A stretch of DNA of 45,681 bases, from IMG/VR virus record IMGVR_UViG_2563366991_000003; one strand, 5' to 3'. Made by a program: the position numbers and the translations under genes. Numbering within the stretch: position 1 is the stretch's first letter; each line of letters starts with the position of its first letter. Source of the stretch: a virus. Lineage: Duplodnaviria > Heunggongvirae > Uroviricota > Caudoviricetes. The notes under the pieces were generated by a model, which worked only from the letters and a program-made list of their open reading frames with translations, was not told the DNA's origin and made no database searches. This document shows, one piece after another, positions 1-45,681 of the stretch.

Positions 1-1236
1 CTACGATAACCGCGCATTCAACATGGCTACCTGTTCGTCGTTCATGTCATCAATCCACATACCGTAAATTTCATACACCATCTGCGCAGTTTCATGCCCC
101 ATCTGGCTGGCTATAAACGCCGGGTTCGCTCCTGCCGTCAACAGCCAGCAGGCAAAAGTATGCCGCGTATGGTACGGATTACGGCGGCGAATACCAGCAC
201 GTTTTACTGCTGCATTCCATCTCGCACCCAAACTGCTTACCGAGTAATAAGGTTTCTGTTTTCCGTTACACACTCTGGGCATGAAAACAAAATGCAGTTT
301 TTGCTTTTCGGTTCTGCCGTACTCCCGATGATAAAAAGTGATTTCGCTTTTGCGATGATGCCCGGTCAGTTTGTATTGCTCCTTCAGTGCTTCAAGAGCA
401 GGCTGCAGTAGTGTTACTGTCCGGATCCCGGCATTTGTTTTTGGGGGACCGAACATATCAAGTATCGTCAGGTTTCTTCTGACATTCACTATTCCCTTTT
501 CGAGATCCACATCCTCCCACGCCAGAGCTGCCAGTTCCCCGTGACGAAGTCCTGAGTAAACGGCAAATTTCCACAAGTTCTGGCTCTGTCCTTTTTCACT
601 TTCCATTAATGCATTGAATTCTGTTTTAGATAACGGATCAGGCTTTATTCTGTTTCGCTGTAATTTTTTTACTCCTTCAAATGGTTTGGTTGATATAAAT
701 CCCGACTGATACGCAAAACGCAACAGCGAACAGAGCAGGGCGATATAGTTATCAACTGTGCGCACGGTTCTTCCTTTTTTGTTGGATCTTGGATTATCCA
801 GGTAAAGCGTTTCTCCATGCAGCAGTTCATTCCGGTAGATTAAGATATCGCTATAACGAATATGTGATATCGGGGTACTTTCACAAATTATTATTCTGAG
901 TGTTTTTAATTGTGATTTCGTTTTCTTCATTGTGTTTGTTGTTAACTCTGTCTCTTTAATTTTTGTCCAGATATCACAAAGTTCTCCGAACGTTTTTATG
1001 ACTCTCGTTGTCACCATTTTTGCCCCAGTGCTGGACTGGGGAAAACGTCTTAAATACTCAAATTCACCGGAGTTTATTTCATGAACTATCAGCGATCTTA
1101 AATTTCCGGCCTTTTTAATATTACTGTTTGTAATCTCCCAGCCTTTTAATGTTTCCCGACATCGTTTTCCTCGAAACATGAACCAGATGCGAATGTATCT
1201 ACCTCTAATCTCGACACCTGTTGGTAATTTAGACAT
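1..1236 (-). CDS. intR: Phage integrase (tyrosine recombinase), Rac-type
   Basis: 411-aa ORF at the prophage left end with C-terminal tyrosine-recombinase motifs (R..HTRHT..Y region); position next to an excisionase-like gene. Confidence 0.9.
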   Translation of the reverse strand: MSKLPTGVEIRGRYIRIWFMFRGKRCRETLKGWEITNSNIKKAGNLRSLIVHEINSGEFEYLRRFPQSSTGAKMVTTRVIKTFGELCDIWTKIKETELTTNTMKKTKSQLKTLRIIICESTPISHIRYSDILIYRNELLHGETLYLDNPRSNKKGRTVRTVDNYIALLCSLLRFAYQSGFISTKPFEGVKKLQRNRIKPDPLSKTEFNALMESEKGQSQNLWKFAVYSGLRHGELAALAWEDVDLEKGIVNVRRNLTILDMFGPPKTNAGIRTVTLLQPALEALKEQYKLTGHHRKSEITFYHREYGRTEKQKLHFVFMPRVCNGKQKPYYSVSSLGARWNAAVKRAGIRRRNPYHTRHTFACWLLTAGANPAFIASQMGHETAQMVYEIYGMWIDDMNDEQVAMLNARLS

Positions 1237-1237
1237 A

Positions 1238-1477
1238 TCATGAGTCTTTGATAAACTGATTTATCTTTGGATAGTTGTACCAGATAATCCCTCGCTTACT
1301 GTCTGGCTTCCCTAAAGGAGATACTCGTTTGAAGTGGAAGCCTTCCACCCAACAGTTCTGGCGGTATGCTTCAATTTGTCTGGCCCCCAGACCAGTGCGA
1401 AGCATCAGGCCGTATTCAACCATCCACTCTTCATTAAAGATTACTTGTGCCATCGCATCACCTCTGGCAGGCGCCAA
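1238..1477 (-). CDS. Excisionase-like small protein (probable true start near 1453, [10 protein letters not shown]...)
   Basis: Small basic ORF immediately upstream of int on the same strand; recalled similarity to Rac ydaQ/xis. Confidence 0.55.
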
Positions 1478-1552
1478 TGTTAGACTGAAATTGACGCCCG
1501 ATGTTGATTATTAATAATCAGCTATGAAGTTTTAATTTGAATACAATGCAAT

Positions 1553-1813
1553 TCACGAGGACTGAAGTCTCTCGCAATTAAAATTTATCAGTTTTACTTT
1601 CTGCTCTCTGGAAACGGCTGCTTCTTTTTTACCTGAGAGCATTTTTTCGCATTCTGATTTCGTTAGTTTAGATTTTGAATATCTTGTCCAGTTAGTAGGA
1701 GTGCCACCTTCCTTTTCAATAGTGGCGGTAATTTTATACATGAACACCTCCATTATTATTTCCAGTGGTTCGTTTATTCCATCTTTCGAGTGCTTCTTTT
1801 TCACTTCCACCAT
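1553..1813 (-). CDS. Hypothetical early-region protein (ydaC-like); start probably an internal Met near 1741-1753
   Basis: ORF in the leftward early operon; 5' end overlaps the upstream Lar ORF, so an internal start is likely. Confidence 0.4.
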   Translation of the reverse strand: MVEVKKKHSKDGINEPLEIIMEVFMYKITATIEKEGGTPTNWTRYSKSKLTKSECEKMLSGKKEAAVSREQKVKLINFNCERLQSS

Positions 1814-1967
1814 AACCGGTTCGGGATTCGCATCCGTTACACTTCGCTCGGTAATATCCTGAAATGGCTTTCACCGTTACTGATGGACAACCACAAAATG
1901 GACATGGTTTAACATTGTCATATCTCATAATTTTTCTCATAAAAAATATTTCAAGTTGGCGGTGCAT
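1734..1967 (-). CDS. Lar-family restriction alleviation protein (zinc-ribbon)
   Basis: PCPFCG...C..C Cys-pair motif typical of the Lar/RalR family; sits upstream of recT as in Rac. Confidence 0.6.
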   Translation of the reverse strand: MHRQLEIFFMRKIMRYDNVKPCPFCGCPSVTVKAISGYYRAKCNGCESRTGYGGSEKEALERWNKRTTGNNNGGVHV

Positions 1968-1984
1968 TACACCGCCAGACTGAA

Positions 1985-2794
1985 TTATTCCTCTGAATTA
2001 TCGATTACACTGTATTCCCCGGTTAATACAGAGGAATCTGCAGGATCGATTGTCAGTGGTTCCTTTTCATCCATTGATACTGCACGCTGGATCTCAATTG
2101 ATACGGGCAGATATTTGAACAGGCGACGAATAGCTGTTTTCTTTGCCATTTCTTCCCAGTGAGTTACCCACGGCCCGTTATTACCAGCTTTACTCTGGCT
2201 GCGCACCAGCTCAATCTGTCTGCGCGTCATAACTTCAAACTGAGTACCTCCGTCTTTCAGTCTTGCGACAGCATAGACGTGGGTAACCGGGGCATCTTCG
2301 TTTTCTCCTGGGCGGTGTATTAACTTTTCATCAAGGCCAAATTCGAAATTAAATTCGTCACCTTCACGGACAACACGGGCTGACAGGCTGGCGATTTGAC
2401 CTGAACGGCGAGCCAGATCAATCATGCCGCGATAGCCAATGATTAGCTGAACGTTTTTTTTACCGCTCTTTTCGTTTTTATTACCAAAAGGCAGTAAATA
2501 TGCATGACCGAGGGCGCTACCTGGCTCAAGTCCGAGCTGTGAACACTGTACGATTGCACTGACAAAACTCATAGTGTCACAGTTTCCTAACGCCGGAACT
2601 TTACGAATTTCTGTGGTGGCGATACGGATCATACGTTCAGCCGTCATATGGCGTGGAAGAGCTGCTGCCAGTTGCTCTTTCATTGATGGCTGGTTAATAA
2701 AACTAATCACGTCGTTATTTTTAATTGCTGCTGGTGCACGGTTTTCCTGAGTTTTTTGCAGATCGGCTTTTGCGATTGGTGGTTGCTTAGTCAT
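1985..2794 (-). CDS. recT: RecT single-strand annealing recombinase
   Basis: Protein from [16 protein letters not shown]... matches recalled E. coli RecT nearly throughout; the ORF-track start at 2851 is an upstream extension. Confidence 0.9.
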
Positions 2795-5438
2795 TTGCAT
2801 ATTCCTTAGCCCAGCGGGGCAGTGATAACGTCTTAATAGCTGGCCATTCATCGGTATTGAGGCAGTCAGCCAGGGTTCGCAGATTGCGGTGATATTCCAG
2901 CTGACCTGCTAGTTTTGCTTCTTCGCCCATCATGAAAATTTCAACCGGATAACGTCCGCATTCAATAGTTGTGCTGGCAACCAGAAAAACGAAAGTTGGC
3001 TGCACTCCAAACTGTGCTTCATAACCGTCACTGTAGAATGCATCCTGAACGTGATAGCGGTAGTCGTAATAAGCGGTTTTGAATCGTTGAATATCCGCCG
3101 TAGTTTTCACGTCCATGATCCAGTGAAATTCAGGGATAATTTTGTCCGGACGGCACCGACACAAAATTCCTGTTTCAGGATCTTCCCAGTAAATTGATGA
3201 TTCAGCGTGTCCGGCGCTTTCAACAAGCCATTGCCCCAGCGGCAAAGCCATAACGCTTTGATACATCAGTTCAATTTTCCGGCCTTCTTCCGCAGTGATA
3301 ACCATTTTTCCTGTGCTTGCGCATTCCATCAGAAACGCTTTCTCTTCTTCTTTTCCGGCGTTTGTACGGCGGTTAAATTCAGGTGCTACGATAAAGCGGT
3401 TACTGAATTCTTCCGGTTCAAGTACCCGGCAGTGGAAAGCGGTTCCTAAATCGAGCGTTTTTGTCTTTGTGGTGTCCACGGGGGCATTTTTACGCCACAA
3501 ATACAGTGCCGGAGTATCAGCAATGTCATCGAGCTGAGACTTACTGACACCGGGACCTGCGTGGTAATTCTCATTCGAAATTCCGTAATAAATACCTGGC
3601 TCTATGTCTTCTACGATTACGGGATCTGCGACTTCGCCAGTTTCATCACTGCAATCGCGATGCGGATCGCTGCCAGCATTCTCATTGTGCGGATGTTCAG
3701 CGCCTTCCATTTCCTCCGGATCATTTTCCTTAGCTTCAACCTGATTCTCTTCATCGAATGTTTCCTGGTTTGTTGCGTCGCCCATCACCGCACCACAGTC
3801 AGGGCAGTTATCCCCGCCAGTCTGGCCGCAGGCATTGAAGGCTATTTCCGGTTCCTGTTGCACTACTGGCTCAGGTTGTTTCATATCCGGGCTGGTTTTT
3901 TCCGTTTCTGGCTGGTTCTGGTACACAGAATCGCGAGTCTGGATCCCCTTAACCCATTTCGGATCGTTCGGGTCGCTAATTCCGTCAACAAATTCACCAC
4001 GTGATGCAGCAAGCAATTTATCGGCATCGACAGGATTTTTTGATGGAATGTTTTTCCGAGCTTCATGGAGTTCTGCCCGCAGTTCCTGATATTTCGCATC
4101 AACAGAATTTACCTGTGACTGAGCATCCAGCGGCTGCGTGTCCTGATGATGTTTAGTTGCGTCCGGTTCCATTGTTTCAGCCTCTCCCTGTTCATCTGCC
4201 GTTGTTCCAGATGGTTGCAGTTTTTCTTCATCATCCTGTTTTCCTTCTTCTGTTACTCGCTGCGGCATCGGGGCAGAGGAGCGACCGCAGGCAATATCCA
4301 CGATTTCCGGATCAGGGTTGGCATGATCGGTTTCAGTCAGTACTTTGTTCAGATATGCAGTGACGTGAGCGGGGATGACCTCGATCCCAATTGGTGCTTC
4401 TTTCACGGACGCAACCACGATGGCGCGGGAATAATCCAGCCCGCCAGGCATGGTGATGAATTTGTCGCGGAAAACAGAAAAGGGCGGTTTATTTTCAGCG
4501 ATAATTTCCTCAATGCGTTTAGCGTGTGCCGGATGAAGGTTATAGATGTCCACGTCCATTGAACGGGCCAGTACGCCAGTGGCTATATCGCGCGCCAGTG
4601 ACGTCAGATCGTGGACGAAACCTTCGCCGCGATCTGTGAGGTTCCCGCCGCCAGCATTAGCACCGGAAGCCGTGCGAGTGATGCGTGAAACACGATTCCC
4701 TTTTCGCCATTCTTTTGTCAGAAGACCGCGATCAATGTGTTCGGTATCCAGCCAGGCTGAAATGAAATTCTTAAATTCATAGGGCTGATGTTTTTTAGTG
4801 ATAGAGAAAACTGCCTTAATTGCATCAGTCAGGCGGAGCAGGGCGGCATTATCCAGAGTTGTCGGTTCTGCCATGCCGCGTATGGCCAACAGCAGATTCT
4901 GGACATAGCTGTTTTCCTGATCCATCTCAAGAGCAGTAATGTGTTCGCGTTGTTCTCGGGTGGCATGATGCAGGTATTTCCGATCCCCGGCCGCATACGT
5001 AAAAATGTGCAGAAGACGCTGTGTGAACCGCAAAGTGGCTACAGAGACTTCGCAATCCTGGCAATCCTCGTGGGCGTCTGCCTGCGCGTTTTCTTCCTGG
5101 CCTCCCGCCAGTTCGTTGGTTTCTTGAGCATTATCCTGGTGGTGAACGTCGTCTGGCGCTGCTCCCGGTTTTAGTTCCCATGTCATGGAGTCTTTGCTGA
5201 GTTGATAGCGTTCACTCCAGGTAAAATCGATCTCACCTTCAGGGGGAAGGTCATTAACGACAGGAAAATTTGTGGCAACAGCTTTAAAATAGTTGCTCAG
5301 TTTTTTACCTGACTTAACGATCAGGTAGTCCAGAGTGGCACAGGTCGATTCAAAATCGTCGCTTGCCCACAGGACGACGTCAGGTTCACCGGATGATTTT
5401 TTCGCTTTCCGTAACAGGAAGAGTGGTTTTGTGCTCAT
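2787..5438 (-). CDS. recE: RecE exonuclease VIII
   Basis: 883-aa ORF whose 3' end overlaps the recT start (classic recE-recT coupling); acidic central region and C-terminal nuclease domain as in Rac RecE. Confidence 0.88.
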
Positions 5439-5539
5439 TGTTTTTTAACCTCAACTCAGATTAAAATTCGTTTTGTTCAGTGAATGATCTTGCCGGATAC
5501 ACACTGTTCATAGCCTGCGCCATACGCAGGCTATTTCTT

Positions 5540-5815
5540 TCAGATTTCACCTTTTAATTTCATTGCAATTAGAGTTGCCAGAAATTCGGCTTTTTTTTCT
5601 GCGGGCAGATTCTTTCCGGTATGCACCAGGCACATTTTTTTGACACCTTCGTGAAGTGTTTTAACGTTGCCTGATGGACCGTCGATATCAACCACAGTGA
5701 ATGGGGTTTCTTTATTTTCTGTTTTAATCACGTAGCCAATACGCTTTCCTTCCAGATTAACCTCGTGAACAATGTCATCAGTAGTTACAACAGTGGCTTC
5801 ATAACTGGTAATCAT
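5540..5815 (-). CDS. racC: RacC-like small protein
   Basis: Sequence from MITSYEATVVTTDDIVHEVNLEGKRIGYVIKTENK... matches recalled RacC; start taken at the internal Met of the longer ORF. Confidence 0.6.
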   Translation of the reverse strand: MITSYEATVVTTDDIVHEVNLEGKRIGYVIKTENKETPFTVVDIDGPSGNVKTLHEGVKKMCLVHTGKNLPAEKKAEFLATLIAMKLKGEI

Positions 5816-5889
5816 GTTTTTCTCCTTAATTAAGGTTGAGCGAATCCCTGCCATTGCTGGCATAAATTCAGTTTCGCATAGTCAGTTAA

Positions 5890-6060
5890 TTAAAGTTCGT
5901 GTGCCATCTGGTCTTTTTCGGCACAACTTTCACTACAATATTTTTTCATTTCCGTCGTTTGGATAACTCCACGCATGAAATGAAGTGGTCTTTTGATACT
6001 TTTGCTTTCTTCAATTTCTTTATTGCAAAGGTGGTAAGCACATTTTATTTTCTTAGTCAT
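5890..6060 (-). CDS. ydaE: YdaE-like small Cys-rich (zinc-binding) protein, 56 aa
   Basis: Hand translation gives [56 protein letters not shown]; below the ORF-track size cut-off; its start overlaps the kilR stop by 1 nt. Confidence 0.55.
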   Translation of the reverse strand: MTKKIKCAYHLCNKEIEESKSIKRPLHFMRGVIQTTEMKKYCSESCAEKDQMAHEL

Positions 6061-6293
6061 CACCATGACTCCGCCTTTACAGGTAAACCATTACGACCGA
6101 GGAAGACTTTAATCATGCAGTCAGTAATGCATGTTTTTGTGGTCAGGTTACGAATATAAAGTTTTCGCTTTTTAATATTGTTTGCCGAGGCAATATATGT
6201 CCGGCCTTCATGAAGAACATAGTCACCAGGAGTCACACACTGACGTGGTATTTCATCAGTTCCGAAGTGATGTGCAATCATAATTATCTCCAT
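6060..6293 (-). CDS. kilR: KilR cell-division inhibitor (FtsZ-targeting killing protein)
   Basis: Region [46 protein letters not shown] matches recalled Rac KilR. Confidence 0.75.
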
Positions 6294-6701
6294 TTTTACA
6301 AATGAACTTTGTTGATGCGGTGCCTGGTGCCTCCAGGTGACTGCAACCAGTTAACAATTACAGTCGGCTTTCCCACCCAAACCAATAAGGACTAACATGA
6401 CTTTTAACTGTGCCGCGTGCGCTTAGCCGCATTCACCGCATCACAAAATTCACTTTAAAAAGGGCGGGCATCAGTCGAACTTCAAGAAAAAACTGATGCC
6501 GCCAAGACTACACATAGCAGTGTTGTTATCCACAACCGGAGGCGCACTCCCACCATTTAAATTTAACAGACAAGACCGACTCTTTATGGATATCGGAAAT
6601 GCGCCTTCGTGTTGTGCCCGGTTTTATTTCACCACCTCCGGGCTTTGGTGGTTTCTGCTATACCCCTACAGCGAGAATATTGAATTAATCCAAATAATGG
6701 A

Positions 6702-6854
6702 TTAGCAAGTATTTCTGGCAAGCCAGCGACGTGCGCCTGTTTCTGTTTTAAATGTTTTGCTTTTGGTATACGTCATAGCAGTGAACGTTCCATCTTGGTT
6801 AGGGAACACGCCGCACACCATGGATTCGTTATTGCCGAGGTCGATTTTTTGCAT
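6702..6854 (-). CDS. Small hypothetical protein (ydaG-like), 50 aa
   Basis: Hand-translated MQKIDLGNNESMVCGVFPNQDGTFTAMTYTKSKTFKTETGARRWLARNTC; same strand as the leftward early operon. Confidence 0.4.
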   Translation of the reverse strand: MQKIDLGNNESMVCGVFPNQDGTFTAMTYTKSKTFKTETGARRWLARNTC

Positions 6855-6864
6855 TTTTCGCACC

Positions 6865-6999
6865 TCACATCTTGTTGTTGCGGATAGAGGCTTCTGCTTG
6901 CCAGAGATCCCAGTCGTTGCTACGTAAAGCCTGCACAGCCTGGCTGTAAGTGATACCGCAACAATCCATCAAATACTGAACTACTTCGTAATGCACCAT
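6865..6999 (-). CDS. Small hypothetical protein (ydaF-like), 44 aa
   Basis: Hand-translated MVHYEVVQYLMDCCGITYSQAVQALRSNDWDLWQAEASIRNNKM; stop verified at 6865-6867. Confidence 0.4.
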   Translation of the reverse strand: MVHYEVVQYLMDCCGITYSQAVQALRSNDWDLWQAEASIRNNKM

Positions 7000-7169
7000 C
7001 TTATCTCTCCCCTTAACGCCGGGTGGCGGAACTAACTGCTGCACTGCAAAATTTGAATCCCGCCGTCATGTTCATACGCCTCGGGCTGGCTACTTAACCC
7101 CTGACCACTGCCTGGTAACTCGAAGTATTGCCTGGCGTTCTGTGGGGCGGGGTGGGTGGTATGCTGGAA

Positions 7170-7235
7170 CTATAGGTAATGCCTAATTGATTGTCAATAG
7201 GCTATGCCTAATGTTTTAAGCGTAACCTAATAGGT
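7170..7235. promoter_or_regulatory. Cluster of TTAGGC / GCCTAA inverted half-sites (OL-like operator region for the leftward early operon)
   Basis: aatgcctaattgattgtcaataggctatgcctaatg...cgtaacctaatagg shares half-sites with the palindromes in the racR-ydaS intergenic region. Confidence 0.35.
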
Positions 7236-7307
7236 GATGGCGACTGGAGAAAGTGATGGGGGGGTTAAATAACGGAATCCAGGAGTTTTCCGTCAGACCA
7301 TATAAGT

Positions 7308-7784
7308 TTAAGTTCCAGTTTTTGTGATGTTCTGGCTTTTCCGTTCAGATTCTAGAGCTTTCAGATACTTACCCACTTTCATTTCCATCGCTGCTATGTA
7401 GGCGCGAACATCGTGGTCAACCCAATCTGGTTCTGTAGCATTTCCAGATAACAGGAAAGCTACAATCGCTCTTATTTCATCAGAGGCTGCTTGATAAAGG
7501 TTGTTTATATCTAAAAGTTCACTTTTTGTATCTGGATTGGTGGGGGTTGGTATGGGGTATTCGTTAAGCCCCCAATGCTCTGGACCAACAACATCAGCAA
7601 AGAAACGCCATAATTCTGGAAGTTTATCTTTACTTATGGAGCCTTTCTTAATCCAGTCATAGATTGATGGTGGTTGGACTTTGAAGTGGCGTGCGACCTC
7701 CGCCTTTGATTTGACGGATCCCGATGCGATTTTTTTGTTAATGGCCTGCTCTATCGCTCGGCCTAAGTCTTTACCACTAAGCAT
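7308..7784 (-). CDS. racR: Prophage repressor RacR (HTH)
   Basis: 158-aa ORF transcribed divergently from ydaS; sequence matches recalled RacR. Confidence 0.85.
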   Translation of the reverse strand: MLSGKDLGRAIEQAINKKIASGSVKSKAEVARHFKVQPPSIYDWIKKGSISKDKLPELWRFFADVVGPEHWGLNEYPIPTPTNPDTKSELLDINNLYQAASDEIRAIVAFLLSGNATEPDWVDHDVRAYIAAMEMKVGKYLKALESERKSQNITKTGT

Positions 7785-7907
7785 TGCTTAATATTCTCCT
7801 ATGCTCATTGCATTAGGCAATCCCTACTCTCATTGTATTAGGCATAGCCTATTGACATTTGTATTAGGCGTCGCCTAATATCTCTGTGTGTTTTTGGAGT
7901 TCATTCG
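7785..7907. promoter_or_regulatory. Divergent racR/ydaS promoter-operator region
   Basis: Perfect 19-bp palindrome TATTAGGCGTCGCCTAATA (7862-7880) and imperfect copy TATTAGGCATAGCCTATT (7836-7853); TTGACA at 7852-7857 with TAATAT at 7876-7881 (18-bp spacer) overlaps the palindrome; RBS GGAG before the ydaS ATG. Confidence 0.5.
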
Positions 7908-8204
7908 ATGAAAAAAGAGAACTATTCATTCAAGCAAGCTTGTGCTGTTGTCGGTGGGCAAACAGCAATGGCTAGGCTTTTAGGTGTATCACCTCCAAGC
8001 GTAAATCAATGGATCAAAGGGGTACGTCAATTGCCTGCCGAGAGATGTCCAGCAATTGAACGTGCAACAAGAGGTGAGGTGCTGTGCGAAGAACTTCGTC
8101 CTGATATTGACTGGTCATATTTACGACGTTCGGCATGTTGTTCGCAGAATATGTCAGTGAAGCAACTAAATGACAGTAACAAATCCTCATTTGATCATAC
8201 CTGA
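7908..8204 (+). CDS. ydaS: Cro-like HTH regulator YdaS
   Basis: 98-aa ORF with an HTH region (MARLLGVSPPSVNQW); divergent from racR. Confidence 0.8.
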   Translation: MKKENYSFKQACAVVGGQTAMARLLGVSPPSVNQWIKGVRQLPAERCPAIERATRGEVLCEELRPDIDWSYLRRSACCSQNMSVKQLNDSNKSSFDHT

Positions 8205-8226
8205 AACATCAAGAGGCAAATGATTC

Positions 8227-8649
8227 ATGAAAATCAAGCATGAGCACATCGAATCGGTGTTGTTTGCCCTGGCAGCCGAAAAAGGGCAGGCATGGGTAGC
8301 CAATGCAATTACTGAAGAATATCTGCGCCAGGGGGGCGGCGAATTGCCCCTGGTTCCAGGCAAGGACTGGAACAATCAGCAGAATATCTATCACCGTTGG
8401 TTGAAAGGTGAAACGAATGCGCAAAGGGAAAAAATTCAGAAGCTGATCCCAGCAATTCTGGCAATCCTTCCGCGCGAGCTGCGTCACCGACTCTGCATCT
8501 TCGATACCCTGGAACGCCGTGCATTACTGGCGGCGCAGGAAGCGTTAAGTACGGCAATTGATGCGCATGATGATGCAGTCCAAGCCGTTTACCGGAAAGC
8601 GCATTTCAGCGGCGGCGGGTCTTCCGACGATTCTGTCATTGTTCATTAA
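8227..8649 (+). CDS. ydaT: YdaT (CII-like / toxin-like partner of YdaS)
   Basis: 140-aa ORF directly downstream of ydaS; recalled Rac YdaT. Confidence 0.75.
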   Translation: MKIKHEHIESVLFALAAEKGQAWVANAITEEYLRQGGGELPLVPGKDWNNQQNIYHRWLKGETNAQREKIQKLIPAILAILPRELRHRLCIFDTLERRALLAAQEALSTAIDAHDDAVQAVYRKAHFSGGGSSDDSVIVH

Positions 8650-8661
8650 GCAAAAGTTTTC

Positions 8662-9519
8662 ATGCTGTTTGTGCTTATTCTAAGCCACCGGGCAGCATCA
8701 TACGGGGCAATTATGGCCGCATTACCATACATGCAACTGTACATAGCTGATTACCTGGCTGACACCATGCATTTGTCAGCAGAGGAGCATGGTGCGTATT
8801 TGTTGCTGATGTTCAATTACTGGCAAACAGGAAAGCCAATACCTAAAAACAGGCTGGCAAAAATTGCCCGTCTGACTAACGAGCGATGGGCTGATGTTGA
8901 ACCATCCTTGCAGGAGTTTTTTTGCGATAACGGCGAGGAATGGGTGCATCTTCGGATTGCGGAAGATCTGGCATCAGTCAGGGAAAAATTAACCAAAAAA
9001 TCAGCCGCAGGAAAAGCATCTGTTCAGGCCAGAAGAAGCAGAAAGGAAGCAGATGTTCAAACAAAACAAGAGAGAAATTTAACAGGTGTTCAAACAGATG
9101 TTGAAGTGGTGTTTGAACATGATGTCAACACAAAGGCAACTAATAAAGATACAGATAAAGATCTAAAAACAGATCCCCCCCTAAATCCCCCCCGGGGGAA
9201 TCGAGGTGTCAAAAAGTTTGACCCTCTGGATATTGCTTTGCCGAACTGGATTTCTGTCTCGCTTTGGCGTGAGTGGGTTGAATTTCGCCAGGCATTGCGA
9301 AAACCGATTCGAACGGAGCAGGGCGCTAACGGGGCGATACGGGAGCTGGAAAAATTCCGCCAGCAGGGTTTTTCACCTGAGCAGGTGATTAGACACAGCA
9401 TCGCCAATGAATACCAGGGCTTGTTCGCGCCGAAAGGTGTTCGACCTGAGACGTTACTCCGACAGGTTAACACCGTCTCGTTACCGGATAGTGCGATCCC
9501 GCCAGGCTTCAGGGGGTAA
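8662..9519 (+). CDS. ydaU: Replication initiation protein YdaU (O-like, DUF1376); alternative start near 8713
   Basis: Position upstream of the DnaC-like gene; sequence MAALPYMQLYIADYLADTMHLSAEEHGAYLLLMFNYW recalled from YdaU. Confidence 0.7.
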   Translation: MLFVLILSHRAASYGAIMAALPYMQLYIADYLADTMHLSAEEHGAYLLLMFNYWQTGKPIPKNRLAKIARLTNERWADVEPSLQEFFCDNGEEWVHLRIAEDLASVREKLTKKSAAGKASVQARRSRKEADVQTKQERNLTGVQTDVEVVFEHDVNTKATNKDTDKDLKTDPPLNPPRGNRGVKKFDPLDIALPNWISVSLWREWVEFRQALRKPIRTEQGANGAIRELEKFRQQGFSPEQVIRHSIANEYQGLFAPKGVRPETLLRQVNTVSLPDSAIPPGFRG

Positions 9520-9525
9520 CTGTCC

Positions 9526-10272
9526 ATGAAAAATATTGCGACAGGCGACGTTCTTGAACGTATCCGCAGACTGGCCCCGTCACATGTAACCGCGCCATTC
9601 AAGACGGTAGCGGAGTGGCGCGAGTGGCAACTTTCCGAAGGCCAGAAACGTTGTGAGGAGATCAACCGTCAGAATCGTCAGTTGCGGGTGGAAAAAATTC
9701 TGAATCGCTCTGGCATCCAGCCATTGCACCGCAAATGCTCGTTTTCGAATTACCAGGTGCAGAACGAAGCGCAGCGATACGCGTTGAGTCAGGCGAAATC
9801 CATCGCTGATGAACTGATGACCGGGTGTACAAATTTTGCGTTCAGCGGAAAACCTGGTACCGGGAAGAACCACTTAGCGGCAGCTATCGGGAATCGCCTG
9901 CTGAAAGACGGTCAGACAGTGATTGTGGTTACCGTGGCTGATGTTATGAGTGCCCTGCACGCCAGCTATGACGATGGGCAGTCAGGCGAAAAATTTTTGC
10001 GGGAACTGTGCGAAGTGGATCTGCTGGTTCTTGATGAAATTGGCATTCAGCGCGAGACAAAAAACGAGCAGGTGGTGCTGCACCAGATTGTTGATCGCCG
10101 GACAGCGTCGATGCGCAGCGTGGGGATGCTGACAAACCTGAACTATGAGGCCATGAAAACATTGCTCGGCGAGCGGATTATGGATCGCATGACCATGAAC
10201 GGCGGACGCTGGGTGAATTTTAACTGGGAGAGCTGGCGTCCGAATGTCGTCCAGCCAGGAATTGCGAAGTGA
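9526..10272 (+). CDS. ydaV: DnaC-like replication/helicase-loader ATPase
   Basis: Walker [16 protein letters not shown] and Walker B LLVLDEIG; IstB/DnaC-like. Confidence 0.85.
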
Positions 10273-10294
10273 TTTTTACCGGGAGGAAATTTTA

Positions 10295-11056
10295 ATGGAG
10301 ACTGTTTTTGACGCACTGAAAGCAATGGGAAAAGCCACGTCGGTAGAACTGGCTGCGCGACTTGATATCAGTCGTGAAGAGGTACTGAACGAGCTGTGGG
10401 AGCTGAAAAAGGCTGGTTTCGTTGATAAAAGCGTATACACCTGGCGTGTGGCTGATAACAACGTTCAGCAGGAACAGCCAGAGCAGGCAGAACCGCCGGA
10501 AGAAACCACCACGGCAACAGTCGCGAAAATTTCGGAGTGCGATTTAACTGCGACGATTGAACAACGTGGACCACAAACGGCGGATGAGTTGGCTACATGG
10601 TTCGGTACCACATCACGCAAAGTGGCTTCAACGCTGGCAATGGCAATCAGCAAAGGTCGTCTGATTCGCGTTAATCAGAACGGTAAATTTCGTTACTGCA
10701 TACCGGGCGATAATTTACCAGCAAAGCCGAAAGCTGCATCGGTAACGGAAACTGATTTTAAAGCCTTTCCTCAGCCAGCAGATGTTGCGTTACCAGTACA
10801 GGAAGCTGCAACACAGGAAGATATTAAAACAGAAACTGTGGCGGACATTGTGCAGTCGCTGCCATCGTTTACTGAAACGCGAGCTGATGACCTGATTTTG
10901 CCATCGCTGCATATGGCAAACCGCGAACTGCGTCGGGCGAAAAATCATGTCCAGAAGTGGGAGCGAGTCTGCGCCGCGCTGCGGGAGCTGAACAAGCACC
11001 GGGATATTGTTCGACAGATTGCTGATTCTTCCCGCCGTGTTGTATCGGAAAAGTGA
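10295..11056 (+). CDS. Hypothetical phage protein (ydaW-like)
   Basis: ORF with GGAGG RBS before METVFDAL; the ORF-track start at 10244 overlaps ydaV. Confidence 0.45.
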
Positions 11057-11071
11057 TTGCCGGAGGCGCTT

Positions 11072-11503
11072 ATGGCAAAAGTATTTACACAAGAAGAGCG
11101 GGAAAAAATTAAAGGGCAGGTTGTTGAGCTAGTACGCCGGAGTGGACGCGAGACGTTACGACAACTGGAGGCCAAGACAGGTGCGACAAGATATCTGATG
11201 AGCGTTCTCGCCAGAGAGCTGGTTGCCAGTGGCGATGTATACAACTCTGGTTACGGGTTATTCCCGTCTGAACAGGCTCGTAAGGACTGGCAAAATGCCC
11301 GCAAAAAACTATCCAGGGCAAAGGTGAAGAAACCATCTGTGGTTGATCCGGACCTTATCTGGTCATTACCAGACGGAGAAATACGCCGCTACGACAGGCG
11401 TCTGAACATAATCTGTCGCGAGTGCCGGAAGAGTGAAGTTATGCAGCGTGTGCTGGCGTTTTATCAGAATGGTTTTCGAGAGAGGCTTGGAGATCAGGGA
11501 TGA
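11072..11503 (+). CDS. Hypothetical phage protein
   Basis: ORF after ydaW-like gene; RBS GGAGG before MAKVF; normal backbone GC. Confidence 0.4.
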   Translation: MAKVFTQEEREKIKGQVVELVRRSGRETLRQLEAKTGATRYLMSVLARELVASGDVYNSGYGLFPSEQARKDWQNARKKLSRAKVKKPSVVDPDLIWSLPDGEIRRYDRRLNIICRECRKSEVMQRVLAFYQNGFRERLGDQG

Positions 11504-11696
11504 ATAGAACGATGAAGGATGGAAGCTACATATTCTCGGTACTAAGATTTATTTTTCTGACACAAAATGACCATTTGGCGTTACATAATCCCAAAAAAAC
11601 GTATCAAAAATCTCAAAATGCGTTACGATTAGAGAGTATTTTGATTCTGCGTGCTCATTTTTTGATTGCTGTGGCTTTTTGTTGTGGGAGTGTTGA

Positions 11697-12851
11697 ATGG
11701 ATTATTTATCAGAAGTGTTAAAAATCATTGAAGGTGCAACAAAGGCAAATGCTTCGATGGCTAGTAATTATGCTGGGTTGCTGGCAGATAAGCTCGAACA
11801 AAAAGGGGAGGTCAAGCAAGCCAGAATGATAAGAGAAAGGTTGCTTAGAGCTCCCCAGGCGTTGGCAGGAGCTCAAAGGGCTGGAGGTGGGATATCTCTG
11901 GGCTCATTACCGGTAGATATTGATAGTCGACTCAACACTGTTGATGTCAGTTATCCTAAATTAGACAGTTCAGAGATTTTTCTGCCTGCAGCAATCAGTA
12001 CCCGTGTTGAAGAGTTTATCACTAATGTTCAACGTTATGATGAGTTTGTTAAAGCTGATGCAGCATTGCCGAGTCGTATGCTCGTGTATGGAAAGCCAGG
12101 AACAGGTAAGACTATGTTATCTAAGTACATCGCTACCCGCTTAGATTTTCCACTTCTTACAGTGCGTTGCGATACTTTGATTAGTAGTTTATTGGGACAA
12201 ACCAGCAAAAATCTTAGACAGGTTTTCGATTATGTAATGCAGAGGCCATCAGTGCTTTTTTTAGACGAATTTGATGCTTTAGCTGGAGCAAGAGGTAATG
12301 AGAGAGATATAGGTGAGCTTCAGCGAGTTGTCATTTCACTATTGCAGAATATGGATGCGGCATCAGAGGATACGGTAATTATTGCCTCAACTAACCATGA
12401 GCAACTTCTGGATCCTGCAATCTGGAGGCGATTTAGCTTCAGAATTCCAATGCCTCTGCCTGACATACATCAGAGAGAGTTAATTTGGAAAAATCGTTTA
12501 AAGAATATGATATGTAGCGATCTAGATTTAAGTGATTTATCAAGAAAATCGGAAGGATTATCCGGAGCAATAATTGAACAGGTGAGCTTGGATGCACGTA
12601 GGGATGCAGTTATTGAAGGTGCAAGTGTGATAAATCACCATAAATTGTATAGGCGTTTGTATCTTGCTCAATCGCTTATGGAAGGTGTAAATTTAAGCAC
12701 TTACGAAGATGAAATTCGTTGGTTACGTTCTAAAGATAAAAAATTATTTTCTATCAGAGTTCTTGCTAATTTGTACAAACTTACATCAAGAGTAATTTCA
12801 AACATTCTGAAGGAGTCAGGAGCATATGAGCAGAAGGGGTACACAGTTTAG
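11697..12851 (+). CDS. AAA+ ATPase (IetA-like candidate)
   Basis: Walker A VYGKPGTGKT, Walker B VLFLDEFD, sensor-1 ASTNH, Arg-finger-like RRF; AT-rich codon usage distinct from flanking genes; GGGAG RBS. Confidence 0.85.
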   Translation: MDYLSEVLKIIEGATKANASMASNYAGLLADKLEQKGEVKQARMIRERLLRAPQALAGAQRAGGGISLGSLPVDIDSRLNTVDVSYPKLDSSEIFLPAAISTRVEEFITNVQRYDEFVKADAALPSRMLVYGKPGTGKTMLSKYIATRLDFPLLTVRCDTLISSLLGQTSKNLRQVFDYVMQRPSVLFLDEFDALAGARGNERDIGELQRVVISLLQNMDAASEDTVIIASTNHEQLLDPAIWRRFSFRIPMPLPDIHQRELIWKNRLKNMICSDLDLSDLSRKSEGLSGAIIEQVSLDARRDAVIEGASVINHHKLYRRLYLAQSLMEGVNLSTYEDEIRWLRSKDKKLFSIRVLANLYKLTSRVISNILKESGAYEQKGYTV

Positions 12852-13713
12852 TAACGCAAAAGTTACAAACCCAATGTTAAGAATCCCTTTTTCCAGTAGT
12901 GACTTGGGTGCAATAGTAAACGCTGGCGGTGGGGCAAAGGTATTGGTTGATGTAACAGCCGAATATAGACAAGGGCTAGTAAGAAATTTAACAACCAGTA
13001 AACATTATTTAGAATCCAAACTTTCAGAGTACCCTGGAAGCTTGGGTACTTTGGTTTTCAAATTAAGAGACCAGGGAATAGCCAAAACGCATAGGCCGAA
13101 CAAAATTGCTCAAGAGGCTGGATTGCAAAATGCCGGTCATGCCAAAATAGATGAAATGTTGGTTGCTGCTCATGCCGGCTGTTTTGACGTATTAGAGTCA
13201 GTCATTTTACATCGGAATATTAAAGCGATTTTGGCTAATCTAAGCGCGATTGAGCGCATTGAACCTTGGGATGAGAATAGGAAGGTTCCAGGAGGCACTG
13301 ATGGTTTGTTTGAATCATCAAACATCCTTGTACGACTATTTGAGTACACAGGTGAAGATGCAACTTACAACAACTATGAAAACGTTATTTCTATATTAGA
13401 ACAACACGGAGTTAAATATGATGAGATTAGACAAAAATGTGGTCTTCCCTTATTAAGGATAATGGATTTATCCCCAAATGATAGATATATATTAGACATT
13501 CTCATTGATTACCCGGGTATAAGAACGTTAATTCCTGAACCAAAATATTCAGCATTCCCGGTTAGTGTAAGTGATTCTGTTGGCATTGAAACAAATAGCT
13601 TTCCCGTACCATCAGAAGAATTACCCATTGTTGCTGTATTTGACACTGGGGTAAGCCCCATCGCGGCAACAATTACTCCTTGGGTAGTGAGGGTAATGAC
13701 TCCAACTTATTGA
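12826..13713 (+). pseudogene. S8 subtilisin-like serine protease, N-terminal fragment (IetS-like candidate) ending in IS1
   Basis: Start overlaps the ATPase stop by 26 nt with an AGGAG RBS; contains the catalytic Asp motif AVFDTGV just before the IS1 junction; the last 7 codons read into IS1. Confidence 0.8.
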
Positions 13714-14210
13714 TAGTGTTTTATGTTCAGATAATGCCCGATGACTTTGTCATGCAGCTCCACCGATTTTGAGAACGACAGCGACTTCCGTCCCAGCCGT
13801 GCCAGGTGCTGCCTCAGATTCAGGTTATGCCGCTCAATTCGCTGCGTATATCGCTTGCTGATTACGTGCAGCTTTCCCTTCAGGCGGGATTCATACAGCG
13901 GCCAGCCATCCGTCATCCATATCACCACGTCAAAGGGTGACAGCAGGCTCATAAGACGCCCCAGCGTCGCCATAGTGCGTTCACCGAATACGTGCGCAAC
14001 AACCGTCTTCCGGAGCCTGTCATACGCGTAAAACAGCCAGCGCTGGCGCGATTTAGCCCCGACATAGCCCCACTGTTCGTCCATTTCAGCGCAGACAATC
14101 ACATCACTGCCCGGCTGTATGCGCGAGGTTACCGACTGCGGCCTGAGTTTTTTAAGTGACGTAAAATCGTGTTGAGGCCAACGCCCATAATGCGGGCTGT
14201 TGCCCGGCAT
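13707..14210 (-). CDS. insB: IS1 InsB (made as InsAB' by frameshift)
   Basis: 167-aa ORF overlapping the insA 3' end in another frame, inside IS1. Confidence 0.9.
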
Positions 14211-14404
14211 CCAACGCCATTCATGGCCATATCAATGATTTTCTGGTGCGTACCGGGTTGAGAAGCGGTGTAAGTGAACTGCAGTTGCCATGTTTTACGG
14301 CAGTGAGAGCAGAGATAGCGCTGATGTCCGGCGGTGCTTTTGCCGTTACGCACCACCCCGTCAGTAGCTGAACAGGAGGGACAGCTGATAGAAACAGAAG
14401 CCAC
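14129..14404 (-). CDS. insA: IS1 InsA
   Basis: 91-aa ORF with Cys-rich zinc finger and HTH, inside IS1. Confidence 0.9.
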
Positions 14405-14459
14405 TGGAGCACCTCAAAAACACCATCATACACTAAATCAGTAAGTTGGCAGCATCACC

Positions 14460-15867
14460 GGTAGTGAGTAGGGAAACATACGTAATTCCTCCTGATACGA
14501 GTTATGAACATGGGACTATGGTGTCTTCATTGATATCAGGCGCTCATTTTTTAAATGACAATCATCCATGGATTCCTGATACAAAATCTAAAATCCATGA
14601 TGTTTGTGCCTTAGATGAAAATGGATCTTATATATCAGATTTAATTCTGAGGCTAGCAGATGCTGTAAATAAAAGACCAGATATAAAAGTCTGGAATTTG
14701 TCTTTGGGAGGCGGACCATGTAATGAGCAGACGTTTAGTGATTTTGCGATGGAGTTAGATCGGCTCAGCGATAAATTTGGTATTTTGTTTGTAGTTGCTG
14801 CAGGTAATTATGTAGATGAACCTATACGTACATGGCCAAATCCTGATCCGCTTGGAGGTGCTGATTTAATTTCCTCTCCTGGAGAGTCAGTCCGAGCACT
14901 AACAGTTGGTTCAGTTTCTCATATGGAAGCTAATGATGCTTTAAGTGAAATTGGAACACCGACACCATATACTCGTCGTGGCCCTGGGCCTGTATTTACT
15001 CCAAAGCCAGATATAATCCATGCTGGCGGTGGGGTTCATAGACCTTGGAATGTAGGAGCAAGCAGTTTAAAGGTCGTAGGGCCAGATAATAGGCTTTGCT
15101 CTAATTTTGGTACTAGTTTTGCTGCTCCAATTGTGGCAAGTTTAGCTGCGCATACATGGCAGAGAATAGCCACTAATACAGACTTTAATGTTTCACCATC
15201 ATTGATTAAAGCATTATTAATTCATTCCGCTCAATTATCTTCTCCTGATTACTCGCCAAGTGAAAGACGCTATTTGGGAGCGGGAATTCCTAATGAAGTT
15301 ATTGAGACCTTATATGATAGTGATGATAGGTTTACTCTGATTTTCCAAACATTCTTGGTTCCTGGGGTGAGGTGGAGAAAGGATAACTATCCCATACCAT
15401 CGGCACTTATTCAAAATGGAAAATTTAAAGGTGAGATTGTAATTACTGCTGCATATGCACCACCACTGAACCCTAATGCCGGCAGTGAATATGTTCGCGC
15501 GAACGTAGAGCTAAGTTTTGGCTTAATTGAGAATAATACTATAAAAGGAAAAGTGCCTATGGAAGGAGAAAACGGTCAATCTGGATATGAGAGAGCTCAA
15601 ATTGAGCATGGTGGAAAGTGGTCACCAGTAAAAATTCATCGCAAGGCATTTAATAAAGGAATTACTTCGGGTAACTGGGCTCTTCAGGCTAAAACAACGT
15701 TGAGAGCGAATGAACCGGCCTTAATGGAGCCTTTACCTGTAACTATTGTAGTAACTTTAAAATCATTAGATGGAAACACACAAGTTTATGCTGATGGCGT
15801 AAGAGCTTTAAATGCTAATAACTGGGCTCACTATCCATTGCCTGCTCGTGTGCCAGTTTCCGTATAA
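14460..15867 (+). pseudogene. S8 subtilisin-like serine protease, C-terminal fragment
   Basis: Same frame as the N-terminal fragment once IS1 and one repeat copy are removed (..TPWVV|SRETYVIPP..); His motif HGTMVSS, Ser motif GTSFAAP, and VAAGNY oxyanion region. Confidence 0.8.
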
Positions 15868-15881
15868 CAACTATATAAATC

Positions 15882-15910
15882 AAACCCGCTGTAGCGGGTT
15901 TGATTTATTT
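15882..15910 (+). terminator. Rho-independent terminator after the protease gene
   Basis: aacccgc-tgta-gcgggtt hairpin followed by a T-rich tract. Confidence 0.5.
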
Positions 15911-16280
15911 GTGGGTGTGTTTTATAAAAATACCGCCCATACACAACAAAATACAAAAAGTATTATAGATAAAAAAGGAACGTAATGTGCAGATTTGTTG
16001 TTTTCCATATTTACTCACCTTAATATGATTAACCCTGATAGGGTTGTTATTTCAGCGGTTTTCAAATGAGATATTATGGTGATCTGGCAGATTTGCATAA
16101 CATTAAAATTTAATTTGTTTAACCGCTTTTAATAATAAGCGTTGTTTGTATCCCAGCAATCTGTTTTTTGGTTTTTATTCCATTAAGGTGGGGCTTTACA
16201 CTGGAGCCAGTTTATTTATACTTCATACGTCAGCCTGAACAACTGGCATCTGCTGCGCTGCGCCATCGAGAGATTAAGAA

Positions 16281-16880
16281 ATGGCGCATATACAACTGGT
16301 CAAACAAACCTCTTCCGGATTACTTCTCCCGGCGACGCCGGAGAGTTGTGATTTTCTGCATCAAATCAAAATAGGCGAGTGGATACACGCAGACTTTAAG
16401 CGTGTGCGTAACTACGCATTCCACAAGCGTTTTTTCAAACTCCTGCAACTGGGATTCGATTACTGGACTCCGGTCGGTGGGGCGATCACGCCTCGCGAAC
16501 GAGAACTGCTGTCTGGTTTCGTTGATTACCTGTGCGAATCAGTTGGTCGGGAACACACGCCAGCCCTGAGTGATGCCGCAGAGCAATATCTGAATACAGT
16601 TGCGACACGCAGAACCCGGGATACGGCATTGCTAAAGTCGTTTGAGGCTTTTCGCGAGTGGGTAACCATTCAGGCTGGATTTTACACCGAACATTTTTAT
16701 CCGGACGGTAGCCGCGGGCGTCGGGCAAAATCTATCGCTTTTGCGAATATGGACGAAACCGAGTTTCAGCAGGTTTATAAATCTGTTCTGAATGTGCTGT
16801 GGAACTGGATTCTGTTCCGTAAATTTTCCTCTCCGGAACAAGTCGAAAATGTGGCCGCGCAGCTGCTGGAGTTTGCGTAA
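16281..16880 (+). CDS. Nin-region protein (DUF1367-like)
   Basis: 199-aa ORF between the replication and Q modules; family assignment from recall only. Confidence 0.45.
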   Translation: MAHIQLVKQTSSGLLLPATPESCDFLHQIKIGEWIHADFKRVRNYAFHKRFFKLLQLGFDYWTPVGGAITPRERELLSGFVDYLCESVGREHTPALSDAAEQYLNTVATRRTRDTALLKSFEAFREWVTIQAGFYTEHFYPDGSRGRRAKSIAFANMDETEFQQVYKSVLNVLWNWILFRKFSSPEQVENVAAQLLEFA

Positions 16881-17170
16881 TGGTGGATTTACGTAAAGCG
16901 GCGCGGGGGCGGATGTGCACCGTCAGAATTCTTGGCTACTGCAATCACGATCCGGAAACGTCTGTGCTGGCGCATTACCGACTGGCGGGAACGTGCGGAA
17001 CAGCGACAAAACCACACGATATGCAGGCGGCGATTGCCTGTAGCTCATGCCACGATTTAATCGACGGGCGGGTAAAAACAAGCGATTACACCAAAGAAGA
17101 TTTACGCCTGATGCATGCAGAAGGTGTTTTTCGCACGCAAGAAATCTGGAGAAAGGAAGGTTATTTATGA
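16880..17170 (+). CDS. YbcO-like Cys-rich protein (DUF1364, putative nuclease)
   Basis: 96-aa ORF with C..C...C..SSCHD Cys/His cluster; start overlaps the upstream stop. Confidence 0.5.
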   Translation: MVDLRKAARGRMCTVRILGYCNHDPETSVLAHYRLAGTCGTATKPHDMQAAIACSSCHDLIDGRVKTSDYTKEDLRLMHAEGVFRTQEIWRKEGYL

Positions 17171-17709
17171 TTTACCCAACAAATACAGGCAAAAGCGGGG
17201 AACACCTTCGTCTCACCACGCTGGAAAGTGTCTGGATTCAGGGAAAACTGCGCATGTGGGGGCGCTGGTCGTATATTGGCGGCGGTAAGACGGGGAATAT
17301 GTTCAACCAGTTGTTGGCCTCTAAAAAGCTGACAAAAACGGCAATTAACGAGGCGCTCCGGAGGATGAAAAAAGCAGGTCTGAACAAGTCTGAACTTGAG
17401 GCTTTTTTGCGGGATATGATTAACGGTAAGCAAAAGAGCTGGCTGGCGCATTGTACTGATGCAGAGGCGTTATGTATTGATCGGGTCATAAGTGAGGTGC
17501 TGGCAGAGCATCCAGGATTGATTAGCGTCCTTCGGCAACGGTATGAGGGGCGGGGGATGACCAAACGCAAAATGGCTGAATTGCTAAATGATGCACACCC
17601 AGAGTGGTGTTTTAGCACATGCGAAAAGCGAATTGCTAATTGGTTGGCCGTTGCTGAGTATGCGCTATACATTCCCATGCGAGAATCATTCGCTCAAAAA
17701 ACGGCTTGA
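17167..17709 (+). CDS. Putative late-gene antiterminator (Q-like) by position
   Basis: 180-aa ORF from MIYPTN with AGGAAGG RBS; last gene before the AT-rich late promoter region and lysis genes. The longer ORF-track start at 17047 overlaps the previous gene. Confidence 0.45.
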   Translation: MIYPTNTGKSGEHLRLTTLESVWIQGKLRMWGRWSYIGGGKTGNMFNQLLASKKLTKTAINEALRRMKKAGLNKSELEAFLRDMINGKQKSWLAHCTDAEALCIDRVISEVLAEHPGLISVLRQRYEGRGMTKRKMAELLNDAHPEWCFSTCEKRIANWLAVAEYALYIPMRESFAQKTA

Positions 17710-17794
17710 TTTTTTACGCATAAACTGCTTCAATTTTGCTACGCTTCGCAAAGCTGTATCGCGAGGCGAATCAAGCGCAATTAAACTTTAATAG

Positions 17795-17825
17795 AACCCG
17801 CCATCGAGCGGGTTTTGTTGTTTCT
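17795..17825 (+). terminator. Hairpin plus T-tract downstream of the Q-like gene
   Basis: cccgc-catcga-gcggg stem-loop followed by ttttgttgttt. Confidence 0.4.
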
Positions 17826-18062
17826 GTGGTGTGATATCAGAAACGACATTTAATCATCGCCTTCAAAATAAATTTATTTATATGTTGTTGTATATATTTT
17901 AAGTGAAAGTGAATTATTCACATAAAATAAAAACATATAAATAAATTTACATAACTTGACGCAAAGTGTTGTTGCGATTGGAATATTAAATCGTATTATC
18001 GAAAACGGTTCTGAGGGGGAACTCTTCTTTGCTCGGTGATATCGCTCCCCTGAAGAACCAAT

Positions 18063-18138
<76 letters not shown>

Positions 18139-18141
18139 TAT

Positions 18142-18216
<75 letters not shown>

Positions 18217-18574
18217 GAGAAACAAGCCTTATTGTATCGTGGCACTGGCGTATTTTTTATTACGTGGGGTGGGTTGTTTTAAAAAGACAATCCGTTCTCT
18301 GACTATGATTGGAGGTCGGTTGTAGTCACAGTGCTAATTTTTTTACGGCAGCAGAATGGTGCATTATCGGTGGAGATTTTGTATTTCCTGGCAGGGTCGG
18401 TGATGCATCATTCTGGTGTTGTAAAAGCACCGCAGAGGTGTTCCTCAGTGCGAGGGTGGTTTAGATAGTGGTTTGGCGGGGAATCACAATATCTGTTGTA
18501 GAGATGGATATTTCGGGAGGCACCCGACACCTCGATTCTTATTACAATAAAATGATTTATCTCATGCAGTGACC

Positions 18575-18601
18575 AACCGCCATATTTGGCGGTTTTTTTT
18601 A
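18575..18601 (+). terminator. Rho-independent terminator (tR'-like) upstream of the lysis genes
   Basis: ccgcca-tatt-tggcgg stem followed by an 8-T run. Confidence 0.5.
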
Positions 18602-18990
18602 TTCCTTCCTCAGGACAAAAAAAGACACGAGCATCCTGGAATACTCGTGGGACAAAGTCCTTTAGATAGCAATTTGCGAGAGGGTGAAAAAGTAGCGCGG
18701 TCGTCGGATTAAGACCGCGGGACAAAGTCCATGAAGAATAATAAGTATTGGCCCCCTTCTGGGGACATGTTCATACTACTAAGCTTCAGAAGTGGTTTAA
18801 ATCATCAAATTGACCTTAATTTTCGATAAGTCTTATTTCATTTCTTTGCGCCACATCTGGCGCGCATCAAATAACGCCACGCAAAGGGCATCTGCGGATG
18901 CCGGTGCTTTTGACGGGGTGTTTTTTACGGGCCGCTGGTGGCCATTTTTTGTTTCCATTACACAGCGCCCGCATCTGCGAGGTGGGGGTT

Positions 18991-19206
18991 ATGAAATCCA
19001 TGGATAAGTTAACAACGGGTGTCGCCTATGGCACCTCCGCAGGCAGTGCTGGCTACTGGTTTTTACAGTTGCTCGATAGAGTAACTCCGTCACAGTGGGC
19101 TGCAATCGGTGTGCTGGGTAGTCTGGTATTTGGCCTGCTGACGTACCTGACAAACCTTTATTTCAAGATTAAAGAAGATAAGCGCAAGGCTGCGAGAGGT
19201 GAATAA
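18991..19206 (+). CDS. Class II holin (phage 21 S-like) with dual start
   Basis: [26 protein letters not shown]... two TMDs and a charged C-terminus; Met1 and Met4 dual-start motif; GAGGTGGGGG RBS. The ORF-track start at 18898 is an upstream extension. Confidence 0.85.
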
Positions 19207-19703
19207 TGCCTCCATCATTACGAAAAGCCGTTGCTGCTGCTATTGGTGGCGGAGCAATTGCTATAGCATCAGTGTTAATCACTGGCCCAAGTGGTAACGA
19301 TGGTCTGGAAGGTGTCAGCTACATACCATATAAAGATATCGTTGGTGTATGGACTGTATGTCACGGACACACCGGAAAAGACATCATTCCCGGTAAAACG
19401 TATACCGAAGCAGAATGCAAAGCCCTCCTGAATAAAGACCTTGCCACGGTCGCCAGACAAATTAACCCGTACATCAAAGTCGATATACCGGAAACAACGC
19501 GCGGCGCTCTTTACTCATTCGTTTACAACGTGGGTGCTGGCAATTTCAGAACATCGACGCTTCTTCGCAAAATAAACCAGGGCGATATCAAAGGCGCATG
19601 TGATCAGCTACGTCGCTGGACATATGCTGGCGGTAAGCAATGGAAAGGTCTCATGACTCGTCGTGAGATTGAGCGTGAAATCTGTTTGTGGGGTCAGCAA
19701 TGA
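19206..19703 (+). CDS. Endolysin (phage lysozyme with N-terminal signal-anchor)
   Basis: ATG overlaps the holin stop (TAATG); N-terminal hydrophobic Gly/Ala-rich anchor; lysozyme-like core. Confidence 0.85.
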
Positions 19704-20164
19704 ACAGAGTAACCGCGATTATCTCCGCTCTGGTTATCTGCATCGTCGTCTGCCTGTCATGGGCTGTTAATCATTACCGTGATAACGCCATCGCCTACAA
19801 AGAACAGCGCGACAAAAATGCCAGAGAACTGAAGCTGGCGAACGCGGCAATTACTGACATGCAGATGCGTCAGCGTGATGTTGCTGCGCTCGATGCAAAA
19901 TACACGAAGGAGTTAGCTGATGCGAAAGCTGAAAATGATGTTCTGCGTGATGATGTTGCCGCTGGTCGTCGTCGGTTGCACATCAAAGCAGTCTGTCAGT
20001 CAGTGCGTGAAGCCACCACCGCCTCCGGCGTGGATAATGCAGCCTCCCCCCGACTGGCAGACACCGCTGAACGGGATTATTTCACCCTCCGGGAACGACT
20101 GGTAATGATGCAGGCCCAACTTGAAGGTGCTCAGCAATACATAACCGAGCAGTGTTTAAAGTAA
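19700..20164 (+). CDS. Rz i-spanin
   Basis: N-terminal TMD and coiled-coil body; start overlaps the endolysin stop. Confidence 0.8.
19920..20105 (+). CDS. Rz1 o-spanin lipoprotein, embedded in the +1 frame of Rz
   Basis: Lipobox LVVVGC and proline-rich [18 protein letters not shown]; lies entirely within Rz. Confidence 0.8.
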
Positions 20165-20301
20165 AATCTTAACTACAATATGATTCATTTTGATGATTGT
20201 TTCATAAGGAACAGTGAAGTAAGATCTAAGAGGAGTTAAATTTTATACAGTATAATCATAATATTGCAGCAAGGTGGTTATAATTGAAAGAATATTTAGA
20301 T

Positions 20302-21759
20302 ATGAATACATCTCATGTAAGAGTTGTTACTCATATGTGTGGGTTCCTGGTTTGGCTCTATAGTCTTTCAATGTTGCCACCAATGGTTGTAGCATTGTTT
20401 TATAAAGAAAAAAGCCTGTTCGTTTTCTTTATAACTTTCGTTATATTTTTTTGCATTGGTGGCGGAGCGTGGTATACAACTAAGAAATCTGGCATTCAAT
20501 TACGTACCCGTGATGGGTTTATTATAATTGTAATGTTTTGGATTTTGTTTTCTGTTATTAGTGCATTCCCTTTATGGATTGACTCAGAACTTAATTTAAC
20601 GTTCATTGATGCTCTGTTTGAAGGGGTTTCTGGAATAACAACAACAGGAGCAACTGTAATTGATGATGTTAGTTCATTACCTCGGGCATATTTGTACTAT
20701 CGGTCACAGTTAAATTTTATAGGTGGTTTAGGAGTTATTGTTCTGGCGGTTGCTGTATTGCCATTATTGGGTATTGGTGGTGCAAAGCTTTATCAGTCAG
20801 AAATGCCGGGGCCATTTAAGGATGACAAACTCACTCCCCGCCTGGCCGATACGTCACGGACACTGTGGATAACTTATTCTTTATTAGGTATTGCTTGTAT
20901 TGTCTGTTATAGACTTGCAGGAATGCCTTTGTTTGATGCTATTTGTCACGGGATTTCCACAGTTTCGCTTGGTGGTTTCTCAACTCATAGCGAGAGTATC
21001 GGATATTTTAATAACTATTTGGTTGAGCTGGTGGCTGGTTCTTTTTCCCTGCTATCGGCTTTCAACTTCACTCTTTGGTATATTGTTATTAGCAGGAAAA
21101 CGATAAAACCTTTAATCAGAGATATTGAACTTCGTTTCTTTCTGTTAATAGCCTTAGGGGTGATCATTGTTACCTCTTTCCAGGTCTGGCATATAGGTAT
21201 GTATGACTTGCATGGAAGTTTTATTCATTCGTTTTTTCTTGCCAGCTCCATGCTCACTGATAATGGTTTAGCTACGCAGGATTATGCAAGTTGGCCCACG
21301 CACACGATAGTGTTTTTGCTGTTGTCAAGTTTCTTTGGGGGATGTATAGGTTCAACTTGTGGTGGAATTAAGTCACTTCGATTTCTTATACTTTTCAAAC
21401 AAAGCAAACACGAGATAAATCAGCTTTCTCATCCCAGAGCGTTGTTGAGTGTAAATGTAGGAGGGAAGATAGTTACAGATCGTGTAATGAGGTCTGTATG
21501 GAGTTTCTTTTTTCTTTATACTCTCTTCACGGTGTTTTTTATACTGGTGTTAAATGGTATGGGATATGATTTTCTTACATCATTTGCAACAGTGGCTGCA
21601 TGTATTAATAATATGGGATTAGGTTTTGGGGCTACTGCATCGTCATTCGGAGTGCTTAATGACATTGCAAAATGTTTAATGTGCATAGCTATGATTCTTG
21701 GTCGCCTTGAAATTTATCCTGTTATTATATTGTTTTCAGGTTTTTTTTGGCGCTCCTAA
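20302..21759 (+). CDS. trkG: TrkG potassium uptake protein (Trk family membrane transporter)
   Basis: Polytopic membrane protein with repeated pore-loop GxG motifs (TTTGATV, GLGVIV); matches recalled Rac TrkG starting MNTSHVRVVTHMCGF. Confidence 0.9.
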   Translation: MNTSHVRVVTHMCGFLVWLYSLSMLPPMVVALFYKEKSLFVFFITFVIFFCIGGGAWYTTKKSGIQLRTRDGFIIIVMFWILFSVISAFPLWIDSELNLTFIDALFEGVSGITTTGATVIDDVSSLPRAYLYYRSQLNFIGGLGVIVLAVAVLPLLGIGGAKLYQSEMPGPFKDDKLTPRLADTSRTLWITYSLLGIACIVCYRLAGMPLFDAICHGISTVSLGGFSTHSESIGYFNNYLVELVAGSFSLLSAFNFTLWYIVISRKTIKPLIRDIELRFFLLIALGVIIVTSFQVWHIGMYDLHGSFIHSFFLASSMLTDNGLATQDYASWPTHTIVFLLLSSFFGGCIGSTCGGIKSLRFLILFKQSKHEINQLSHPRALLSVNVGGKIVTDRVMRSVWSFFFLYTLFTVFFILVLNGMGYDFLTSFATVAACINNMGLGFGATASSFGVLNDIAKCLMCIAMILGRLEIYPVIILFSGFFWRS

Positions 21760-21896
21760 TATATGGCTGATTTATAATTGTGAGTTTAATATTATGTTGA
21801 CTCACTCATTGATCCAATACCTAACTTTACCAGCAACCCCTCCGTCCCCAGTAGCACTGGCTGCTGGGGTGCGTTTTATTCATAAAGCAAGGCTGT

Positions 21897-22688
21897 ATGA
21901 GCGAGAAATTAAAGATAGTCTATCGCCCATTACAAGAATTGTCACCGTATGCGCACAACGCCAGGACGCACAGCCCTGAGCAGGTGGCACAACTGGTAGA
22001 AAGTATTAAGCAATTCGGCTGGACTAATCCGGTGCTGATTGACGAAAAGGGCGAAATTATTGCGGGTCACGGTCGTGTTATGGCGGCTGAAATGCTCAAA
22101 ATGGATTCTGTTCCGGTCATTGTTCTGTCTGGCCTGACGGATGAGCAGAAAAAGGCGTACCGCCTGGCAGATAATCGCCTGCCGATGAATGCTGGCTGGG
22201 ATGAAGATCTGTTGCGGATGGAGCTGTCGGACCTAATCAATGCTGATTTTGATGTCTCCCTGACAGGCTTCATCCCGACAGAAATTGATGAACTGTTGAC
22301 GGATGTTTTGCCCGGTACAGGAAATGAGGAGGAGCCGTATACGACGAAAATTGATACGCCTGTTTATGAGCCGTCGGGCGGTAAACCGGATATCAGTGAA
22401 CTGTACGACGATACGAAAACTCAGGAGCTGATCAGCCGGATACGTTCGGCGTCCCTTGAGCCTGATATTGAGAAATTCCTCCTGTGTGCGGCAGAACGTC
22501 ACACGGTGTTTAATTTCAGCAGAATTGCGGACTATTACGCTCACGCCCCCTCTGAAATTCAGTGTTTTTTCGAGGAGTCGGCGCTGGTGATCATTGATTA
22601 TCAGCAGGCTATTGAAAATGGATTTGTCCGGATGACGCAGCGCATGGTGGAGATCATGCATGGTGGTGAGGAGGAGGAATATGCGTGA
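21897..22688 (+). CDS. ParB-like nuclease domain protein (ynaK-like)
   Basis: N-terminal ParB/Srx-like motifs (AGHGRV, RLADNRL); located just upstream of the packaging genes. Confidence 0.65.
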   Translation: MSEKLKIVYRPLQELSPYAHNARTHSPEQVAQLVESIKQFGWTNPVLIDEKGEIIAGHGRVMAAEMLKMDSVPVIVLSGLTDEQKKAYRLADNRLPMNAGWDEDLLRMELSDLINADFDVSLTGFIPTEIDELLTDVLPGTGNEEEPYTTKIDTPVYEPSGGKPDISELYDDTKTQELISRIRSASLEPDIEKFLLCAAERHTVFNFSRIADYYAHAPSEIQCFFEESALVIIDYQQAIENGFVRMTQRMVEIMHGGEEEEYA

Positions 22689-23613
22689 TGATTTTTGCGC
22701 CTTTATTCTGACTCACGGGCGACCGGACAAAGTTCTGACTTACCGGACGTTGCGTCGTGCTGGCTATACCGGGAAAATTTTTATCGTTGTTGATGATGAA
22801 GATAAGACACGGAATCAGTACATGGCTGAATTTGGTGAACAGGTGCTGGTGTTTTCCAAAGCCGATATCGCCAGTCGTTTTGACGAAGCCGATAATTTCT
22901 GTGACCGCCGCTCAATTTTTTACGCCCGTAATGCCTGTTTCGACCTGGCAAAACTGGTCGGGTGTAAATACTTCATTCAGCTCGATGATGATTATCACGA
23001 GTTCCAGTTTCGGGTGGATCGCAACTATGACCAGGCCTATTTTCCGATAAGGAAACTGGATGCGATCCTTTCTGAAATGCTGGCGTACTACGAATCAATA
23101 CCTGCTCTTTCCATCGCTATGTCGCAGGGCGGGGATTTTCTTGGTGACAATGGCGGCCATGCTTCGTGGGTGAAACGCAAGGCAATGAACAGCTTTATCT
23201 GTTCGGTTGATCGACCGTTCTCATTCATGGGGCGCATTAACGAGGATGTGAATACGTACACGAATCTCGGTCGCTGTGGTGAATTGTTTATGACGATCGG
23301 TGCTGTCCAGTTAGGGCAGAAACAGACGCAGAAAAACAGCGGCGGAATGACCGAGCTGTATCTGGATTCCGGAACCTACGTTAAAAGTTTTTACTCCGTC
23401 ATGTATGCGCCGTCGTGCGTAAAAATCTCACTGATGGGTGCCAGCCATAAACGCATTCACCATCAGGTCACCTGGAACAACGCTGCAGTAAAAATCCTTC
23501 ACGAAAAATACAGGAAGAAGACACCCTGCATATCAATGGGGGTGACAAATGATTCCGTATTCGAAAGTCGAGTCTCTGGCAGCGTGCCGGATGACTGCAC
23601 AACAAATCGCTGA
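22681..23613 (+). CDS. Hypothetical protein, possibly a GT-A-like transferase fold
   Basis: Start overlaps the ParB-like stop by 8 nt with a GAGGAGGA RBS; acidic DxD-like motifs VVDDED and QLDDDYHEF; no firm family assignment. Confidence 0.45.
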   Translation: MRDDFCAFILTHGRPDKVLTYRTLRRAGYTGKIFIVVDDEDKTRNQYMAEFGEQVLVFSKADIASRFDEADNFCDRRSIFYARNACFDLAKLVGCKYFIQLDDDYHEFQFRVDRNYDQAYFPIRKLDAILSEMLAYYESIPALSIAMSQGGDFLGDNGGHASWVKRKAMNSFICSVDRPFSFMGRINEDVNTYTNLGRCGELFMTIGAVQLGQKQTQKNSGGMTELYLDSGTYVKSFYSVMYAPSCVKISLMGASHKRIHHQVTWNNAAVKILHEKYRKKTPCISMGVTNDSVFESRVSGSVPDDCTTNR

Positions 23614-23800
23614 CGTTCTGGATGTTGATCTGAACCGACTGAAAGAAAATCGGGAAGCAATGACAGATTTTTATGCGGCCATCCGTAAGGGCAGAGCGAA
23701 AGGTGAAGCCGAGTTACGAGCGGCATTGTTTAAGCTTGCCAGAAAAGGGGATGCCTTTGCTCTGCGCGAACTACTCAGGGTGGATAAAAATCAGGACTAA
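23591..23800 (+). CDS. Small helical hypothetical protein upstream of the small terminase
   Basis: Fills the gap between 23613 and 23804; MTAQQIADVLDV... HTH-like; low confidence. Confidence 0.3.
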   Translation: MTAQQIADVLDVDLNRLKENREAMTDFYAAIRKGRAKGEAELRAALFKLARKGDAFALRELLRVDKNQD

Positions 23801-23803
23801 CTG

Positions 23804-24898
23804 ATGAGCAGACCGGACTGGGGGGCGTTGCAGCAGGAGTATATTGCTGAATACACCCGCTCCGGTATATCTCCGGTGGCATGGTGTGAAGCAAGGGGAC
23901 TGAATTACGCAACAGCCCGTCGTTACATCAAAAAAACTCCGAAAAATGCGCAGACAGAAATGTGCAAAACTGCGCAAAAAAGTGCGCAGAAAAAATCTGC
24001 GCAGACTGCACAAAAGCGGAACGAAAAATCTCAGGAAAAAAAGCCAGTATTCGATGCGGGCCTGAATGAGGGCGACGCGGAGGAATTTTCGTTCTGTCCC
24101 GATGAATTCGGCATTTCTGACCAGCAGGCTAAGTTTGCGATGCTTGTTGCTCAGGGTAAAAAGCCGACAGAGGCGTACCGACTAGCCGGTTATGAGGGGC
24201 AAGGTGCGACAGCTAACAGCAACGCCAGTCGTATGCTTAGAAATGCCAGGGTTTTTCGCGCTATCAGCTACTTCCGCAATCAGTACCAGAAACGCTATAC
24301 CGCAGACCTGGATTTACTAGTGAGTCAGTTGATGGCTATTGTCCTGGCCGACCCCAATCAGCTTGCACAATTTCGCCGTGTTAACTGCCGTTATTGCTGG
24401 GGCGAGAATCATCTCTACCAGTGGCGCGATATAGCAGAATTCGACAAGGCAGCGGCGCAGGCTTCCAGAGATGGCAAACCCGAACCGGAATATGGAGGCC
24501 TCGGCTTTGTTGATAACGCCATACCCAATCCGGACTGCCCGAAGTGCTGCGGTGAGGGAACGGGACAGCTTTATATGGCTGATACCACTCTGCTTGATGG
24601 GGATGCGCGGCAATTATATGCAGGGGCAAAATTCGGAAAATTCGGCGTTGAGATCCTGCTGGAGGATAAGGCTGCCGCCCGGCGTGAATTGTTGCGTTTG
24701 CTTTCTGCTGGCGGGGATTTATGTGCAGATAAGCGGCTACAGGAACTGGAAATTGAACGGCGCAGAATGGAAAACCAGAAGCTGCGCAAAGAGATCGAAA
24801 CGGTGGAAGATAATGAACATCCCCAGCCTGTGGCGATCAATATTAATGTGGTTGATGCCAGAGTAAGGAGTGATGAAGATGATCTCTCCGACGCTTAA
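23804..24898 (+). CDS. Terminase small subunit (putative)
   Basis: N-terminal HTH-like segment (WCEARGLNYATARRYIKK); directly upstream of and overlapping the large terminase. Confidence 0.55.
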   Translation: MSRPDWGALQQEYIAEYTRSGISPVAWCEARGLNYATARRYIKKTPKNAQTEMCKTAQKSAQKKSAQTAQKRNEKSQEKKPVFDAGLNEGDAEEFSFCPDEFGISDQQAKFAMLVAQGKKPTEAYRLAGYEGQGATANSNASRMLRNARVFRAISYFRNQYQKRYTADLDLLVSQLMAIVLADPNQLAQFRRVNCRYCWGENHLYQWRDIAEFDKAAAQASRDGKPEPEYGGLGFVDNAIPNPDCPKCCGEGTGQLYMADTTLLDGDARQLYAGAKFGKFGVEILLEDKAAARRELLRLLSAGGDLCADKRLQELEIERRRMENQKLRKEIETVEDNEHPQPVAININVVDARVRSDEDDLSDA

Positions 24899-26180
24899 TG
24901 TGCCTCAGGCGCGATTTCTTTCAATGCCCCATAAATTTAAAGCCTATATTGCTGGTTTTGGCTCGGGCAAAACATGGGTTGGGTGTGGCGGCATATGCAA
25001 GGGGATTTGGGAGCATCCAGGTATAAATCAGGGATATTTTGCGCCAACGTATCCCCAAATTCGCGATATTTTTTACCCTACAGTGGAAGAAGTTGCTGCT
25101 GACTGGGGATTGAACGTAAAAATTAATGAGGGAAATAAAGAGGTTCACTTTTATTACGGACGCCAGTATCGGGGAACCACTATCTGCAGATCGATGGAGA
25201 AGCCACAAACGATCGTCGGTTTCAAAATTGGTAATGCGTTGGTGGATGAACTGGACATTTTGCCGAAGGAAAAAGCCAGAACGGCGTGGCGCAAGATAAT
25301 TGCGCGTATGCGTTATAAGATTGATGGACTTCGCAACGGTATTGACGTTACAACCACGCCGGAAGGATTCAAATTTGTCTACGAGCAGTTTGTTAAAGCC
25401 GTGCGTGAAAAAACAGAGCTGGCCTCACTGTATGGTCTGGTGCAGGCATCTACTTTCGATAATGAAAAGAACCTGCCAGCAGATTACATTCCTTCGCTTC
25501 TTGAATCATACCCTCCAGAGCTGATTAAAGCCTATCTGCGAGGACAGTTTACTAACCTGACAAGTGGTACTGTTTACCATCAGTTTGACCGGAAACTGAA
25601 TAATTGCGAAGAAGTGGAGCAGCCAGGGGAGCCGATTTATATTGGGATGGATTTTAACGTTGGAAAGATGGCGGGAATCGTCCATGTGCTGCGTTTGGGG
25701 CTTCCATGTGCGGTAACTGAAATCATCAATGCCTACGATACGCCGGATATGATCCGCATCATTAAAGAACGCTTCTGGCTGTATGATGGGAATGATTACC
25801 GGAAAGTGAGGGAAATTTATATTTATCCAGATGCTTCCGGGGATTCCAGAAAATCAAGTAACGCAAGTACGACGGATATAGCCCAGCTTAAGCAGGCTGG
25901 TTTTAACGTTGTGGTGAACAGCTCGAACCCGCCAGTAAAAGATCGCGTTAACTCAATGAATGCAATGTTCTGCAATGCCAATGGTGAGCGTCGCTATAAA
26001 GTTAATGTGAAGCGTTGCCCGTTATATGCCGAATCTCTGGAGCAACAGGTCTGGGATGAGAAGGGGGAGCCTGATAAAAAATCTGGCAATGATCACCCGA
26101 ATGATGCCGGAGGTTATTTCATCGTTAAGCAATTCCCTATTGTCAAACCGACCGGAAGAGTCACATCACTTCGGATTTAA
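24873..26180 (+). CDS. Terminase large subunit
   Basis: Walker A YIAGFGSGKTW; about 435 aa; TAAGGAG RBS before ATGs at 24873 and 24879. Confidence 0.85.
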   Translation: MKMISPTLNVPQARFLSMPHKFKAYIAGFGSGKTWVGCGGICKGIWEHPGINQGYFAPTYPQIRDIFYPTVEEVAADWGLNVKINEGNKEVHFYYGRQYRGTTICRSMEKPQTIVGFKIGNALVDELDILPKEKARTAWRKIIARMRYKIDGLRNGIDVTTTPEGFKFVYEQFVKAVREKTELASLYGLVQASTFDNEKNLPADYIPSLLESYPPELIKAYLRGQFTNLTSGTVYHQFDRKLNNCEEVEQPGEPIYIGMDFNVGKMAGIVHVLRLGLPCAVTEIINAYDTPDMIRIIKERFWLYDGNDYRKVREIYIYPDASGDSRKSSNASTTDIAQLKQAGFNVVVNSSNPPVKDRVNSMNAMFCNANGERRYKVNVKRCPLYAESLEQQVWDEKGEPDKKSGNDHPNDAGGYFIVKQFPIVKPTGRVTSLRI

Positions 26181-26182
26181 TT

Positions 26183-27589
26183 ATGGCTGATATATCAACA
26201 CCCAACCTCGACTATAACGATATGCTGGAGGCGTGGGATATTAACGACGCACTGATGGGCGGTACGCTTGAAATGCGCAGGCAGGGGGAAAATTATCTCC
26301 CAAAATGGCCTAACGAAGATGAAGACGCTTATAAAAAACGCCTGTCTGTGGCTACGCTACTTCCTGTGTATGAAGAAAGCATCAAGCAAAATATTGGGCG
26401 CATATTTGCAGAGCCGACAGTATTGAGTGAGGAAACGCCGGCAAAAATCAGGGAATATGCAGAAAATATCGACATGGAGGGAAGCCGACTGGATGTGTGG
26501 GCGCAGCAATTTTTCAGCCTCGCATTTCAGTATGGTGTGGCACATGCGCTGGTGGACTATCCACGAACGGATATGAAAGAGATTCGGACAAAAGCCGATG
26601 AAAACGCGGCCGGTAGTCGTCCGTACGTTACGATGCTGAATCCACGCCAGGTTATTGGATGGAAATCGAAAGTTGAAAAAGGGAAAGTTGTTCTCACTGA
26701 TTTGCGTATAAAAGAGGTCATCATTATTGATGGTGATGATTTCGGGCAGAAGAAGGTGGAGCAGATCCGCCATATTATGCCCCGTCGAGTTGAAATTTAT
26801 CGACGTAGCGAAGGCACTAATGGCGAATCTGTCTGGACGCTTCATGAGTCATGGAATACCAGCCGTGATGATATTCCTCTGGTAACACTGTACACGAAGA
26901 AAACAGGATTTATGCGTGGTACACCGCCATTGCTTAATCTTGGCTTGCTGAATATCAAGCACTGGCAAAGCCAGAGCGAGCAGGACAATATTCTTCATGT
27001 TGCCCGCGTTCCATTGCTGGTGGCCTACGGGCTGGACAGGAATGAAGAACTGACGGTTGGTGCATCCACCGCTACGATTTTTGAGGACAGAACAAAAAAT
27101 GGCCTCGAATATGTTGAACATAGTGGCGCAGCGATAGAATCTGGCGAAACATCACTTGAGAAGCTGGAAAATCAGATGCGTCATGCCGGCGCTAAACTTC
27201 TGCGTGCTGAAAATACATCCACCAAATCTGTTGATCAGACTAATGAAGAGCGAATGCAGGAAAACTCGCCGCTTTATACAATGGCGAACTCCCTCGAAGA
27301 TGCCCTCGATAATATTCTCCAGATAATGGCGGAATGGATCGGAGAGAGTTGCGGTGGCAATGTGGATGTGCGCACTGAACTGGATGTATCTGCCCAGGTG
27401 TTTGACTCATCCTCCGCGCTGGCTGTTCAGTCATTGCGTCAGGGCGGTGATATACGTCAGATTGATGCGATTCGGGTGTTGCAGGCGTTGAAATTTATCG
27501 ATCAGGATTCCCGTCCAGAGGAAGTGATCGATGAATTAAAAAATCAGAGTGTAATGCTGATGGAAATCAATGATGCAAACCGTGAATGA
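26183..27589 (+). CDS. Portal protein (putative)
   Basis: 468-aa ORF immediately after the large terminase; acidic C-terminus. Confidence 0.7.
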   Translation: MADISTPNLDYNDMLEAWDINDALMGGTLEMRRQGENYLPKWPNEDEDAYKKRLSVATLLPVYEESIKQNIGRIFAEPTVLSEETPAKIREYAENIDMEGSRLDVWAQQFFSLAFQYGVAHALVDYPRTDMKEIRTKADENAAGSRPYVTMLNPRQVIGWKSKVEKGKVVLTDLRIKEVIIIDGDDFGQKKVEQIRHIMPRRVEIYRRSEGTNGESVWTLHESWNTSRDDIPLVTLYTKKTGFMRGTPPLLNLGLLNIKHWQSQSEQDNILHVARVPLLVAYGLDRNEELTVGASTATIFEDRTKNGLEYVEHSGAAIESGETSLEKLENQMRHAGAKLLRAENTSTKSVDQTNEERMQENSPLYTMANSLEDALDNILQIMAEWIGESCGGNVDVRTELDVSAQVFDSSSALAVQSLRQGGDIRQIDAIRVLQALKFIDQDSRPEEVIDELKNQSVMLMEINDANRE

Positions 27590-28685
27590 ACGGCTGCGTG
27601 ATGAATCAATTGCTCATGCAGTCTGGATATCCCGCTATAGCACTGGCGTGGCTGCCAGAATGGTGAAAATACTGAATGACAGCGATGCGGAACTTACTGC
27701 TCGCCTGCTGATAGCACTGGACAGCCTCGATCCAGGTAGTTTTACCGTTAAGCGCCTGGAGTCACTTCTGGCGAGCGTCAGAGAGGTTAACCGCACTGCT
27801 ATTAACAGCATGTTTACCAGTCTCTCCGGAGAGCTGAACGAGCTGGCAATTTATGAGGCTGGTTATCAGTTAAGTCTGTTTGATTCTATGCTACCTGATT
27901 TTGTTGCTGATGTTCACCCTCTGGTTGGTATCTCTCCTGATGCACTTTATGCCGCTGCAATGGCGCGACCATTTCAGGGACGACTGCTCAGTGAGTGGGC
28001 CTCAGATCTTGAGGCGGATCGGCTCAGACGCATAACAAATACAGTGCGTCAGGGTTTTTTGCTGGGGGATACCAATGAGCAGATCGCAAGAAAAATTCGG
28101 GGACATGTCAGTAAGGGATTTCAGGATGGTGCATTGCAGATGAGCCGGGCTAATGCGGCCAGCATTGCAAAAACAGCGGTTGGACATCTTGCTGCTACTG
28201 CCCGTGAGAGTTTTGCCAGCGCGAATAATGATTTGATTAAGGGTAAGCAATGGTTATCAACGCTTGATAATCGTACTACGCCACAATGTCGAATCAGGGA
28301 TCGCCTCAAATATACGCTGAATAATAAACCTGTAGGTCACAGCGTGCCTTATTTGCAGGGGCCGGGAAAAATTCATTTCTGCTGCCGCTCAACGGAAACG
28401 TTCATTCTGAAATCAGCGAAGGAACTGGGTATTGATGTTCGCGATATTTCCCCGGCTGAGCGGGCCAGCATGGATGGCGTGGTGGCCGGAGATACAACCT
28501 ACAGGGAATGGTTTTTGCGTCAGCCTTACACCAGACAAAAACAGATTGTGGGGGAAACCCGAGCAAAGCTGATTCGGGATGGTGGTATGTCGCCAGATGA
28601 ATTTTACACCGATAAAGGCGAATGGCTGACGCTGAAGCAGCTCCGTGAGCGTGATGCACAGGTATTCAGAAAAGCAGGGATTTAA
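27570..28685 (+). CDS. Head morphogenesis / minor capsid protein (Mu F / SPP1 gp7-like)
   Basis: Position after the portal gene; conserved C-terminal block (GHSVPYLQGPGKIHFCCRSTE) recalled from F-like proteins. Confidence 0.65.
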   Translation: MMQTVNERLRDESIAHAVWISRYSTGVAARMVKILNDSDAELTARLLIALDSLDPGSFTVKRLESLLASVREVNRTAINSMFTSLSGELNELAIYEAGYQLSLFDSMLPDFVADVHPLVGISPDALYAAAMARPFQGRLLSEWASDLEADRLRRITNTVRQGFLLGDTNEQIARKIRGHVSKGFQDGALQMSRANAASIAKTAVGHLAATARESFASANNDLIKGKQWLSTLDNRTTPQCRIRDRLKYTLNNKPVGHSVPYLQGPGKIHFCCRSTETFILKSAKELGIDVRDISPAERASMDGVVAGDTTYREWFLRQPYTRQKQIVGETRAKLIRDGGMSPDEFYTDKGEWLTLKQLRERDAQVFRKAGI

Positions 28686-28704
28686 ATAAATCATTTATTA
28701 CAAC

Positions 28705-28730
28705 AGGCTACCTTCGGGTGGCCTTTTTTA
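28705..28730 (+). terminator. Hairpin plus T-tract after the head morphogenesis gene
   Basis: aggctacc-ttcg-ggtggcct followed by tttttta. Confidence 0.4.
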
Positions 28731-28789
28731 TTGCTGCGATCCGGATGGTGAGCAGCGTAACTGTCGGAAGACTTAAACCAGGTACTAAT

Positions 28790-29554
28790 ATGAAACTGAA
28801 AACGGTCGAGATTAACGGAAAACAATACGCAGAAATTGATACTGCTGGCCTGCCAGTTTATGTGCACGACGATGGTAAAGAAATTGGCTTCGATGCACCG
28901 CTGGCGACAAAAAAAATTACAGAGCTTAATAGCGAGGCAAAAAATCATCGCCTGGCTAAAGAAGCTGCAGAGGAAAAACTGGCTAAGTTTGCCGCTATCG
29001 AAGACCCGAAGAAGGCGATCGAGGCACTGGAAATGCTGTCAAAAATCGACCAGAAAAAGCTGCTCGATGCGGGACAGGTTGACCAGGTTAAGGCAGAAAT
29101 TACGAAAAATTTTCAGCAGCAATTAGATGAAGAAAAGCAACGCTCTCAGATGCTGGAGAAGCAGCTTTACGATTCTATGATTGGCGGTAGTTTTGCGGGT
29201 TCAAAATATATTGCCGATAAAATTGCGATCCCGGCAGATTTATTACAATCACGCTTCGGGCAGGCATTCAAAGTGGAAGAAGGGAGGATCGTTGCTTATG
29301 ACGCTTCCGGCAACAAAATTTATTCCCGCGCGAAGCCTGGCGAACTGGCGCAGTTTGATGAGGCGCTGGAGTTCCTTGTCGAAAATTACCCTCAGAAAGA
29401 CTACATCCTGAAAGCCAGTGGCAACAATGGCGGCGGCTCCCGTCCGACACAGCATGATATTGGTCAGAAAACGATGAAACGCTCTGCTTTTGATGCACTG
29501 GATGTTGCAGGTAAGCAAAACGCATTGAAAGACGGTATCACAATCGTTGATTAA
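28790..29554 (+). CDS. Scaffolding protein (putative)
   Basis: Helical, charged 255-aa protein directly upstream of the capsid gene; the ORF-track start at 28718 lies inside the terminator hairpin. Confidence 0.55.
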   Translation: MKLKTVEINGKQYAEIDTAGLPVYVHDDGKEIGFDAPLATKKITELNSEAKNHRLAKEAAEEKLAKFAAIEDPKKAIEALEMLSKIDQKKLLDAGQVDQVKAEITKNFQQQLDEEKQRSQMLEKQLYDSMIGGSFAGSKYIADKIAIPADLLQSRFGQAFKVEEGRIVAYDASGNKIYSRAKPGELAQFDEALEFLVENYPQKDYILKASGNNGGGSRPTQHDIGQKTMKRSAFDALDVAGKQNALKDGITIVD

Positions 29555-29652
29555 CACATTTGTCAGCTTCCGGATGGGAGCTGGTGTCAGGGCTGGATAG
29601 CTCATTACTCCATCTATTCACAATTACGCAAATTTTTAAGGAATATTTAATT

Positions 29653-30792
29653 ATGGCTGGAAATACCCTGACCGGGTTGATCCCGACTATTTATACCGCC
29701 CTGGATGTTGTATCCCGTGAGCAGGTAGGTTTTATCCCTGCGGTAGCAAAAAACGCAAAAGCTGACGCCGCAGCAAAAGATCAGACGGTAACCGCGCCAG
29801 TTGCGCCTGAGGCGAAAACCGAAGATATCGTACCGGGGCCGTCAGCTCCGAATACCGGTGATCAAAATATTGGCACTGTTGATGTAAAAATTACTAAATC
29901 CAAAATGGCACCGGTTAAATGGAATGGTGAAGAACAACTGGCTCTTGGTCCTTCAGGGACTTACAACACCATTCTGGCTGATCAGTTCAAGCAGGCTTTT
30001 CGCGCCCTTGCAAACGAGGTTGAGGCTGATCTTGGTGCGTTGTATTTCGGTGCTTCCCGCGCCGTGGGAACCGCAGGGACAACGCCGTTTGGTGTTAAAG
30101 ATGATCTTTCTGATGCTGCTCTGGCTCGTCAGGTTCTGGAGGATAACGGCGCACCGACAACCGATCTGCAGATGGTGCTTGGCTCCACTGCCATTGCTAA
30201 TTTGCGCGGAAAACAGTCTGTATTGTTTAAAGTGAATGAATCCGGCACTGAACAGCTACTGCGTGAGGGCGTGTTGGGGCGTCTGGAGGGATTCAATATT
30301 CACAGTTCGGCAGGTGTGAAACGAGCGCCAAAGGTTGCTGCAACTGGTTATCTCGTGAATGGAGAGAAAAAAGAAGGCGATGTTCTTATTTCCATTGATA
30401 CTGGTTCGGGGAGTATTTCTGCAGGTCAGATTGTTACGTTCGCTGGTGATCCGAATCAGTATGTTGTGGCAGCAGCGACCAGCAATCTGATTACTCTTGC
30501 AGCGCCCGGACTGCGTCAGGATCTGGCCGATGATACTGCCATCACAGTTGTTGGGGCCTTTACTGCAAATATGGCGTTTGATCGCAACGCGTTTCTGCTG
30601 GCATCCCGTACTCCGGCAATGCCGGAAGGTGGCGATAATGCTGATGATGTAATGAATGTTACGGACCCGATTTCAGGGATTACGTTCCAGATTGCACTGT
30701 ATCGTCAGTATCGCCAGGTGCGCTATGAAGTTGGACTGGCATGGGGTGTTTCATCAGTGAAGCCGGCACATGGTTGTCTGATTCTTGGTTAA
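29653..30792 (+). CDS. Major capsid protein (putative)
   Basis: About 380-aa ORF after the scaffold gene; RBS AAGGAA before MAGNTLTGL; followed by a strong terminator-like hairpin. Confidence 0.7.
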   Translation: MAGNTLTGLIPTIYTALDVVSREQVGFIPAVAKNAKADAAAKDQTVTAPVAPEAKTEDIVPGPSAPNTGDQNIGTVDVKITKSKMAPVKWNGEEQLALGPSGTYNTILADQFKQAFRALANEVEADLGALYFGASRAVGTAGTTPFGVKDDLSDAALARQVLEDNGAPTTDLQMVLGSTAIANLRGKQSVLFKVNESGTEQLLREGVLGRLEGFNIHSSAGVKRAPKVAATGYLVNGEKKEGDVLISIDTGSGSISAGQIVTFAGDPNQYVVAAATSNLITLAAPGLRQDLADDTAITVVGAFTANMAFDRNAFLLASRTPAMPEGGDNADDVMNVTDPISGITFQIALYRQYRQVRYEVGLAWGVSSVKPAHGCLILG

Positions 30793-30801
30793 ACATTCAA
30801 A

Positions 30802-30825
30802 CGGGGCTTCGGCCCCATTTTTAAT
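30802..30825 (+). terminator. Hairpin plus T-tract after the capsid gene
   Basis: ggggc-ttcg-gcccc followed by atttttaat; may act as an attenuator. Confidence 0.45.
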
Positions 30826-30834
30826 GGGGGGCAT

Positions 30835-31011
30835 ATGGCCGGATTAACTAAAGAGCAAAGAGCACAGCGTGAAGCCGCACAAAAAACGCAAATTGAGTTA
30901 GTGGTTATGGTGACCGATTATCAGATGTTTCCCGGCGCACCAACTATCGCTAATGTTCATCCTGATGAAGTTGACAACTGGAAGGCTATGGGCTGGAAAA
31001 CTCAGGAGTAA
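30835..31011 (+). CDS. Small hypothetical head-module protein, 58 aa
   Basis: Hand-translated MAGLTKEQRAQREAAQKTQIELVVMVTDYQMFPGAPTIANVHPDEVDNWKAMGWKTQE; below the ORF-track size cut-off. Confidence 0.35.
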   Translation: MAGLTKEQRAQREAAQKTQIELVVMVTDYQMFPGAPTIANVHPDEVDNWKAMGWKTQE

Positions 31012-31014
31012 CAC

Positions 31015-31410
31015 ATGATCACTTACGTGACCTGTGATGACGTTGATAATGCGTTTGGGAACGCCTGGACGAGTGAGAACGCTAAAAATAAAGCTGTTTT
31101 AATGGCTAATGCCTGGCTTAATGGCTTCAACCTGAAAATTAACCCATCCCGTATTCCGGAAGAGGTAAAACTTGCGGGAGCATATGCAGCCAGAATTGCC
31201 TCATTTGGTAAGTTGTTTCAGCAGAAAAATGATTCTGGCGTTGTTATCAGTAAAGCCGTGTCGGCTGACGGGGTCAGTGTATCGAAATCATTTTCTGAGT
31301 TGCCAGCAAACAGCACTGCATTGCTTGAACCCGATTTACAGCTTGCGATAGCACTGCTGAAACCGTACGGACTTAGTCGCTCACAAGTCAGGGTTGTGAG
31401 GGGGGGATAA
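31015..31410 (+). CDS. Head-tail connector / adaptor protein (putative)
   Basis: 131-aa ORF in a tightly packed run of small genes between capsid and tail genes. Confidence 0.45.
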   Translation: MITYVTCDDVDNAFGNAWTSENAKNKAVLMANAWLNGFNLKINPSRIPEEVKLAGAYAARIASFGKLFQQKNDSGVVISKAVSADGVSVSKSFSELPANSTALLEPDLQLAIALLKPYGLSRSQVRVVRGG

Positions 31411-31793
31411 TGGGGCTTCGTGAAGAGATTCAGTCAGAGGTTGCCGCTGCTTTTGATGAGGATTTAGCGGACGCCGTGAGTGATTTTTCTGGTTATTACG
31501 TTACGCACCGGCACTGGGATCCTGTGACGGAAACTGGCGGCGAATCCACCGCAATCTATACCGGGCGAGGCGTGTTGACACGTTATAAGCTGGGCAGAAT
31601 TGATGGGATTAATATTTTGCATGGTGACCTTAAATTAACCGCTCTGGTATGCGAGGTTACGGATAAACCAGCTGTCGACCATATTATTGAGATTTATGAT
31701 CCTGTATCAAGGCAGTTACAACGATACGAGGTAATTACAGCAAGTTTAGATCCTTCCGCATCAGTTTACTCTATCCAGTTAAGGAGAGCGTAA
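31410..31793 (+). CDS. Head closure / tail attachment protein (putative)
   Basis: 127-aa ORF; start overlaps the upstream stop. Confidence 0.4.
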   Translation: MGLREEIQSEVAAAFDEDLADAVSDFSGYYVTHRHWDPVTETGGESTAIYTGRGVLTRYKLGRIDGINILHGDLKLTALVCEVTDKPAVDHIIEIYDPVSRQLQRYEVITASLDPSASVYSIQLRRA

Positions 31794-32174
31794 ATGGCAA
31801 AGGCATGGGATATAGAACCGTCAATATTTGCCGGGATGATTGAGGAAGATGTAGGGCTGAAGATTCGCTACATCGCTATGCAGATTCTTACTGCTATTGA
31901 TATTGCTGCTCCGGTTGATACCGGACGTTTCAGAAATAACAACCTGGTGTCGTTACAGCATCCCGATTTTGGTATATCTGATAACGTGGATCCGAACGGT
32001 ACGATTGCTGTTCAGCGTGGGATCGGGGTTATTTCGAAAGCTGCAAATTACGGGGTTATTTATATCCAGAATAACCTTCCTTATGCAGAGGCTCTTGAAA
32101 ACGGTCATTCACAACAAGCGCCAACTGGCGTGTATGCCAACGCTTTTTATGGTGTTTTACAGGCTTACAAATGA
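31794..32174 (+). CDS. Tail component (HK97 gp10-like, putative)
   Basis: 126-aa ORF by position. Confidence 0.4.
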   Translation: MAKAWDIEPSIFAGMIEEDVGLKIRYIAMQILTAIDIAAPVDTGRFRNNNLVSLQHPDFGISDNVDPNGTIAVQRGIGVISKAANYGVIYIQNNLPYAEALENGHSQQAPTGVYANAFYGVLQAYK

Positions 32175-32563
32175 AGTTTACTGAAATCAGAAATACGGTT
32201 ATTTCCAGAATGACGGCACAGACGATTATTGATGGAAAAGACGTATTGTATCCGAACGGGCCAACGTTCGATCCTTCCGGTAAGTTAATCTGGGCGCGGT
32301 TAAGTAATATTCCCGGGCAGGCTGGGGTTAATGAAATTGGCGCGGGGCCGGTTGTTTATCGCACGGGGATAATCATTATTCAGTTATTTGTCCCCGCAGG
32401 TTCTGGTTCAAAACTCATTACTGAGACAGCCGATAAATTGCGGGAACTGTTTGAGTTTCAGGATGACGATCGTCTCAGTTACCAGGCTGTTTCCTCAATA
32501 GCCGTCGGCGAAAAGAATGGCTGGTTCCAGCTTAATCTTCAAATTCCATATCGCGCGCTCTAG
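32171..32563 (+). CDS. Tail completion / terminator protein (putative)
   Basis: 130-aa ORF overlapping the upstream stop by 4 nt. Confidence 0.4.
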   Translation: MKFTEIRNTVISRMTAQTIIDGKDVLYPNGPTFDPSGKLIWARLSNIPGQAGVNEIGAGPVVYRTGIIIIQLFVPAGSGSKLITETADKLRELFEFQDDDRLSYQAVSSIAVGEKNGWFQLNLQIPYRAL

Positions 32564-32589
32564 CGCAATTAATGACATAGGAGGCTTCT

Positions 32590-33552
32590 GTGAGTTCAGG
32601 TGCAAAGGTTATCTCGGCATTTATCCGGGAGACAGTTGCAGGCACTACGCCAGCAAGTGGTGACTGGAGTTTATTAAAACGCACAAGCTGGGGAGTAAAA
32701 CCCACCCAGAATAAAGGCGAAAATAATGAGATTGGTGGCTCCCGGATGGCTCAGGGGGCGACGCCTGGCACTGTGGATGTCGGCGGTGATGTTGGTACCA
32801 AATTTCGCTGGGGTCAACATGATGATTTTCTTGCATCCTGTTTCGGCGCGGAATGGTCAGGCGATTCTCTGACAATGGGGAATGAGCGAATAACATTTTC
32901 TCTGGCGACCTATGCGTCCGATGTCGGAATTGCCTCTGTCGTCAGAGGAGCGCAGGTTGGCTCATGGAAAATGCAGATCCCTAACGACGGCGATATTACA
33001 GCGACCGTAACCTTTGCCGGGCTGGGCTGGGAAACAAAGGCCGATGATACGAATTTTATCAAAGGCAAACCTGTGGATAGTGCAGGAAAGTTACGCTATT
33101 CGTTTAAGGAGGTTTCAGCAGTAAGCCTGAATGGTGTTGCCGGAGGTAACGGTTTTTGTATCGACAGTTTTGATATTCAGTTCGATAACAAACTCCAGAC
33201 ACAGCGTTGTATCGGGACTGGCTCGCCTTATGCAGGAGCAAATATTCCGACTACTTTTACACCGTCCGGTACGGTGACGCTTTCATGGTCTAAAGCCGCG
33301 TGGGAAATCTGGAGTAAAACACTGACTGGAGAAACAGTTCCGTTCAGCTTCACGCTTTCGAATGGAGAGGGGGCATACACTTTCAGTTTCCCGAAGGTTC
33401 AGGTGTCAGGTGAATGGCCTGATGGGGGTAATACTGACATTATCCAGGTTCAATTGAGCATTACCGCAGCAGATGAAGCACCTACGATAACCAGAAAAAA
33501 ATGCTCCCCGACTGCCGTGATCGCAAAAGCCAGTGCTGATGCGATTAGTTGA
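32590..33552 (+). CDS. Major tail protein (putative)
   Basis: 320-aa Gly/Thr/Ser-rich beta-type protein directly upstream of the G/T chaperone pair; GTG start with AGGAGG RBS. Confidence 0.6.
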   Translation: MSSGAKVISAFIRETVAGTTPASGDWSLLKRTSWGVKPTQNKGENNEIGGSRMAQGATPGTVDVGGDVGTKFRWGQHDDFLASCFGAEWSGDSLTMGNERITFSLATYASDVGIASVVRGAQVGSWKMQIPNDGDITATVTFAGLGWETKADDTNFIKGKPVDSAGKLRYSFKEVSAVSLNGVAGGNGFCIDSFDIQFDNKLQTQRCIGTGSPYAGANIPTTFTPSGTVTLSWSKAAWEIWSKTLTGETVPFSFTLSNGEGAYTFSFPKVQVSGEWPDGGNTDIIQVQLSITAADEAPTITRKKCSPTAVIAKASADAIS

Positions 33553-33600
33553 TTTTCCGTTATTCCCCCTGTGGTACTGCACTACAGGGGGACGCATTGA

Positions 33601-34164
33601 ATGAGGTTATGGATGTTTATTCTTAATCAGAAAATTATCATCGGTGGAGAACGCTGGTTTACGCCAATGAAGGACTTAAAACCTGTAGACGGGTTAAAAC
33701 TGTTGGTGGCAAGCAGCGATAACGATCAGTATCGCTCCCGTAATGCATTAATCCGTCGTCACATTGAGAAAATGGATGCCAGTTTGCACGTCGGAACGAA
33801 GGAGTTTGATATTTCAAAGGTTTCCGAGGTAGATTCTGTTGATGATTTACTCATTGATAATGCTGCTCGTTATCTGCTGAAAGACTGGAAAGGGGTTGGT
33901 GAACTGGTTAATGGTGCTGAGGTTGCACTGGAATATACGCCAGAACGAGGGATCGCGCTGCTTAAGCAGAATCCAGAGTTGTACTGGCAGATCCTTGCAG
34001 AAGCAGCCAGCATCGCCCAGGGTAAAGAGCAGCAGAAGCAGGATACGATAAAAAAGCCATATCCGCCCAGCGGTGGTTATCGGAGTTCGGGGGAGAAAGG
34101 GGGGAAAAGGCAAGATGGAAGCGAGAAAAACTCAGGTTGCCACCGATACCGGAACCAGAAATAG
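33601..34164 (+). CDS. Tail assembly chaperone (lambda gpG-like)
   Basis: Position between the major tail and tape-measure genes; followed by an overlapping -1-frame ORF. Confidence 0.65.
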   Translation: MRLWMFILNQKIIIGGERWFTPMKDLKPVDGLKLLVASSDNDQYRSRNALIRRHIEKMDASLHVGTKEFDISKVSEVDSVDDLLIDNAARYLLKDWKGVGELVNGAEVALEYTPERGIALLKQNPELYWQILAEAASIAQGKEQQKQDTIKKPYPPSGGYRSSGEKGGKRQDGSEKNSGCHRYRNQK

Positions 34165-34370
34165 ACCCGGTGCTTAAGGAATTGTTGTACGCCTATTCGG
34201 TAATATCCCGTGCCCGACGTTATGCTGGAATGACCGGGGTGCCTTTGCCTTTATCTCTGACAGAGATAAATGAATATTTAGCCACTCATCCGGTATTGAT
34301 TGAGCGCGATGAGTTTGAAGCAGTGATCTTTGCACTGGATGACCAGTATTTTCAGGATCAGTGTGTGTAG
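34026..34370 (+). CDS. gpT-like extension of the chaperone, reached by programmed -1 frameshift (G-T fusion)
   Basis: The -1 frame is open from 34026 to 34370 and overlaps the 3' end of the G ORF; G/A-rich slippery tract GGGGGGAAAAGG at 34099-34110. Confidence 0.5.
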   Translation, partial: RAAEAGYDKKAISAQRWLSEFGGERGEKARWKREKLRLPPIPEPEIDPVLKELLYAYSVISRARRYAGMTGVPLPLSLTEINEYLATHPVLIERDEFEAVIFALDDQYFQDQCV

Positions 34371-34533
34371 TTGTTAATTACGTACACTCTGTTACAGAGA
34401 TGTGATGGTGTCTTTAATTAAATCGATGATGCTCCTGGAGAAAAGCATTGCGTGGCCTCGTAATCGCTATATCTACTATTATGTCGCCTGAAACCCACTT
34501 CGGTGGGCTTTTTGTTGTCTGGAGTTTTAATAA

Positions 34534-37032
34534 ATGGCAGAGCAAACCTCGCGTCTCGCAATAATTATTGATAGCACTGGAGCAAAAAATAATGCTGACA
34601 ATCTGACCTCCTCATTAGTCAAAATGACGCAGGCCGGGGAAACTGCTGCAAATAGCGCAGGGAAAGTGACTAAGGCAACAGAAGATGAGAAGAACGCGCT
34701 CGCAAAATTAAAAGCAGCTATTGATCCAGTTGGTGCCGCAATTGATACTGTCGGTCGACGCTATTCTGAATTAAAGAAATTTTTCGATAAAGGGCTTATT
34801 GATAAAGAAGAATATGAATTTCTTGTCCGTAAACTTAATGAAACCACAGAGGAATTGAGCGGGGTTGCGCAAGCGCAGAGAGAAGCCGAGAAGGCCGGAA
34901 AACTTGCTGCCGCCCAGCAGGAAGCGCAGGCTCAGGCCTTTCAAAGAATGCTGGACAAGATCGACCCTCTGGCTGCGGCGCTAAGAAATCTTGAACAACA
35001 GCAGGATGAACTTAATGCTGCGTTTGCATCCGGGAAAATAAATGGTTCTCAGTTTGAGAATTATAGCCGAAAAATACAGGAAACACGGCGAGAGCTTACC
35101 GGAGAGGCTCAGGCAGAGCGAGAAGCAGCAAAAGCGCATGATGAACAGGTTGCTGCTTTGCAACGTCTGATTGCTCAACTTGACCCTGTCGGAACTGCTT
35201 TTAATCGTCTGGTAGAACAACAGAAACAGCTCAATGAAGCAAAAGCTAAGGGGATGCTCTCTCCTGAAATGTATGAGGAACTTTCTGGAAAACTTCGTGC
35301 TATGCGGAGTGAGCTTGAGGTTACTCAATCTCAATTAAGCAAAACCGGAATGTCGGCAAAACAAACGGCTTTTGCTATGCGCATGTTGCCTGCACAAATG
35401 ACGGATATTGTTGTTGGGTTGTCCACTGGTCAGTCGCCTTTTATGGTGTTAATGCAGCAGGGCGGCCAGCTAAAAGATATGTTCGGTGGGATTGGCCCGG
35501 CGATCAAAGGTGTTGGTTCTTATGTGCTGGGATTAATTAATCCTTTTACCCTGGCCGCAGCAGCCGTTGGCGTCTTAGGGCTGGCTTACTATAAAGGCTC
35601 TCAGGAGCAGGACGAATTTAATAAATCTCTTATTCTTACCGGAAATCAGTTGGGGACAACCAGCGGGCAATTGGCCGATATAGCTCAACGTGCCGGGAAT
35701 GCGGCTGATTCGACAACTGGCGCTGCGGCGGCAGTATTAAACCAGCTTGTGCGTTCGGGAAAGGTAGCGAGCAGTTCGCTGGAGCAAGTGACGACAGCGA
35801 TAGTAAAAACGAGCGAAGTAACAGGAATATCAACCGAACAACTGGTTAATGACTTCAATGAAATTGCAAAGGATCCTGTCAGTGCCATATCAAAACTTAA
35901 TGATCAGTACCATTTTCTGACAATTGCGACTTATAACCAGATTAAGGCGCTACAGGATGAAGGGAACCAGCAGGAGGCCGCCCGCATTGCGACAGAAGCA
36001 TACTCATCCTCAATGATCCAGCGCACCAACCAGATTAAAGAAAATCTTGGTTATCTTGAGACTGCATGGAAAGCTGTCGCAGACTCCGCAAAATGGGCAT
36101 GGGATTCCATGCTGGACATTGGCCGTGAGGCCTCCCTTGATCAAAAAATCTCAGATGTTCTCCGTCAAATTGATGAAATAGAAAAAAATACCCGACCCGG
36201 AGTTTTCGGGTTAGGTGGCATTGGAGATGGCGGAGCTCAAAATAAAAGGCTGGCACGATTAAAGCAGCAATTGGGCGTACTTCAAGCAGAAAAAATTGCT
36301 CAGGACGTCCTAAATTCATCAATAAACGATTACAACAAGCGACAACAGGAAGGAATTGAACTCAGACAGAGAGCAGATGCCTTTTCAAAACAATATCAGA
36401 CCCGGGAGCAGCAGAGAGCTAGTGAACTTGCAAAACTGGAAAAGCTAAAGAGTCAGTATTCAAAGGAAGAATATAATAATTTTATCGCTCAAATAAATGA
36501 GCGTTATAAAGATCCAAAGCAACCAAAGGCGAAAGGTTATTCGGATGATGCTGCCCAACGAATGATTGATCATCTGAATCAACAGAATGCGTTACTAAGT
36601 TCACAAACTGAATTAACCGTTAAATTAAGTTCCTCTGAACAGGAACTGGTTAAGTGGCGTCAGCAGATTGCCGACCTGGAGTCACGACCGTCATCGAAAT
36701 TAACCCAGGATCAGAAATCGCTTCTCTTACACCGGGAAGAAATAACCGCGTTGATGGAGAAAAATGTTGCGATTGAAAAAAATAACAGGCTAATCAAGGA
36801 ATCCGCCGAAATAGCTGCATGGCGTGATTTATTGCAGGCTTCGATTGATAATCGTCAACAGGGGTATGATATTCAGATTGCTGGTTATGGGGTTGGCGAT
36901 AAAAATCAGCAACGCCAGCAGGAATTACTGCGGATTGAACGTGAATATAACAATCAGCGTCTGCAACTTGAACGTGACTATGCAGATAAATCCCGTGGGA
37001 TGTCAAATCATGTTTTTCAGGAGAAAATGTAG
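34534..37032 (+). CDS. Tail tape-measure protein, N-terminal 832 aa, ending at an in-frame amber TAG (37030-37032)
   Basis: Long coiled-coil protein with a central hydrophobic segment; the same frame stays open past the TAG through 37767. Confidence 0.8.
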
Positions 37033-37767
37033 GCTCTGAATGATGCTCTGGAACGAGAAAAAGAAATTGTCAGACAGAAAAACGAGCAGCTCGATATTCA
37101 GGCAGGAGACTGGGTTAGTGGTGCCTCCCAGGGATTCAATAACTGGCTGGATGACACTAAGGATATCAGTGAGCAGATAAAATCAACCACGACTCAGATG
37201 TTTGATGGAATGACCGATGCGCTGGGTGATTTTGTCACGACAGGCAAGGCAAATTTTCGTTCTTTCGCTACTTCCGTGATTTCGGATCTTAGTCGAATAG
37301 CATTAAAGGCTTCAATTACTGGGATTTTCGACAGCATTAGTAACAGTTCTTCGGGGGGGATTTTAGGAACTATCGGGAGTGCTATTAGTAAATTTATTCC
37401 GAATGCAAAGGGCGGTGTTTATGAGTCTCCGTCATTGAACACGTATTCGAACGGTATTTATGATTCCCCGCAATTTTTTGCTTTTGCAAAAGGGGCTGGT
37501 GTTTTTGGTGAGGCTGGTCCGGAAGCCATTATGCCATTAACACGAACATCCGATGGTTCTCTTGGTGTCAGAGCTATTAATAGTAAAAGTGGTAATGGAG
37601 GCGGAGATATTACCTATGCCCCTGTATACCAAATCACTATTCAAAATGACGGCCAGAATGGAGAGATTGGCCCTCAGGCAATAAAAGCACTTATGGGGAT
37701 GGTTGATCAGCGGGTGCAGGGCAATCTGTTAAATATGCGACGTGATGGGGGAATGTTAAGTGGCTAA
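37033..37767 (+). pseudogene. Tail tape-measure protein, C-terminal portion downstream of the amber codon
   Basis: Codons 37033-37197 are open in the tape-measure frame and continue into the 37198-37767 ORF (Gly-rich C-terminal region). Confidence 0.7.
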
Positions 37768-38098
37768 TACGGAAGAATTTCACTGGTTACCAGAGGATGG
37801 AATGAAAACAGAAAATAAACCATCGATAAAAACTGTAAGATTTGGCGATGGTTATGAGCAACGAAGTCCAAATGGACTTAATCATTCTCTGCGCGTTTTC
37901 ACCTGTGATTTCAAAGTTGAGGCGAATGAACGTGATTCATTTGAAAAATTTTTAGCCCGGCATGAAGGCTATAAATCTTTTTTTTGGCGCCCGCCTGGTA
38001 TTAACAGAAAAATCAGAGTGGTGTGTCGAACGTGGTCAGCGACAGAACATATCACCTATACCGATTTTTCGTGTCAGTTTGACGAAGTGGTGATCTGA
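37760..38098 (+). CDS. Minor tail protein M (lambda gpM-like); likely ATG start at 37802
   Basis: VRFGDGYEQRSPNGLN and C-terminal FDEVV match the recalled lambda M pattern. Confidence 0.75.
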   Translation: MANTEEFHWLPEDGMKTENKPSIKTVRFGDGYEQRSPNGLNHSLRVFTCDFKVEANERDSFEKFLARHEGYKSFFWRPPGINRKIRVVCRTWSATEHITYTDFSCQFDEVVI

Positions 38099-38796
38099 TG
38101 CAGGACATACAACAGGAAACGCTGAATGAATGCATTCGTGCGGAGCAGTCGGCCAGCGTGGTGCTCTGGGAAATCGACCTGACCGAGGTAGGCGGGGATC
38201 GCTACTTTTTCTGCAATGAGCAGAACGAGAAAGGAGAGTCTGTCACCTGGCAGAGTCGGCAGTATCAGGCCTATCCCATTCAGGGGAGTGGATTTGAGAT
38301 GAACGGCAAAGGTGCCAGTGCAAGGCCAACGCTGAAAGTCTCTAATCTGCACGGCATGGTCACCGGGATGGCGGAAGACCTGCAGAGTCTGGTCGGCGGA
38401 ACGGTGGTCAGGCGTAAGGTTTACGCCCGTTTTCTGGATGCGGTGAACTTCGTCAACGGAAACAGTGACGCCGATCCGGAGCAGGAGGTGATCAGCCGCT
38501 GGCGTATTGAGCAGTGCAGCGAACTGAGCGCGGTCAGTGCCTCCTTTGTACTGTCCACGCCGACGGAAACGGACGGCGCTGTTTTTCCGGGGCGCATCAT
38601 GCTTGCTAATACCTGCACCTGGACCTATCGCGGTGATGAGTGCGGTTATCACGGTCCGGCGGTCGCGGATGAATATGACCAGCCGACATCCGAAATCACG
38701 AAGGATAAATGCAGCAAATGCCTGAGTGGCTGTAAGTTCCGCAATAATGTCGGCAACTTTGGCGGCTTCCTTTCCATTAACAAACTTTCGCAGTAA
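38098..38796 (+). CDS. Minor tail protein L (lambda gpL-like)
   Basis: 232-aa ORF with C-terminal Cys cluster (CSKCLSGCKF); start overlaps the M stop. Confidence 0.85.
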   Translation: MQDIQQETLNECIRAEQSASVVLWEIDLTEVGGDRYFFCNEQNEKGESVTWQSRQYQAYPIQGSGFEMNGKGASARPTLKVSNLHGMVTGMAEDLQSLVGGTVVRRKVYARFLDAVNFVNGNSDADPEQEVISRWRIEQCSELSAVSASFVLSTPTETDGAVFPGRIMLANTCTWTYRGDECGYHGPAVADEYDQPTSEITKDKCSKCLSGCKFRNNVGNFGGFLSINKLSQ

Positions 38797-38801
38797 ATCC
38801 C

Positions 38802-39545
38802 ATGACAGAGACAGAATCAGCGATTCTGGCGCACGCCCGGCGATGTGCGCCAGCGGAGTCGTGCGGCTTCGTGGTGAGAACGTCGGAAGGGGAAAGATAT
38901 TTTCCCTGCGTGAATATCTCCGGTGAGCCGGAGGAGTATTTCCGGATGTCGCCGGAGGACTGGCTGCGGGCAGAGATGCAGGGTGAGATTGTGGCGCTGG
39001 TCCACAGCCACCCCGGTGGTATGCCCTGGCTGAGTGAGACCGACCGGCGGCTGCAGGTGCAGAGTGATTTGCCGTGGTGGCTGGTTTGCCGGGGAGCGAT
39101 TCACAAGTTCCGCTGTGTGCCACATCTTTCCGGGCGGCGCTTTGAGCACGGGGTGACGGACTGTTACACGCTGTTCCGGGATGCTTACCATCTGGCGGGG
39201 ATTGAGATGCCGGATTTTCATCGCGAGGATGACTGGTGGCGTAACGGTCAGAATCTCTATCTGGATAATCTGGAGGCCACAGGGCTGTATCAGGTGCCGT
39301 TGTCAGCGGCGCAGCCGGGCGATGTGCTGCTGTGCTGTTTTGGTTCATCGGTGCCGAATCATGCCGCCATTTACTGTGGTGACAGCGAGCTGCTGCACCA
39401 TATTCCTGAACAACTGAGTAAACGAGAGAGGTACACCGACAAATGGCAGCGACGCACACACTCCCTCTGGCGTCACCGGGCATGGCACGCATCTGCCTTT
39501 ACGGGGATTTACAACGATTTGGCCGCCGCATCGACCTTCGAGTGA
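38802..39545 (+). CDS. Tail assembly protein K (lambda gpK-like; MPN/JAB plus NlpC/P60 domains)
   Basis: HSHPGG..SETD JAB-type motif and Cys/His peptidase region. Confidence 0.85.
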   Translation: MTETESAILAHARRCAPAESCGFVVRTSEGERYFPCVNISGEPEEYFRMSPEDWLRAEMQGEIVALVHSHPGGMPWLSETDRRLQVQSDLPWWLVCRGAIHKFRCVPHLSGRRFEHGVTDCYTLFRDAYHLAGIEMPDFHREDDWWRNGQNLYLDNLEATGLYQVPLSAAQPGDVLLCCFGSSVPNHAAIYCGDSELLHHIPEQLSKRERYTDKWQRRTHSLWRHRAWHASAFTGIYNDLAAASTFE

Positions 39546-40090
39546 AAACGGGGTCCGAAGCCATCCGGGCGCTGGCCATGCAGATCCCGGCGTTTCGTCA
39601 GAAACTGAGCGACGGCTGGTATCAGGTACGCATTGCCGGGCGTGATGCAGGTGAAACTGAATTATCAGCCCGTCTTAATGAACCGCTGGCAAATGGTGCC
39701 GTGATCCACATTGTGCCGCGTCTGGCGGGAGCCAAAAGTGGCGGTCTTTTTCAGGCTGTGCTGGGGGCGGCGCTGATTGCGGTGGCATGGTGGAACCCTG
39801 CAGGTTGGTTGGGGGCTGCCGCAATTACAGGAATGTATGGTGCGGGGGCCAGTATGGTGCTCGGTGGTGTGGCGCAGATGCTGGCACCGAAAGCCAGAAC
39901 TCCCCGTACACAGACAACGGATAACGGCAAACAGAACACCTATTTCTCCTCACTGGATAACATGGTTGCCCAGGGCAATGTTCTGCCGGTTCTGTACGGT
40001 GAAATGCGCGTGGGGTCACGGGTGATTTCGCAGGAGATCAGCACGGCAGATGAAGGAGATGGTGGTCAGGTTGTGGTGATTGGTCGTTGA
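39443..40090 (+). CDS. Tail assembly protein I (lambda gpI-like)
   Basis: Near-match to recalled lambda I (MAATHTLPLASPGMARICLYGDLQRFGRRIDLRVKTG...); overlaps the K 3' end. Confidence 0.8.
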   Translation: MAATHTLPLASPGMARICLYGDLQRFGRRIDLRVKTGSEAIRALAMQIPAFRQKLSDGWYQVRIAGRDAGETELSARLNEPLANGAVIHIVPRLAGAKSGGLFQAVLGAALIAVAWWNPAGWLGAAAITGMYGAGASMVLGGVAQMLAPKARTPRTQTTDNGKQNTYFSSLDNMVAQGNVLPVLYGEMRVGSRVISQEISTADEGDGGQVVVIGR

Positions 40091-40150
40091 TGCAGAATGT
40101 TTTGTGTGAAACCGCCTCAGGGCGGTTTTGTCGTTTCTGGAGCGTGAGGA

Positions 40151-43100
40151 ATGGGTAAAGGCAGCAGTAAGGGGCATATCCCGCGCGAAGCGAAGGACAA
40201 CCTGAAATCATCCCAGATGCTGAGCGTGATAGACGCCATCAGTGAAGGGCCGATTGAAGGTCCGGTGGATGGATTAAAAAGCGTGCTGCTGAACAGTACG
40301 CCGGTGCTGGACAGTGAGGGGAATACCAATATCTCCGGCGTCACGGTGGTGTTCCGGGCAGGTGAGCAGGAGCAGTCACCGCCGGAGGGATTTGAATCCT
40401 CCGGTTCCGAGACGGTGCTGGGTACGGAAGTGAAATATGAAACGCCGATCACCCGGACCATCACGTCGGCAAACATCGACCGTCTGCGCTTTACCTTCGG
40501 TGTACAGGCACTGGTGGAAACCACCTCAAAGGGAGACAGGAATCCGTCGGAAGTCCGCCTGCTGGTTCAGATACAGCGTAACGGTGGCTGGGTGACGGAA
40601 AAAGACATCACCATTAAGGGCAAAACCACCTCGCAGTATCTGGCCTCGGTGGTGGTGGATAACCTGCCGCCGCGCCCGTTCAATATCCGGATGCGCAGGA
40701 TGACGCCGGACAGCACCACAGACCAGCTGCAGAACAAAACGCTCTGGTCGTCATACACCGAGATCATCGATGTGAAACAGTGCTACCCGAACACGGCACT
40801 GGTCGGCGTACAGGTGGACTCGGAGCAGTTCGGCAGCCAGCAGGTGAGCCGTAATTATCATCTTCGCGGGCGCATTCTGCAGGTGCCGTCGAACTATAAC
40901 CCGCAGACGCGACAATACAGCGGTATCTGGGACGGAACGTTAAAACCAGCATACAGCAACAACATGGCCTGGTGTCTGTGGGATATGCTGACCCACCCGC
41001 GCTACGGCATGGGGAAACGTCTTGGTGCGGCGGATGTGGACAAATGGGCGCTGTATGTCATCGGCCAGTACTGCGACCAGTCAGTGCCGGACGGCTTTGG
41101 CGGCACGGAGCCGCGCATCACCTGTAATGCGTACCTGACCACACAGCGCAAGGCGTGGGATGTGCTCAGTGATTTCTGCTCGGCGATGCGCTGTATGCCG
41201 GTATGGAACGGGCAGACGCTGACGTTCGTGCAGGACCGACAGTCGGATAAGGTGTGGACCTATAACCGCAGTAATGTGGTGATGCCGGATGATGGCGCGC
41301 CGTTCCGCTACAGCTTCAGCGCCCTGAAGGACCGCCATAATGCCGTTGAGGTGAACTGGATTGACCCGAACAACGGCTGGGAGACGGCGACAGAGCTTGT
41401 TGAAGATACGCAGGCCATTGCCCGTTACGGTCGTAATGTCACGAAGATGGATGCCTTTGGCTGTACCAGCCGGGGGCAGGCACACCGCGCCGGGCTGTGG
41501 CTGATTAAAACGGAACTGCTGGAAACGCAGACCGTGGATTTCAGCGTGGGCGCAGAAGGGCTTCGCCATGTGCCGGGCGATGTTATTGAAATCTGCGATG
41601 ATGACTATGCCGGTATCAGCACCGGTGGTCGCGTGTTGGCGGTGAACAGCCAGACCCGGACGCTGACGCTCGACCGTGAAATCACGCTGCCATCCTCCGG
41701 TACCACGCTGATAAGCCTGGTTGACGGAAGTGGCAATCCGGTCAGCGTGGAGGTTCAGTCCGTCACCGACGGACTTAAGGTGAAAGTGAATCGGGTTCCT
41801 GACGGCGTTGCAGAATACAGTGTGTGGGGGCTGAAGTTGCCGACGTTGCGTCAGCGCCTGTTCCGCTGTGTGAGTATCCGTGAGAACGATGACGGCACGT
41901 ATGCCATCACTGCCGTGCAGCATGTACCGGAAAAAGAAGCCATCGTGGATAACGGGGCGCACTTTGACGGCGACCAGAGCGGCACGGTGAATGGTGTCAC
42001 GCCGCCAGCGGTGCAGCACCTGACCGCCGAAGTCACCGCAGACAGCGGGGAATACCAGGTGCTGGCGCGCTGGGATACGCCGAAGGTGGTGAAGGGCGTG
42101 AGCTTTATGCTTCGCCTGACCGTGGCAGCGGATGACGGCAGTGAGCGGCTGGTCAGCACGGCCCGGACGACGGAAACCACATACCGCTTCACGCAACTGG
42201 CGCCAGGGAACTACAGGCTGACAGTCCGGGCGGCAAATGCCTGGGGGCAGCAGGGCGATCCGGCATCGGTATCGTTCCGTATTGCCGCACCGGCAGCGCC
42301 GTCGCGGATTGAGCTGACGCCGGGCTATTTTCAGATAACCGCCACGCCCCATCTTGCCGTTTATGATCCGACGGTACAGTTTGAGTTCTGGTTCTCGGAA
42401 AAGCGGATTGCGGATATCAGGCAGGTTGAAACCACAGCCCGCTATCTTGGCACGGCGCTGTACTGGATAGCTGCCAGTATCAATATCAAACCGGGCCATG
42501 ATTATTATTTTTACATCCGCAGTGTGAACACCGTTGGCAAATCGGCATTTGTGGAGGCTGTTGGCCAGCCGAGTGATGATGCATCCGGCTATCTGGATTT
42601 TTTCAAAGGCGAGATAGGGAAAAGCCATCTGGCTCAGGAGCTGTGGACGCAGATTGATAACGGTCAGCTTGCGCCTGACCTGGCTGAAATCAGGACGTCC
42701 ATTACGGATGTCAGCAATGAAATCACGCAGACCGTCAATAAGAAACTGGAAGACCAGAGTGCGGCGATCCAGCAGATACAGAAGGTTCAGGTTGATACAA
42801 ATAATAACCTGAACAGCATGTGGGCTGTGAAGCTGCAGCAGATGCAGGACGGACGCCTTTATATCGCGGGTATTGGTGCCGGTATTGAGAACACCCCTGA
42901 CGGCATGCAGAGTCAGGTGCTGCTGGCGGCGGACAGGATTGCGATGGTTAATCCTGCGAATGGCAACACAAAGCCGATGTTTGTTGGTCAGGGCGATCAG
43001 ATATTCATGAACGAAGTGTTCCTGAAACGCCTGACGGCTCCCACCATTACCAGCGGCGGTAATCCTCCGGCATTTTCCCTGACACCGGACGGGCGGCTGA

Positions 43101-43630
43101 CGGCGAAAAATGCCGATATCAGCGGTAGCGTGAATGCGAACTCCGGGACGCTCAACAACGTCACGATTAACGAGAACTGTCGGGTTCTGGGAAAATTGTC
43201 CGCGAACCAGATTGAAGGCGATCTCGTTAAAACAGTGGGCAAAGCTTTCCCCCGGGACTCCCGTGCACCGGAGCGGTGGCCATCAGGGACCATTACCGTC
43301 AGGGTTTATGACGATCAGCCGTTTGACCGGCAAATTGTTATTCCAGCGGTGGCTTTCAGCGGTGCCAGACATGAACGGGAGAATAGCGATACTTATTCGT
43401 CATGCCGCCTGATAGTGAAGAAAAACGGGGCTGAAATTTATAACCGAACGGCTCTGGATAATACTCTGATTTACACGGGTGTTATTGATATGCCTGCAGG
43501 CAGTGGCGTAATGACACTGGAGTTTTCTGTATCAGCATGGTGGGTAAATGGCTGGTATCCCACAGCAAGTATCAGCGATTTGCTGGTTGTTGTGATGAAG
43601 AAAGCCACTGCAGGCATCACGATTAGCTGA
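40151..43630 (+). CDS. Host-specificity central tail fibre protein J (lambda gpJ-like)
   Basis: 1159-aa ORF; N-terminus [26 protein letters not shown] as in lambda J. Confidence 0.9.
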
Positions 43631-43648
43631 ATTTTATAACCCAGATAC

Positions 43649-43675
43649 GGGCGCCAGAAATGGCGCCTTTTTTAT
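43649..43675 (+). terminator. Rho-independent terminator after J
   Basis: ggcgcca-gaaa-tggcgcc stem followed by ttttttatt. Confidence 0.5.
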
Positions 43676-43697
43676 TGCAGAAAAGCGAGAGGTAATT

Positions 43698-44297
43698 ATG
43701 CGTAAATTATGTGCTGTTATTCTGTCCACAGTAGTCTGGCTGGTCGCCGCTGGTACGCCAGCGAGCGCAGCAGAGCATCAGTCCACACTAAGCGCCGGGT
43801 ATCTTCAGACCCATACTGATATGCCCGGCAACGATGACCTGAAGGGCATTAACGTGAAATACCGTTATGAATTTACGGACACGCTGGGGCTGGTGACGTC
43901 ATTCAGTTATGCCAAAGACAAAAATCAGCAAAAAACGCATTACAGCGATACCCGCTGGCATGAAGATTCAGTGCGTAACCGCTGGTTCAGCATGATGGCG
44001 GGGCCGTCTGTACGCGTGAATGAATGGTTCAGTGCTTATGCGATGGCAGGTGTGGCTTACAGCCGTGTTTCGACGTTCTCCGGGGATTATCTCCGCGTAA
44101 CTGACAACAAGGGGAAAACGCACGATGTGCTGACCGGAAGTGATGACGATCGCCACAGCAACACGTCTCTGGCGTGGGGAGCTGGCGTGCAGTTTAACCC
44201 GACCGAATCCGTGGCCATTGATATTGCTTATGAAGGCTCCGGCAGTGGCGACTGGCGCACTGACGGTTTCATCGTGGGTGTCGGTTATAAATTCTGA
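43698..44297 (+). CDS. lom: Lom outer-membrane protein (Ail/Lom family)
   Basis: Signal peptide MRKLCAVILSTVVWLVAAGTPASA; beta-barrel with C-terminal ...GYKF. Confidence 0.85.
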   Translation: MRKLCAVILSTVVWLVAAGTPASAAEHQSTLSAGYLQTHTDMPGNDDLKGINVKYRYEFTDTLGLVTSFSYAKDKNQQKTHYSDTRWHEDSVRNRWFSMMAGPSVRVNEWFSAYAMAGVAYSRVSTFSGDYLRVTDNKGKTHDVLTGSDDDRHSNTSLAWGAGVQFNPTESVAIDIAYEGSGSGDWRTDGFIVGVGYKF

Positions 44298-44322
44298 TTA
44301 GCCAGGTAACACAGTGTTATGA

Positions 44323-44351
44323 CAGCCCGCCGGTTCAGGCGGGCTTTTTTG
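44323..44351 (+). terminator. Rho-independent terminator after lom
   Basis: agcccgcc-ggttca-ggcgggct stem followed by tttttt. Confidence 0.55.
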
Positions 44352-44361
44352 TGGAGTGGAT

Positions 44362-45681
44362 ATGGCAGCAGTAAAAATCTCAGGTGTGCTGAAAGATGGT
44401 GCGGGAAAACCAATACAGAACTGCACTATTCAACTGAAGGCAAAGCGTAACAGCACCACTGTACTGGTGAACACGGTGGCCTCTGAAAATCCGGATGAAG
44501 CCGGGCGTTACAGCATGGACGTTGAGTATGGCCAGTATAGCGTTATCCTGCTGGTTGAAGGTTTTCCGCCTTCACATGCCGGGATCATTACCGTCTATGA
44601 AGGTTCCAGACCAGGTACGCTGAATGATTTTCTCGGTGCCATGACGGAAGATGATGTCATGCCGGAGGCATTGCGTCGTTTTGAGGCAATGGTGGAAGAA
44701 GCGGCACGCAACGCCGAAGCCGCCTCTCAGAGCGCAGCGGTGGCAAAGAAATCCGAAACTGCAGCGGCATCATCGAAGAACGCGGCGAAAACCTCAGAAA
44801 CGAATGCAGCTAACAGCGCACAGGCGGCAGCGTCCTCGCAGACTGCATCGGCAAACTCCGCGACAGCAGCCAAAAAATCAGAAACCAACGCGAAAAACAG
44901 CGAGACAGCCGCAAAGACGAGCGAAACCAACGCAAAGTCCAGCCAGACGGCAGCGAAAACCAGCGAAACGAATGCCAAAGCCAGTGAAACTGCGGCGAAA
45001 AATAGCCAGGCTGCAGCAGCTGAAAGCGAGAGCGCAGCAGCCGGTTCTGCGACTTCAGCAGCTGGATCAGCAACTGCTGCGGCTAACAGCCAGAAAGCTG
45101 CGAAGACGAGTGAAACTAACGCAAAGTCCAGCCAGACGGCAGCGAAGACCAGCGAAACGAATGCCAAAGCCAGTGAAACTGCGGCGAAAAGCAGTCAGGA
45201 TGCAGCGGCCCAAAGCGAGAGTGCCGCAGCCAGTTCTGCAAGCGCGGCGGCTGCTTCTGCCACTGCATCAGCTAACAGTCAAAAAGCAGCAAAAACCAGT
45301 GAAACCAACGCAAAGGTGAGCGAAACAGCGGCTGCGAACTCAGCGAAAGCATCGGCAGCAAGCCAGACGGCAGCTAAAGCAAGCGAAGATGCAGCCAGAG
45401 AGTACGCAAGCCAGGCTGCGGAGCCGTATAAATATGTCTTACAGCCGCTGCCTGATGTGTGGATACCATTTAACGATTCGCTGGATATGATTACGGGCTT
45501 TTCGCCATCATATAAAAAAATTGTTATTGGTGACGATGAAATAACGATGCCTGGCGACAAGATTGTTAAGTTTAAACGTGCATCGAAAGCAACCTATATT
45601 AACAAATCTGGTGTGCTGACAGAGGCTGCCATTGACGAGCCACGATTTGAACGTGATGGCCTGCTTATTGAGGGGCAAAGA
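44362..45681 (+). CDS. Side tail fibre protein (lambda Stf-like), 3'-truncated by the window end
   Basis: ATG at 44362 then a 440-codon open frame to the window end; N-terminus MAAVKISGVLKDGAGKPIQNCTIQLKAK and TSETNAK-type Ala/Ser/Thr repeats. Absent from the ORF track because no stop falls inside the window. Confidence 0.8.
   Translation, partial: MAAVKISGVLKDGAGKPIQNCTIQLKAKRNSTTVLVNTVASENPDEAGRYSMDVEYGQYSVILLVEGFPPSHAGIITVYEGSRPGTLNDFLGAMTEDDVMPEALRRFEAMVEEAARNAEAASQSAAVAKKSETAAASSKNAAKTSETNAANSAQAAASSQTASANSATAAKKSETNAKNSETAAKTSETNAKSSQTAAKTSETNAKASETAAKNSQAAAAESESAAAGSATSAAGSATAAANSQKAAKTSETNAKSSQTAAKTSETNAKASETAAKSSQDAAAQSESAAASSASAAAASATASANSQKAAKTSETNAKVSETAAANSAKASAASQTAAKASEDAAREYASQAAEPYKYVLQPLPDVWIPFNDSLDMITGFSPSYKKIVIGDDEITMPGDKIVKFKRASKATYINKSGVLTEAAIDEPRFERDGLLIEGQR

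Follow-up and report, generated by a model that had tools for sequence, protein, structure and literature searches.

The window, the whole 45,681-nucleotide stretch of viral DNA analysed here, contains two adjacent genes on the same strand in an operon arrangement, an AAA+ ATPase gene (ietA) followed by an S8 protease gene (ietS), the latter split by an IS1 element (Table 1). The ietA and ietS reading frames share 26 nt, and AGGAG-type Shine-Dalgarno sequences are found immediately 5' of the ietS ATG; both junction features named in the original prediction were found.

Table 1. Features of the ietAS cassette and of the IS1 element within it (window coordinates)
Feature	Position	Strand	Description
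AT-rich leader of cassette	11575-11696	+	similarity to a Citrobacter ietAS cassette (L011) starts at 11575 (blastn)
ietA (iteA)	11697-12851	+	intact; 384-aa classical AAA+ ATPase; putative antitoxin/regulator component
ietS (iteS), whole span	12826-15867	+	S8 protease gene, IS1-split
ietS 5' part	12826-13691	+	residues 1-288/289; N-terminal domain and catalytic Asp273
Target duplication, left copy	13683-13691		9 bp, GGTAGTGAG; repeat spacing 777
IS1	13692-14459	-	768 bp; 23-nt terminal inverted repeats; PF03400 DDE_Tnp_IS1; 99% identical to IS1 in phage P1 and SfIV
IS1 insB	13707-14210	-	
IS1 insA	14129-14404	-	
Target duplication, right copy	14460-14468		9 bp, GGTAGTGAG
ietS 3' part	14469-15867	+	residues 289/290-754; His303, Asn402, Ser505, C-terminal beta-sandwich domain
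Hairpin	15875-15908		perfect 15-bp stem, 8 nt past the ietS stop codon, then T-rich tail

The predicted 384-aa ATPase was recovered as an open reading frame with all its proposed motifs in place: Walker A GKPGTGKT (Lys-138), Walker B LFLDEFD (Asp-190/Glu-191) and sensor-1 STNH (Asn-233), together with Arg-244/Arg-245. IetA matched the NCBIfam model NF042959 (IteA) at 526.6 bits over positions 1-367 of 367, above the equivalog cut-off of 510 bits, and the PADLOC model PDLC02196 over 1-371 of 374 (E=8.9e-143), as well as Pfam AAA (E=2.6e-30). Profile and PDB sequence searches placed p97/Cdc48 D2, PAN and FtsH as its nearest relatives. By sequence, IetA is a member of the classical p97/PAN/FtsH-type AAA clade and falls outside the phage replication and packaging families, as the original prediction required. 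All 384 residues are identical to RefSeq IteA WP_000385105.1.

Joining 12826-13691 to 14469-15867, which removes IS1 and one target duplicate, restored an in-frame ietS open reading frame of 754 aa, where about 755 aa had been estimated. The subtilisin Asp, His and Ser motifs expected in the repaired protein were located at Asp-273, His-303 and Ser-505, along with the oxyanion-hole Asn-402 (AAGN), and these four residues are invariant across 48 IetS homologues of 50-99% identity. Repaired IetS scored 1043.4 bits against NCBIfam NF042956 (IteS; equivalog cut-off, 900 bits), aligned over 1-747 of 747, and matched PADLOC PDLC02197 full-length (E=8.3e-301) and Pfam PF00082 (Peptidase_S8; E=4.6e-26). 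It is identical at 754 of 754 positions to iteS in two loci (L001 and L002) and to RefSeq IteS WP_001551050.1. Subtilases with C-terminal beta-sandwich domains, KP-43 protease (1wmd) and Tk-SP (3afg), are among the closest known relatives of IetS; the PDB sequence search returned generic subtilases and p97/PAN ATPases only, with no solved member of the IetA or IetS family. A full-text literature search for WP_001551050 and WP_000385105 found no mention of either. The proposed match of the ATPase and S8 protease pair to the IetAS architecture is therefore borne out by the NCBIfam, PADLOC and Pfam profiles.

The GC content is 40% in the cassette, 47-49% in the flanks and 53% in IS1, confirming that the two genes are more AT-rich than their surroundings. 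A promoter-like AT-rich leader had been proposed at 11500-11696. The region is indeed AT-rich, but a sigma-70 consensus scan of its + strand found no sigma-70-like site, which leaves AT-richness as the evidence for a promoter; the conserved leader that starts at 11575 presumably contains the native ietA promoter together with a GGGAG ribosome-binding site. A 73-aa open reading frame at 11500-11721, annotated as 'kinase (fragment)' in ON470595, was considered as a third gene and rejected: it lacks both a Pfam match and a PGAP call, and part of it falls outside the conserved cassette. At the other end, the hairpin predicted past ietS is present and is likely a (bidirectional) terminator. An Rfam scan of 11000-18500 yielded two tRNAs and sub-threshold noise only.

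The cassette sits between replication genes (DUF1627, DUF977) and nin/Q-type genes (DUF1367, YbcO, DUF1133), with ietA directly following the DUF977 gene. Five other lambdoid prophages carry different cargo in the slot downstream of the DUF977 gene, in agreement with the cargo hotspot originally suggested, and the cassette is AT-rich cargo in a variable slot of a Rac-type E. coli prophage. Intact copies, for which the original prediction had proposed a survey of Rac-like prophages, were found in 78 genomes among 5,426 complete E. coli assemblies; in these the repaired cassette is single-copy, chromosomal and uninterrupted at >=99.5% nucleotide identity; ietS is free of any insertion in all 78. 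Among the 40 copies listed, iteA is annotated in all 40 and iteS in 39. In both neighbourhoods inspected (266917_2 and B19695) the cassette closely follows the DUF977 gene, in the same Rac slot, and in 266917_2 the prophage adjoins intR/ttcA. The 266917_2 cassette is identical to window positions 11575-15910 once IS1 and one target duplicate are taken out. Phage vB_EcoS-683R6 carries a cassette 100% identical to the repaired version.

For more distant relatives, a genome-contig search with IetA alone gave one locus, in a Citrobacter MAG (91%/84% amino-acid identity). As a single contig locus was too few, co-occurrence was assessed from tblastn matches in plasmid and phage collections. An S8 gene lies directly downstream of the distant IetA homologue, in the same order, in six of the seven sampled loci: an Acidovorax plasmid, pTiKerr108, a Klebsiella IncFIA plasmid, Pf phage PfAC08, Enterobacter phage phiT5282H and Paenibacillus phage Yyerffej. 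Together with the 78 complete genomes, these loci support the expected co-occurrence of intact homologues. Rhodobacter phage AAA ATPases were rejected as IetA, being 34-35% identical over the core only and having no S8 neighbour. The same survey bears on whether the pair might instead serve phage morphogenesis or replication, for example as a prohead protease partnered by a chaperone or a packaging ATPase, as its position inside a prophage and downstream of replication genes could suggest. We give this virtually no credence: the top-scoring profiles are defence equivalogs, and neither a prohead-protease nor a terminase family matched; plasmids and a filamentous Pf phage carry the pair too, and SGI1 has the homologous SgiAT (PMC5006074); other lambdoid prophages lack the pair at the slot; and its GC content sets it apart as foreign cargo. 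The profile searches and the variable-slot survey effectively refute this reading.

The insertion in ietS has the length, terminal inverted repeats, insA/insB genes and 9-bp target duplication of IS1, and lies after codon ~289, between Asp-273 and His-303. ietA is whole and ietS is interrupted, so the window does not hold both genes intact. Because IS1 parts the catalytic Asp from His, Asn and Ser, the copy in the window is predicted from its sequence to be non-functional, with the toxin dead and the antitoxin gene retained; the interruption bears on function and leaves family membership unaffected. The 5' open reading frame runs into IS1 and stops at 13713, giving a truncated 295-aa product that has exact matches on at least 21 public contigs. 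One carrier of this product, GCA_000351705.1, matches the window at 100% identity along 20.9 kb. The IS1 allele is probably a decayed defence module stably inherited in an E. coli lineage. The 3' fragment, which holds His-303, Asn-402 and Ser-505, appears to be without an evident start or promoter of its own.

Could the locus work despite IS1, either by reassembly of the IetS fragments or with the C-terminal fragment alone as an active protease? Both ietS fragments remain open reading frames, that of the 3' part reading from 14446 to 15867, and many contigs preserve the allele. Even so, we consider such activity very improbable, given that the invariant Asp-273 and the other catalytic residues (His, Asn and Ser) are in separate polypeptides, that the only start for the 3' fragment is a TTG inside the IS1 end with no promoter-like site leading into the fragment, and that ietS in the 78 complete genomes is without insertions. 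With high confidence we identify the locus as an IS1-inactivated copy of the known IetAS system (IteAS in the NCBI spelling), carried as cargo of a Rac-type E. coli prophage. The original prediction of an IetAS-like candidate defence module was right about the family; IetAS here is an already described system rather than a new candidate, RefSeq annotating identical genes, and this copy is predicted to be non-functional.

Compared with IetAS/IteAS (Gao et al. 2020), the locus has the same two genes, order and overlapping junction and full-length equivalog-level matches, the sole difference being the IS1 in ietS. The founding pair, IetA/IetS of pTiC58 (Yamamoto et al. 2009), likewise has an AAA+ ATPase gene followed by that of a large S8 peptidase, and a Ti-plasmid homologue pair was found in pTiKerr108. 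The relationship is distant, however: the ATPase is ~36% identical over the core, the protease gave no tblastn match at E<=1e-5, and the Ti system has a plasmid context and a longer protease (836 aa). Salmonella Genomic Island 1, an integrated mobile element, carries the homologous pair SgiAT (S026/S025). In E. coli its subtilisin was shown to be a toxin that the ATPase antitoxin neutralises (PMC5006074), but the pair was characterised for island maintenance rather than phage defence. ietHAS (Liu-DS4) shares the IetA and IetS modules and adds an SNF2 helicase, ietH, absent from the window; its defence needs protease activity, and ietA mutants were not constructible (PMC13069673).

In pTiC58 and SGI1 the protease is the toxin and the ATPase the antitoxin (PMC5006074; PMC13069673, citing Yamamoto 2009), and defence needs protease activity (PMC13069673, citing Gao 2020). 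For homologues, expression of the phage protein YosG triggers toxicity, and cultures infected at high multiplicity fit abortive infection rather than survival (bioRxiv 10.1101/2022.08.27.505566). In E. coli, ietAS is carried on a prophage, and ECOR52 ietAS alone gave limited protection only, in one 29-phage panel (bioRxiv 10.1101/2022.08.21.504612). By analogy with these homologues, an intact version of the present E. coli allele would protect against phage. IetS, shown elsewhere to be a cytoplasmic S8 serine protease that is toxic unless IetA neutralises it, may cleave proteins of the host, the phage or both. Like its p97/PAN relatives acting on their substrates, IetA probably regulates IetS by ATP-dependent remodelling; we infer this unfoldase role because PMC13069673 and PMC11878078 leave substrates, restraint and sensing open.

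Alternatively, the pair might serve chiefly to stabilise the prophage by addiction (post-segregational killing). pTiC58 IetAS and SGI1 SgiAT were characterised as stabilisation toxin-antitoxin systems (PMC5006074; PMC13069673), and homologues are plentiful on conjugative plasmids (389 of 614 plasmid records). But the two roles are not mutually exclusive, family members have been shown to defend against phage (Gao 2020 as cited in PMC13069673; 10.1101/2022.08.27.505566), the Acidovorax plasmid pair adjoins a Shedu nuclease in a defence-island context, and SgiAT with its own putative promoter caused no post-segregational killing (PMC5006074). We therefore regard a primarily addictive role as rather unlikely, though plausible, and keep the assignment to IetAS defence.

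In B19695 ietS has a second break, an apparent CCCC-to-CCC deletion 35 nt before the IS1 site, with ietA intact; this allele and the spread of the IS1 allele over its 21 or more contigs hint that loss of the toxin alone might be a selected state. Intact IetA, possibly with the 295-aa N-terminal fragment of IetS, would then act as an orphan antitoxin or 'anti-addiction' factor that neutralises the IetS of incoming IetAS phages and plasmids or relieves an autoimmunity cost. We judge this very improbable.

As a discovery the locus with its IS1-inactivated IetAS copy has little value, since IetAS is already named, profiled (PADLOC, NCBIfam) and tested. The copy in the window should be annotated as an ietS pseudogene, inactivated by IS1, beside an intact ietA, and defence-system callers will miss or miscall a copy split in this way. 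In this natural allele the toxin is null and the antitoxin intact, and the 78 complete genomes offer intact alleles isogenic to it; the two could be a handy control pairing for dissecting the IetAS mechanism.

Profile searches unambiguously identified the ATPase and the repaired protease (IS1 and one 9-bp target duplicate removed in silico) as IetA and IetS of the IetAS anti-phage system, spelled IteAS by NCBI. IetA scored 526.6 bits on the NCBIfam equivalog NF042959 'anti-phage ATPase IteA' (cut-off 510) and repaired IetS 1043.4 bits on NF042956 'S8 family anti-phage peptidase IteS' (cut-off 900), both aligned end to end. The PADLOC models (E=8.9e-143 for IetA, E=8.3e-301 for IetS) and Pfam (AAA and Peptidase_S8, respectively) agreed. 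Repaired IetS (754/754 residues) and IetA (384/384) are identical to their counterparts in E. coli 266917_2 (WP_001551050.1, WP_000385105.1) and in phage vB_EcoS-683R6. Thus, the original observation and its IetAS interpretation stand, but not the 'candidate' status: this is an already described, routinely annotated defence/toxin-antitoxin system, and the window holds a pseudogene copy of it, disrupted by IS1. Intact copies do exist, as megablast recovered the IS1-free cassette from 78 of 5,426 complete E. coli genomes, always uninterrupted, chromosomal, single-copy and at least 99.5% identical. Among the copies listed, iteA is annotated in 40/40 and iteS in 39/40, the exception being strain B19695.

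The ORF list and motif reading bore out the gene layout and all motifs originally quoted. IetA carries Walker A (K138), Walker B (D190/E191), sensor-1 (N233) and R244/R245. An in-frame IetS of 754 residues (originally ~755) results when 12826-13691 is joined to 14469-15867; its catalytic residues are Asp273, His303, Asn402 (AAGN oxyanion hole) and Ser505. The cassette is indeed AT-rich (40% GC; the flanks have 47-49% and IS1 has 53%), and the hairpin first placed at 15882-15910 is present. The proposed 'promoter-like leader' found no support, since a sigma-70 consensus scan of the plus strand returned zero sites in 11500-11696. A 73-aa ORF linking the end of the DUF977 gene to the start of ietA is labelled 'kinase (fragment)' in record ON470595 and called in several assemblies; it is probably spurious because it has no Pfam match and no PGAP call and lies only partly inside the conserved cassette. 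In the spacer downstream of ietS, the sole Rfam match was sub-threshold (NrrF, E=0.088). A minus-strand promoter-like site there faces the minus-strand reading of the hairpin, and the two could delimit a short antisense transcript.

Features of the IetAS locus and neighbouring prophage cargo
Feature	Coordinates	Strand	Details
73-aa ORF	11500-11721	+	probably spurious
Mobile cassette limits	11575-15858		
ietA	11697-12851	+	384-aa ORF (ORF list)
ietS 5' part	starts 12826	+	26-nt overlap with ietA; runs into minus-strand insA/insB
Target duplication GGTAGTGAG	13683-13691 and 14460-14468		9-bp direct repeat flanking IS1
IS1	13692-14459		768 bp, 23-nt terminal inverted repeats (sequence reading, repeat finding)
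ietS 3' part	ends 15867	+	further ORF beyond IS1
Spacer	15868-16280		413 bp, 35% GC, between ietS and DUF1367 gene; beyond Citrobacter-shared cassette
Hairpin	15875-15908		perfect 15-bp stem, then T-rich tail
Promoter-like site	15991->15962	-	10/12 match
tRNA-Thr(TGT), tRNA-Gly(TCC)	18063-18216	+	tandem, between Q-like gene and lysis cassette
trkG	20284-21759	+	potassium transporter
ParB_N gene and TAGT gene	21897-23613	+	overlapping; ParB_N protein 263 aa

The window is a Rac-type prophage. Its annotated twin in E. coli 266917_2, 99.9-100% identical to window 1-28000 outside IS1, reads intR (abutting ttcA), xisR, ralR, recT, recE, kilR, racR, ydaS/T/U/V, DUF1627 and DUF977 genes, then iteA, iteS, DUF1367, DUF1364 (YbcO), a DUF1133 Q-like gene, two tRNAs, lysis genes, trkG and terminase genes. 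The stretch just after DUF977 is occupied by quite different cargo in five other lambdoid prophages (QueH, an alpha/beta hydrolase, a methyltransferase remnant or small-ORF sets), followed in each by hokD, and no complete genome had both cassette-flanking genes within ~1 kb of each other; both results support the proposed cargo slot. A Citrobacter MAG carries a related pair (91%/84% amino-acid identity), likewise directly after a DUF977 gene, and the extent of its nucleotide similarity to the window sets the mobile cassette limits. Further along, the prophage carries trkG as cargo beyond its lysis genes, matching the twin. Just upstream of the terminase genes, a ParB_N-domain gene overlaps one with a strong match to Pfam TAGT ('TET-associated glycosyltransferase', E=8e-35); together they may form a module for DNA modification or anti-restriction in the Rac-type prophage.

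Co-occurrence of ATPase and protease extends to distant relatives. Among seven distant IetA matches sampled from plasmid and phage collections (30-53% identity), an S8 peptidase gene (700-840 aa) lies directly downstream in six: an Acidovorax plasmid, pTiKerr108, a Klebsiella IncFIA plasmid, the filamentous Pf phage PfAC08, the P2-like Enterobacter phage phiT5282H and Paenibacillus phage Yyerffej. The remaining match, in Rhodobacter phage RcSwan, is confined to the AAA core and evidently represents a different ATPase. On Acidovorax sp. T1 plasmid p1-T1 (2673-8585), the pair (53%/52% identity to the window proteins) has an integrase gene on one side and a Shedu immune nuclease gene on the other; two IS21 copies enclose the whole segment, making it a small mobile defence island. 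In the PfAC08 record (216-3526) the deposited notes carry the two names the wrong way round, calling the ATPase IetS and the S8 peptidase IetA. Of the 310 homologues (E <= 1e-10) returned by the IetS protein search, 120 were listed; nearly all of these are full-length (708-771 aa), with the named ones from Gamma- and Betaproteobacteria. Aligning 48 listed homologues (50-99% identity) showed an invariant triad and oxyanion Asn, with N- and C-terminal regions also well conserved.

The AlphaFold2 model of intact IetS (pLDDT 83, pTM 0.86) predicts an alpha/beta N-terminal region (~250 residues), a subtilase core and a C-terminal beta-sandwich. Sequence search of the PDB found no structure of either family; the closest solved relatives of IetA are p97/Cdc48 D2, PAN/Rpt and FtsH-type AAA modules, all substrate-remodelling ATPases. 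IetA may hold IetS in check by ATP-dependent engagement or remodelling, possibly contacting its conserved N-terminal region; a phage-encoded trigger would then free the protease to degrade essential host and/or phage proteins. For pTiC58 and SGI1 (SgiAT), PMC5006074 and PMC13069673 (citing Yamamoto 2009) assign the toxin role to the protease and the antitoxin role to the ATPase; PMC13069673 also states, citing Gao 2020, that ietAS protects against phages and needs protease activity. B. cereus ietAS acts as an abortive-infection system and is toxic upon expression of SPbeta YosG, which yosG escape mutations relieve (bioRxiv 10.1101/2022.08.27.505566). In E. coli, where ietAS is typically prophage-borne, the ECOR52 system alone gave limited protection and synergized with Zorya II against T3 (bioRxiv 10.1101/2022.08.21.504612).

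The IS1 in the window, 99% identical to IS1 of phage P1 and SfIV records, interrupts ietS after codon ~289. The 295-aa N-terminal product keeps Asp273 as its sole catalytic residue; His303, Asn402 and Ser505 lie downstream of IS1, and the scan found no promoter-like site reading into that part. On this sequence evidence, the IetAS copy should be inactive. The disruption is not an assembly artefact, because the exact truncated product occurs on at least 21 public contigs (three NCBI assemblies and a number of sequencing runs among them) and GCA_000351705.1 scaffold KB732813.1 matches window 2826-23713 at 100% identity; a search of the 5,426 complete RefSeq E. coli genomes did not find the IS1 allele in any of them. 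In the complete genome of B19695 (locus L024, 1552-3815), a CCCC run at the position of window 13656, shortly after the catalytic Asp and only 35 nt from the IS1 site, has lost 1 nt, which breaks iteS into ORFs of 286 and 449 aa. This could mean that the toxin gene was inactivated independently a second time, or it could reflect a homopolymer sequencing error. The antitoxin gene is intact in both, and in the window identical to the reference. Such a pattern, toxin lost and antitoxin kept, is the one expected of a decaying module under toxin-antitoxin logic.

Follow-up and report, generated by a model that had tools for sequence, protein, structure and literature searches.

The gene that begins at nt 12,826 on the plus strand of the window analysed here, a stretch of 45,681 nt, lies in a Rac-like E. 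coli prophage and is ietS (named iteS by NCBI), with an N-terminus typical of its family. Directly upstream on the same strand is ietA (iteA, nt 11,697–12,851), which specifies a 384 aa AAA+ ATPase of the classical clade, the antitoxin/regulator partner of IetS (PADLOC IetA model PDLC02196, E = 8.9e-143; NCBIfam NF042959, 526.6 bits, cutoff 510; Pfam AAA domain at aa 128–253). The start of ietS overlaps the stop of ietA by 26 nt, and a Shine-Dalgarno sequence (AAGGAG) lies 9 nt upstream of its ATG. The 5' part of ietS (codons 1–288 plus 2 nt, nt 12,826–13,691, plus strand) is 100% identical to the intact iteS of NZ_CP026723.1, and its reading frame (nt 12,826–13,713) runs on into an insertion element, where a stop at nt 13,713 gives a truncated product of 295 aa.

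The inserted element is a 768 bp IS1 (nt 13,692–14,459) with 23 nt inverted repeats and with insA and insB on the minus strand. It is flanked by a 9 bp target-site duplication, GGTAGTGAG, with copies at nt 13,683–13,691 and 14,460–14,468, and it entered ietS at codon 289, separating Asp273 from His303. The 3' part of the gene (nt 14,469–15,867, plus strand) carries the remainder of the S8 catalytic domain, including the codons for H303 (nt 14,509–14,511), N402 (nt 14,806–14,808) and S505 (nt 15,115–15,117), and a conserved, beta-rich C-terminal domain (aa 561–754, from nt 15,283). Removal in silico of IS1 and one copy of the duplication restored an ORF of 754 aa with D273, H303, N402 and S505, identical at 2265/2265 nt to the intact iteS annotated by NCBI's PGAP, so the preliminary description was justified in referring to a repaired full-length protein. 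An intact allele of the pair is represented, for example, by WP_001551050.1 with WP_000385105.1. The S8 catalytic set (Asp, His, Ser and the oxyanion Asn) is complete in the repaired gene and invariant across the family. The IS1/ietS junction seen here is absent from all 5,426 complete E. coli genomes, and this copy was inactivated by IS1 recently. The window carries an ietS pseudogene split by IS1 rather than an intact, expressible gene and, because the gene is broken, IetS as described below is nonfunctional in this genome.

The two-gene IetA–IetS system, in which IetS is the subtilase that acts as toxin/effector, is an already known toxin‒antitoxin and anti-phage system. Yamamoto et al. reportedly gave the first description of it, on pTiC58, in 2009, and Gao et al. 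are said to have shown in 2020 that it defends against phage. Assignment to this family is secure: the repaired protein matched PADLOC IetS model PDLC02197 with 997.7 bits (E = 8.3e-301, aa 12–753), and a 99% identical protein (P0004) matched the NCBIfam equivalog NF042956 with 1043.8 bits (cutoff 900) over aa 15–752, so that the curated models span the N-terminal region from end to end. The ietA gene is found directly upstream of ietS in 44/44 related loci with upstream DNA, the same order as in the window, and the pair occurs in 78 of the 5,426 complete E. coli genomes. The copy in the prophage thus agrees with the known system in its gene pair and order, in passing the curated models and, once IS1 is removed, in its identity to iteS; it differs in being an interrupted pseudogene. 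As a locus it is ordinary, a catalogued defence/toxin‒antitoxin pair that has been broken by IS1, and in itself adds nothing new. In studies of homologues, IetS-type proteases proved toxic by themselves, and the ATPase neutralises them (PMC8562856). Attempts to clone ietA mutants failed, defence requires protease activity, and the mechanism of IetAS was called unknown in the same 2026 paper (PMC13069673). Defence works through abortive infection, with a phage protein as the trigger (bioRxiv 10.1101/2022.08.27.505566). A literature search returned no paper on an IetAS structure.

The feature of interest is the long stretch that precedes the protease, to which the preliminary description had drawn attention, naming a pro-domain, a sensor and a domain that interacts with the ATPase as options. 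Its existence was borne out, as 267 residues precede the S8 core, which is recognised by Pfam from residue 268, and so was its lack of a recognisable catalytic motif, no Pfam family being found on residues 1–267. The catalytic Asp had been placed about ten residues too far along, near 283; it is residue 273, in the motif FDTGV (codon at nt 13,642–13,644, plus strand), and is invariant both in alignment A1 and in 43 diverse homologues. The region is unusually long when compared with classical subtilases, the pro-peptides of which are about 77 aa, but not within the IetS family, where it measures 248–283 aa in 43 diverse members.

Sequence comparison confirmed that the N-terminal region is conserved far beyond chance, in homologues down to approximately 20% identity (phmmer E-values from 1e-54 to 1e-4). 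An exhaustive phmmer search of 1.84 billion representative sequences gave 78 matches, all of them IetS-like proteins of 722–779 aa or shorter products; among ten of the shorter matches that were scanned, an S8 domain was present in seven and no Pfam match in three. The N-terminal halves match only IetS models in PADLOC. A profile of residues 12–160, used to search for other architectures, returned only short proteins, and of the four examined, two were IetS remnants (cut by, or adjacent to, an IS element), one lay near a contig end and one, P0252, was a standalone ORF of 140 aa with no AAA+ or S8 gene nearby. Judged by these searches, the region has been found only in IetS-type subtilases or their remnants. 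Neither the whole protein nor a 34-sequence profile of the N-terminus gave a match to the N-terminal region among PDB sequences (best E = 0.18).

AlphaFold2 (AF2) models were obtained for the full-length protein (pLDDT 86.7, pTM 0.90) and for the N-terminus only (pLDDT 88.6), and they agree in showing the same two modules of beta-alpha-beta-beta-alpha-beta topology. The N-terminal region is predicted to consist of four parts, not one domain, all of them encoded on the plus strand. The first comprises an N-terminal extension (aa 1–44, nt 12,826–12,957), with conserved N15-P16, D26 and a G34–G36 loop (alignments A1 and A2), and a long helix (aa 45–70, nt 12,958–13,035; AF2 helix 45–68, pLDDT 92–98) in which R48 is near-invariant. 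The second, module 1 (aa 71–150, nt 13,036–13,275), is a predicted ferredoxin-like fold specific to IetS, matched in PADLOC by IetS models only, with strands at 74–80, 101–105, 110–115 and 142–147 and helices at 82–97 and 119–141. It contains a signature motif (aa 86–91, nt 13,081–13,098) between strand 1 and the following helices, A-K-T-H-R-P in this protein and AKSHRP in the family consensus. Across 43 diverse homologues, A86, K87 and P91 are each conserved at 100%, R90 at 97% and H89 at 93%. A motif of this type is kept in homologues from Turicibacter, Chryseobacterium, a Thermoplasmatales archaeon and an A. vitis plasmid, whereas in the homologue of the Agrobacterium Ri-plasmid type the N-terminus is divergent and the motif has degenerated to APTHTP.

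The third part, module 2 (aa 166–242, nt 13,321–13,551), lies directly upstream of the catalytic core and resembles an Inhibitor_I9 pro-peptide in its predicted fold. Its AF2 elements are strands at 167–171, 198–201, 209–212 and 232–237 and helices at 177–193 and 217–228, and its conserved residues are F172, P230-G231-x-R233 and E238-P239-x-Y241. The fourth part is a poorly conserved tail of low confidence that connects module 2 to the core (aa 243–267, nt 13,552–13,626); for residues 241–250 and 251–260, respectively, the full-length model has a mean pLDDT of 64 and 71, compared with 64 and 56 when the N-terminus was modelled alone, and the tail is predicted to be flexible. The mean pairwise identity is 0.35 for module 1, 0.20 for module 2, 0.19 for the tail and 0.40 for the catalytic domain. 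Modules 1 and 2 showed no similarity to each other by hhalign, and an internal duplication therefore cannot be shown.

The structure prediction and similarity search that had been proposed at the outset placed the full IetS model closest to the pro-forms of subtilases. The best PDB matches were ProN-Tk-SP (E = 3.5e-23), PCSK9 with its prodomain, and unautoprocessed pro-subtilisin E, and the model aligned over 448 columns with the last of these but over only about 315 with mature subtilisins. The isolated N-terminal model matched the PCSK9 prodomain (2p4e_P) in Foldseek with a probability of 0.99 and a target-normalised TM-score of 0.53 (E = 1.3e-2), in a search in which all E-values were above 1e-3 and generic tandem ferredoxin/ACT folds scored as well as this prodomain; among viral structures (BFVD), Foldseek found nothing at E ≤ 1e-3. 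The topology and position of module 2 in the predicted models fit I9, and the conserved aromatic residue Y241 sits 32 residues before Asp273, which is the spacing of the P1 Tyr and Asp32 in pro-subtilisin. Searches with Pfam Inhibitor_I9 (PF05922) gave no match to the full protein at E ≤ 1, or to 34 diverse N-termini at E ≤ 10. In a comparison with an I9 mini-alignment, the sequences of which were checked against the PDB, hhalign returned a probability of 5% for module 2, in an alignment confined to helix 2 and strand 4, and no similarity for module 1. Module 2 is thus similar to an I9 pro-peptide in its modelled fold but not detectably in sequence.

The classical pro-subtilisins (subtilisin BPN'/E, proteinase K and Tk-subtilisin) share with the IetS models a beta-alpha-beta-beta-alpha-beta module before the core, and with the IetS sequence the aromatic-to-Asp spacing of 32, but they are secreted, whereas IetS, as read from its sequence, has no signal peptide and is cytoplasmic; it also carries approximately 165 additional N-terminal residues, and there is no detectable sequence homology between the two. 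PCSK9, which among single domains gave module 2 its best match in structure (13–17% sequence identity), comes from eukaryotes, is secreted and lacks an ATPase partner, and in these respects is unlike IetS. Its prodomain stays bound after cleavage and inhibits the enzyme, and so provides a precedent for a pro-domain that persists as a regulator instead of being a chaperone discarded after use. Short strands at 18–20 and 27–30 (pLDDT about 85) and at 240–242 are present in the full-length model and absent from the isolated N-terminal model. Solely from the way in which the two models differ in secondary structure and pLDDT, we infer that the extension may dock on the protease and that residues 240–242 may lie in the substrate cleft. 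A likeness to the intracellular subtilisin (ISP) of Bacillus, which has a short N-terminal blocking extension of LIPY/F type, was also considered. Proteobacterial IetS proteins have I/V-P-F/Y at aa 20–22 (IPF in this protein), but the more distant members lack it, and the likeness was dropped because the motif is not conserved across the family; the extensions also differ in length, about 18 aa in ISP and about 267 aa in IetS.

Taken together, this is an IetS-type N-terminus, and the best explanation of it, one we regard as probable, is that it has the four-part architecture described above and serves as a pro/regulatory region and as a handle for IetA. We infer that it remains covalently attached and that IetA restrains the protease through it. 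Module 2 and the tail would act as an attached pro-peptide, assisting folding and occluding the active site, while the extension and module 1 would dock on the body of the protease and offer a contact, or handle, to hexameric IetA. ATP-driven remodelling by IetA would then hold or reset the zymogen state, and once IetA was diverted or blocked by a phage trigger, IetS would be free to mature, leading to abortive infection. The pro-region is insufficient to silence IetS, as the protease is toxic alone and IetA is needed for neutralisation. IetA itself looks like an active translocase, judging by the near-invariance of its Walker A and B motifs, RR motif and pore-loop-1 region (SSLLG) among 45 homologues. 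Its secondary matches are to the PADLOC TRIP13 models (E = 2.4e-16). In CBASS, TRIP13/Pch2 is an AAA+ negative regulator that remodels its HORMA partner through the N-terminus of that partner. IetA is likewise a genetic negative regulator, the loss of which is toxic (PMC13069673), but its partner is a protease, and the likeness is one of analogy only. When regions of IetA were compared with the domains of IetS by mirror-tree and partial correlation, shared ancestry dominated the result; module 1 did not stand out, and the only segments to correlate with each other were fast-evolving ones.

The main alternative is that the N-terminal region, chiefly module 1 with its AKSHRP motif, is a sensor, and that the protease is freed once this sensor binds a phage protein, nucleic acid or a small ligand that carries phosphate, in the manner of ferredoxin-like domains of the ACT or RRM type. 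In ferredoxin-like folds the loop after strand 1 is often a ligand site, and the invariant K, S, H and R of the motif are located between strand 1 and the following helices. The tandem ACT domains of proteins such as aspartate kinase, which like the IetS models have two consecutive ferredoxin-like modules, are among the best Foldseek matches of the isolated N-terminus (E = 3.5e-3, probability 0.87–0.92), with KH/RRM pairs far weaker, and IetAS responds to the expression of a phage protein (bioRxiv 10.1101/2022.08.27.505566). The ACT superpositions are poor, however (TM-score 0.14–0.26, RMSD about 10 Å, E > 1e-3), and no ACT, RRM or KH family was recognised by Pfam in 34 diverse members. Surfaces that sense phage typically diversify, whereas module 1 is among the best conserved parts of the protein, with the same motif from E. 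coli to an archaeon. Its high conservation (35% identity, compared with 20% in module 2) weighs against a sensor of the fast-evolving kind and favours a mechanistic contact that has been conserved, either internal or with IetA, and a sensor role is considered unlikely.

Far less probable is that the region is a plain S8 pro-peptide (Inhibitor_I9), cleaved and degraded as in secreted subtilisins. The predicted module stands where a pro-peptide canonically does and the full model is similar to pro-subtilases, and the pro-domain raised as an option in the preliminary description is supported for only about 80 of the 267 residues, those of the 166–242 module with its pro-form matches. It is not supported for the other 165 or so, the IetS-specific extension and the AKSHRP module, which are confidently folded, better conserved and have an invariant motif of their own, so that the region is not a standard pro-peptide lacking an additional domain; the failure of Pfam and hhalign to match I9 and the cytoplasmic location of IetS also count against this reading. 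That the long N-terminus is an artefact, arising from a wrong start codon or from a separate upstream gene fused in frame, can practically be dismissed: databases do hold short ORFs of the N-terminal part alone, but those examined come from ietS genes that are broken or survive as remnants (frameshifted in L054, internally deleted in L053, cut by an IS in L060 and left as a remnant beside IS110 transposase genes in L061), with the exception of P0252, and the idea is refuted by the 43 diverse full-length homologues in which the region is collinear with the protease in a single ORF, as well as disfavoured by the good Shine-Dalgarno sequence and by the use of the same start in the PGAP annotation.

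The one useful product of the analysis is a working parse of the IetS N-terminus, in which the AKSHRP module, specific to IetS, is followed by a pro-peptide-like module. This directs attention to the AKSHRP motif, Y241, residues 1–165 and the contact between IetA and IetS as points that can be tested. A more far-reaching version, which we put forward only tentatively and think rather unlikely, is that module 1 and the extension, with the AKSHRP motif, make up a regulatory domain not described before, by means of which hexameric IetA holds a cytoplasmic subtilase zymogen in check, and that phage interference with IetA frees processing at the I9-like module to release a lethal protease. If true, it would represent an unfoldase-gated zymogen switch in bacterial immunity.

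A Rac-like lambdoid E. coli prophage makes up the window, which across at least 20 kb is ~99.9–100% identical to the Rac region (recE, racR, ydaS/T/U/V, trkG) of strain 266917_2. Two overlapping genes are encoded on the plus strand, flanked by the replication genes and by the DUF1367/DUF1364 genes: ietA (11697–12851), specifying a 384-aa AAA+ ATPase, and ietS, the ORF of which as it stands covers 12826–13713 and has an AAGGAG Shine-Dalgarno sequence 9 nt before its start. A set of 5,426 complete E. coli genomes includes 78 with the intact pair at ≥99% identity. Genes for tRNA-Thr (tgt) and tRNA-Gly (tcc) are found within the prophage at 18063–18216, as in the Rac-like prophage of 266917_2. The G+C content is 0.51–0.59 at 38000–45000, a region that includes a 1,159-aa ORF (40151–43630), versus 0.39–0.51 elsewhere in the window.

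The ietS ORF ends at 13713 because an IS1 element (768 bp, 23-nt terminal inverted repeats, insA/insB on the minus strand) sits at 13692–14459. A 9-bp direct repeat, GGTAGTGAG, borders it on both sides, repeat and element together occupying 13683–14468. When 12826–13691 is joined to 14469–15867, the reading frame is restored and encodes a protein of 754 aa that has D273 (FDTGV), H303 (HGT), N402 and S505 (GTS); IS1 splits the gene between the catalytic Asp and His. The Asp had been placed at about residue 283 in the preliminary description, and is corrected here to residue 273 (13642–13644). Since the repaired gene and the intact iteS of NZ_CP026723.1 agree at 2265/2265 nt, and its product aligns without gaps to P0004, a 754-aa cluster representative with 99% identity to it, the insertion is recent. 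No genome in the 5,426-member E. coli set has the IS1 junction. The ietS copy in the window is a recent IS1 pseudogene; ietA remains an intact ORF, as does a 295-aa N-terminal part of IetS.

The repaired protein is almost certainly IetS (IteS) and its partner IetA (IteA). It matched the PADLOC IetS model (PDLC02197) over residues 12–753 (E 8.3e-301), and the 99%-identical P0004 matched the NCBIfam equivalog NF042956 (IteS_antiphage) over residues 15–752 (1043.8 bits, cutoff 900); the ATPase matched PADLOC IetA (E 8.9e-143) and NF042959 (IteA; 526.6 bits, cutoff 510). The PHROGs entry for the family, phrog_3964, is labelled function unknown. The ietA/ietS system is already known and annotated. 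Proteases of the IetS type are toxins that the ATPase neutralises (PMC8562856), and IetAS acts by abortive infection, which expression of a phage protein can trigger (bioRxiv 10.1101/2022.08.27.505566). A search of the literature and the PDB found no structure or mechanism paper on IetAS. The preliminary description was right that a long region without a catalytic motif precedes the protease core, as Pfam finds only Peptidase_S8 (residues 268–544) and no domain in residues 1–267. The curated full-length models span this region, which is therefore normal for the IetS family and no oddity of the gene in the window.

An AlphaFold2 model of full-length IetS, built on a 111-sequence alignment, reached pLDDT 86.7 and pTM 0.90, and a model of residues 1–267 alone (34 diverse sequences; pLDDT 88.6) contained the same elements. 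The N-terminal region probably has a four-part architecture that includes two predicted ferredoxin-like modules (β-α-β-β-α-β). Conservation is given below as mean pairwise identity across 43 diverse homologues. An extension (residues 1–44; 0.30), with conserved N15-P16, D26 and G34-G36, leads into a single long helix (45–68; 0.22). Module 1 (71–150; 0.35) is predicted to consist of strand 74–80, helices 82–97, strands 101–105 and 110–115, helices 119–141 and strand 142–147. A variable linker without predicted elements (151–165; 0.11) separates it from module 2 (166–242; 0.20), with strand 167–171, helix 177–193, strands 198–201 and 209–212, helix 217–228 and strand 232–237, and a tail predicted at low confidence follows (243–267; 0.19). 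The corresponding value for the catalytic domain is 0.40. The C-terminal ~190 residues (aa 561–754; 15283–15864) lie outside Pfam S8, are predicted to be beta-rich and are as conserved (0.36) as module 1, with invariant E629, Y630, K672, K677 and R701.

The motif A-x-A-K-(S/T)-H-R-P occupies residues 84–91 of module 1 (AKTHRP in the window, 13081–13098, plus strand). A86, K87 and P91 are invariant among the 43 homologues, and H89 and R90 are 93–97% conserved. Homologues from Turicibacter, Chryseobacterium, an archaeon and an A. vitis plasmid have the motif at the same position while the rest of their N-termini can barely or not be aligned; in the Ri-plasmid homologue it is degenerate (APTHTP). 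The latter is a 736-aa S8 protein of A. cucumeris pRiO132, and the A. vitis protein, which keeps AKSHRP, has 834 aa; the N-termini of these Agrobacterium-type plasmid pairs differ from one another. A Shedu nuclease gene lies one short gene away from the A. vitis pair.

Structural searching of the full-length model, as advised in the preliminary description, returned pro-forms of subtilases as the best PDB matches: ProN-Tk-SP (E 3.5e-23), PCSK9 with its prodomain, fervidolysin and unautoprocessed pro-subtilisin E. The alignment to pro-subtilisin E spans 448 columns, versus ~315 for mature subtilisins. The isolated N-terminus matched the PCSK9 prodomain chain (Foldseek probability 0.99, target-normalised TM 0.53, 90 columns), but all its E-values exceeded 1e-3 and generic tandem ferredoxin/ACT folds ranked equally. 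Strands 18–20, 27–30 and 240–242 appear only in the full-length model and are absent from that of residues 1–267, a difference suggesting that these segments may dock on the protease body. In pro-subtilisin BPN', the P1 residue is Tyr and the catalytic Asp is Asp32. The conserved aromatic Y241 of IetS lies 32 residues ahead of D273, a spacing equal to that from P1 Tyr to Asp32 in BPN', the pro-peptide sequence of which was verified against PDB chains. No Pfam match to Inhibitor_I9 was obtained at E up to 10 in 34 diverse N-termini. With hhalign, the N-terminus gave a probability of 5% against a small I9 alignment, limited to the topologically equivalent helix-2/strand-4 (IetS 217–238 with BPN' pro 50–71), and module 1 resembled neither module 2 nor I9. 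The region thus appears to be partly pro-peptide-like, by predicted fold and position and not by sequence.

An exhaustive phmmer search with residues 1–272, run over 1.84 billion representatives, yielded no more than 78 matches at E ≤ 1e-3, all of them 722–779-aa proteins or shorter products; seven of ten shorter ones scanned with Pfam continue into S8, and three had no Pfam match. The pre-catalytic region is 248–283 aa long in 43 diverse full-length homologues. A scan taking one genome per species detected 51 related loci, from Enterobacteriaceae to Bacteroidota, Firmicutes and one Thermoplasmatales archaeon, and ietA was directly upstream on the same strand in 44/44 loci with upstream sequence. 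Both halves of the region matched only IetS models among 5,027 PADLOC models, and no fusion of the N-terminal module to a different effector was found among the database proteins matched.

Short database proteins made only of the N-terminal region are mostly remnants, those of L053, L054, L060 and L061 among them; one (P0213) is close to a contig end. Among the related loci, IetS carries an internal deletion (L053, aa 315–452) or a frameshift near aa 296 (L054), is truncated by an rve-type IS (L060), is a remnant adjoining IS110 transposase genes (L061), or is reduced to C-terminal remnants (L048, L051), and several broken loci keep the N-terminal part and ietA intact. Repeated breakage fits selection against a toxic protease, and some cases may be assembly errors. 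A 140-aa ORF matching only the IetS N-terminal module (P0252; gene at 5001–5423 in L057–L059) occurs in Rhodospirillales genomes and metagenomes, the assembly collection listing it in 62 blocks. It adjoins an integrase/Prim-Pol island, has neither an AAA+ nor an S8 gene in its vicinity, and may be either a remnant or a domain that stands alone.

Judged from its sequence, IetA shows every hallmark of a working AAA+ machine of the classical clade, its Walker A/B and RR motifs and pore-loop-1 region RCDTLVSSLLGQTSKNLR being near-invariant. The closest NCBIfam relatives are PAN, Cdc48, FtsH and CdvC, and TRIP13 appears among secondary PADLOC matches. The pore-loop-1 equivalent (aa 160–176 region) reads S-S-L-L-G, with Leu instead of the usual aromatic (SSYLG in the archaeal homologue); the 18 residues around it are almost invariant, and the first ~60 residues are also highly conserved. 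IetS alone is toxic, therefore its attached N-terminal region is not sufficient as an inhibitor. The favoured mechanism, itself rather doubtful, is a pro-peptide gated by IetA. Module 2 and the tail would serve as the pro-peptide, aiding folding and occluding the cleft, and the extension and well-conserved module 1 would contact IetA, which would use ATP to keep IetS inactive or return it to that state. Were a phage trigger to block or divert IetA, IetS would then mature and kill the cell. The main alternative, that module 1 acts as a sensor, draws on weak ACT-like fold matches and the placement of AKSHRP just after strand 1, but how strongly the module is conserved speaks against it; a mirror-tree test did not discriminate between IetA contact and sensing. 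A standard S8 pro-peptide without other domains is very unlikely, given the lack of an I9 sequence match and ~165 IetS-specific residues; the pro-domain proposed in the preliminary description is supported for only ~80 residues, pro-peptide-like in predicted fold and position. What the analysis offers for the IetS family, a domain parse and an AKSHRP signature, amounts to testable leads and not to discoveries.

Follow-up and report, generated by a model that had tools for sequence, protein, structure and literature searches.

Probable IS1 knockout of the protease gene ietS in a prophage-borne IetAS locus of Escherichia coli

The stretch of DNA analyzed here (45,681 bp, hereafter the window) carries an ATPase gene followed by a subtilase gene that appears to be cut in two by an IS1 element. 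This raises the questions of whether the two pieces really are one gene, whether the interruption arose by ordinary transposition, what is left of the function of the locus, and why the protease rather than the ATPase was lost. We consider it very likely that the locus as a whole represents an IS1 knockout of ietS in a prophage-borne IetAS system. The features on which this reading rests are as follows.

11697–12851, plus strand: ietA (iteA), gene of an AAA+ ATPase reported to be the antitoxin partner; intact at 384 aa, overlapping the start of ietS by 26 nt
12826–13713, plus strand: 5′ ietS fragment, native codons 1–288, with the N-terminal domain and the catalytic Asp273 (13642–13644)
13683–13691, no strand: left target-site duplication GGTAGTGAG, 9 bp, ietS nt 858–866
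13692–14459, minus strand: IS1 (IS1A type), 768 bp, transposase genes antisense to ietS
13692–13714 and 14437–14459: IS1 inverted repeats IRR and IRL, canonical ends GGTAATGACTCCAACTTATTGAT and GGTGATGCTGCCAACTTACTGAT, matching at 18 of 23 positions
14404–14129, 14210–13707 and 14153–14147, minus strand: IS1 reading frames insA and insB′ and the A6C frameshift site
14460–14468, no strand: right target-site duplication GGTAGTGAG, 9 bp
14469–15867, plus strand: 3′ ietS fragment, from the rest of codon 289 through codon 754, with the C-terminal domain
15875–15908, no strand: hairpin with a perfect 15-bp palindromic stem, 8 nt past the ietS stop; a terminator-like match to the consensus only

The gene pair was identified as IetAS (IteAS), a two-gene anti-phage and toxin–antitoxin pair in which the ATPase IetA is encoded upstream and the S8 protease IetS downstream; the “subtilase” of an earlier note on this DNA is IetS (PGAP name IteS). 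Both proteins match the PADLOC models end to end (IetA, PDLC02196, E = 9e-143; IetS, E = 8e-301). IetA covers the whole NCBIfam profile NF042959 of IetA-type AAA+ ATPases (positions 1–367 of 367, 526.6 bits against a cutoff of 510) and also matches the Pfam AAA family (E = 2.6e-30). Its gene is 100% identical at the DNA level to iteA of strain 266917_2, and the exact 384-aa protein is present on at least 1000 contigs, which agrees with the earlier claim that the ATPase is intact.

When IS1 and one copy of the repeat are removed, ietS becomes a 2265-nt ORF of 754 codons with no internal stop, 100% identical to the intact E. coli gene, so that the predicted restoration of one continuous frame holds. 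About 30 complete genomes have uninterrupted loci that match the restored ietS plus ietA with 100.0% identity across 3394 nt, and the exact 754-aa IetS sequence is found on at least 1000 contigs. The restored protein spans the NCBIfam IteS profile (positions 1–747 of 747) with 1043 bits, above the equivalog cutoff of 900; thus, the split IetS is a disrupted member of this family and not a representative of a different one. Residues 268–544 match Pfam PF00082 (Peptidase_S8) with 92 bits against a cutoff of 21.8. The catalytic triad D273/H303/S505, in the Asp–His–Ser order, was aligned to D32/H64/S221 of subtilisin BPN′; a PDB sequence search and BLASTP against BPN′ aligned the Ser region alone, and Asp and His were placed by the Smith–Waterman alignment. 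The hairpin behind ietS probably serves as the terminator at the end of the ietAS cassette.

The inserted element has the length (exactly 768 bp) and the inverted repeats of the IS1 family, as the earlier note had described. The insA (91 aa) and insB′ (167 aa) frames are both open, the A6C motif is located at IS1 nt 307, and the fused InsAB′ frame has no stop over 232 aa, which is the arrangement of a −1 frameshift transposase. On the NCBIfam profile transpos_IS1 (NF033558), InsA corresponds to positions 1–81 and InsB′ to positions 75–199, the latter with 145.6 bits against a cutoff of 100. The element, the only IS1 copy in the window, agrees at all 768 bp (100% identity) with annotated IS1A-family copies in many E. 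coli genomes; given this identity to widespread copies and the intact frames, it is apparently transposition-competent.

IS1 is flanked on both sides by a perfect 9-bp target-site duplication, within the 8–9 bp of the family; duplications of 9 bp are the most common ones made by IS1, accounting for 78% of events in one study (PMC10359306). In the whole window, GGTAGTGAG occurs only twice, with exactly 768 bp between the copies, and the probability of a chance 9-bp flanking match at fixed positions is about 4e-6. In strain 266917_2, which has an empty site, the flanks of the insertion align to positions 2063–9200 and 9192–18400; since they overlap by exactly 9 bp, the target is single-copy there. 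The duplication noticed in the window was confirmed by the same junctions in independent samples.

The insertion interrupts the subtilase fold between ietS codons 288 and 289 and separates Asp273 from His303 and Ser505. The 5′ fragment reads from codon 288 into IS1 (RVMTPTY, the R codon being composed of AG from the left repeat and the first IS1 base) and reaches a TGA stop 22 nt inside the element, giving a product of 295 aa. In the 3′ fragment, whose product would be roughly 467 aa, the first two bases of codon 289 lie within the right repeat, and His303 (14509–14511), Asn402 and Ser505 (15115–15117) follow; its frame is open back to a TTG at 14446 in IS1, and gene callers place its start at a GTG at 14464. 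On the NCBIfam IteS profile, the 5′ fragment corresponds to positions 1–278 only (252 bits) and the 3′ fragment to positions 279–747 (772 bits), both under the cutoff of 900. The fragments are thus contiguous halves of one profile, and intact relatives carry a single 754-aa gene, which contradicts the idea that they are separate genes in different frames. The separation of the Asp motif from the His and Ser motifs, proposed earlier from the letters alone, is borne out by the alignment. In the window as it stands, an IetS-type S8 protease is not encoded as a single downstream protein, the gene being split, and the two halves bear the NCBI labels “hypothetical protein” and “S8 family peptidase”.

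A consensus promoter scan of 5.4 kb gave 8 matches, against 11.8 expected by chance, and revealed no promoter facing out of the IS1 end toward the 3′ fragment; the only match in this end is IS1's own inward insA promoter. By eye, no obvious ribosome-binding site precedes the 3′ fragment. The event can be pictured as follows. A canonical IS1 inserted into ietS by ordinary transposition, making the 9-bp target duplication. Asp273 was thereby stranded on the 295-aa product, and His303, Asn402 and Ser505 remained on a fragment without an evident promoter. The result would be a null allele of the protease and, because published work found that protease activity is required for defense, of the defense system as well. 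As far as can be judged from the sequence, the IetS protease is almost certainly dead and the IetAS system inactive. In principle, a low level of the His/Ser-bearing fragment could still be produced via the open frame from TTG 14446, or the fragments could complement each other.

The element that carries this locus is a defective Rac-type cryptic prophage of E. coli situated beside ttcA (the ttcA flank is just outside the window), and ietAS is its low-GC cargo. Like the Rac cryptic prophage, it contains intR, xisR, ralR, recT, recE, kilR, racR, ydaS/T/U/V and trkG. The window is colinear, with 99.8–100% identity, with the annotated region of NZ_CP026723.1, a Rac-type prophage beside ttcA, and with annotated strain 266917_2. 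Unlike Rac, the version in the window measures about 45 kb, includes head and tail genes, and bears the ietAS cassette between the replication and Q-like modules. Its defects are an in-frame TAG in the tape-measure gene and, now, IS1 in ietS. The TAG is common to the window and to sequences without the IS1 allele, and so the prophage was already defective. The suggestion that a polar IS1 block of the downstream Q-like antiterminator locked in the prophage was set aside, since a strong hairpin already follows ietS and the tape-measure stop is shared with non-carriers. Tandem Repeats Finder found no repeats in the region 6000–7300.

A comparison of related strains with and without the insertion had been suggested as a check. 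All 78 complete E. coli genomes carrying this ietAS have an empty site, and a search for the left junction, with 150 nt each from the flank and from the element, found the insertion in ietS in none of 5,426 complete E. coli genomes. For this reason, carriers were sought by exact look-up of the truncated products. The same allele, recognized by the exact 295-aa product, was found on approximately 11–21 other contigs from isolates and metagenomes, comprising at least four NCBI assemblies, several sequencing runs and metagenome assemblies. The left junction was recovered independently in at least nine other contigs (L003–L011), which come from other assemblies, runs and metagenomes, and the right junction, from the IS1 end through the duplication into ietS, in the independent contigs L018 and L019. 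With other contigs carrying the allele and both junctions independent, the insertion is real and occurs in more than a single strain. An additional 141-bp deletion is present in one carrier, and a SNP in one. The allele is inherited by a small group of isolates, and since it is common to several assemblies, runs and metagenomes, the insertion predates the divergence of several isolates. The earlier inference that the event is recent thus stands in part: no decay has followed the insertion, but “recent” is relative, as the allele is older than the split of these isolates.

According to PMC13069673, which cites Yamamoto 2009 and Gao 2020, the toxin of the pair is IetS and its antitoxin is IetA; defense depends on the activity of the protease, and ietA mutants were not constructible. 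IetAS acts by abortive infection (bioRxiv 10.1101/2022.08.27.505566). In E. coli, ietAS can be prophage-borne, and the system cloned from ECOR52 had limited activity alone (Wu et al., bioRxiv 10.1101/2022.08.21.504612); the phages T3 and T7 served in that work on E. coli ietAS. The locus in the window resembles IetAS of pTiC58 (Yamamoto et al. 2009) and that of Gao et al. 2020, both as described in PMC13069673, in having an AAA+ ATPase gene followed by an overlapping S8 protease gene. Unlike them, the protease gene is interrupted and the locus, as present, is predicted to be non-functional; anti-phage and toxin–antitoxin activities are known from published work on homologues.

That IS1 can insert into defense genes is known in general: cas genes and 12 other defense clusters, for example, RM and Dnd, have been found interrupted by IS1 and IS10 (Sheng et al., Nat Commun 2023, PMC10359306). 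The present case is similar in that a 768-bp IS1 with a 9-bp duplication broke a defense gene by simple insertion, and Sheng et al. likewise drew their natural examples from a survey of sequenced prokaryotic genomes. It differs in that the target is a prophage-borne, toxin–antitoxin-like Abi pair of which the toxin half alone was hit. The main text of PMC10359306 does not mention IetAS, and a literature search found no paper on an IS-disrupted ietAS. IetAS thereby joins the list of defense systems known to be disrupted by IS1. Although real, the loss of ietS by IS1 is of an ordinary kind; it opens no new question and shows no new mechanism, and its chief relevance is to annotation and strain phenotype. 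Because ietA is intact and the C-terminal fragment is large, defense-system finders may score an IetAS here despite its almost certain inactivity.

As to why the protease rather than the ATPase was lost, inactivation of ietS first would be the only order tolerated if IetS is the toxin and IetA the antitoxin, and other ietS null alleles, namely W286*, Y557*, a one-C deletion at nt 831–834 and +A at nt 654, fit this explanation. Beside them, ietA was called full-length or, in loci cut by contig ends, was identical over the part present. There are thus at least three to four other independent ietS-inactivating mutations with ietA kept, which fits the toxin–antitoxin relation, although two of the point alleles fall within homopolymers and are possibly sequencing errors. 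Together with the IS1 allele, they make a small natural data set consistent with the reported roles of IetS and IetA. Complete genomes contain three ietS nulls and no ietA null, an asymmetry that is only suggestive: 3 versus 0 is not significant with ietS twice as long, and the look-up for further null alleles was biased toward ietS. The most plausible reading of the IS1 event is that prophage cargo is decaying, whether neutrally or with a mild advantage from the removal of a potentially self-toxic Abi effector.

A stronger role of selection, in which the IS1 allele rose since killing IetS was directly beneficial, seems rather unlikely. The benefit might be relief from autoimmunity or Abi suicide triggered by a mobile element, resident or incoming, or the acquisition of a useful phage or plasmid, in parallel with IS-mediated loss of CRISPR-Cas. 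The persistence of the allele in several distinct isolates and metagenomes and the several independent ietS nulls are consistent with this, as are the reported toxicity of IetS and the triggering of IetAS as an Abi system by a phage protein (PMC13069673; bioRxiv 10.1101/2022.08.27.505566); moreover, IS1 insertions in toxic or self-targeting cas genes have been selected experimentally (PMC10359306). However, the allele is rare, being absent from the complete genomes searched and present on the 11–21 contigs noted, whereas the exact intact protein occurs on at least 1000, and ietS is intact in 75 of the 78 complete genomes, by annotation among the 60 matches listed plus two loci checked. No trigger was identified in this genome, and the other defects already borne by the prophage fit plain decay. 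The argument from a strong cost is also weakened by the report of Wu et al. (bioRxiv 10.1101/2022.08.21.504612) that defense systems showed little or no toxicity when strains competed.

A broader scenario, in which ietS is inactivated recurrently because selection disarms a prophage Abi toxin and the orphan IetA is kept as an anti-addiction or immunity remnant against IetS brought in by phages or plasmids, appears improbable. That the insertion itself left a useful remnant is highly improbable. Such a remnant could be an orphan IetA acting as an anti-addiction antitoxin against incoming ietAS elements, or the 288-aa N-terminal domain of IetS, which together with IetA could still serve in sensing or regulation. 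That chromosomal antitoxins can act in anti-addiction is well established as a concept; the allele has a perfectly conserved ietA, the gene is intact wherever checkable beside the other ietS nulls, and the N-terminal non-protease domain of IetS is kept whole. However, with zero substitutions in 3394 nt, the recency of the event alone would leave ietA intact, so that the same observation is equally expected without any retained function. Nothing points to purifying selection since the insertion, and the promoter scan showed no gain of promoter-like sites. An assembly artefact or chimera, with IS1 misplaced in a short-read scaffold, might be suspected of a window from scaffold-level assembly GCA_000351705.1 and of a multi-copy element that the median E. 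coli genome carries at about 11 places, but it is effectively refuted and its probability practically nil. The left junction is identical in at least nine contigs and the right one in two, both independent, and real transposition leaves just the trace seen here, a perfect 9-bp repeat around the element where intact loci have one copy.

Two further observations concern the contigs recovered in the look-up. L017 and 11 similar contigs were considered as a further insertion allele and rejected, the contig beginning with a Nextera adapter and being an artefact. L007 (ERR871414) shares the IS1 junction of the window, whereas upstream of window position 11062 its replication module is another one; the difference may reflect true mosaicism of the prophage that arose after the insertion, or an assembly switch in the multi-copy DUF977 gene.

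The ORFs on either side of the IS1 element are one gene, ietS. Removal of IS1 and one repeat restores a 2265-nt frame encoding 754 aa with no stop; the earlier note had claimed one continuous frame. With the ietA and reconstructed ietS sequence (3394 nt) as the query, matches were found in 78 complete E. coli genomes; all 78 carry both genes in one uninterrupted piece, about 30 of them at 100.0% identity. The restored IetS occurs letter for letter in at least 1000 contigs of a large protein collection. It matches the NCBIfam equivalog model NF042956 (IteS) end to end with 1043 bits (cutoff 900); the 5′ fragment covers profile positions 1-278 and the 3′ fragment 279-747. PADLOC identified the restored protein as IetS (E=8e-301, profile 3-748/749) and the upstream 384-aa ORF as IetA (E=9e-143). 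The Pfam domain Peptidase_S8 spans residues 268-544 of the restored protein, and an AAA domain is present in IetA. The pair is called iteA and iteS by PGAP, and NCBI PGAP and NCBIfam use IteA/IteS, whereas PADLOC and the literature use IetA/IetS. A full-text literature search for IteA and IteS returned no paper, so the two sets of names do not cross-reference.

The sequence GGTAGTGAG is present in the window in only two copies, at 13683-13691 and 14460-14468, separated by exactly 768 bp. Both ends of this insert are IS1 terminal inverted repeats (18/23 match). The insA gene (91 aa) and the insB′ frame (167 aa) are open, the A6C slippery site is present, and a -1 shift there gives an unbroken InsAB′ of 232 aa; InsA and InsB′ cover positions 1-81 and 75-199 of the NCBIfam IS1 transposase model. 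The element, the only IS1 copy in the window, matches IS1A-family copies from many E. coli genomes at 100% identity from end to end, and its transposase genes are antisense to ietS. In strain 266917_2 (NZ_CP026723.1), in which ietS is a single uninterrupted gene, the sequences flanking IS1 in the window map to 2063-9200 and 9192-18400 of the locus. The overlap is exactly the duplicated 9 bp, present there in one copy, which is the mark of a true target-site duplication. Both the intact element and the perfect duplication described previously are confirmed.

In a local alignment with the subtilisin BPN′ sequence, D32, H64, and S221 correspond to D273, H303, and S505 of IetS; judging by the motif, AAGN402 likely contains the oxyanion Asn. 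IS1 lies after codon 288 and therefore separates the catalytic residues as follows:

13642-13644, + strand, Asp273, on the 5′ fragment
14509-14511, + strand, His303, on the 3′ fragment
15115-15117, + strand, Ser505, on the 3′ fragment

The expected separation of Asp from His and Ser is thus found, and the 384-aa ietA ORF is whole, in agreement with the claim of an intact ATPase. The product of the 5′ ORF consists of 288 native residues followed by RVMTPTY and ends 22 nt inside IS1. The 3′ frame is open backwards as far as a TTG within the end of IS1, and no promoter directed out of IS1 towards the 3′ fragment was found by scanning for consensus sites.

The window sequence is scaffold KB732813.1 of GCA_000351705.1. 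The IS1 allele was absent from all 5,426 complete E. coli genomes searched. In a protein look-up, the exact 295-aa product reading into IS1 was found in 21 contigs, or 11 by a second count; among the sources are three further NCBI assemblies, several sequencing runs, and one metagenome assembly from ENA. Most of these contigs end within IS1, as is usual in short-read assemblies; the right junction, in which the IS1 end is followed by GGTAGTGAG and then by ietS, is present in two independent contigs. Since the junctions and the product recur in other assemblies and runs, the insertion is real, heritable, and older than the split of several isolates, with no decay since. The carrier flanks match the window at 100% identity except in two carriers: one has 1 SNP, and the other (L006, GCA_006238825.1) has a 141-bp upstream deletion corresponding to window 10952-11092, in the DUF1627/DUF977 region; thus, the carriers are not all one isolate. 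In contig L007 (ERR871414), the junction is found beside a different replication module, upstream of window position 11062. Bases 1-401 of this contig (the window before 11210) belong to a module annotated elsewhere as phage replisome organizer and DUF977, and thirteen SNPs and a 1-nt gap mark the switch point inside DUF977. This could be explained either by prophage mosaicism after the insertion or by an assembly switch or chimera.

A look-up of C-terminal products, together with the annotations available for complete genomes, yielded at least three or four more ietS loss-of-function alleles of independent origin:

ietS nt 858, W286* (G858A), in L012 and L016 (one NCBI assembly and one metagenome)
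ietS nt 831-834, loss of one C in a CCCC run, in L013 and L022 (a sequencing run and the complete genome B19695)
ietS nt 654, an additional A in an A run, in L015 (one long-contig assembly)
ietS nt 1671, Y557* (T1671A), in L021 (28Eco12)

Y557* is probably also present in NR3736, and the homopolymer indels at nt 831-834 and nt 654 could be sequencing errors. Contig L017 (SRR27242215) was rejected as a disrupted allele: its bases 1-25 are the Nextera transposase adapter (…AGATGTGTATAAGAGACAG). Twelve short adapter-led contigs mimic a cut ietS and are not countable.

The 28Eco12 and B19695 genomes encode the same intact IetA (WP_000385105.1); at the other null-allele loci, gene calling gives a 384-aa ietA that is cut off where the locus ends. 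Of the listed cluster members, 15 of 15 IetA and 5 of 15 IetS entries are full-length, and the clusters contain 109 and 1093 distinct sequences, respectively, although ietS is twice as long as ietA, some entries are contig-end partials, and the search was aimed at ietS. The imbalance between the two genes is thus suggestive, not proven.

According to PMC13069673 (citing Yamamoto 2009 and Gao 2020), IetAS was first reported as a toxin–antitoxin pair in which the protease is the toxin and the ATPase the antitoxin; phage defence needs protease activity, mutated-ietA constructs were unobtainable, and the anti-phage mechanism is otherwise described as unknown. A Bacillus IetAS behaves as an abortive infection system for which a phage protein is the trigger (bioRxiv 10.1101/2022.08.27.505566), and the E. 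coli system can be located in a prophage (bioRxiv 10.1101/2022.08.21.504612). The IS1 insertion in ietS is a simple one that duplicated 9 bp, splits the catalytic residues over two ORFs, and spares ietA; it would make the allele null for defence. The protease rather than the ATPase may be the gene hit because prior loss of the antitoxin would be toxic.

Along its entire length, the window is colinear (99.8-100% identity) with a Rac-type prophage annotated next to ttcA in 266917_2, with the following gene order:

up to the pair: intR, xisR, ralR, recT, recE, kilR, racR, ydaS/T/U/V, DUF1627, DUF977, iteA, iteS
after iteS: DUF1367/1364/1133, tRNA-Thr, tRNA-Gly, lysis genes, trkG, terminase, head and tail genes
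18063-18216, tRNA-Thr(TGT) and tRNA-Gly(TCC), between the Q-like gene and the lysis genes

Apart from IS1 and a copy-number difference of 122 bp near 6555-6680, the two prophages do not differ in structure. The G+C content of ietAS is 40% versus 47.5% for the window, and a hairpin with a 15-bp stem follows the pair, which resembles a self-contained cargo cassette. The tail tape-measure gene (34534-37767) contains one in-frame TAG at codon 833 (37030-37032). The same TAG is present in 266917_2, which lacks this IS1, so the prophage was probably defective before IS1 arrived. The loss of ietS may be either neutral, as the decay of cargo carried by a dying prophage, or the result of mild selection against a self-toxic IetS. 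The rarity of the IS1 allele speaks against strong selection, as does an intact ietS in 75 of the 78 complete genomes, going by the annotation of the 60 listed and by two loci that were checked.

Earlier work catalogued IS1 and IS10 insertions in cas genes and in 12 other defence clusters and also reproduced such events by experiment (PMC10359306), so the ietS insertion is a new instance of a known event type rather than a new mechanism. The main text of that paper does not mention IetAS, and our literature search found no paper on IS-disrupted ietAS. The earlier observation is confirmed and its interpretation supported with refinements; the finding is clean and well documented, yet ordinary.

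Several minor features of the prophage can be noted. A 73-aa ORF (11500-11721), overlapping the end of the DUF977 gene and the start of ietA, is called by gene callers in several loci and is absent from the RefSeq annotation; no family match is on record for it. The approximately 126-bp kilR–ydaF intergenic segment at 6555-6680 is single in the window, where Tandem Repeats Finder reported nothing, and is found in 266917_2 as a tandem pair of overlapping copies, which adds 122 bp. The left arm differs from that strain at four positions, one of which (9175) is in ydaU (8662-9519), an open 285-aa frame in the window annotated as frameshifted in 266917_2. Downstream of IS1, 53 of the 58 mismatches to 266917_2 lie within 41069-45261, in the genes for the J tail-tip, lom-like, and tail-fibre proteins, versus only five in the remaining 26 kb; such clustering suggests that host-range genes have recombined or diversified.

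Follow-up and report, generated by a model that had tools for sequence, protein, structure and literature searches.

To our knowledge, every characterised DNA glycosyltransferase needs a hydroxyl-bearing base, and we know of no enzyme with a glycosyltransferase fold that glycosylates unmodified DNA. Such a base is supplied either by thymidylate-synthase homologues before replication or by TET/JBP dioxygenases after it. The TAGT family, to which the enzyme discussed here belongs, is said to have been defined in a 2013 NAR paper by Iyer and colleagues. Its members include the kinetoplastid base-J glucosyltransferase JGT (Burke 2021, PMC8256090) and phage GT-A enzymes that glycosylate the 5hmC made by TET-like 5mYOX enzymes (Pyle 2023, bioRxiv 10.1101/2023.12.21.572611). 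Approximately 65% of the GT-containing contigs in the latter study had no neighbouring base-modifying enzyme and were left uncharacterised. GREB1, also a TAGT-family member, is reported to O-GlcNAcylate a protein (PMC7968844). ParB-like proteins, for their part, activate phage thymine dioxygenases, the ParB-dependent 5mYOX enzymes (O'Toole 2026, PMC13229309).

The window considered here is a stretch of 45,681 nucleotides that we identify as an intact Escherichia coli Rac prophage. Two genes on its plus strand lie between trkG (20284-21759) and the packaging genes terS (23804-24898) and terL (ending at 26180), where the initial annotation had placed them. The first, full-length ynaK (21897..22688, plus strand, 263 aa, WP_001291094.1), encodes a ParB/Srx-type partner, and the second (22681..23613, plus strand, 310 aa, WP_001204037.1) encodes a predicted GT-A glycosyltransferase of the TAGT family. 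The pair sits in the late operon. A hairpin scan found a terminator-like hairpin (21846..21869, plus strand) downstream of the trkG moron, 28 nt ahead of ynaK, with 10 pairs (7 of them G-C) followed by a T-rich tail, a consensus match only; its probable effect is to insulate the pair in lysogens, and an antiterminated late transcript would read through it. On the other side the pair is bounded by a small ORF outside it (23591..23800, plus strand, 69 aa by the RefSeq start), which overlaps the glycosyltransferase gene at its 3′ end and shows similarity to a portion of a small terminase (phrog_309). Defence cargo of Rac is found as IteAS in the window and as a DUF262 protein in strain SE11.

The two genes are translationally coupled. 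At their junction (22670..22688, plus strand) the Shine-Dalgarno GGAGGAGG (22670-22677) precedes the glycosyltransferase ATG at 22681, and the ynaK stop TGA occupies 22686-22688, so that the genes share 8 nt, ATGCGTGA (22681-22688). Mechanical ORF calling starts the second reading frame at 22660 and gives 317 aa, the length first reported, and the alternative start at 22681 gives 310 aa. All homologues in the alignment start at MRDDFCAFILTHGRP and the RefSeq call (WP_001204037.1) also has 310 aa; because homologue N-termini, RefSeq call and Shine-Dalgarno agree, the true start is, on sequence evidence, 22681. The 8-nt overlap reported at first is right as a property of the 310-aa protein, with which the 317-aa length is mutually incompatible, and that length is wrong.

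The product of the second gene scores 121 bits with the profile of the Pfam TAGT family (PF20691; cut-off 27.5; E 8.4e-35), aligned over positions 4-205 of its 205, and the same family is precomputed on every homologue listed. In the alignment R14, D38, D41, D102-D103-D104 (the DxD motif) and E188-D189 are invariant, and the last ~29 residues (282-310), which overlap the next ORF, are not conserved. The acidic motifs pointed out in the initial annotation are thus real and conserved, VVDDED containing D38 and D41 and LDDDY containing D102-D104, all of them invariant. So is the R...DDD...ED active-site set as a whole, a motif described for phage DNA GT-A enzymes and JGT (bioRxiv 10.1101/2023.12.21.572611). 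The AF2 models of the two proteins have pLDDT values of 70.6 and 62.1, that is, moderate or low confidence; for the glycosyltransferase the mean exceeds 84 over residues 1-150 except for a dip at ~61-80. Foldseek matches of this model include the GT-A proteins SpsA, K4CP and GalNAc-T2, and its best viral structural matches are TAGT proteins. Matches to solved structures are weak (E about 1e-4, TM about 0.4) and common to GT-A enzymes at large, and a search by sequence found no solved-structure relative. Together with the Pfam match, these models bear out the nucleotide-sugar transferase fold suggested earlier: the protein is a nucleotide-sugar GT-A glycosyltransferase with a DxD motif, its activity being predicted. 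The remote-homology and structure searches brought up no structural or packaging protein as a homologue, and PADLOC gave no defence-system match for the enzyme.

YnaK had been called a ParB-like nuclease domain protein. The ParB/Srx domain is there; "nuclease" is merely the old Pfam name of the domain, and we reject it as a literal reading. The ParB_N (PF02195) match is marginal (28.9 bits against a cut-off of 26.3 in a Pfam profile search), and the protein also matches phrog_620 (E 8.5e-91). Residues 1-134 (21897..22298, plus strand) are assigned by Pfam ParB_N, alignment and AF2 secondary structure to a ParB/Srx nucleotide-binding domain with a helix-helix segment, in which box II, G57-H-G-R60-V-M-A63 (GxxRxxA), is conserved, as are N21 and S36. 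Next comes a linker motif, Y148-T-T-K-I-D-T-P155-V-Y157-E158-P (22338..22373, plus strand), which the alignments show to be invariant or nearly so from E. coli through a haloarchaeal virus, within a segment predicted to be disordered (residues 137-169, pLDDT <50 in the AF2 model). The C-terminal helical domain (~residues 170-255, 22404..22661, plus strand), with the stretches AAERHTVFNF ... SALVIID ... AIENGF, is modelled at pLDDT <50 in large parts and has no Pfam family and no PDB relative in a sequence search of solved structures. YnaK is acidic in every domain (pI 4.5) and is therefore no obvious DNA binder, and its model contains no helix-turn-helix element. A literature search found no report on ynaK function.

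Among described ParB-like proteins, YnaK resembles ParB176 by the published description of the latter, with a nucleotide-binding domain, helix-helix segment, disordered linker of ~50 aa and C-terminal domain and without a DNA-binding domain (PMC13229309). It shares with the 5mYOX-associated ParBs the conserved N, R, S and R positions of the nucleotide-binding domain, and it is likewise encoded beside a DNA-modifying type of enzyme in a phage late region. Unlike in those systems, however, its neighbour is a glycosyltransferase, no dioxygenase is present, and its C-terminal domain and linker motif also exist without the ParB domain. A second resemblance is to DNA methyltransferases fused to a ParB domain (phrog_498, PADLOC MTase_II, Pfam ParB_N + N6_N4_Mtase), which match over ~residues 3-144: residues 3-141 match phrog_498 (E 1.2e-50) and residues 10-144 match MTase_II (E 2.2e-38, only the ParB module of this type II methyltransferase model). 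The module of residues 1-134 thus also occurs fused to phage DNA methyltransferases, and both YnaK and these fusions are enriched in prophages (PMC12704722). In the fusions the ParB module is joined directly to the catalytic domain, whereas in YnaK it is joined to what would be an adaptor domain for a separate enzyme. With partition ParBs (Spo0J, SopB, P1 ParB) YnaK shares the N-terminal ParB/Srx fold and the GxxRxxA box II, but it lacks their helix-turn-helix DNA-binding domain and is acidic; TIGR00180 parB_part reaches 38.5 bits against a cut-off of 58.45, over the N-terminal domain only. With no helix-turn-helix and no ParA gene annotated in the prophage, we reject a partition function, and "chromosome partitioning protein" in deposited phage records is a misnomer.

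Since ~8000 homologues were scored for each protein, neither gene is a chance ORF. The pair occurs in 1580 of 5426 complete E. coli genomes, 889 of which carry at least 80% of it, and it is found in phages of Proteobacteria, Lactobacillus, Nocardia and Porphyromonas and in a haloarchaeal virus; named carriers are the Lactobacillus phages c5 and phi jlb1, the haloarchaeal virus HHTV-2, Nocardia phage NTR1 and a Porphyromonas phage. Between the viruses of E. coli, Lactobacillus, Nocardia and the haloarchaeon, the glycosyltransferase is 40-47% identical. Deposited coliphages whose DNA the E. coli search assigns to Rac-type prophages also carry the pair. At loci seeded by the enzyme, the partner abuts upstream in 88 of 89, and at loci seeded by the C-terminal domain of the partner alone a glycosyltransferase lies within 1.5 kb in 78 of 80. 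This check of co-occurrence shows that the pair is a conserved, coupled unit with near-universal linkage in both directions. Partial ORFs upstream of the enzyme on three contigs of 1-2 kb match the partner C-terminal domain. No natural ParB-glycosyltransferase fusion was seen among the long representatives; long glycosyltransferases carry SAM methyltransferase, sulfotransferase, P-loop kinase-like or second glycosyltransferase domains instead, and one 381-aa protein, from a single contig and possibly a frameshift, joins part of the partner C-terminal domain to the enzyme.

The partner also exists in a short form. Its C-terminal module occurs as a stand-alone protein of ~130 aa beside the glycosyltransferase in phage replication modules; the ParB domain is absent from most short forms and the box II arginine is missing from some distant partners, so the core function cannot depend on nucleotide switching. 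What accompanies the glycosyltransferase universally is the C-terminal domain with its linker motif, rather than the ParB domain. At 53 loci with the short form, the pair stands beside DNA polymerase A in 30 and beside the sliding clamp in 31. The ParB-bearing form precedes terminases of four unrelated types; in most temperate siphoviruses it adjoins the genes for both terminase subunits, small and large, and in phage c5 it comes directly after cos. A position just upstream of the terminase, as first described, hence holds for the ParB-bearing form and not for the short one. Fused or neighbouring functions, of the kind met in DNA hypermodification clusters, are SAM methyltransferases, sulfotransferases, extra glycosyltransferases, a P-loop kinase-like domain, a radical SAM enzyme (generic MoaA/SPASM-like matches only) and sugar-nucleotide enzymes. 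Cytidylyltransferase-like and dGTP-diphosphohydrolase-like genes lie near the pair in some large phages, and at one locus further Glycos_transf_2 genes follow the capsid gene. Conversion of a cell-surface glycan was considered and rejected, given the replication and packaging contexts and the 40-47% identity across viruses of unrelated hosts.

Compared with the described TAGT systems, the enzyme has in common with JGT and the phage enzymes its sequence membership, the GT-A fold and the R...DDD...ED set, and with the phage enzymes also the phage location, often near ParB-like and terminase genes. It differs in having an obligatory partner domain without a Pfam family and, within the scope searched, in lacking a TET/JBP dioxygenase, a cytosine methyltransferase or a thymidylate-synthase homologue nearby. 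The annotation of Rac contains no enzyme that makes a hydroxylated or hydroxymethylated base, and the whole 31.8-kb genome of phage c5 contains no TET/JBP or thymidylate-synthase-like enzyme. The neighbour tables of the pair loci contain no TET/JBP; TET_JBP is absent from the families listed for 29 loci in two censuses, each covering the 25 commonest families, beyond which a lone match in one locus could hide. No ThyA-like ORF was detected in 2.29 Mb (190 loci), a weak negative given the probe sequence used. Neither a TET/JBP (5mYOX) dioxygenase nor any other supplier of 5hmC or 5hmU is thus found in genomic association with this TAGT enzyme, and the acceptor, if on DNA, would have to differ from 5hmC or 5hmU of the phage's own making.

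The same consideration applies to the T2/T6-type beta-glucosyl-HMC alpha-glucosyltransferases, with which the enzyme shares a GT-A fold. A Klebsiella phage PKO111 protein named T-even-type beta-glucosyl-HMC alpha-glucosyltransferase is a weak structural match (E 1e-6, 12% identity), but neither Rac nor c5 can contain DNA with glucosylated hydroxymethylcytosine, on which such enzymes act. The PHROGs phrog_842 label (beta-glucosyl-HMC alpha-glucosyltransferase) on phage records is an annotation transfer.

Of the possibilities raised in the initial annotation, DNA modification has the most behind it, namely the family to which the enzyme belongs, the kind of ParB domain in its partner and the surroundings of the pair in the genomes, and we see about an even chance that the pair is a late-expressed two-protein DNA glycosylation module. 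The JGT-like GT-A enzyme would take a sugar from a nucleotide-sugar donor through its DxD-bound metal and R...DDD...ED set, and the acidic, obligatory partner would bind it by way of its invariant linker motif and C-terminal domain. The ParB/Srx domain of the Rac form would add a nucleotide-dependent dimerising or clamping function, and the clamp would activate the enzyme or hold it on double-stranded DNA about to be packaged, the role that ParB-like activators have for phage thymine dioxygenases. The target would be the phage's own nucleic acid late in infection, and the resulting sugar-modified DNA may escape nucleases in the next host. We infer, for the parts of this scheme, a DNA acceptor, a complex between YnaK and the glycosyltransferase, loading or activation of the enzyme by the ParB domain, and protection from nucleases as the benefit. 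A more specific proposal, which we regard as unlikely, is that enzyme and partner domain attach the sugar straight to unmodified DNA, be it at a canonical base, at a position of the backbone or at an end, without prior hydroxylation or hydroxymethylation. A literature search found no report of sugar-modified DNA in Rac-type phages; in the literature it covered, outside which the 2013 NAR paper of Iyer and colleagues lay, a TET-less ParB/TAGT pair had not been characterised. Counting against a DNA acceptor are the protein glycosylation reported for GREB1 (PMC7968844), the want of any source of a hydroxylated or hydroxymethylated base within the searches above, and the acidity of YnaK.

Virion glycosylation is known in mycobacteriophages, and this precedent makes it conceivable, though unlikely, that the enzyme glycosylates a virion or packaging protein (terminase, portal or capsid) with the ParB-like protein as adaptor. 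The O-GlcNAcylation of a protein reported for GREB1 (PMC7968844) is in line with such an acceptor, as are the place of the pair at the head of the morphogenesis operon in Rac and many siphoviruses and the locus with Glycos_transf_2 genes after its capsid gene. Yet where the partner is short, the pair is placed between DNA polymerase and sliding clamp, a long way from structural genes, the ParB domain is of the type fused to DNA methyltransferases, and an enzyme 40-47% identical across E. coli, Gram-positive and archaeal viruses would have to serve virion proteins unrelated in sequence.

We consider it improbable that the partner is itself the acceptor, its linker Tyr/Thr motif (Y148-T-x-K...P-x-Y157-E-P) being glycosylated by a glycogenin-type self-priming and the glycoprotein being the functional product. 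This motif is invariant across domains of life despite its predicted disorder and accompanies the enzyme even without the ParB domain, and glycogenin is among the weaker fold matches of the enzyme; a docking peptide, however, would equally give a conserved short motif, and no function suggests itself for such a glycoprotein. Improbable to the same degree is action on a small molecule or RNA to the exclusion of DNA, be it a nucleotide, a nucleoside, a host-defence signalling nucleotide or a tRNA base. AvpGT complexed with the nucleoside Ara-A is among the best solved-structure matches, no DNA acceptor precursor was found encoded (in Rac, in c5 and with the weak ThyA probe), and the cytidylyltransferase-like and dGTP-diphosphohydrolase-like neighbours in some large phages would suit such a substrate. 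Those fold matches are nevertheless the weak, generic GT-A ones, the characterised viral and kinetoplastid TAGT members in the cited literature act on DNA, and a ParB-type partner in common with DNA methyltransferases and dioxygenases would be hard to explain.

It is very doubtful that the pair serves prophage defence, hyper-glycosylating the hydroxymethylated DNA of superinfecting phages (for example T-even phages) or marking foreign DNA to the benefit of the lysogen. The possibility was raised for prophage-encoded glycosyltransferases by Pyle et al. (bioRxiv 10.1101/2023.12.21.572611); the invader would supply the 5hmC, and Rac does hold the other defence cargo mentioned above. The pair, however, is located behind the terminator-like hairpin in the late operon, outside the moron slot expressed in lysogens, it is found in free-phage genomes unlike lysogens and in the replication modules of large phages, and the enzyme has no PADLOC match.

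The packaging accessory initially suggested, a ParB-like protein marking pac or cos for the terminase with the glycosyltransferase-like protein as a structural cofactor without catalysis, fits the position next to the terminase genes of most temperate siphoviruses and after cos in c5, but it is highly improbable because the short form sits in replication modules away from terminases, and every catalytic residue of the enzyme is invariant, four unrelated terminase types follow the pair and the partner is acidic with no DNA-binding domain.

DNA glycosylation stays our preferred reading of a JGT/TAGT member that is under strong selection in small, fully sequenced phages encoding no recognisable base-hydroxylating step and is always accompanied by one and the same uncharacterised partner domain. 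Either DNA offers a further acceptor, or an enzyme family of DNA type has a second, non-DNA job tied to replication and packaging, and both would be new. The system is tractable: many sequenced E. coli strains have it in their Rac prophages, and deposited coliphages and the dairy phage c5 carry it as well. The comparison corrects the misleading database names "chromosome partitioning protein" and "beta-glucosyl-HMC-alpha-glucosyltransferase". It pinpoints the C-terminal domain and linker motif as the part that matters for this glycosyltransferase and extends the recent finding of ParB-like proteins as cofactors of DNA-modifying enzymes. If true, a sugar on unmodified DNA would be a modification not yet described for any enzyme with a glycosyltransferase fold, and it would be present in about one sixth of complete E. 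coli genomes and in bacterial and archaeal viruses.

An intact Rac prophage of Escherichia coli makes up the 45.7-kb window: chromosomes of several E. coli strains match it at 100% identity starting at intR, its left end, and strain SE11 has the same gene order. Recombination and immunity genes are followed by replication genes, a defence moron, Q-like genes, lysis genes and trkG, and then by ynaK (21897-22688, + strand), a putative glycosyltransferase gene (22681-23613, + strand), terS, terL, portal, head and tail genes. A terminator-like hairpin (21846-21869) lies 3′ of trkG, 28 nt before ynaK. The moron slot carries defence cargo that varies by strain (12697-16860 here, 7843-9525 in the SE11 Rac, L001), being a DUF262 (GmrSD-like) protein with a TPR protein in SE11 and the IteA/IteS anti-phage system in this window. 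iteS, encoding the S8 peptidase of that system, is interrupted by a 768-bp IS1 element (13692-14459, InsA and InsB ORFs), which is bordered by a 9-bp target duplication and absent from otherwise identical prophages of other strains. The prophage also has two tRNA genes, tRNA-Thr (TGT) and tRNA-Gly (TCC), at 18063-18216, after the Q-like genes and ahead of the lysis cassette. G+C rises to 0.55-0.59 at 38001-43000, which by position should hold the genes for the tail tip and tail fibres, versus about 0.45 in the remaining prophage.

Both ORFs of the initial annotation were found where it had placed them, and their 8-nt overlap is real and implies translational coupling: GGAGGAGG occupies 22670-22677, the second gene starts with ATG at 22681 and the TGA of ynaK is at 22686-22688. 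The 317 aa given for the second protein corresponds to a mechanical ORF from 22660, the first of two in-frame ATGs; the true length is 310 aa from the second, a start used by RefSeq and present, with MRDDFCAFILTHGRP, in all 25 homologues at 59-82% identity. The last ~29 residues (23527-23613) are unconserved in homologues and overlap a small ORF (23549-23800, 69-83 aa) similar to an internal stretch of a small terminase (phrog_309); ahead of the 364-aa TerS, the small-terminase region is possibly mosaic or split. RefSeq names the first product YnaK or 'ParB/Srx family N-terminal domain-containing protein' (WP_001291094.1, 263 aa) and the second 'hypothetical protein' (WP_001204037.1, 310 aa).

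The second protein matches Pfam PF20691, 'TET-associated glycosyltransferase' (TAGT), over the full profile (E 8.4e-35) and phrog_842 (E 1e-103), with no match to an NCBIfam or PADLOC model. TAGT was reportedly defined in a 2013 paper. The AlphaFold2 model (mean pLDDT 70.6; above 84 on average in the N-terminal half, one dip excepted) has a predicted GT-A fold, and the solved structures that it matches best belong to SpsA, AvpGT, chondroitin polymerase and further GT-A enzymes. No solved structure was found among its sequence relatives. The nucleotide-sugar transferase fold first proposed is supported by the PF20691 match and the GT-A model. The two acidic motifs noticed at the outset (D38/D41 and D102-D104) do not vary within the family. 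Residues R14, D102-D104 and E188-D189 are conserved and correspond to the R...DDD...ED(Y/F) set described in the 5hmC-glycosylating GT-A enzymes of phages and in the trypanosome base-J glucosyltransferase (Pyle et al., bioRxiv 10.1101/2023.12.21.572611). The best viral structure matches are TAGT-domain proteins; a weaker one, to a protein named T-even-type beta-glucosyl-HMC alpha-glucosyltransferase, accounts for the PHROG label. GenBank phage records (ON470581 and related, NC_019449, NC_021340) likewise call the enzyme 'beta-glucosyl-HMC-alpha-glucosyltransferase' and its partner 'chromosome (plasmid) partitioning protein' or 'ParB-like partition nuclease', names that fit the evidence for neither protein.

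The pair is linked almost without exception. In 88 of 89 enzyme-containing loci, many of them near-identical Rac copies and ~25 divergent (enzyme 56-83% identical), the partner gene lies upstream on the same strand, abutting or overlapping; in the last it is 3 kb upstream. In the reverse direction, 80 diverse IMG/VR loci fetched by the partner's C-terminal domain alone had a same-strand TAGT gene no more than 1.5 kb away in 78 cases; in one of the other two the distance is 2.3 kb, and the last is a contig that stops 18 nt past the domain. The co-occurrence proposed as a check extends well beyond Rac, and the pair is also present in GenBank phage genomes of Lactobacillus (c5, ORF1 and ORF2, the first genes after cos; phi jlb1, ordered ParB, glycosyltransferase, terS, terL), Haloarcula (HHTV-2, genes 21 and 22), Nocardia (NTR1, orf1 and orf2, terL next) and Porphyromonas. 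The partner evolves faster than the enzyme (62% versus 83% identity to Rac on apparently the same Klebsiella oxytoca contig).

The N-terminal ~95 residues of YnaK form a ParB/Srx domain with motifs SIxxxGxxxP and GHGRxxAA, and residues 3-144 strongly match the module at the N-terminus of ParB-DNA methyltransferase fusions from phages (phrog_498, E 1e-50; PADLOC MTase_II, E 2e-38). A helix-helix segment, disordered residues 137-169 and a helical C-terminal domain are predicted to follow; YnaK has no helix-turn-helix element and scores well under the cut-off of the partition-ParB model TIGR00180. The same architecture has been described in ParB-like proteins whose role is to activate the thymine dioxygenases of phages on double-stranded DNA (O'Toole et al. 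2026, PMC13229309). Among distant homologues, some of which lack the box II arginine, the best-kept parts are the C-terminal domain and the linker motif Y-[ST]-x-K-[IV]-x-x-P-x-Y-E-P, and these alone make up the 139-aa protein whose gene lies upstream of the enzyme in Vibrio jumbo phages. A profile of the C-terminal region retrieved 1467 proteins at E ≤ 0.001, the best 120 being mostly stand-alone, ~130 aa and devoid of a Pfam domain; no PDB relative or Pfam family was found for it. The enzyme's real partner module is the C-terminal half with its linker motif.

Two genomic contexts emerge. Ahead of the terminases, ParB-bearing pairs occur in Rac and 17 divergent loci, with at least four terminase Pfam types downstream (Terminase_6, TerL_ATPase, Terminase_3, GpA); among the 80 loci fetched by the C-terminal domain, 27 have the full partner, adjoined by a recognisable terminase in 14 and by DNA polymerase in none. 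The other 53 have the short partner, lying beside DNA polymerase A (30), sliding clamp (31) or terminase (10). A Pfam census of 12 short-partner loci counted 17 TAGT matches, many of them in tandem pairs or triplets, and nine to DNA_pol_A, along with clamp, clamp loader, primase, RecA, RecU and cytidylyltransferase-like genes. In many large phages (IMG/VR and metagenome contigs L104, L107, L110-L165) the short pair sits between DNA polymerase A and sliding-clamp genes, some with cytidylyltransferase-like, PARG-like and dGTP-diphosphohydrolase-like genes nearby. Some enzymes are fused to a SAM methyltransferase, a sulfotransferase, a P-loop kinase-like N-terminal domain (GASCAGKS Walker A) or a second TAGT, and further variants add a GT-B enzyme or sugar-nucleotide enzymes (fused or decorated forms: proteins P0248, P0250, P0284, P0271, P0319, P0268; L102:1879-2430). 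Fusions and tandem genes point to a putatively decorated or multi-sugar product. A radical SAM enzyme with only generic MoaA/SPASM-like matches recurs beside the pair in 7 of the 80 loci (among L110-L189); copies from a lambda-like and a large phage (L102:80-1042, L107:7380-8342) are 52% identical, and it could make the acceptor or tailor the sugar without oxygen.

No TET/JBP dioxygenase, cytosine methyltransferase-dioxygenase pair or thymidylate-synthase-like hydroxymethylase was found in Rac, in the complete 31.8-kb c5 genome, in any neighbour table with precomputed Pfam hits or among the 25 commonest families of either census, where a rare single TET/JBP-type match could sit among the uncommon families. 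A jackhmmer search of 2.29 Mb of loci with an E. coli ThyA query, a weak probe, returned no ThyA-like sequence.

Several lines point to a module working on nucleic acid, most likely DNA: the enzyme family, a ParB module common to DNA methyltransferases and dioxygenase activators, positions just before packaging genes or within replisome clusters, and tailoring enzymes resembling those of DNA hypermodification clusters; a universal substrate also fits the very wide host range and high sequence conservation. We give this DNA reading roughly an even chance. By analogy, the enzyme would bind its partner through the linker motif and C-terminal domain and, in the Rac form, the ParB domain would dimerise or clamp in a nucleotide-dependent manner, keeping the enzyme in place or activating it on double-stranded DNA ahead of packaging. 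Chemistry is the chief obstacle: the bases of ordinary DNA offer no hydroxyl group, and we know of no GT-fold enzyme that modifies ordinary DNA. Either the acceptor is of a new type (the nitrogen or oxygen of a canonical base, the end of a DNA molecule, or a lesion or modification supplied by the host), or it is not DNA, or a precursor enzyme escaped detection. A DNA clamp is also insecure since the partner is acidic in all parts (pI 4.5, against 8.6 for the mildly basic core of the enzyme) and its ParB domain dispensable.

Most of the remaining probability is shared among several rivals. The enzyme may glycosylate protein, and GREB1, a TAGT family member, is reported as a protein O-GlcNAc transferase (PMC7968844); the acceptor may also be the partner itself, RNA or a small molecule. 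Alternatively, the pair may serve in prophage defence or, with no catalysis, in packaging.

Earlier publications already cover the enzyme family, the presence of ParB genes within hypermodification clusters and the action of ParB-like proteins as activators. In the literature we found no description, though earlier mention is possible, of the TET-less pair as a module in its own right with near-universal linkage, of the C-terminal domain and linker motif as the real partner with a stand-alone form, or of the split between terminase-proximal ParB-bearing and replication-module short forms. The function of the pair is a concrete, readily testable puzzle in the prophage of a model organism.

Follow-up and report, generated by a model that had tools for sequence, protein, structure and literature searches.

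A single C-to-T nonsense change in a Rac-like Escherichia coli prophage interrupts the gene for its tail tape measure

A nonsense mutation in H, the tape-measure gene, gives the textbook tail-defective mutant of phage lambda, and the Rac prophage of E. coli K-12 has lost most of its structural genes. In the lambda tail, residues 818-849 of gpH have been resolved bound to gpI (PMC12617516). In this study, we analysed a stretch of 45,681 nucleotides (the window; IMG/VR record IMGVR_UViG_2563366991_000003), a Rac-like lambdoid prophage of full length that is inserted beside ttcA and in which a gene for a lambda gpH-like tape measure is divided by an in-frame amber codon. We conclude that the gene carries a single C-to-T nonsense change and that this is ordinary prophage decay, with no suppressor-dependent or recoded translation. 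That the gene is a pseudogene with an internal stop is already known through RefSeq/PGAP. The window aligns at 99.8-100% to positions 121444-166470 of NZ_CP026723.1, where PGAP labels C4R22_RS00845 as 'phage tail tape measure protein', pseudogene, 'internal stop'; the sequence of that gene is identical to the window's, and PGAP's conclusion is the same as ours.

The interrupted tape-measure gene

The tape-measure gene (34534..37767, + strand; 1077 codons by open reading frame and translation) begins with an ATG at 34534 and ends with a TGA at 37765-37767. A frame scan found a sole in-frame stop ahead of this TGA, the TAG at 37030-37032, with 832 sense codons before it and 244 after, and the frame is indeed open on both sides of the amber codon, as a sequence-only reading of the window had proposed. 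Upstream of the TAG, the still-translated N-terminal fragment of 832 aa (34534..37029, +) contains the Pfam domains TMP_2 (PF06791; aa 267-471, 35332-35946, +, E 1.1e-81) and TMP_4 (aa 671-748, 36544-36777, +). The C-terminal 244 codons plus TGA (37033..37767, +), now untranslated, hold the lambda-type C-terminal domain Tape_meas_lam_C (PF09718; aa 858-932, 37105..37329, +), found with an E value of 3.9e-26 in the intact protein and of 2.4e-27 when the part downstream of the TAG was searched alone, as well as a glycine-rich stretch and a conserved extreme C-terminus. On the profile of phrog_24 (1151 positions), the upstream part occupies positions 127-814 (E 5.8e-257) and the downstream part directly continues it at positions 817-1053; the downstream part also matches phrog_1716 (E 4.9e-93). 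Of the original description of some 245 downstream codons as coiled-coil tape-measure sequence, the tape-measure identity stands, but the sequence is not simply coiled coil.

The open frame 3' of the TAG is not a chance occurrence, since none of 20,000 shuffles remained open, base composition gives such a frame a probability of about 1.5e-7, and there are 12 and 23 stops in the other two frames over the same part. With a TAG at codon 833, the locus lacks the uninterrupted frame of the gpH family and is therefore a pseudogene of that family and no functional member of it. No Shine-Dalgarno-like sequence lies in front of the ATG at 37198, which marks the '189-aa ORF' that begins there as an ORF-calling artefact. 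The idea that reinitiation at 37198 could supply a working C-terminal protein was also considered, and was rejected on the grounds that there is no ribosome-binding site and that a detached C-terminus cannot serve as a ruler.

Origin and spread of the amber allele, and other lesions

Intact alleles are present in 19A14 (L003) and strain 144 (L014), where a single base differs across 3234 nt, a C at 37030, and where the gene encodes an intact 1077-aa protein (WP_016231723.1). Codon 833 is CAG in L003, L004 and L014. The alleles of 19A14 and strain 144 differ from that of the window at 37030 only, and this comparison of sequences shows TAG to be the derived state and CAG (Gln) the ancestral one. 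The amber codon (37030..37032, +) arose from Gln833 via a C-to-T transition at 37030, which names the replaced sense codon that the first reading had proposed to identify by alignment. Across 44.9 kb, 16 SNPs and an IS1 element separate the whole prophage of 19A14 from the window.

Among the 5426 genomes of the E. coli genome collection, 727 carry the tape-measure gene. A search with a 63-nt stretch found the exact TAG allele in 32 independent complete E. coli genomes, and a further 344 genomes match the same stretch with 1-3 mismatches, with CAG in every one inspected. TAG is also present in two prophage records that were inspected and that had been excised from Illumina drafts, and three more prophage records share the two-CDS annotation of these two. 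The stop codon is not conserved among relatives, as a recoding signal would be (TAG in the 32 genomes, CAG in the inspected non-exact matches). TAG carriers fall within one chromosomal clade: a 12-kb chromosomal locus of 15.TR.026_OXA is matched with perfect identity in at least 23 of the 32, and just 111 of the 5426 genomes reach 99% identity to it. The clade also contains the intact allele, as strain 144 has the chromosomal locus of the carriers yet CAG at codon 833, and comparison of the 12-kb locus gave no sign of the TAG allele beyond this clade. Three of the 32 carriers, 266917_2, 28Eco12 and NMBU_W05E18, have a sequence type taken from the literature, and all three are ST38 in published papers. 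The TAG offers a clean single-base marker for a sublineage of this clinically important clone.

Two further lesions were found in the window. An IS1 element of 768 bp (13692..14459), with a 9-bp target duplication (GGTAGTGAG), lies inside the cargo defence gene iteS, confirming the insertion noticed earlier; it interrupts no phage morphogenesis gene and is missing from the near-identical prophages L002 and L013. The second lesion affects the tail assembly chaperone genes G/GT (33601..34370, +; annotated as ydaY and a 'hypothetical' gene), which contain a -1 slippery site, A AAA AAG, at 34050-34056 and whose conceptual -1 frameshift product GT matches phrog_313 'tail assembly chaperone' (E 5.4e-47). 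In the window, the stop of chaperone G at 34060-34062 has mutated and reads TAT in place of TAG, and this stop-loss is private to it (0/1067 genomes with that segment). The strain of the window has both lesions, whereas NZ_CP026723.1 has neither. The lineage-private changes in TAG-bearing copies, namely A61V and A761S (two draft-derived copies) and the G stop-loss (the window), all alter a protein, and on these n=3 substitutions the tail module shows signs of relaxed constraint. The earlier suspicion that the prophage is decaying is borne out by the change from CAG to TAG, the IS1 in iteS, the G stop-loss and the pseudogene label given by PGAP.

Consequences for tail assembly and alternative explanations

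The intact tape measure aligns to lambda gpH (8iyk_H) over residues 268-1077 versus 55-850 (E 1.2e-70), an alignment that runs to residue 850 of 853, and its extreme C-terminus (aa 1043-1077; 37660..37764, +) aligns to gpH 816-850. The truncated product is without the last 245 residues, which comprise Tape_meas_lam_C, the glycine-rich region and a terminal segment of ~35 residues; that the tape measure would lack its C-terminal region was rightly foreseen, as both Tape_meas_lam_C and the conserved extreme C-terminus are encoded 3' of the TAG and hence are unexpressed. By alignment, the lost final ~35 residues are the counterpart of the segment with which lambda gpH binds gpI in the tail tip. 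Because the lost part includes this counterpart as well as Tape_meas_lam_C, tail assembly should fail.

We consider it very likely that the TAG arose recently, as a nonsense mutation that cost a structural gene of the prophage its function. Under this explanation, release factor 1, the reader of UAG, would end translation at codon 833 and leave the 832-aa fragment. Since lambda tails start from a tip complex that holds the C-terminus of the tape measure, a tape measure truncated in this way would be unable to nucleate tails by analogy, and we infer that tails are not made; the prophage would then make no infectious particles, with its other modules looking intact. The mutation would have arisen inside the ST38 chromosomal lineage and been passed on vertically, and relaxed selection on the tail module would have let lesions pile up, such as the G stop-loss and the IS1 in iteS of the window.

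A preprint reports a siphovirus-shaped particle, seen by electron microscopy, in a mitomycin-C lysate of the isolate Eco_611, which harbours a TAG-bearing copy. This counts against a nonfunctional tail, though the lysate came from a polylysogen and was mixed, and the particle was attributed to no prophage. The 'vB_EcoS-...' records were considered as sequenced virions, which would have pointed to a working phage, a reading that we rejected, as the preprint shows them to be PHASTER predictions cut from draft genomes. This is a caution for prophage-prediction tools, given that copies with the TAG were scored 'intact' by PHASTER and were deposited in GenBank as genomes of phages whose tape measure is divided between two genes.

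One alternative, which we regard as unlikely, is that the amber codon is leaky, with near-cognate tRNA-Gln(CUG) reading UAG at a low level and the inserted Gln restoring the wild-type protein and a small residual infectivity, on the premise that a few tape-measure copies per tail suffice. tRNA-Gln naturally reads UAG as a near-cognate codon, and as the lost codon is CAG, the Gln so inserted would give back the ancestral sequence. This alternative would also accommodate the unattributed particle in the lysate of one carrier isolate, and the morphogenesis genes of 266917_2, which are without pseudogene flags, the TAG gene excepted. However, wild-type E. coli normally reads through UAG at a basal level far below 1%, and full-length copies would still have to compete with abundant truncated fragment for the G/GT chaperones. 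Nor is there any sign of spread beyond the one chromosomal clade, and chaperone G of the window later lost its stop, which speaks for a module no longer under selection. That the Rac-like prophage of the pandemic ST38 clone is naturally attenuated and not dead, yielding rare infectious or transducing particles through a leaky amber codon, is in our view a shade less likely still.

It is highly improbable that an amber suppressor tRNA of the host or the prophage yields a full-length tape measure. Nothing positive points to one, although a change from CAG to TAG is of the class that supE would correct exactly. The tRNAs of the prophage, Thr(tgt) and Gly(tcc), are not suppressors, the anticodons of glnV, glnX, glnU and glnW are all wild type in the carrier NZ_CP032145.1, and the 12-kb locus that holds the Gln tRNA genes is identical in at least 23 of the 32 carriers, so that glnV and glnX are wild type there too. 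Across the 5426 genomes, the supF allele was found in none and the supD allele in a single unrelated laboratory strain, DSM 498, while the exact supE allele is present in 155 genomes, the best 60 of which are laboratory derivatives of K-12. The check covered alleles of glnV/X, glnU/W, serU and tyrT/V, and no UAG-decoding tRNA was found among the prophage tRNAs, the Gln tRNA genes and the supF and supD alleles, where the initial suggestion of a suppressor host thus finds no support. A suppressor would also damage chaperone G of the same operon, since G normally ends in TAG.

The last alternative, that the TAG reflects an error in sequencing or assembly or that the two ORFs are naturally separate genes, as the automatic annotation of two separate 'tape-measure protein H' genes in five PHASTER-derived phage records would have it, has practically no chance of being right and is already refuted by genome data: the same base occurs in 32 independently sequenced complete genomes and the two inspected draft-derived records, homologues do not end naturally at the TAG with a separate gene downstream but form one uninterrupted 3234-nt gene in hundreds of genomes, the downstream ORF is without a ribosome-binding site, and the two halves are collinear on both phrog_24 and lambda gpH.

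Comparison with lambda, Rac and grounded prophages

A recent loss of function, our preferred explanation, places the locus close to well-described systems. The tape measure shares its Pfam C-terminal domain with lambda gpH (PDB 8IYK chain H) and is homologous to it over residues 268-1077. In the annotation of near-identical records, the gene is flanked by the G/GT chaperone genes on one side and by the tail-tip genes M, L, K, I and J on the other, the gene after it matches Pfam Phage_min_tail, and the order of chaperone G/GT, H, M, L, K, I, J and lom is the same as in lambda. The prophage protein differs from gpH in its length (1077 versus 853 aa), with an extra N-terminal coiled-coil region of ~210 residues, and its gene differs from that of lambda in lying within a Rac-type prophage whose capsid gene is P22-like. 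Whereas the H amber mutants of lambda belong to the laboratory and a suppressor host, the amber codon described here arose naturally and has become fixed in a wild clone.

The window also resembles the Rac prophage of E. coli K-12, with which it has in common the ttcA integration site and the genes of the early region; the annotation of NZ_CP026723.1 shows the ttcA site, intR-xisR-ralR-recET-kilR-racR-ydaSTUV and trkG. Unlike K-12 Rac, the copy in the window keeps a complete set of head and tail genes, according to annotation. The stop codon itself reveals no new biology; its interest lies in a Rac-type prophage caught at the first step of decay. The prophage resembles the grounded defective prophages in that point mutations and IS elements disable it and its cargo genes are kept, but compared with these it is early in decay, with one nonsense codon as its main lesion.

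An in-frame amber codon in the tape-measure gene

The tape-measure gene of this Rac-like prophage (34534-37767, plus strand) opens with an ATG at 34534 and is interrupted, after 832 codons, by a TAG (37030-37032; plus strand, in frame with that ATG), beyond which 244 further open codons lead to a TGA at 37765-37767; the TAG is the sole in-frame stop in 3234 nt. Past the TAG, the frame stays open far longer than chance would allow: the 732 nt downstream were shuffled 20,000 times and never remained open, the composition-based expectation is approximately 1.5e-7, and the alternative two frames contain 12 and 23 stops. The frame, the stop count and the shuffles thus bear out the interrupted gene that the sequence-only reading had described, at the same coordinates.

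That reading left it to alignment to identify which sense codon the TAG replaces, and near-identical intact alleles identify it as CAG (Gln). An uninterrupted 1077-aa protein (WP_016231723.1) is encoded by strains 19A14 (NZ_CP147046.1) and 144 (NZ_CP023364.1), in which the gene differs from that of the window at a single base, 37030, with C in place of T. The third intact allele, in strain 190, has eight differences from the window gene and likewise carries CAG. Across 44.9 kb, 16 substitutions and an IS1 are all that separate the whole 19A14 prophage from the window, so that the intact ancestor is essentially available. Of 5426 complete E. coli genomes, 727 carry the gene, as judged with a 1401-nt probe. 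With the TAG at the centre of a 63-nt probe, 32 genomes matched exactly and 344 more with one to three mismatches, CAG being present in every inspected non-exact match. Two tape-measure CDSs are annotated in each of five 'phage' entries in GenBank (ON470581, ON470585, ON470587, ON470595 and ON470602) that derive from carbapenemase-producing isolates from the UK, and the two entries that we inspected both contain the TAG and a 2499-nt plus 570-nt split. According to the associated preprint, these records do not represent sequenced virions; PHASTER predicted them, and they were excised from draft assemblies of Illumina reads. PHASTER scored the TAG-bearing fragments 'intact', and their deposition as phage genomes with a split tape measure could mislead users of phage databases.

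Comparison of these alleles indicates that the TAG is a real, derived and clonally inherited nonsense mutation that has turned the tape-measure gene into a pseudogene. Neither explanation that would have undone the sequence-only reading holds. Assembly error is excluded by the TAG in 32 complete genomes and in the inspected draft-derived records. A natural two-gene arrangement, with homologues ending at the TAG, is excluded by the uninterrupted gene in relatives, by the collinearity of the two fragments on a single PHROG profile (phrog_24; 127-814 upstream of the TAG and 817-1053 downstream), and by the lack of a ribosome-binding site at ATG 37198, where ORF callers begin a '189-aa protein'.

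Prophage decay within a clonal lineage

The window aligns at 99.8-100% with E. coli 266917_2 (NZ_CP026723.1), where the annotation of the matching region describes a prophage of Rac type adjoining ttcA. The annotated early genes are intR, xisR, ralR, recT, recE, kilR, racR and ydaS/T/U/V; also annotated are the anti-phage pair iteA/iteS, trkG, lysis genes and two tRNA genes, together with terminase and portal genes, a capsid gene of P22 type and a tail of lambda type. Near kilR, 266917_2 has approximately 122 extra bases, apparently a tandem duplication, with the 126-nt window stretch 6555-6680 matching two adjacent places (7209-7456 in the 266917_2 region, L002); the window and 19A14 are single copy. 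The tail-fibre gene, J and lom hold clusters of substitutions relative to 266917_2 (41069-41241, 43907-43937 and 44460-45036); the pattern resembles patchwise recombination in the host-range module, not scattered point mutation. Overlapping direct repeats of approximately 231 bp (44896-45126 and 45085-45315; approximately 84% identity, offset 189 bp) in the tail-fibre N-terminal gene point to an internally repeated module.

As a chromosomal marker we used the 12-kb locus from lnt to nagD of the TAG carrier 15.TR.026_OXA. This locus is matched perfectly in at least 60 genomes, including at least 23 of the 32 carriers among the matches listed, and only 111 of the 5426 genomes reach even 99% identity. 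Carriers 266917_2 and 28Eco12 (PMC6963479) and NMBU_W05E18 (PMC7311804) are published as sequence type ST38 and differ in serotype, and one further carrier record is named simply 'ST38'. Strain 144 has the perfect locus, yet an intact tape-measure allele. The simplest reading of these sequences is a single mutation within the ST38 lineage, followed by vertical inheritance.

Of the two alternatives offered by the sequence-only reading, a decaying prophage proved right, given the change from CAG to TAG, the PGAP label of the gene in 266917_2 (pseudogene, 'internal stop') and two further lesions. The first is a 768-bp IS1 (13692-14459; 9-bp target duplication GGTAGTGAG) inside iteS, the S8-peptidase partner of IteAS, an anti-phage system that the prophage carries; the near-identical prophages of 266917_2 and 19A14 lack this insertion. 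The second affects the G/GT pair of tail assembly chaperone genes (33601-34370), which the annotation lists as 'ydaY' and 'hypothetical protein': one codon ahead of the G stop and in the correct register lies a dnaX-type -1 slippery heptamer, A AAA AAG (34050-34056), and the conceptual frameshift product matches phrog_313 (tail assembly chaperone) along its length (E 5e-47). The G stop codon (34060-34062) is TAT in the window versus TAG in all relatives, which adds 34 aa to G (to 34164) and alters Ala to Ser in GT. This stop-loss was found in none of the 1067 genomes with the segment, and is private to the window's strain. Two draft-derived TAG copies each have one private tape-measure substitution, both non-synonymous (A61V and A761S); together with the stop-loss, these small numbers fit relaxed selection on an already broken tail module. 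Separately, ydaU (DUF1376 family; 8662-9519) is intact in the window at 285 aa and flagged as frameshifted in 266917_2 (L002 9438-10296), where the aligned block contains a gap of one base. Secondary lesions appear to be accumulating in the TAG lineage, and to differ between its members. This is ordinary prophage decay, already annotated as such in RefSeq.

Readthrough and suppression of the amber codon

Since the replaced codon is Gln, low-level readthrough of a leaky amber by near-cognate tRNA-Gln would regenerate the ancestral tape measure exactly. A preprint describes a siphovirus-shaped particle in a mitomycin-C lysate of the TAG carrier Eco_611, a polylysogen in which the particle was not attributed to any prophage. 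We consider functional rescue of this kind very improbable, and favour loss of the gene's function.

The second alternative of the sequence-only reading, an amber suppressor in the host, is not supported by the tRNA genes and alleles that the comparison covered: the prophage tRNAs, the Gln tRNAs, supE, supF and supD. The two adjacent prophage tRNA genes upstream of the lysis genes (18063-18216) are Thr(tgt) and Gly(tcc), neither of them a suppressor. All four Gln tRNA genes of carrier NZ_CP032145.1 are wild type, the two with anticodon ctg (glnV and glnX) as well as the two with ttg, and because the Gln tRNA genes lie inside the identical 12-kb locus, they are wild type in at least 23 carriers too. 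The supF allele occurred in 0 of 5426 genomes, every genome being one mismatch away, which validates the probe; among the same genomes, the supD probe matched DSM 498 only. A supE-anticodon probe was exact in 155 genomes, and all 60 matches listed are K-12 laboratory derivatives, which served as a positive control for the allele-probe method. An efficient amber suppressor would also damage the chaperone G product, because G normally ends in TAG. No annotated feature underlies the supE and supD matches (glnV with CUA in K-12 strains, serU with CUA in DSM 498); RefSeq annotation apparently omits suppressor tRNAs, and is therefore unusable to rule them out.

The truncated protein and the lambda tail

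With the TAG read through, domain matches and an alignment to lambda gpH identify the protein as a lambda-gpH-type tail tape measure. Pfam places TMP_2 at aa 267-471 (E 1e-81), TMP_4 at aa 671-748 and Tape_meas_lam_C at aa 858-932 (E 4e-26), and residues 268-1077 align with 55-850 of the 853 residues of the lambda tape measure (PDB 8IYK; E 1.2e-70). In the alignment with lambda gpH, codon 833 lies where the coiled-coil ruler is poorly conserved, so that the Gln as such is probably not critical. Missing from the truncated product are residues 833-1077, including Tape_meas_lam_C and, at the very end, approximately 35 residues aligned with lambda gpH 816-850; gpH residues 818-849 have been resolved in contact with gpI of the lambda tail tip (PMC12617516).

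Classical lambda H amber mutants are tail-less. By analogy with these mutants and with lambda tail assembly, the initiator complex should be unable to hold the truncated fragment, and no tails are expected to form. The gene order around the tape measure is lambda-like, with a G/GT-type chaperone pair upstream and homologues of M, L, K, I, J and lom downstream.
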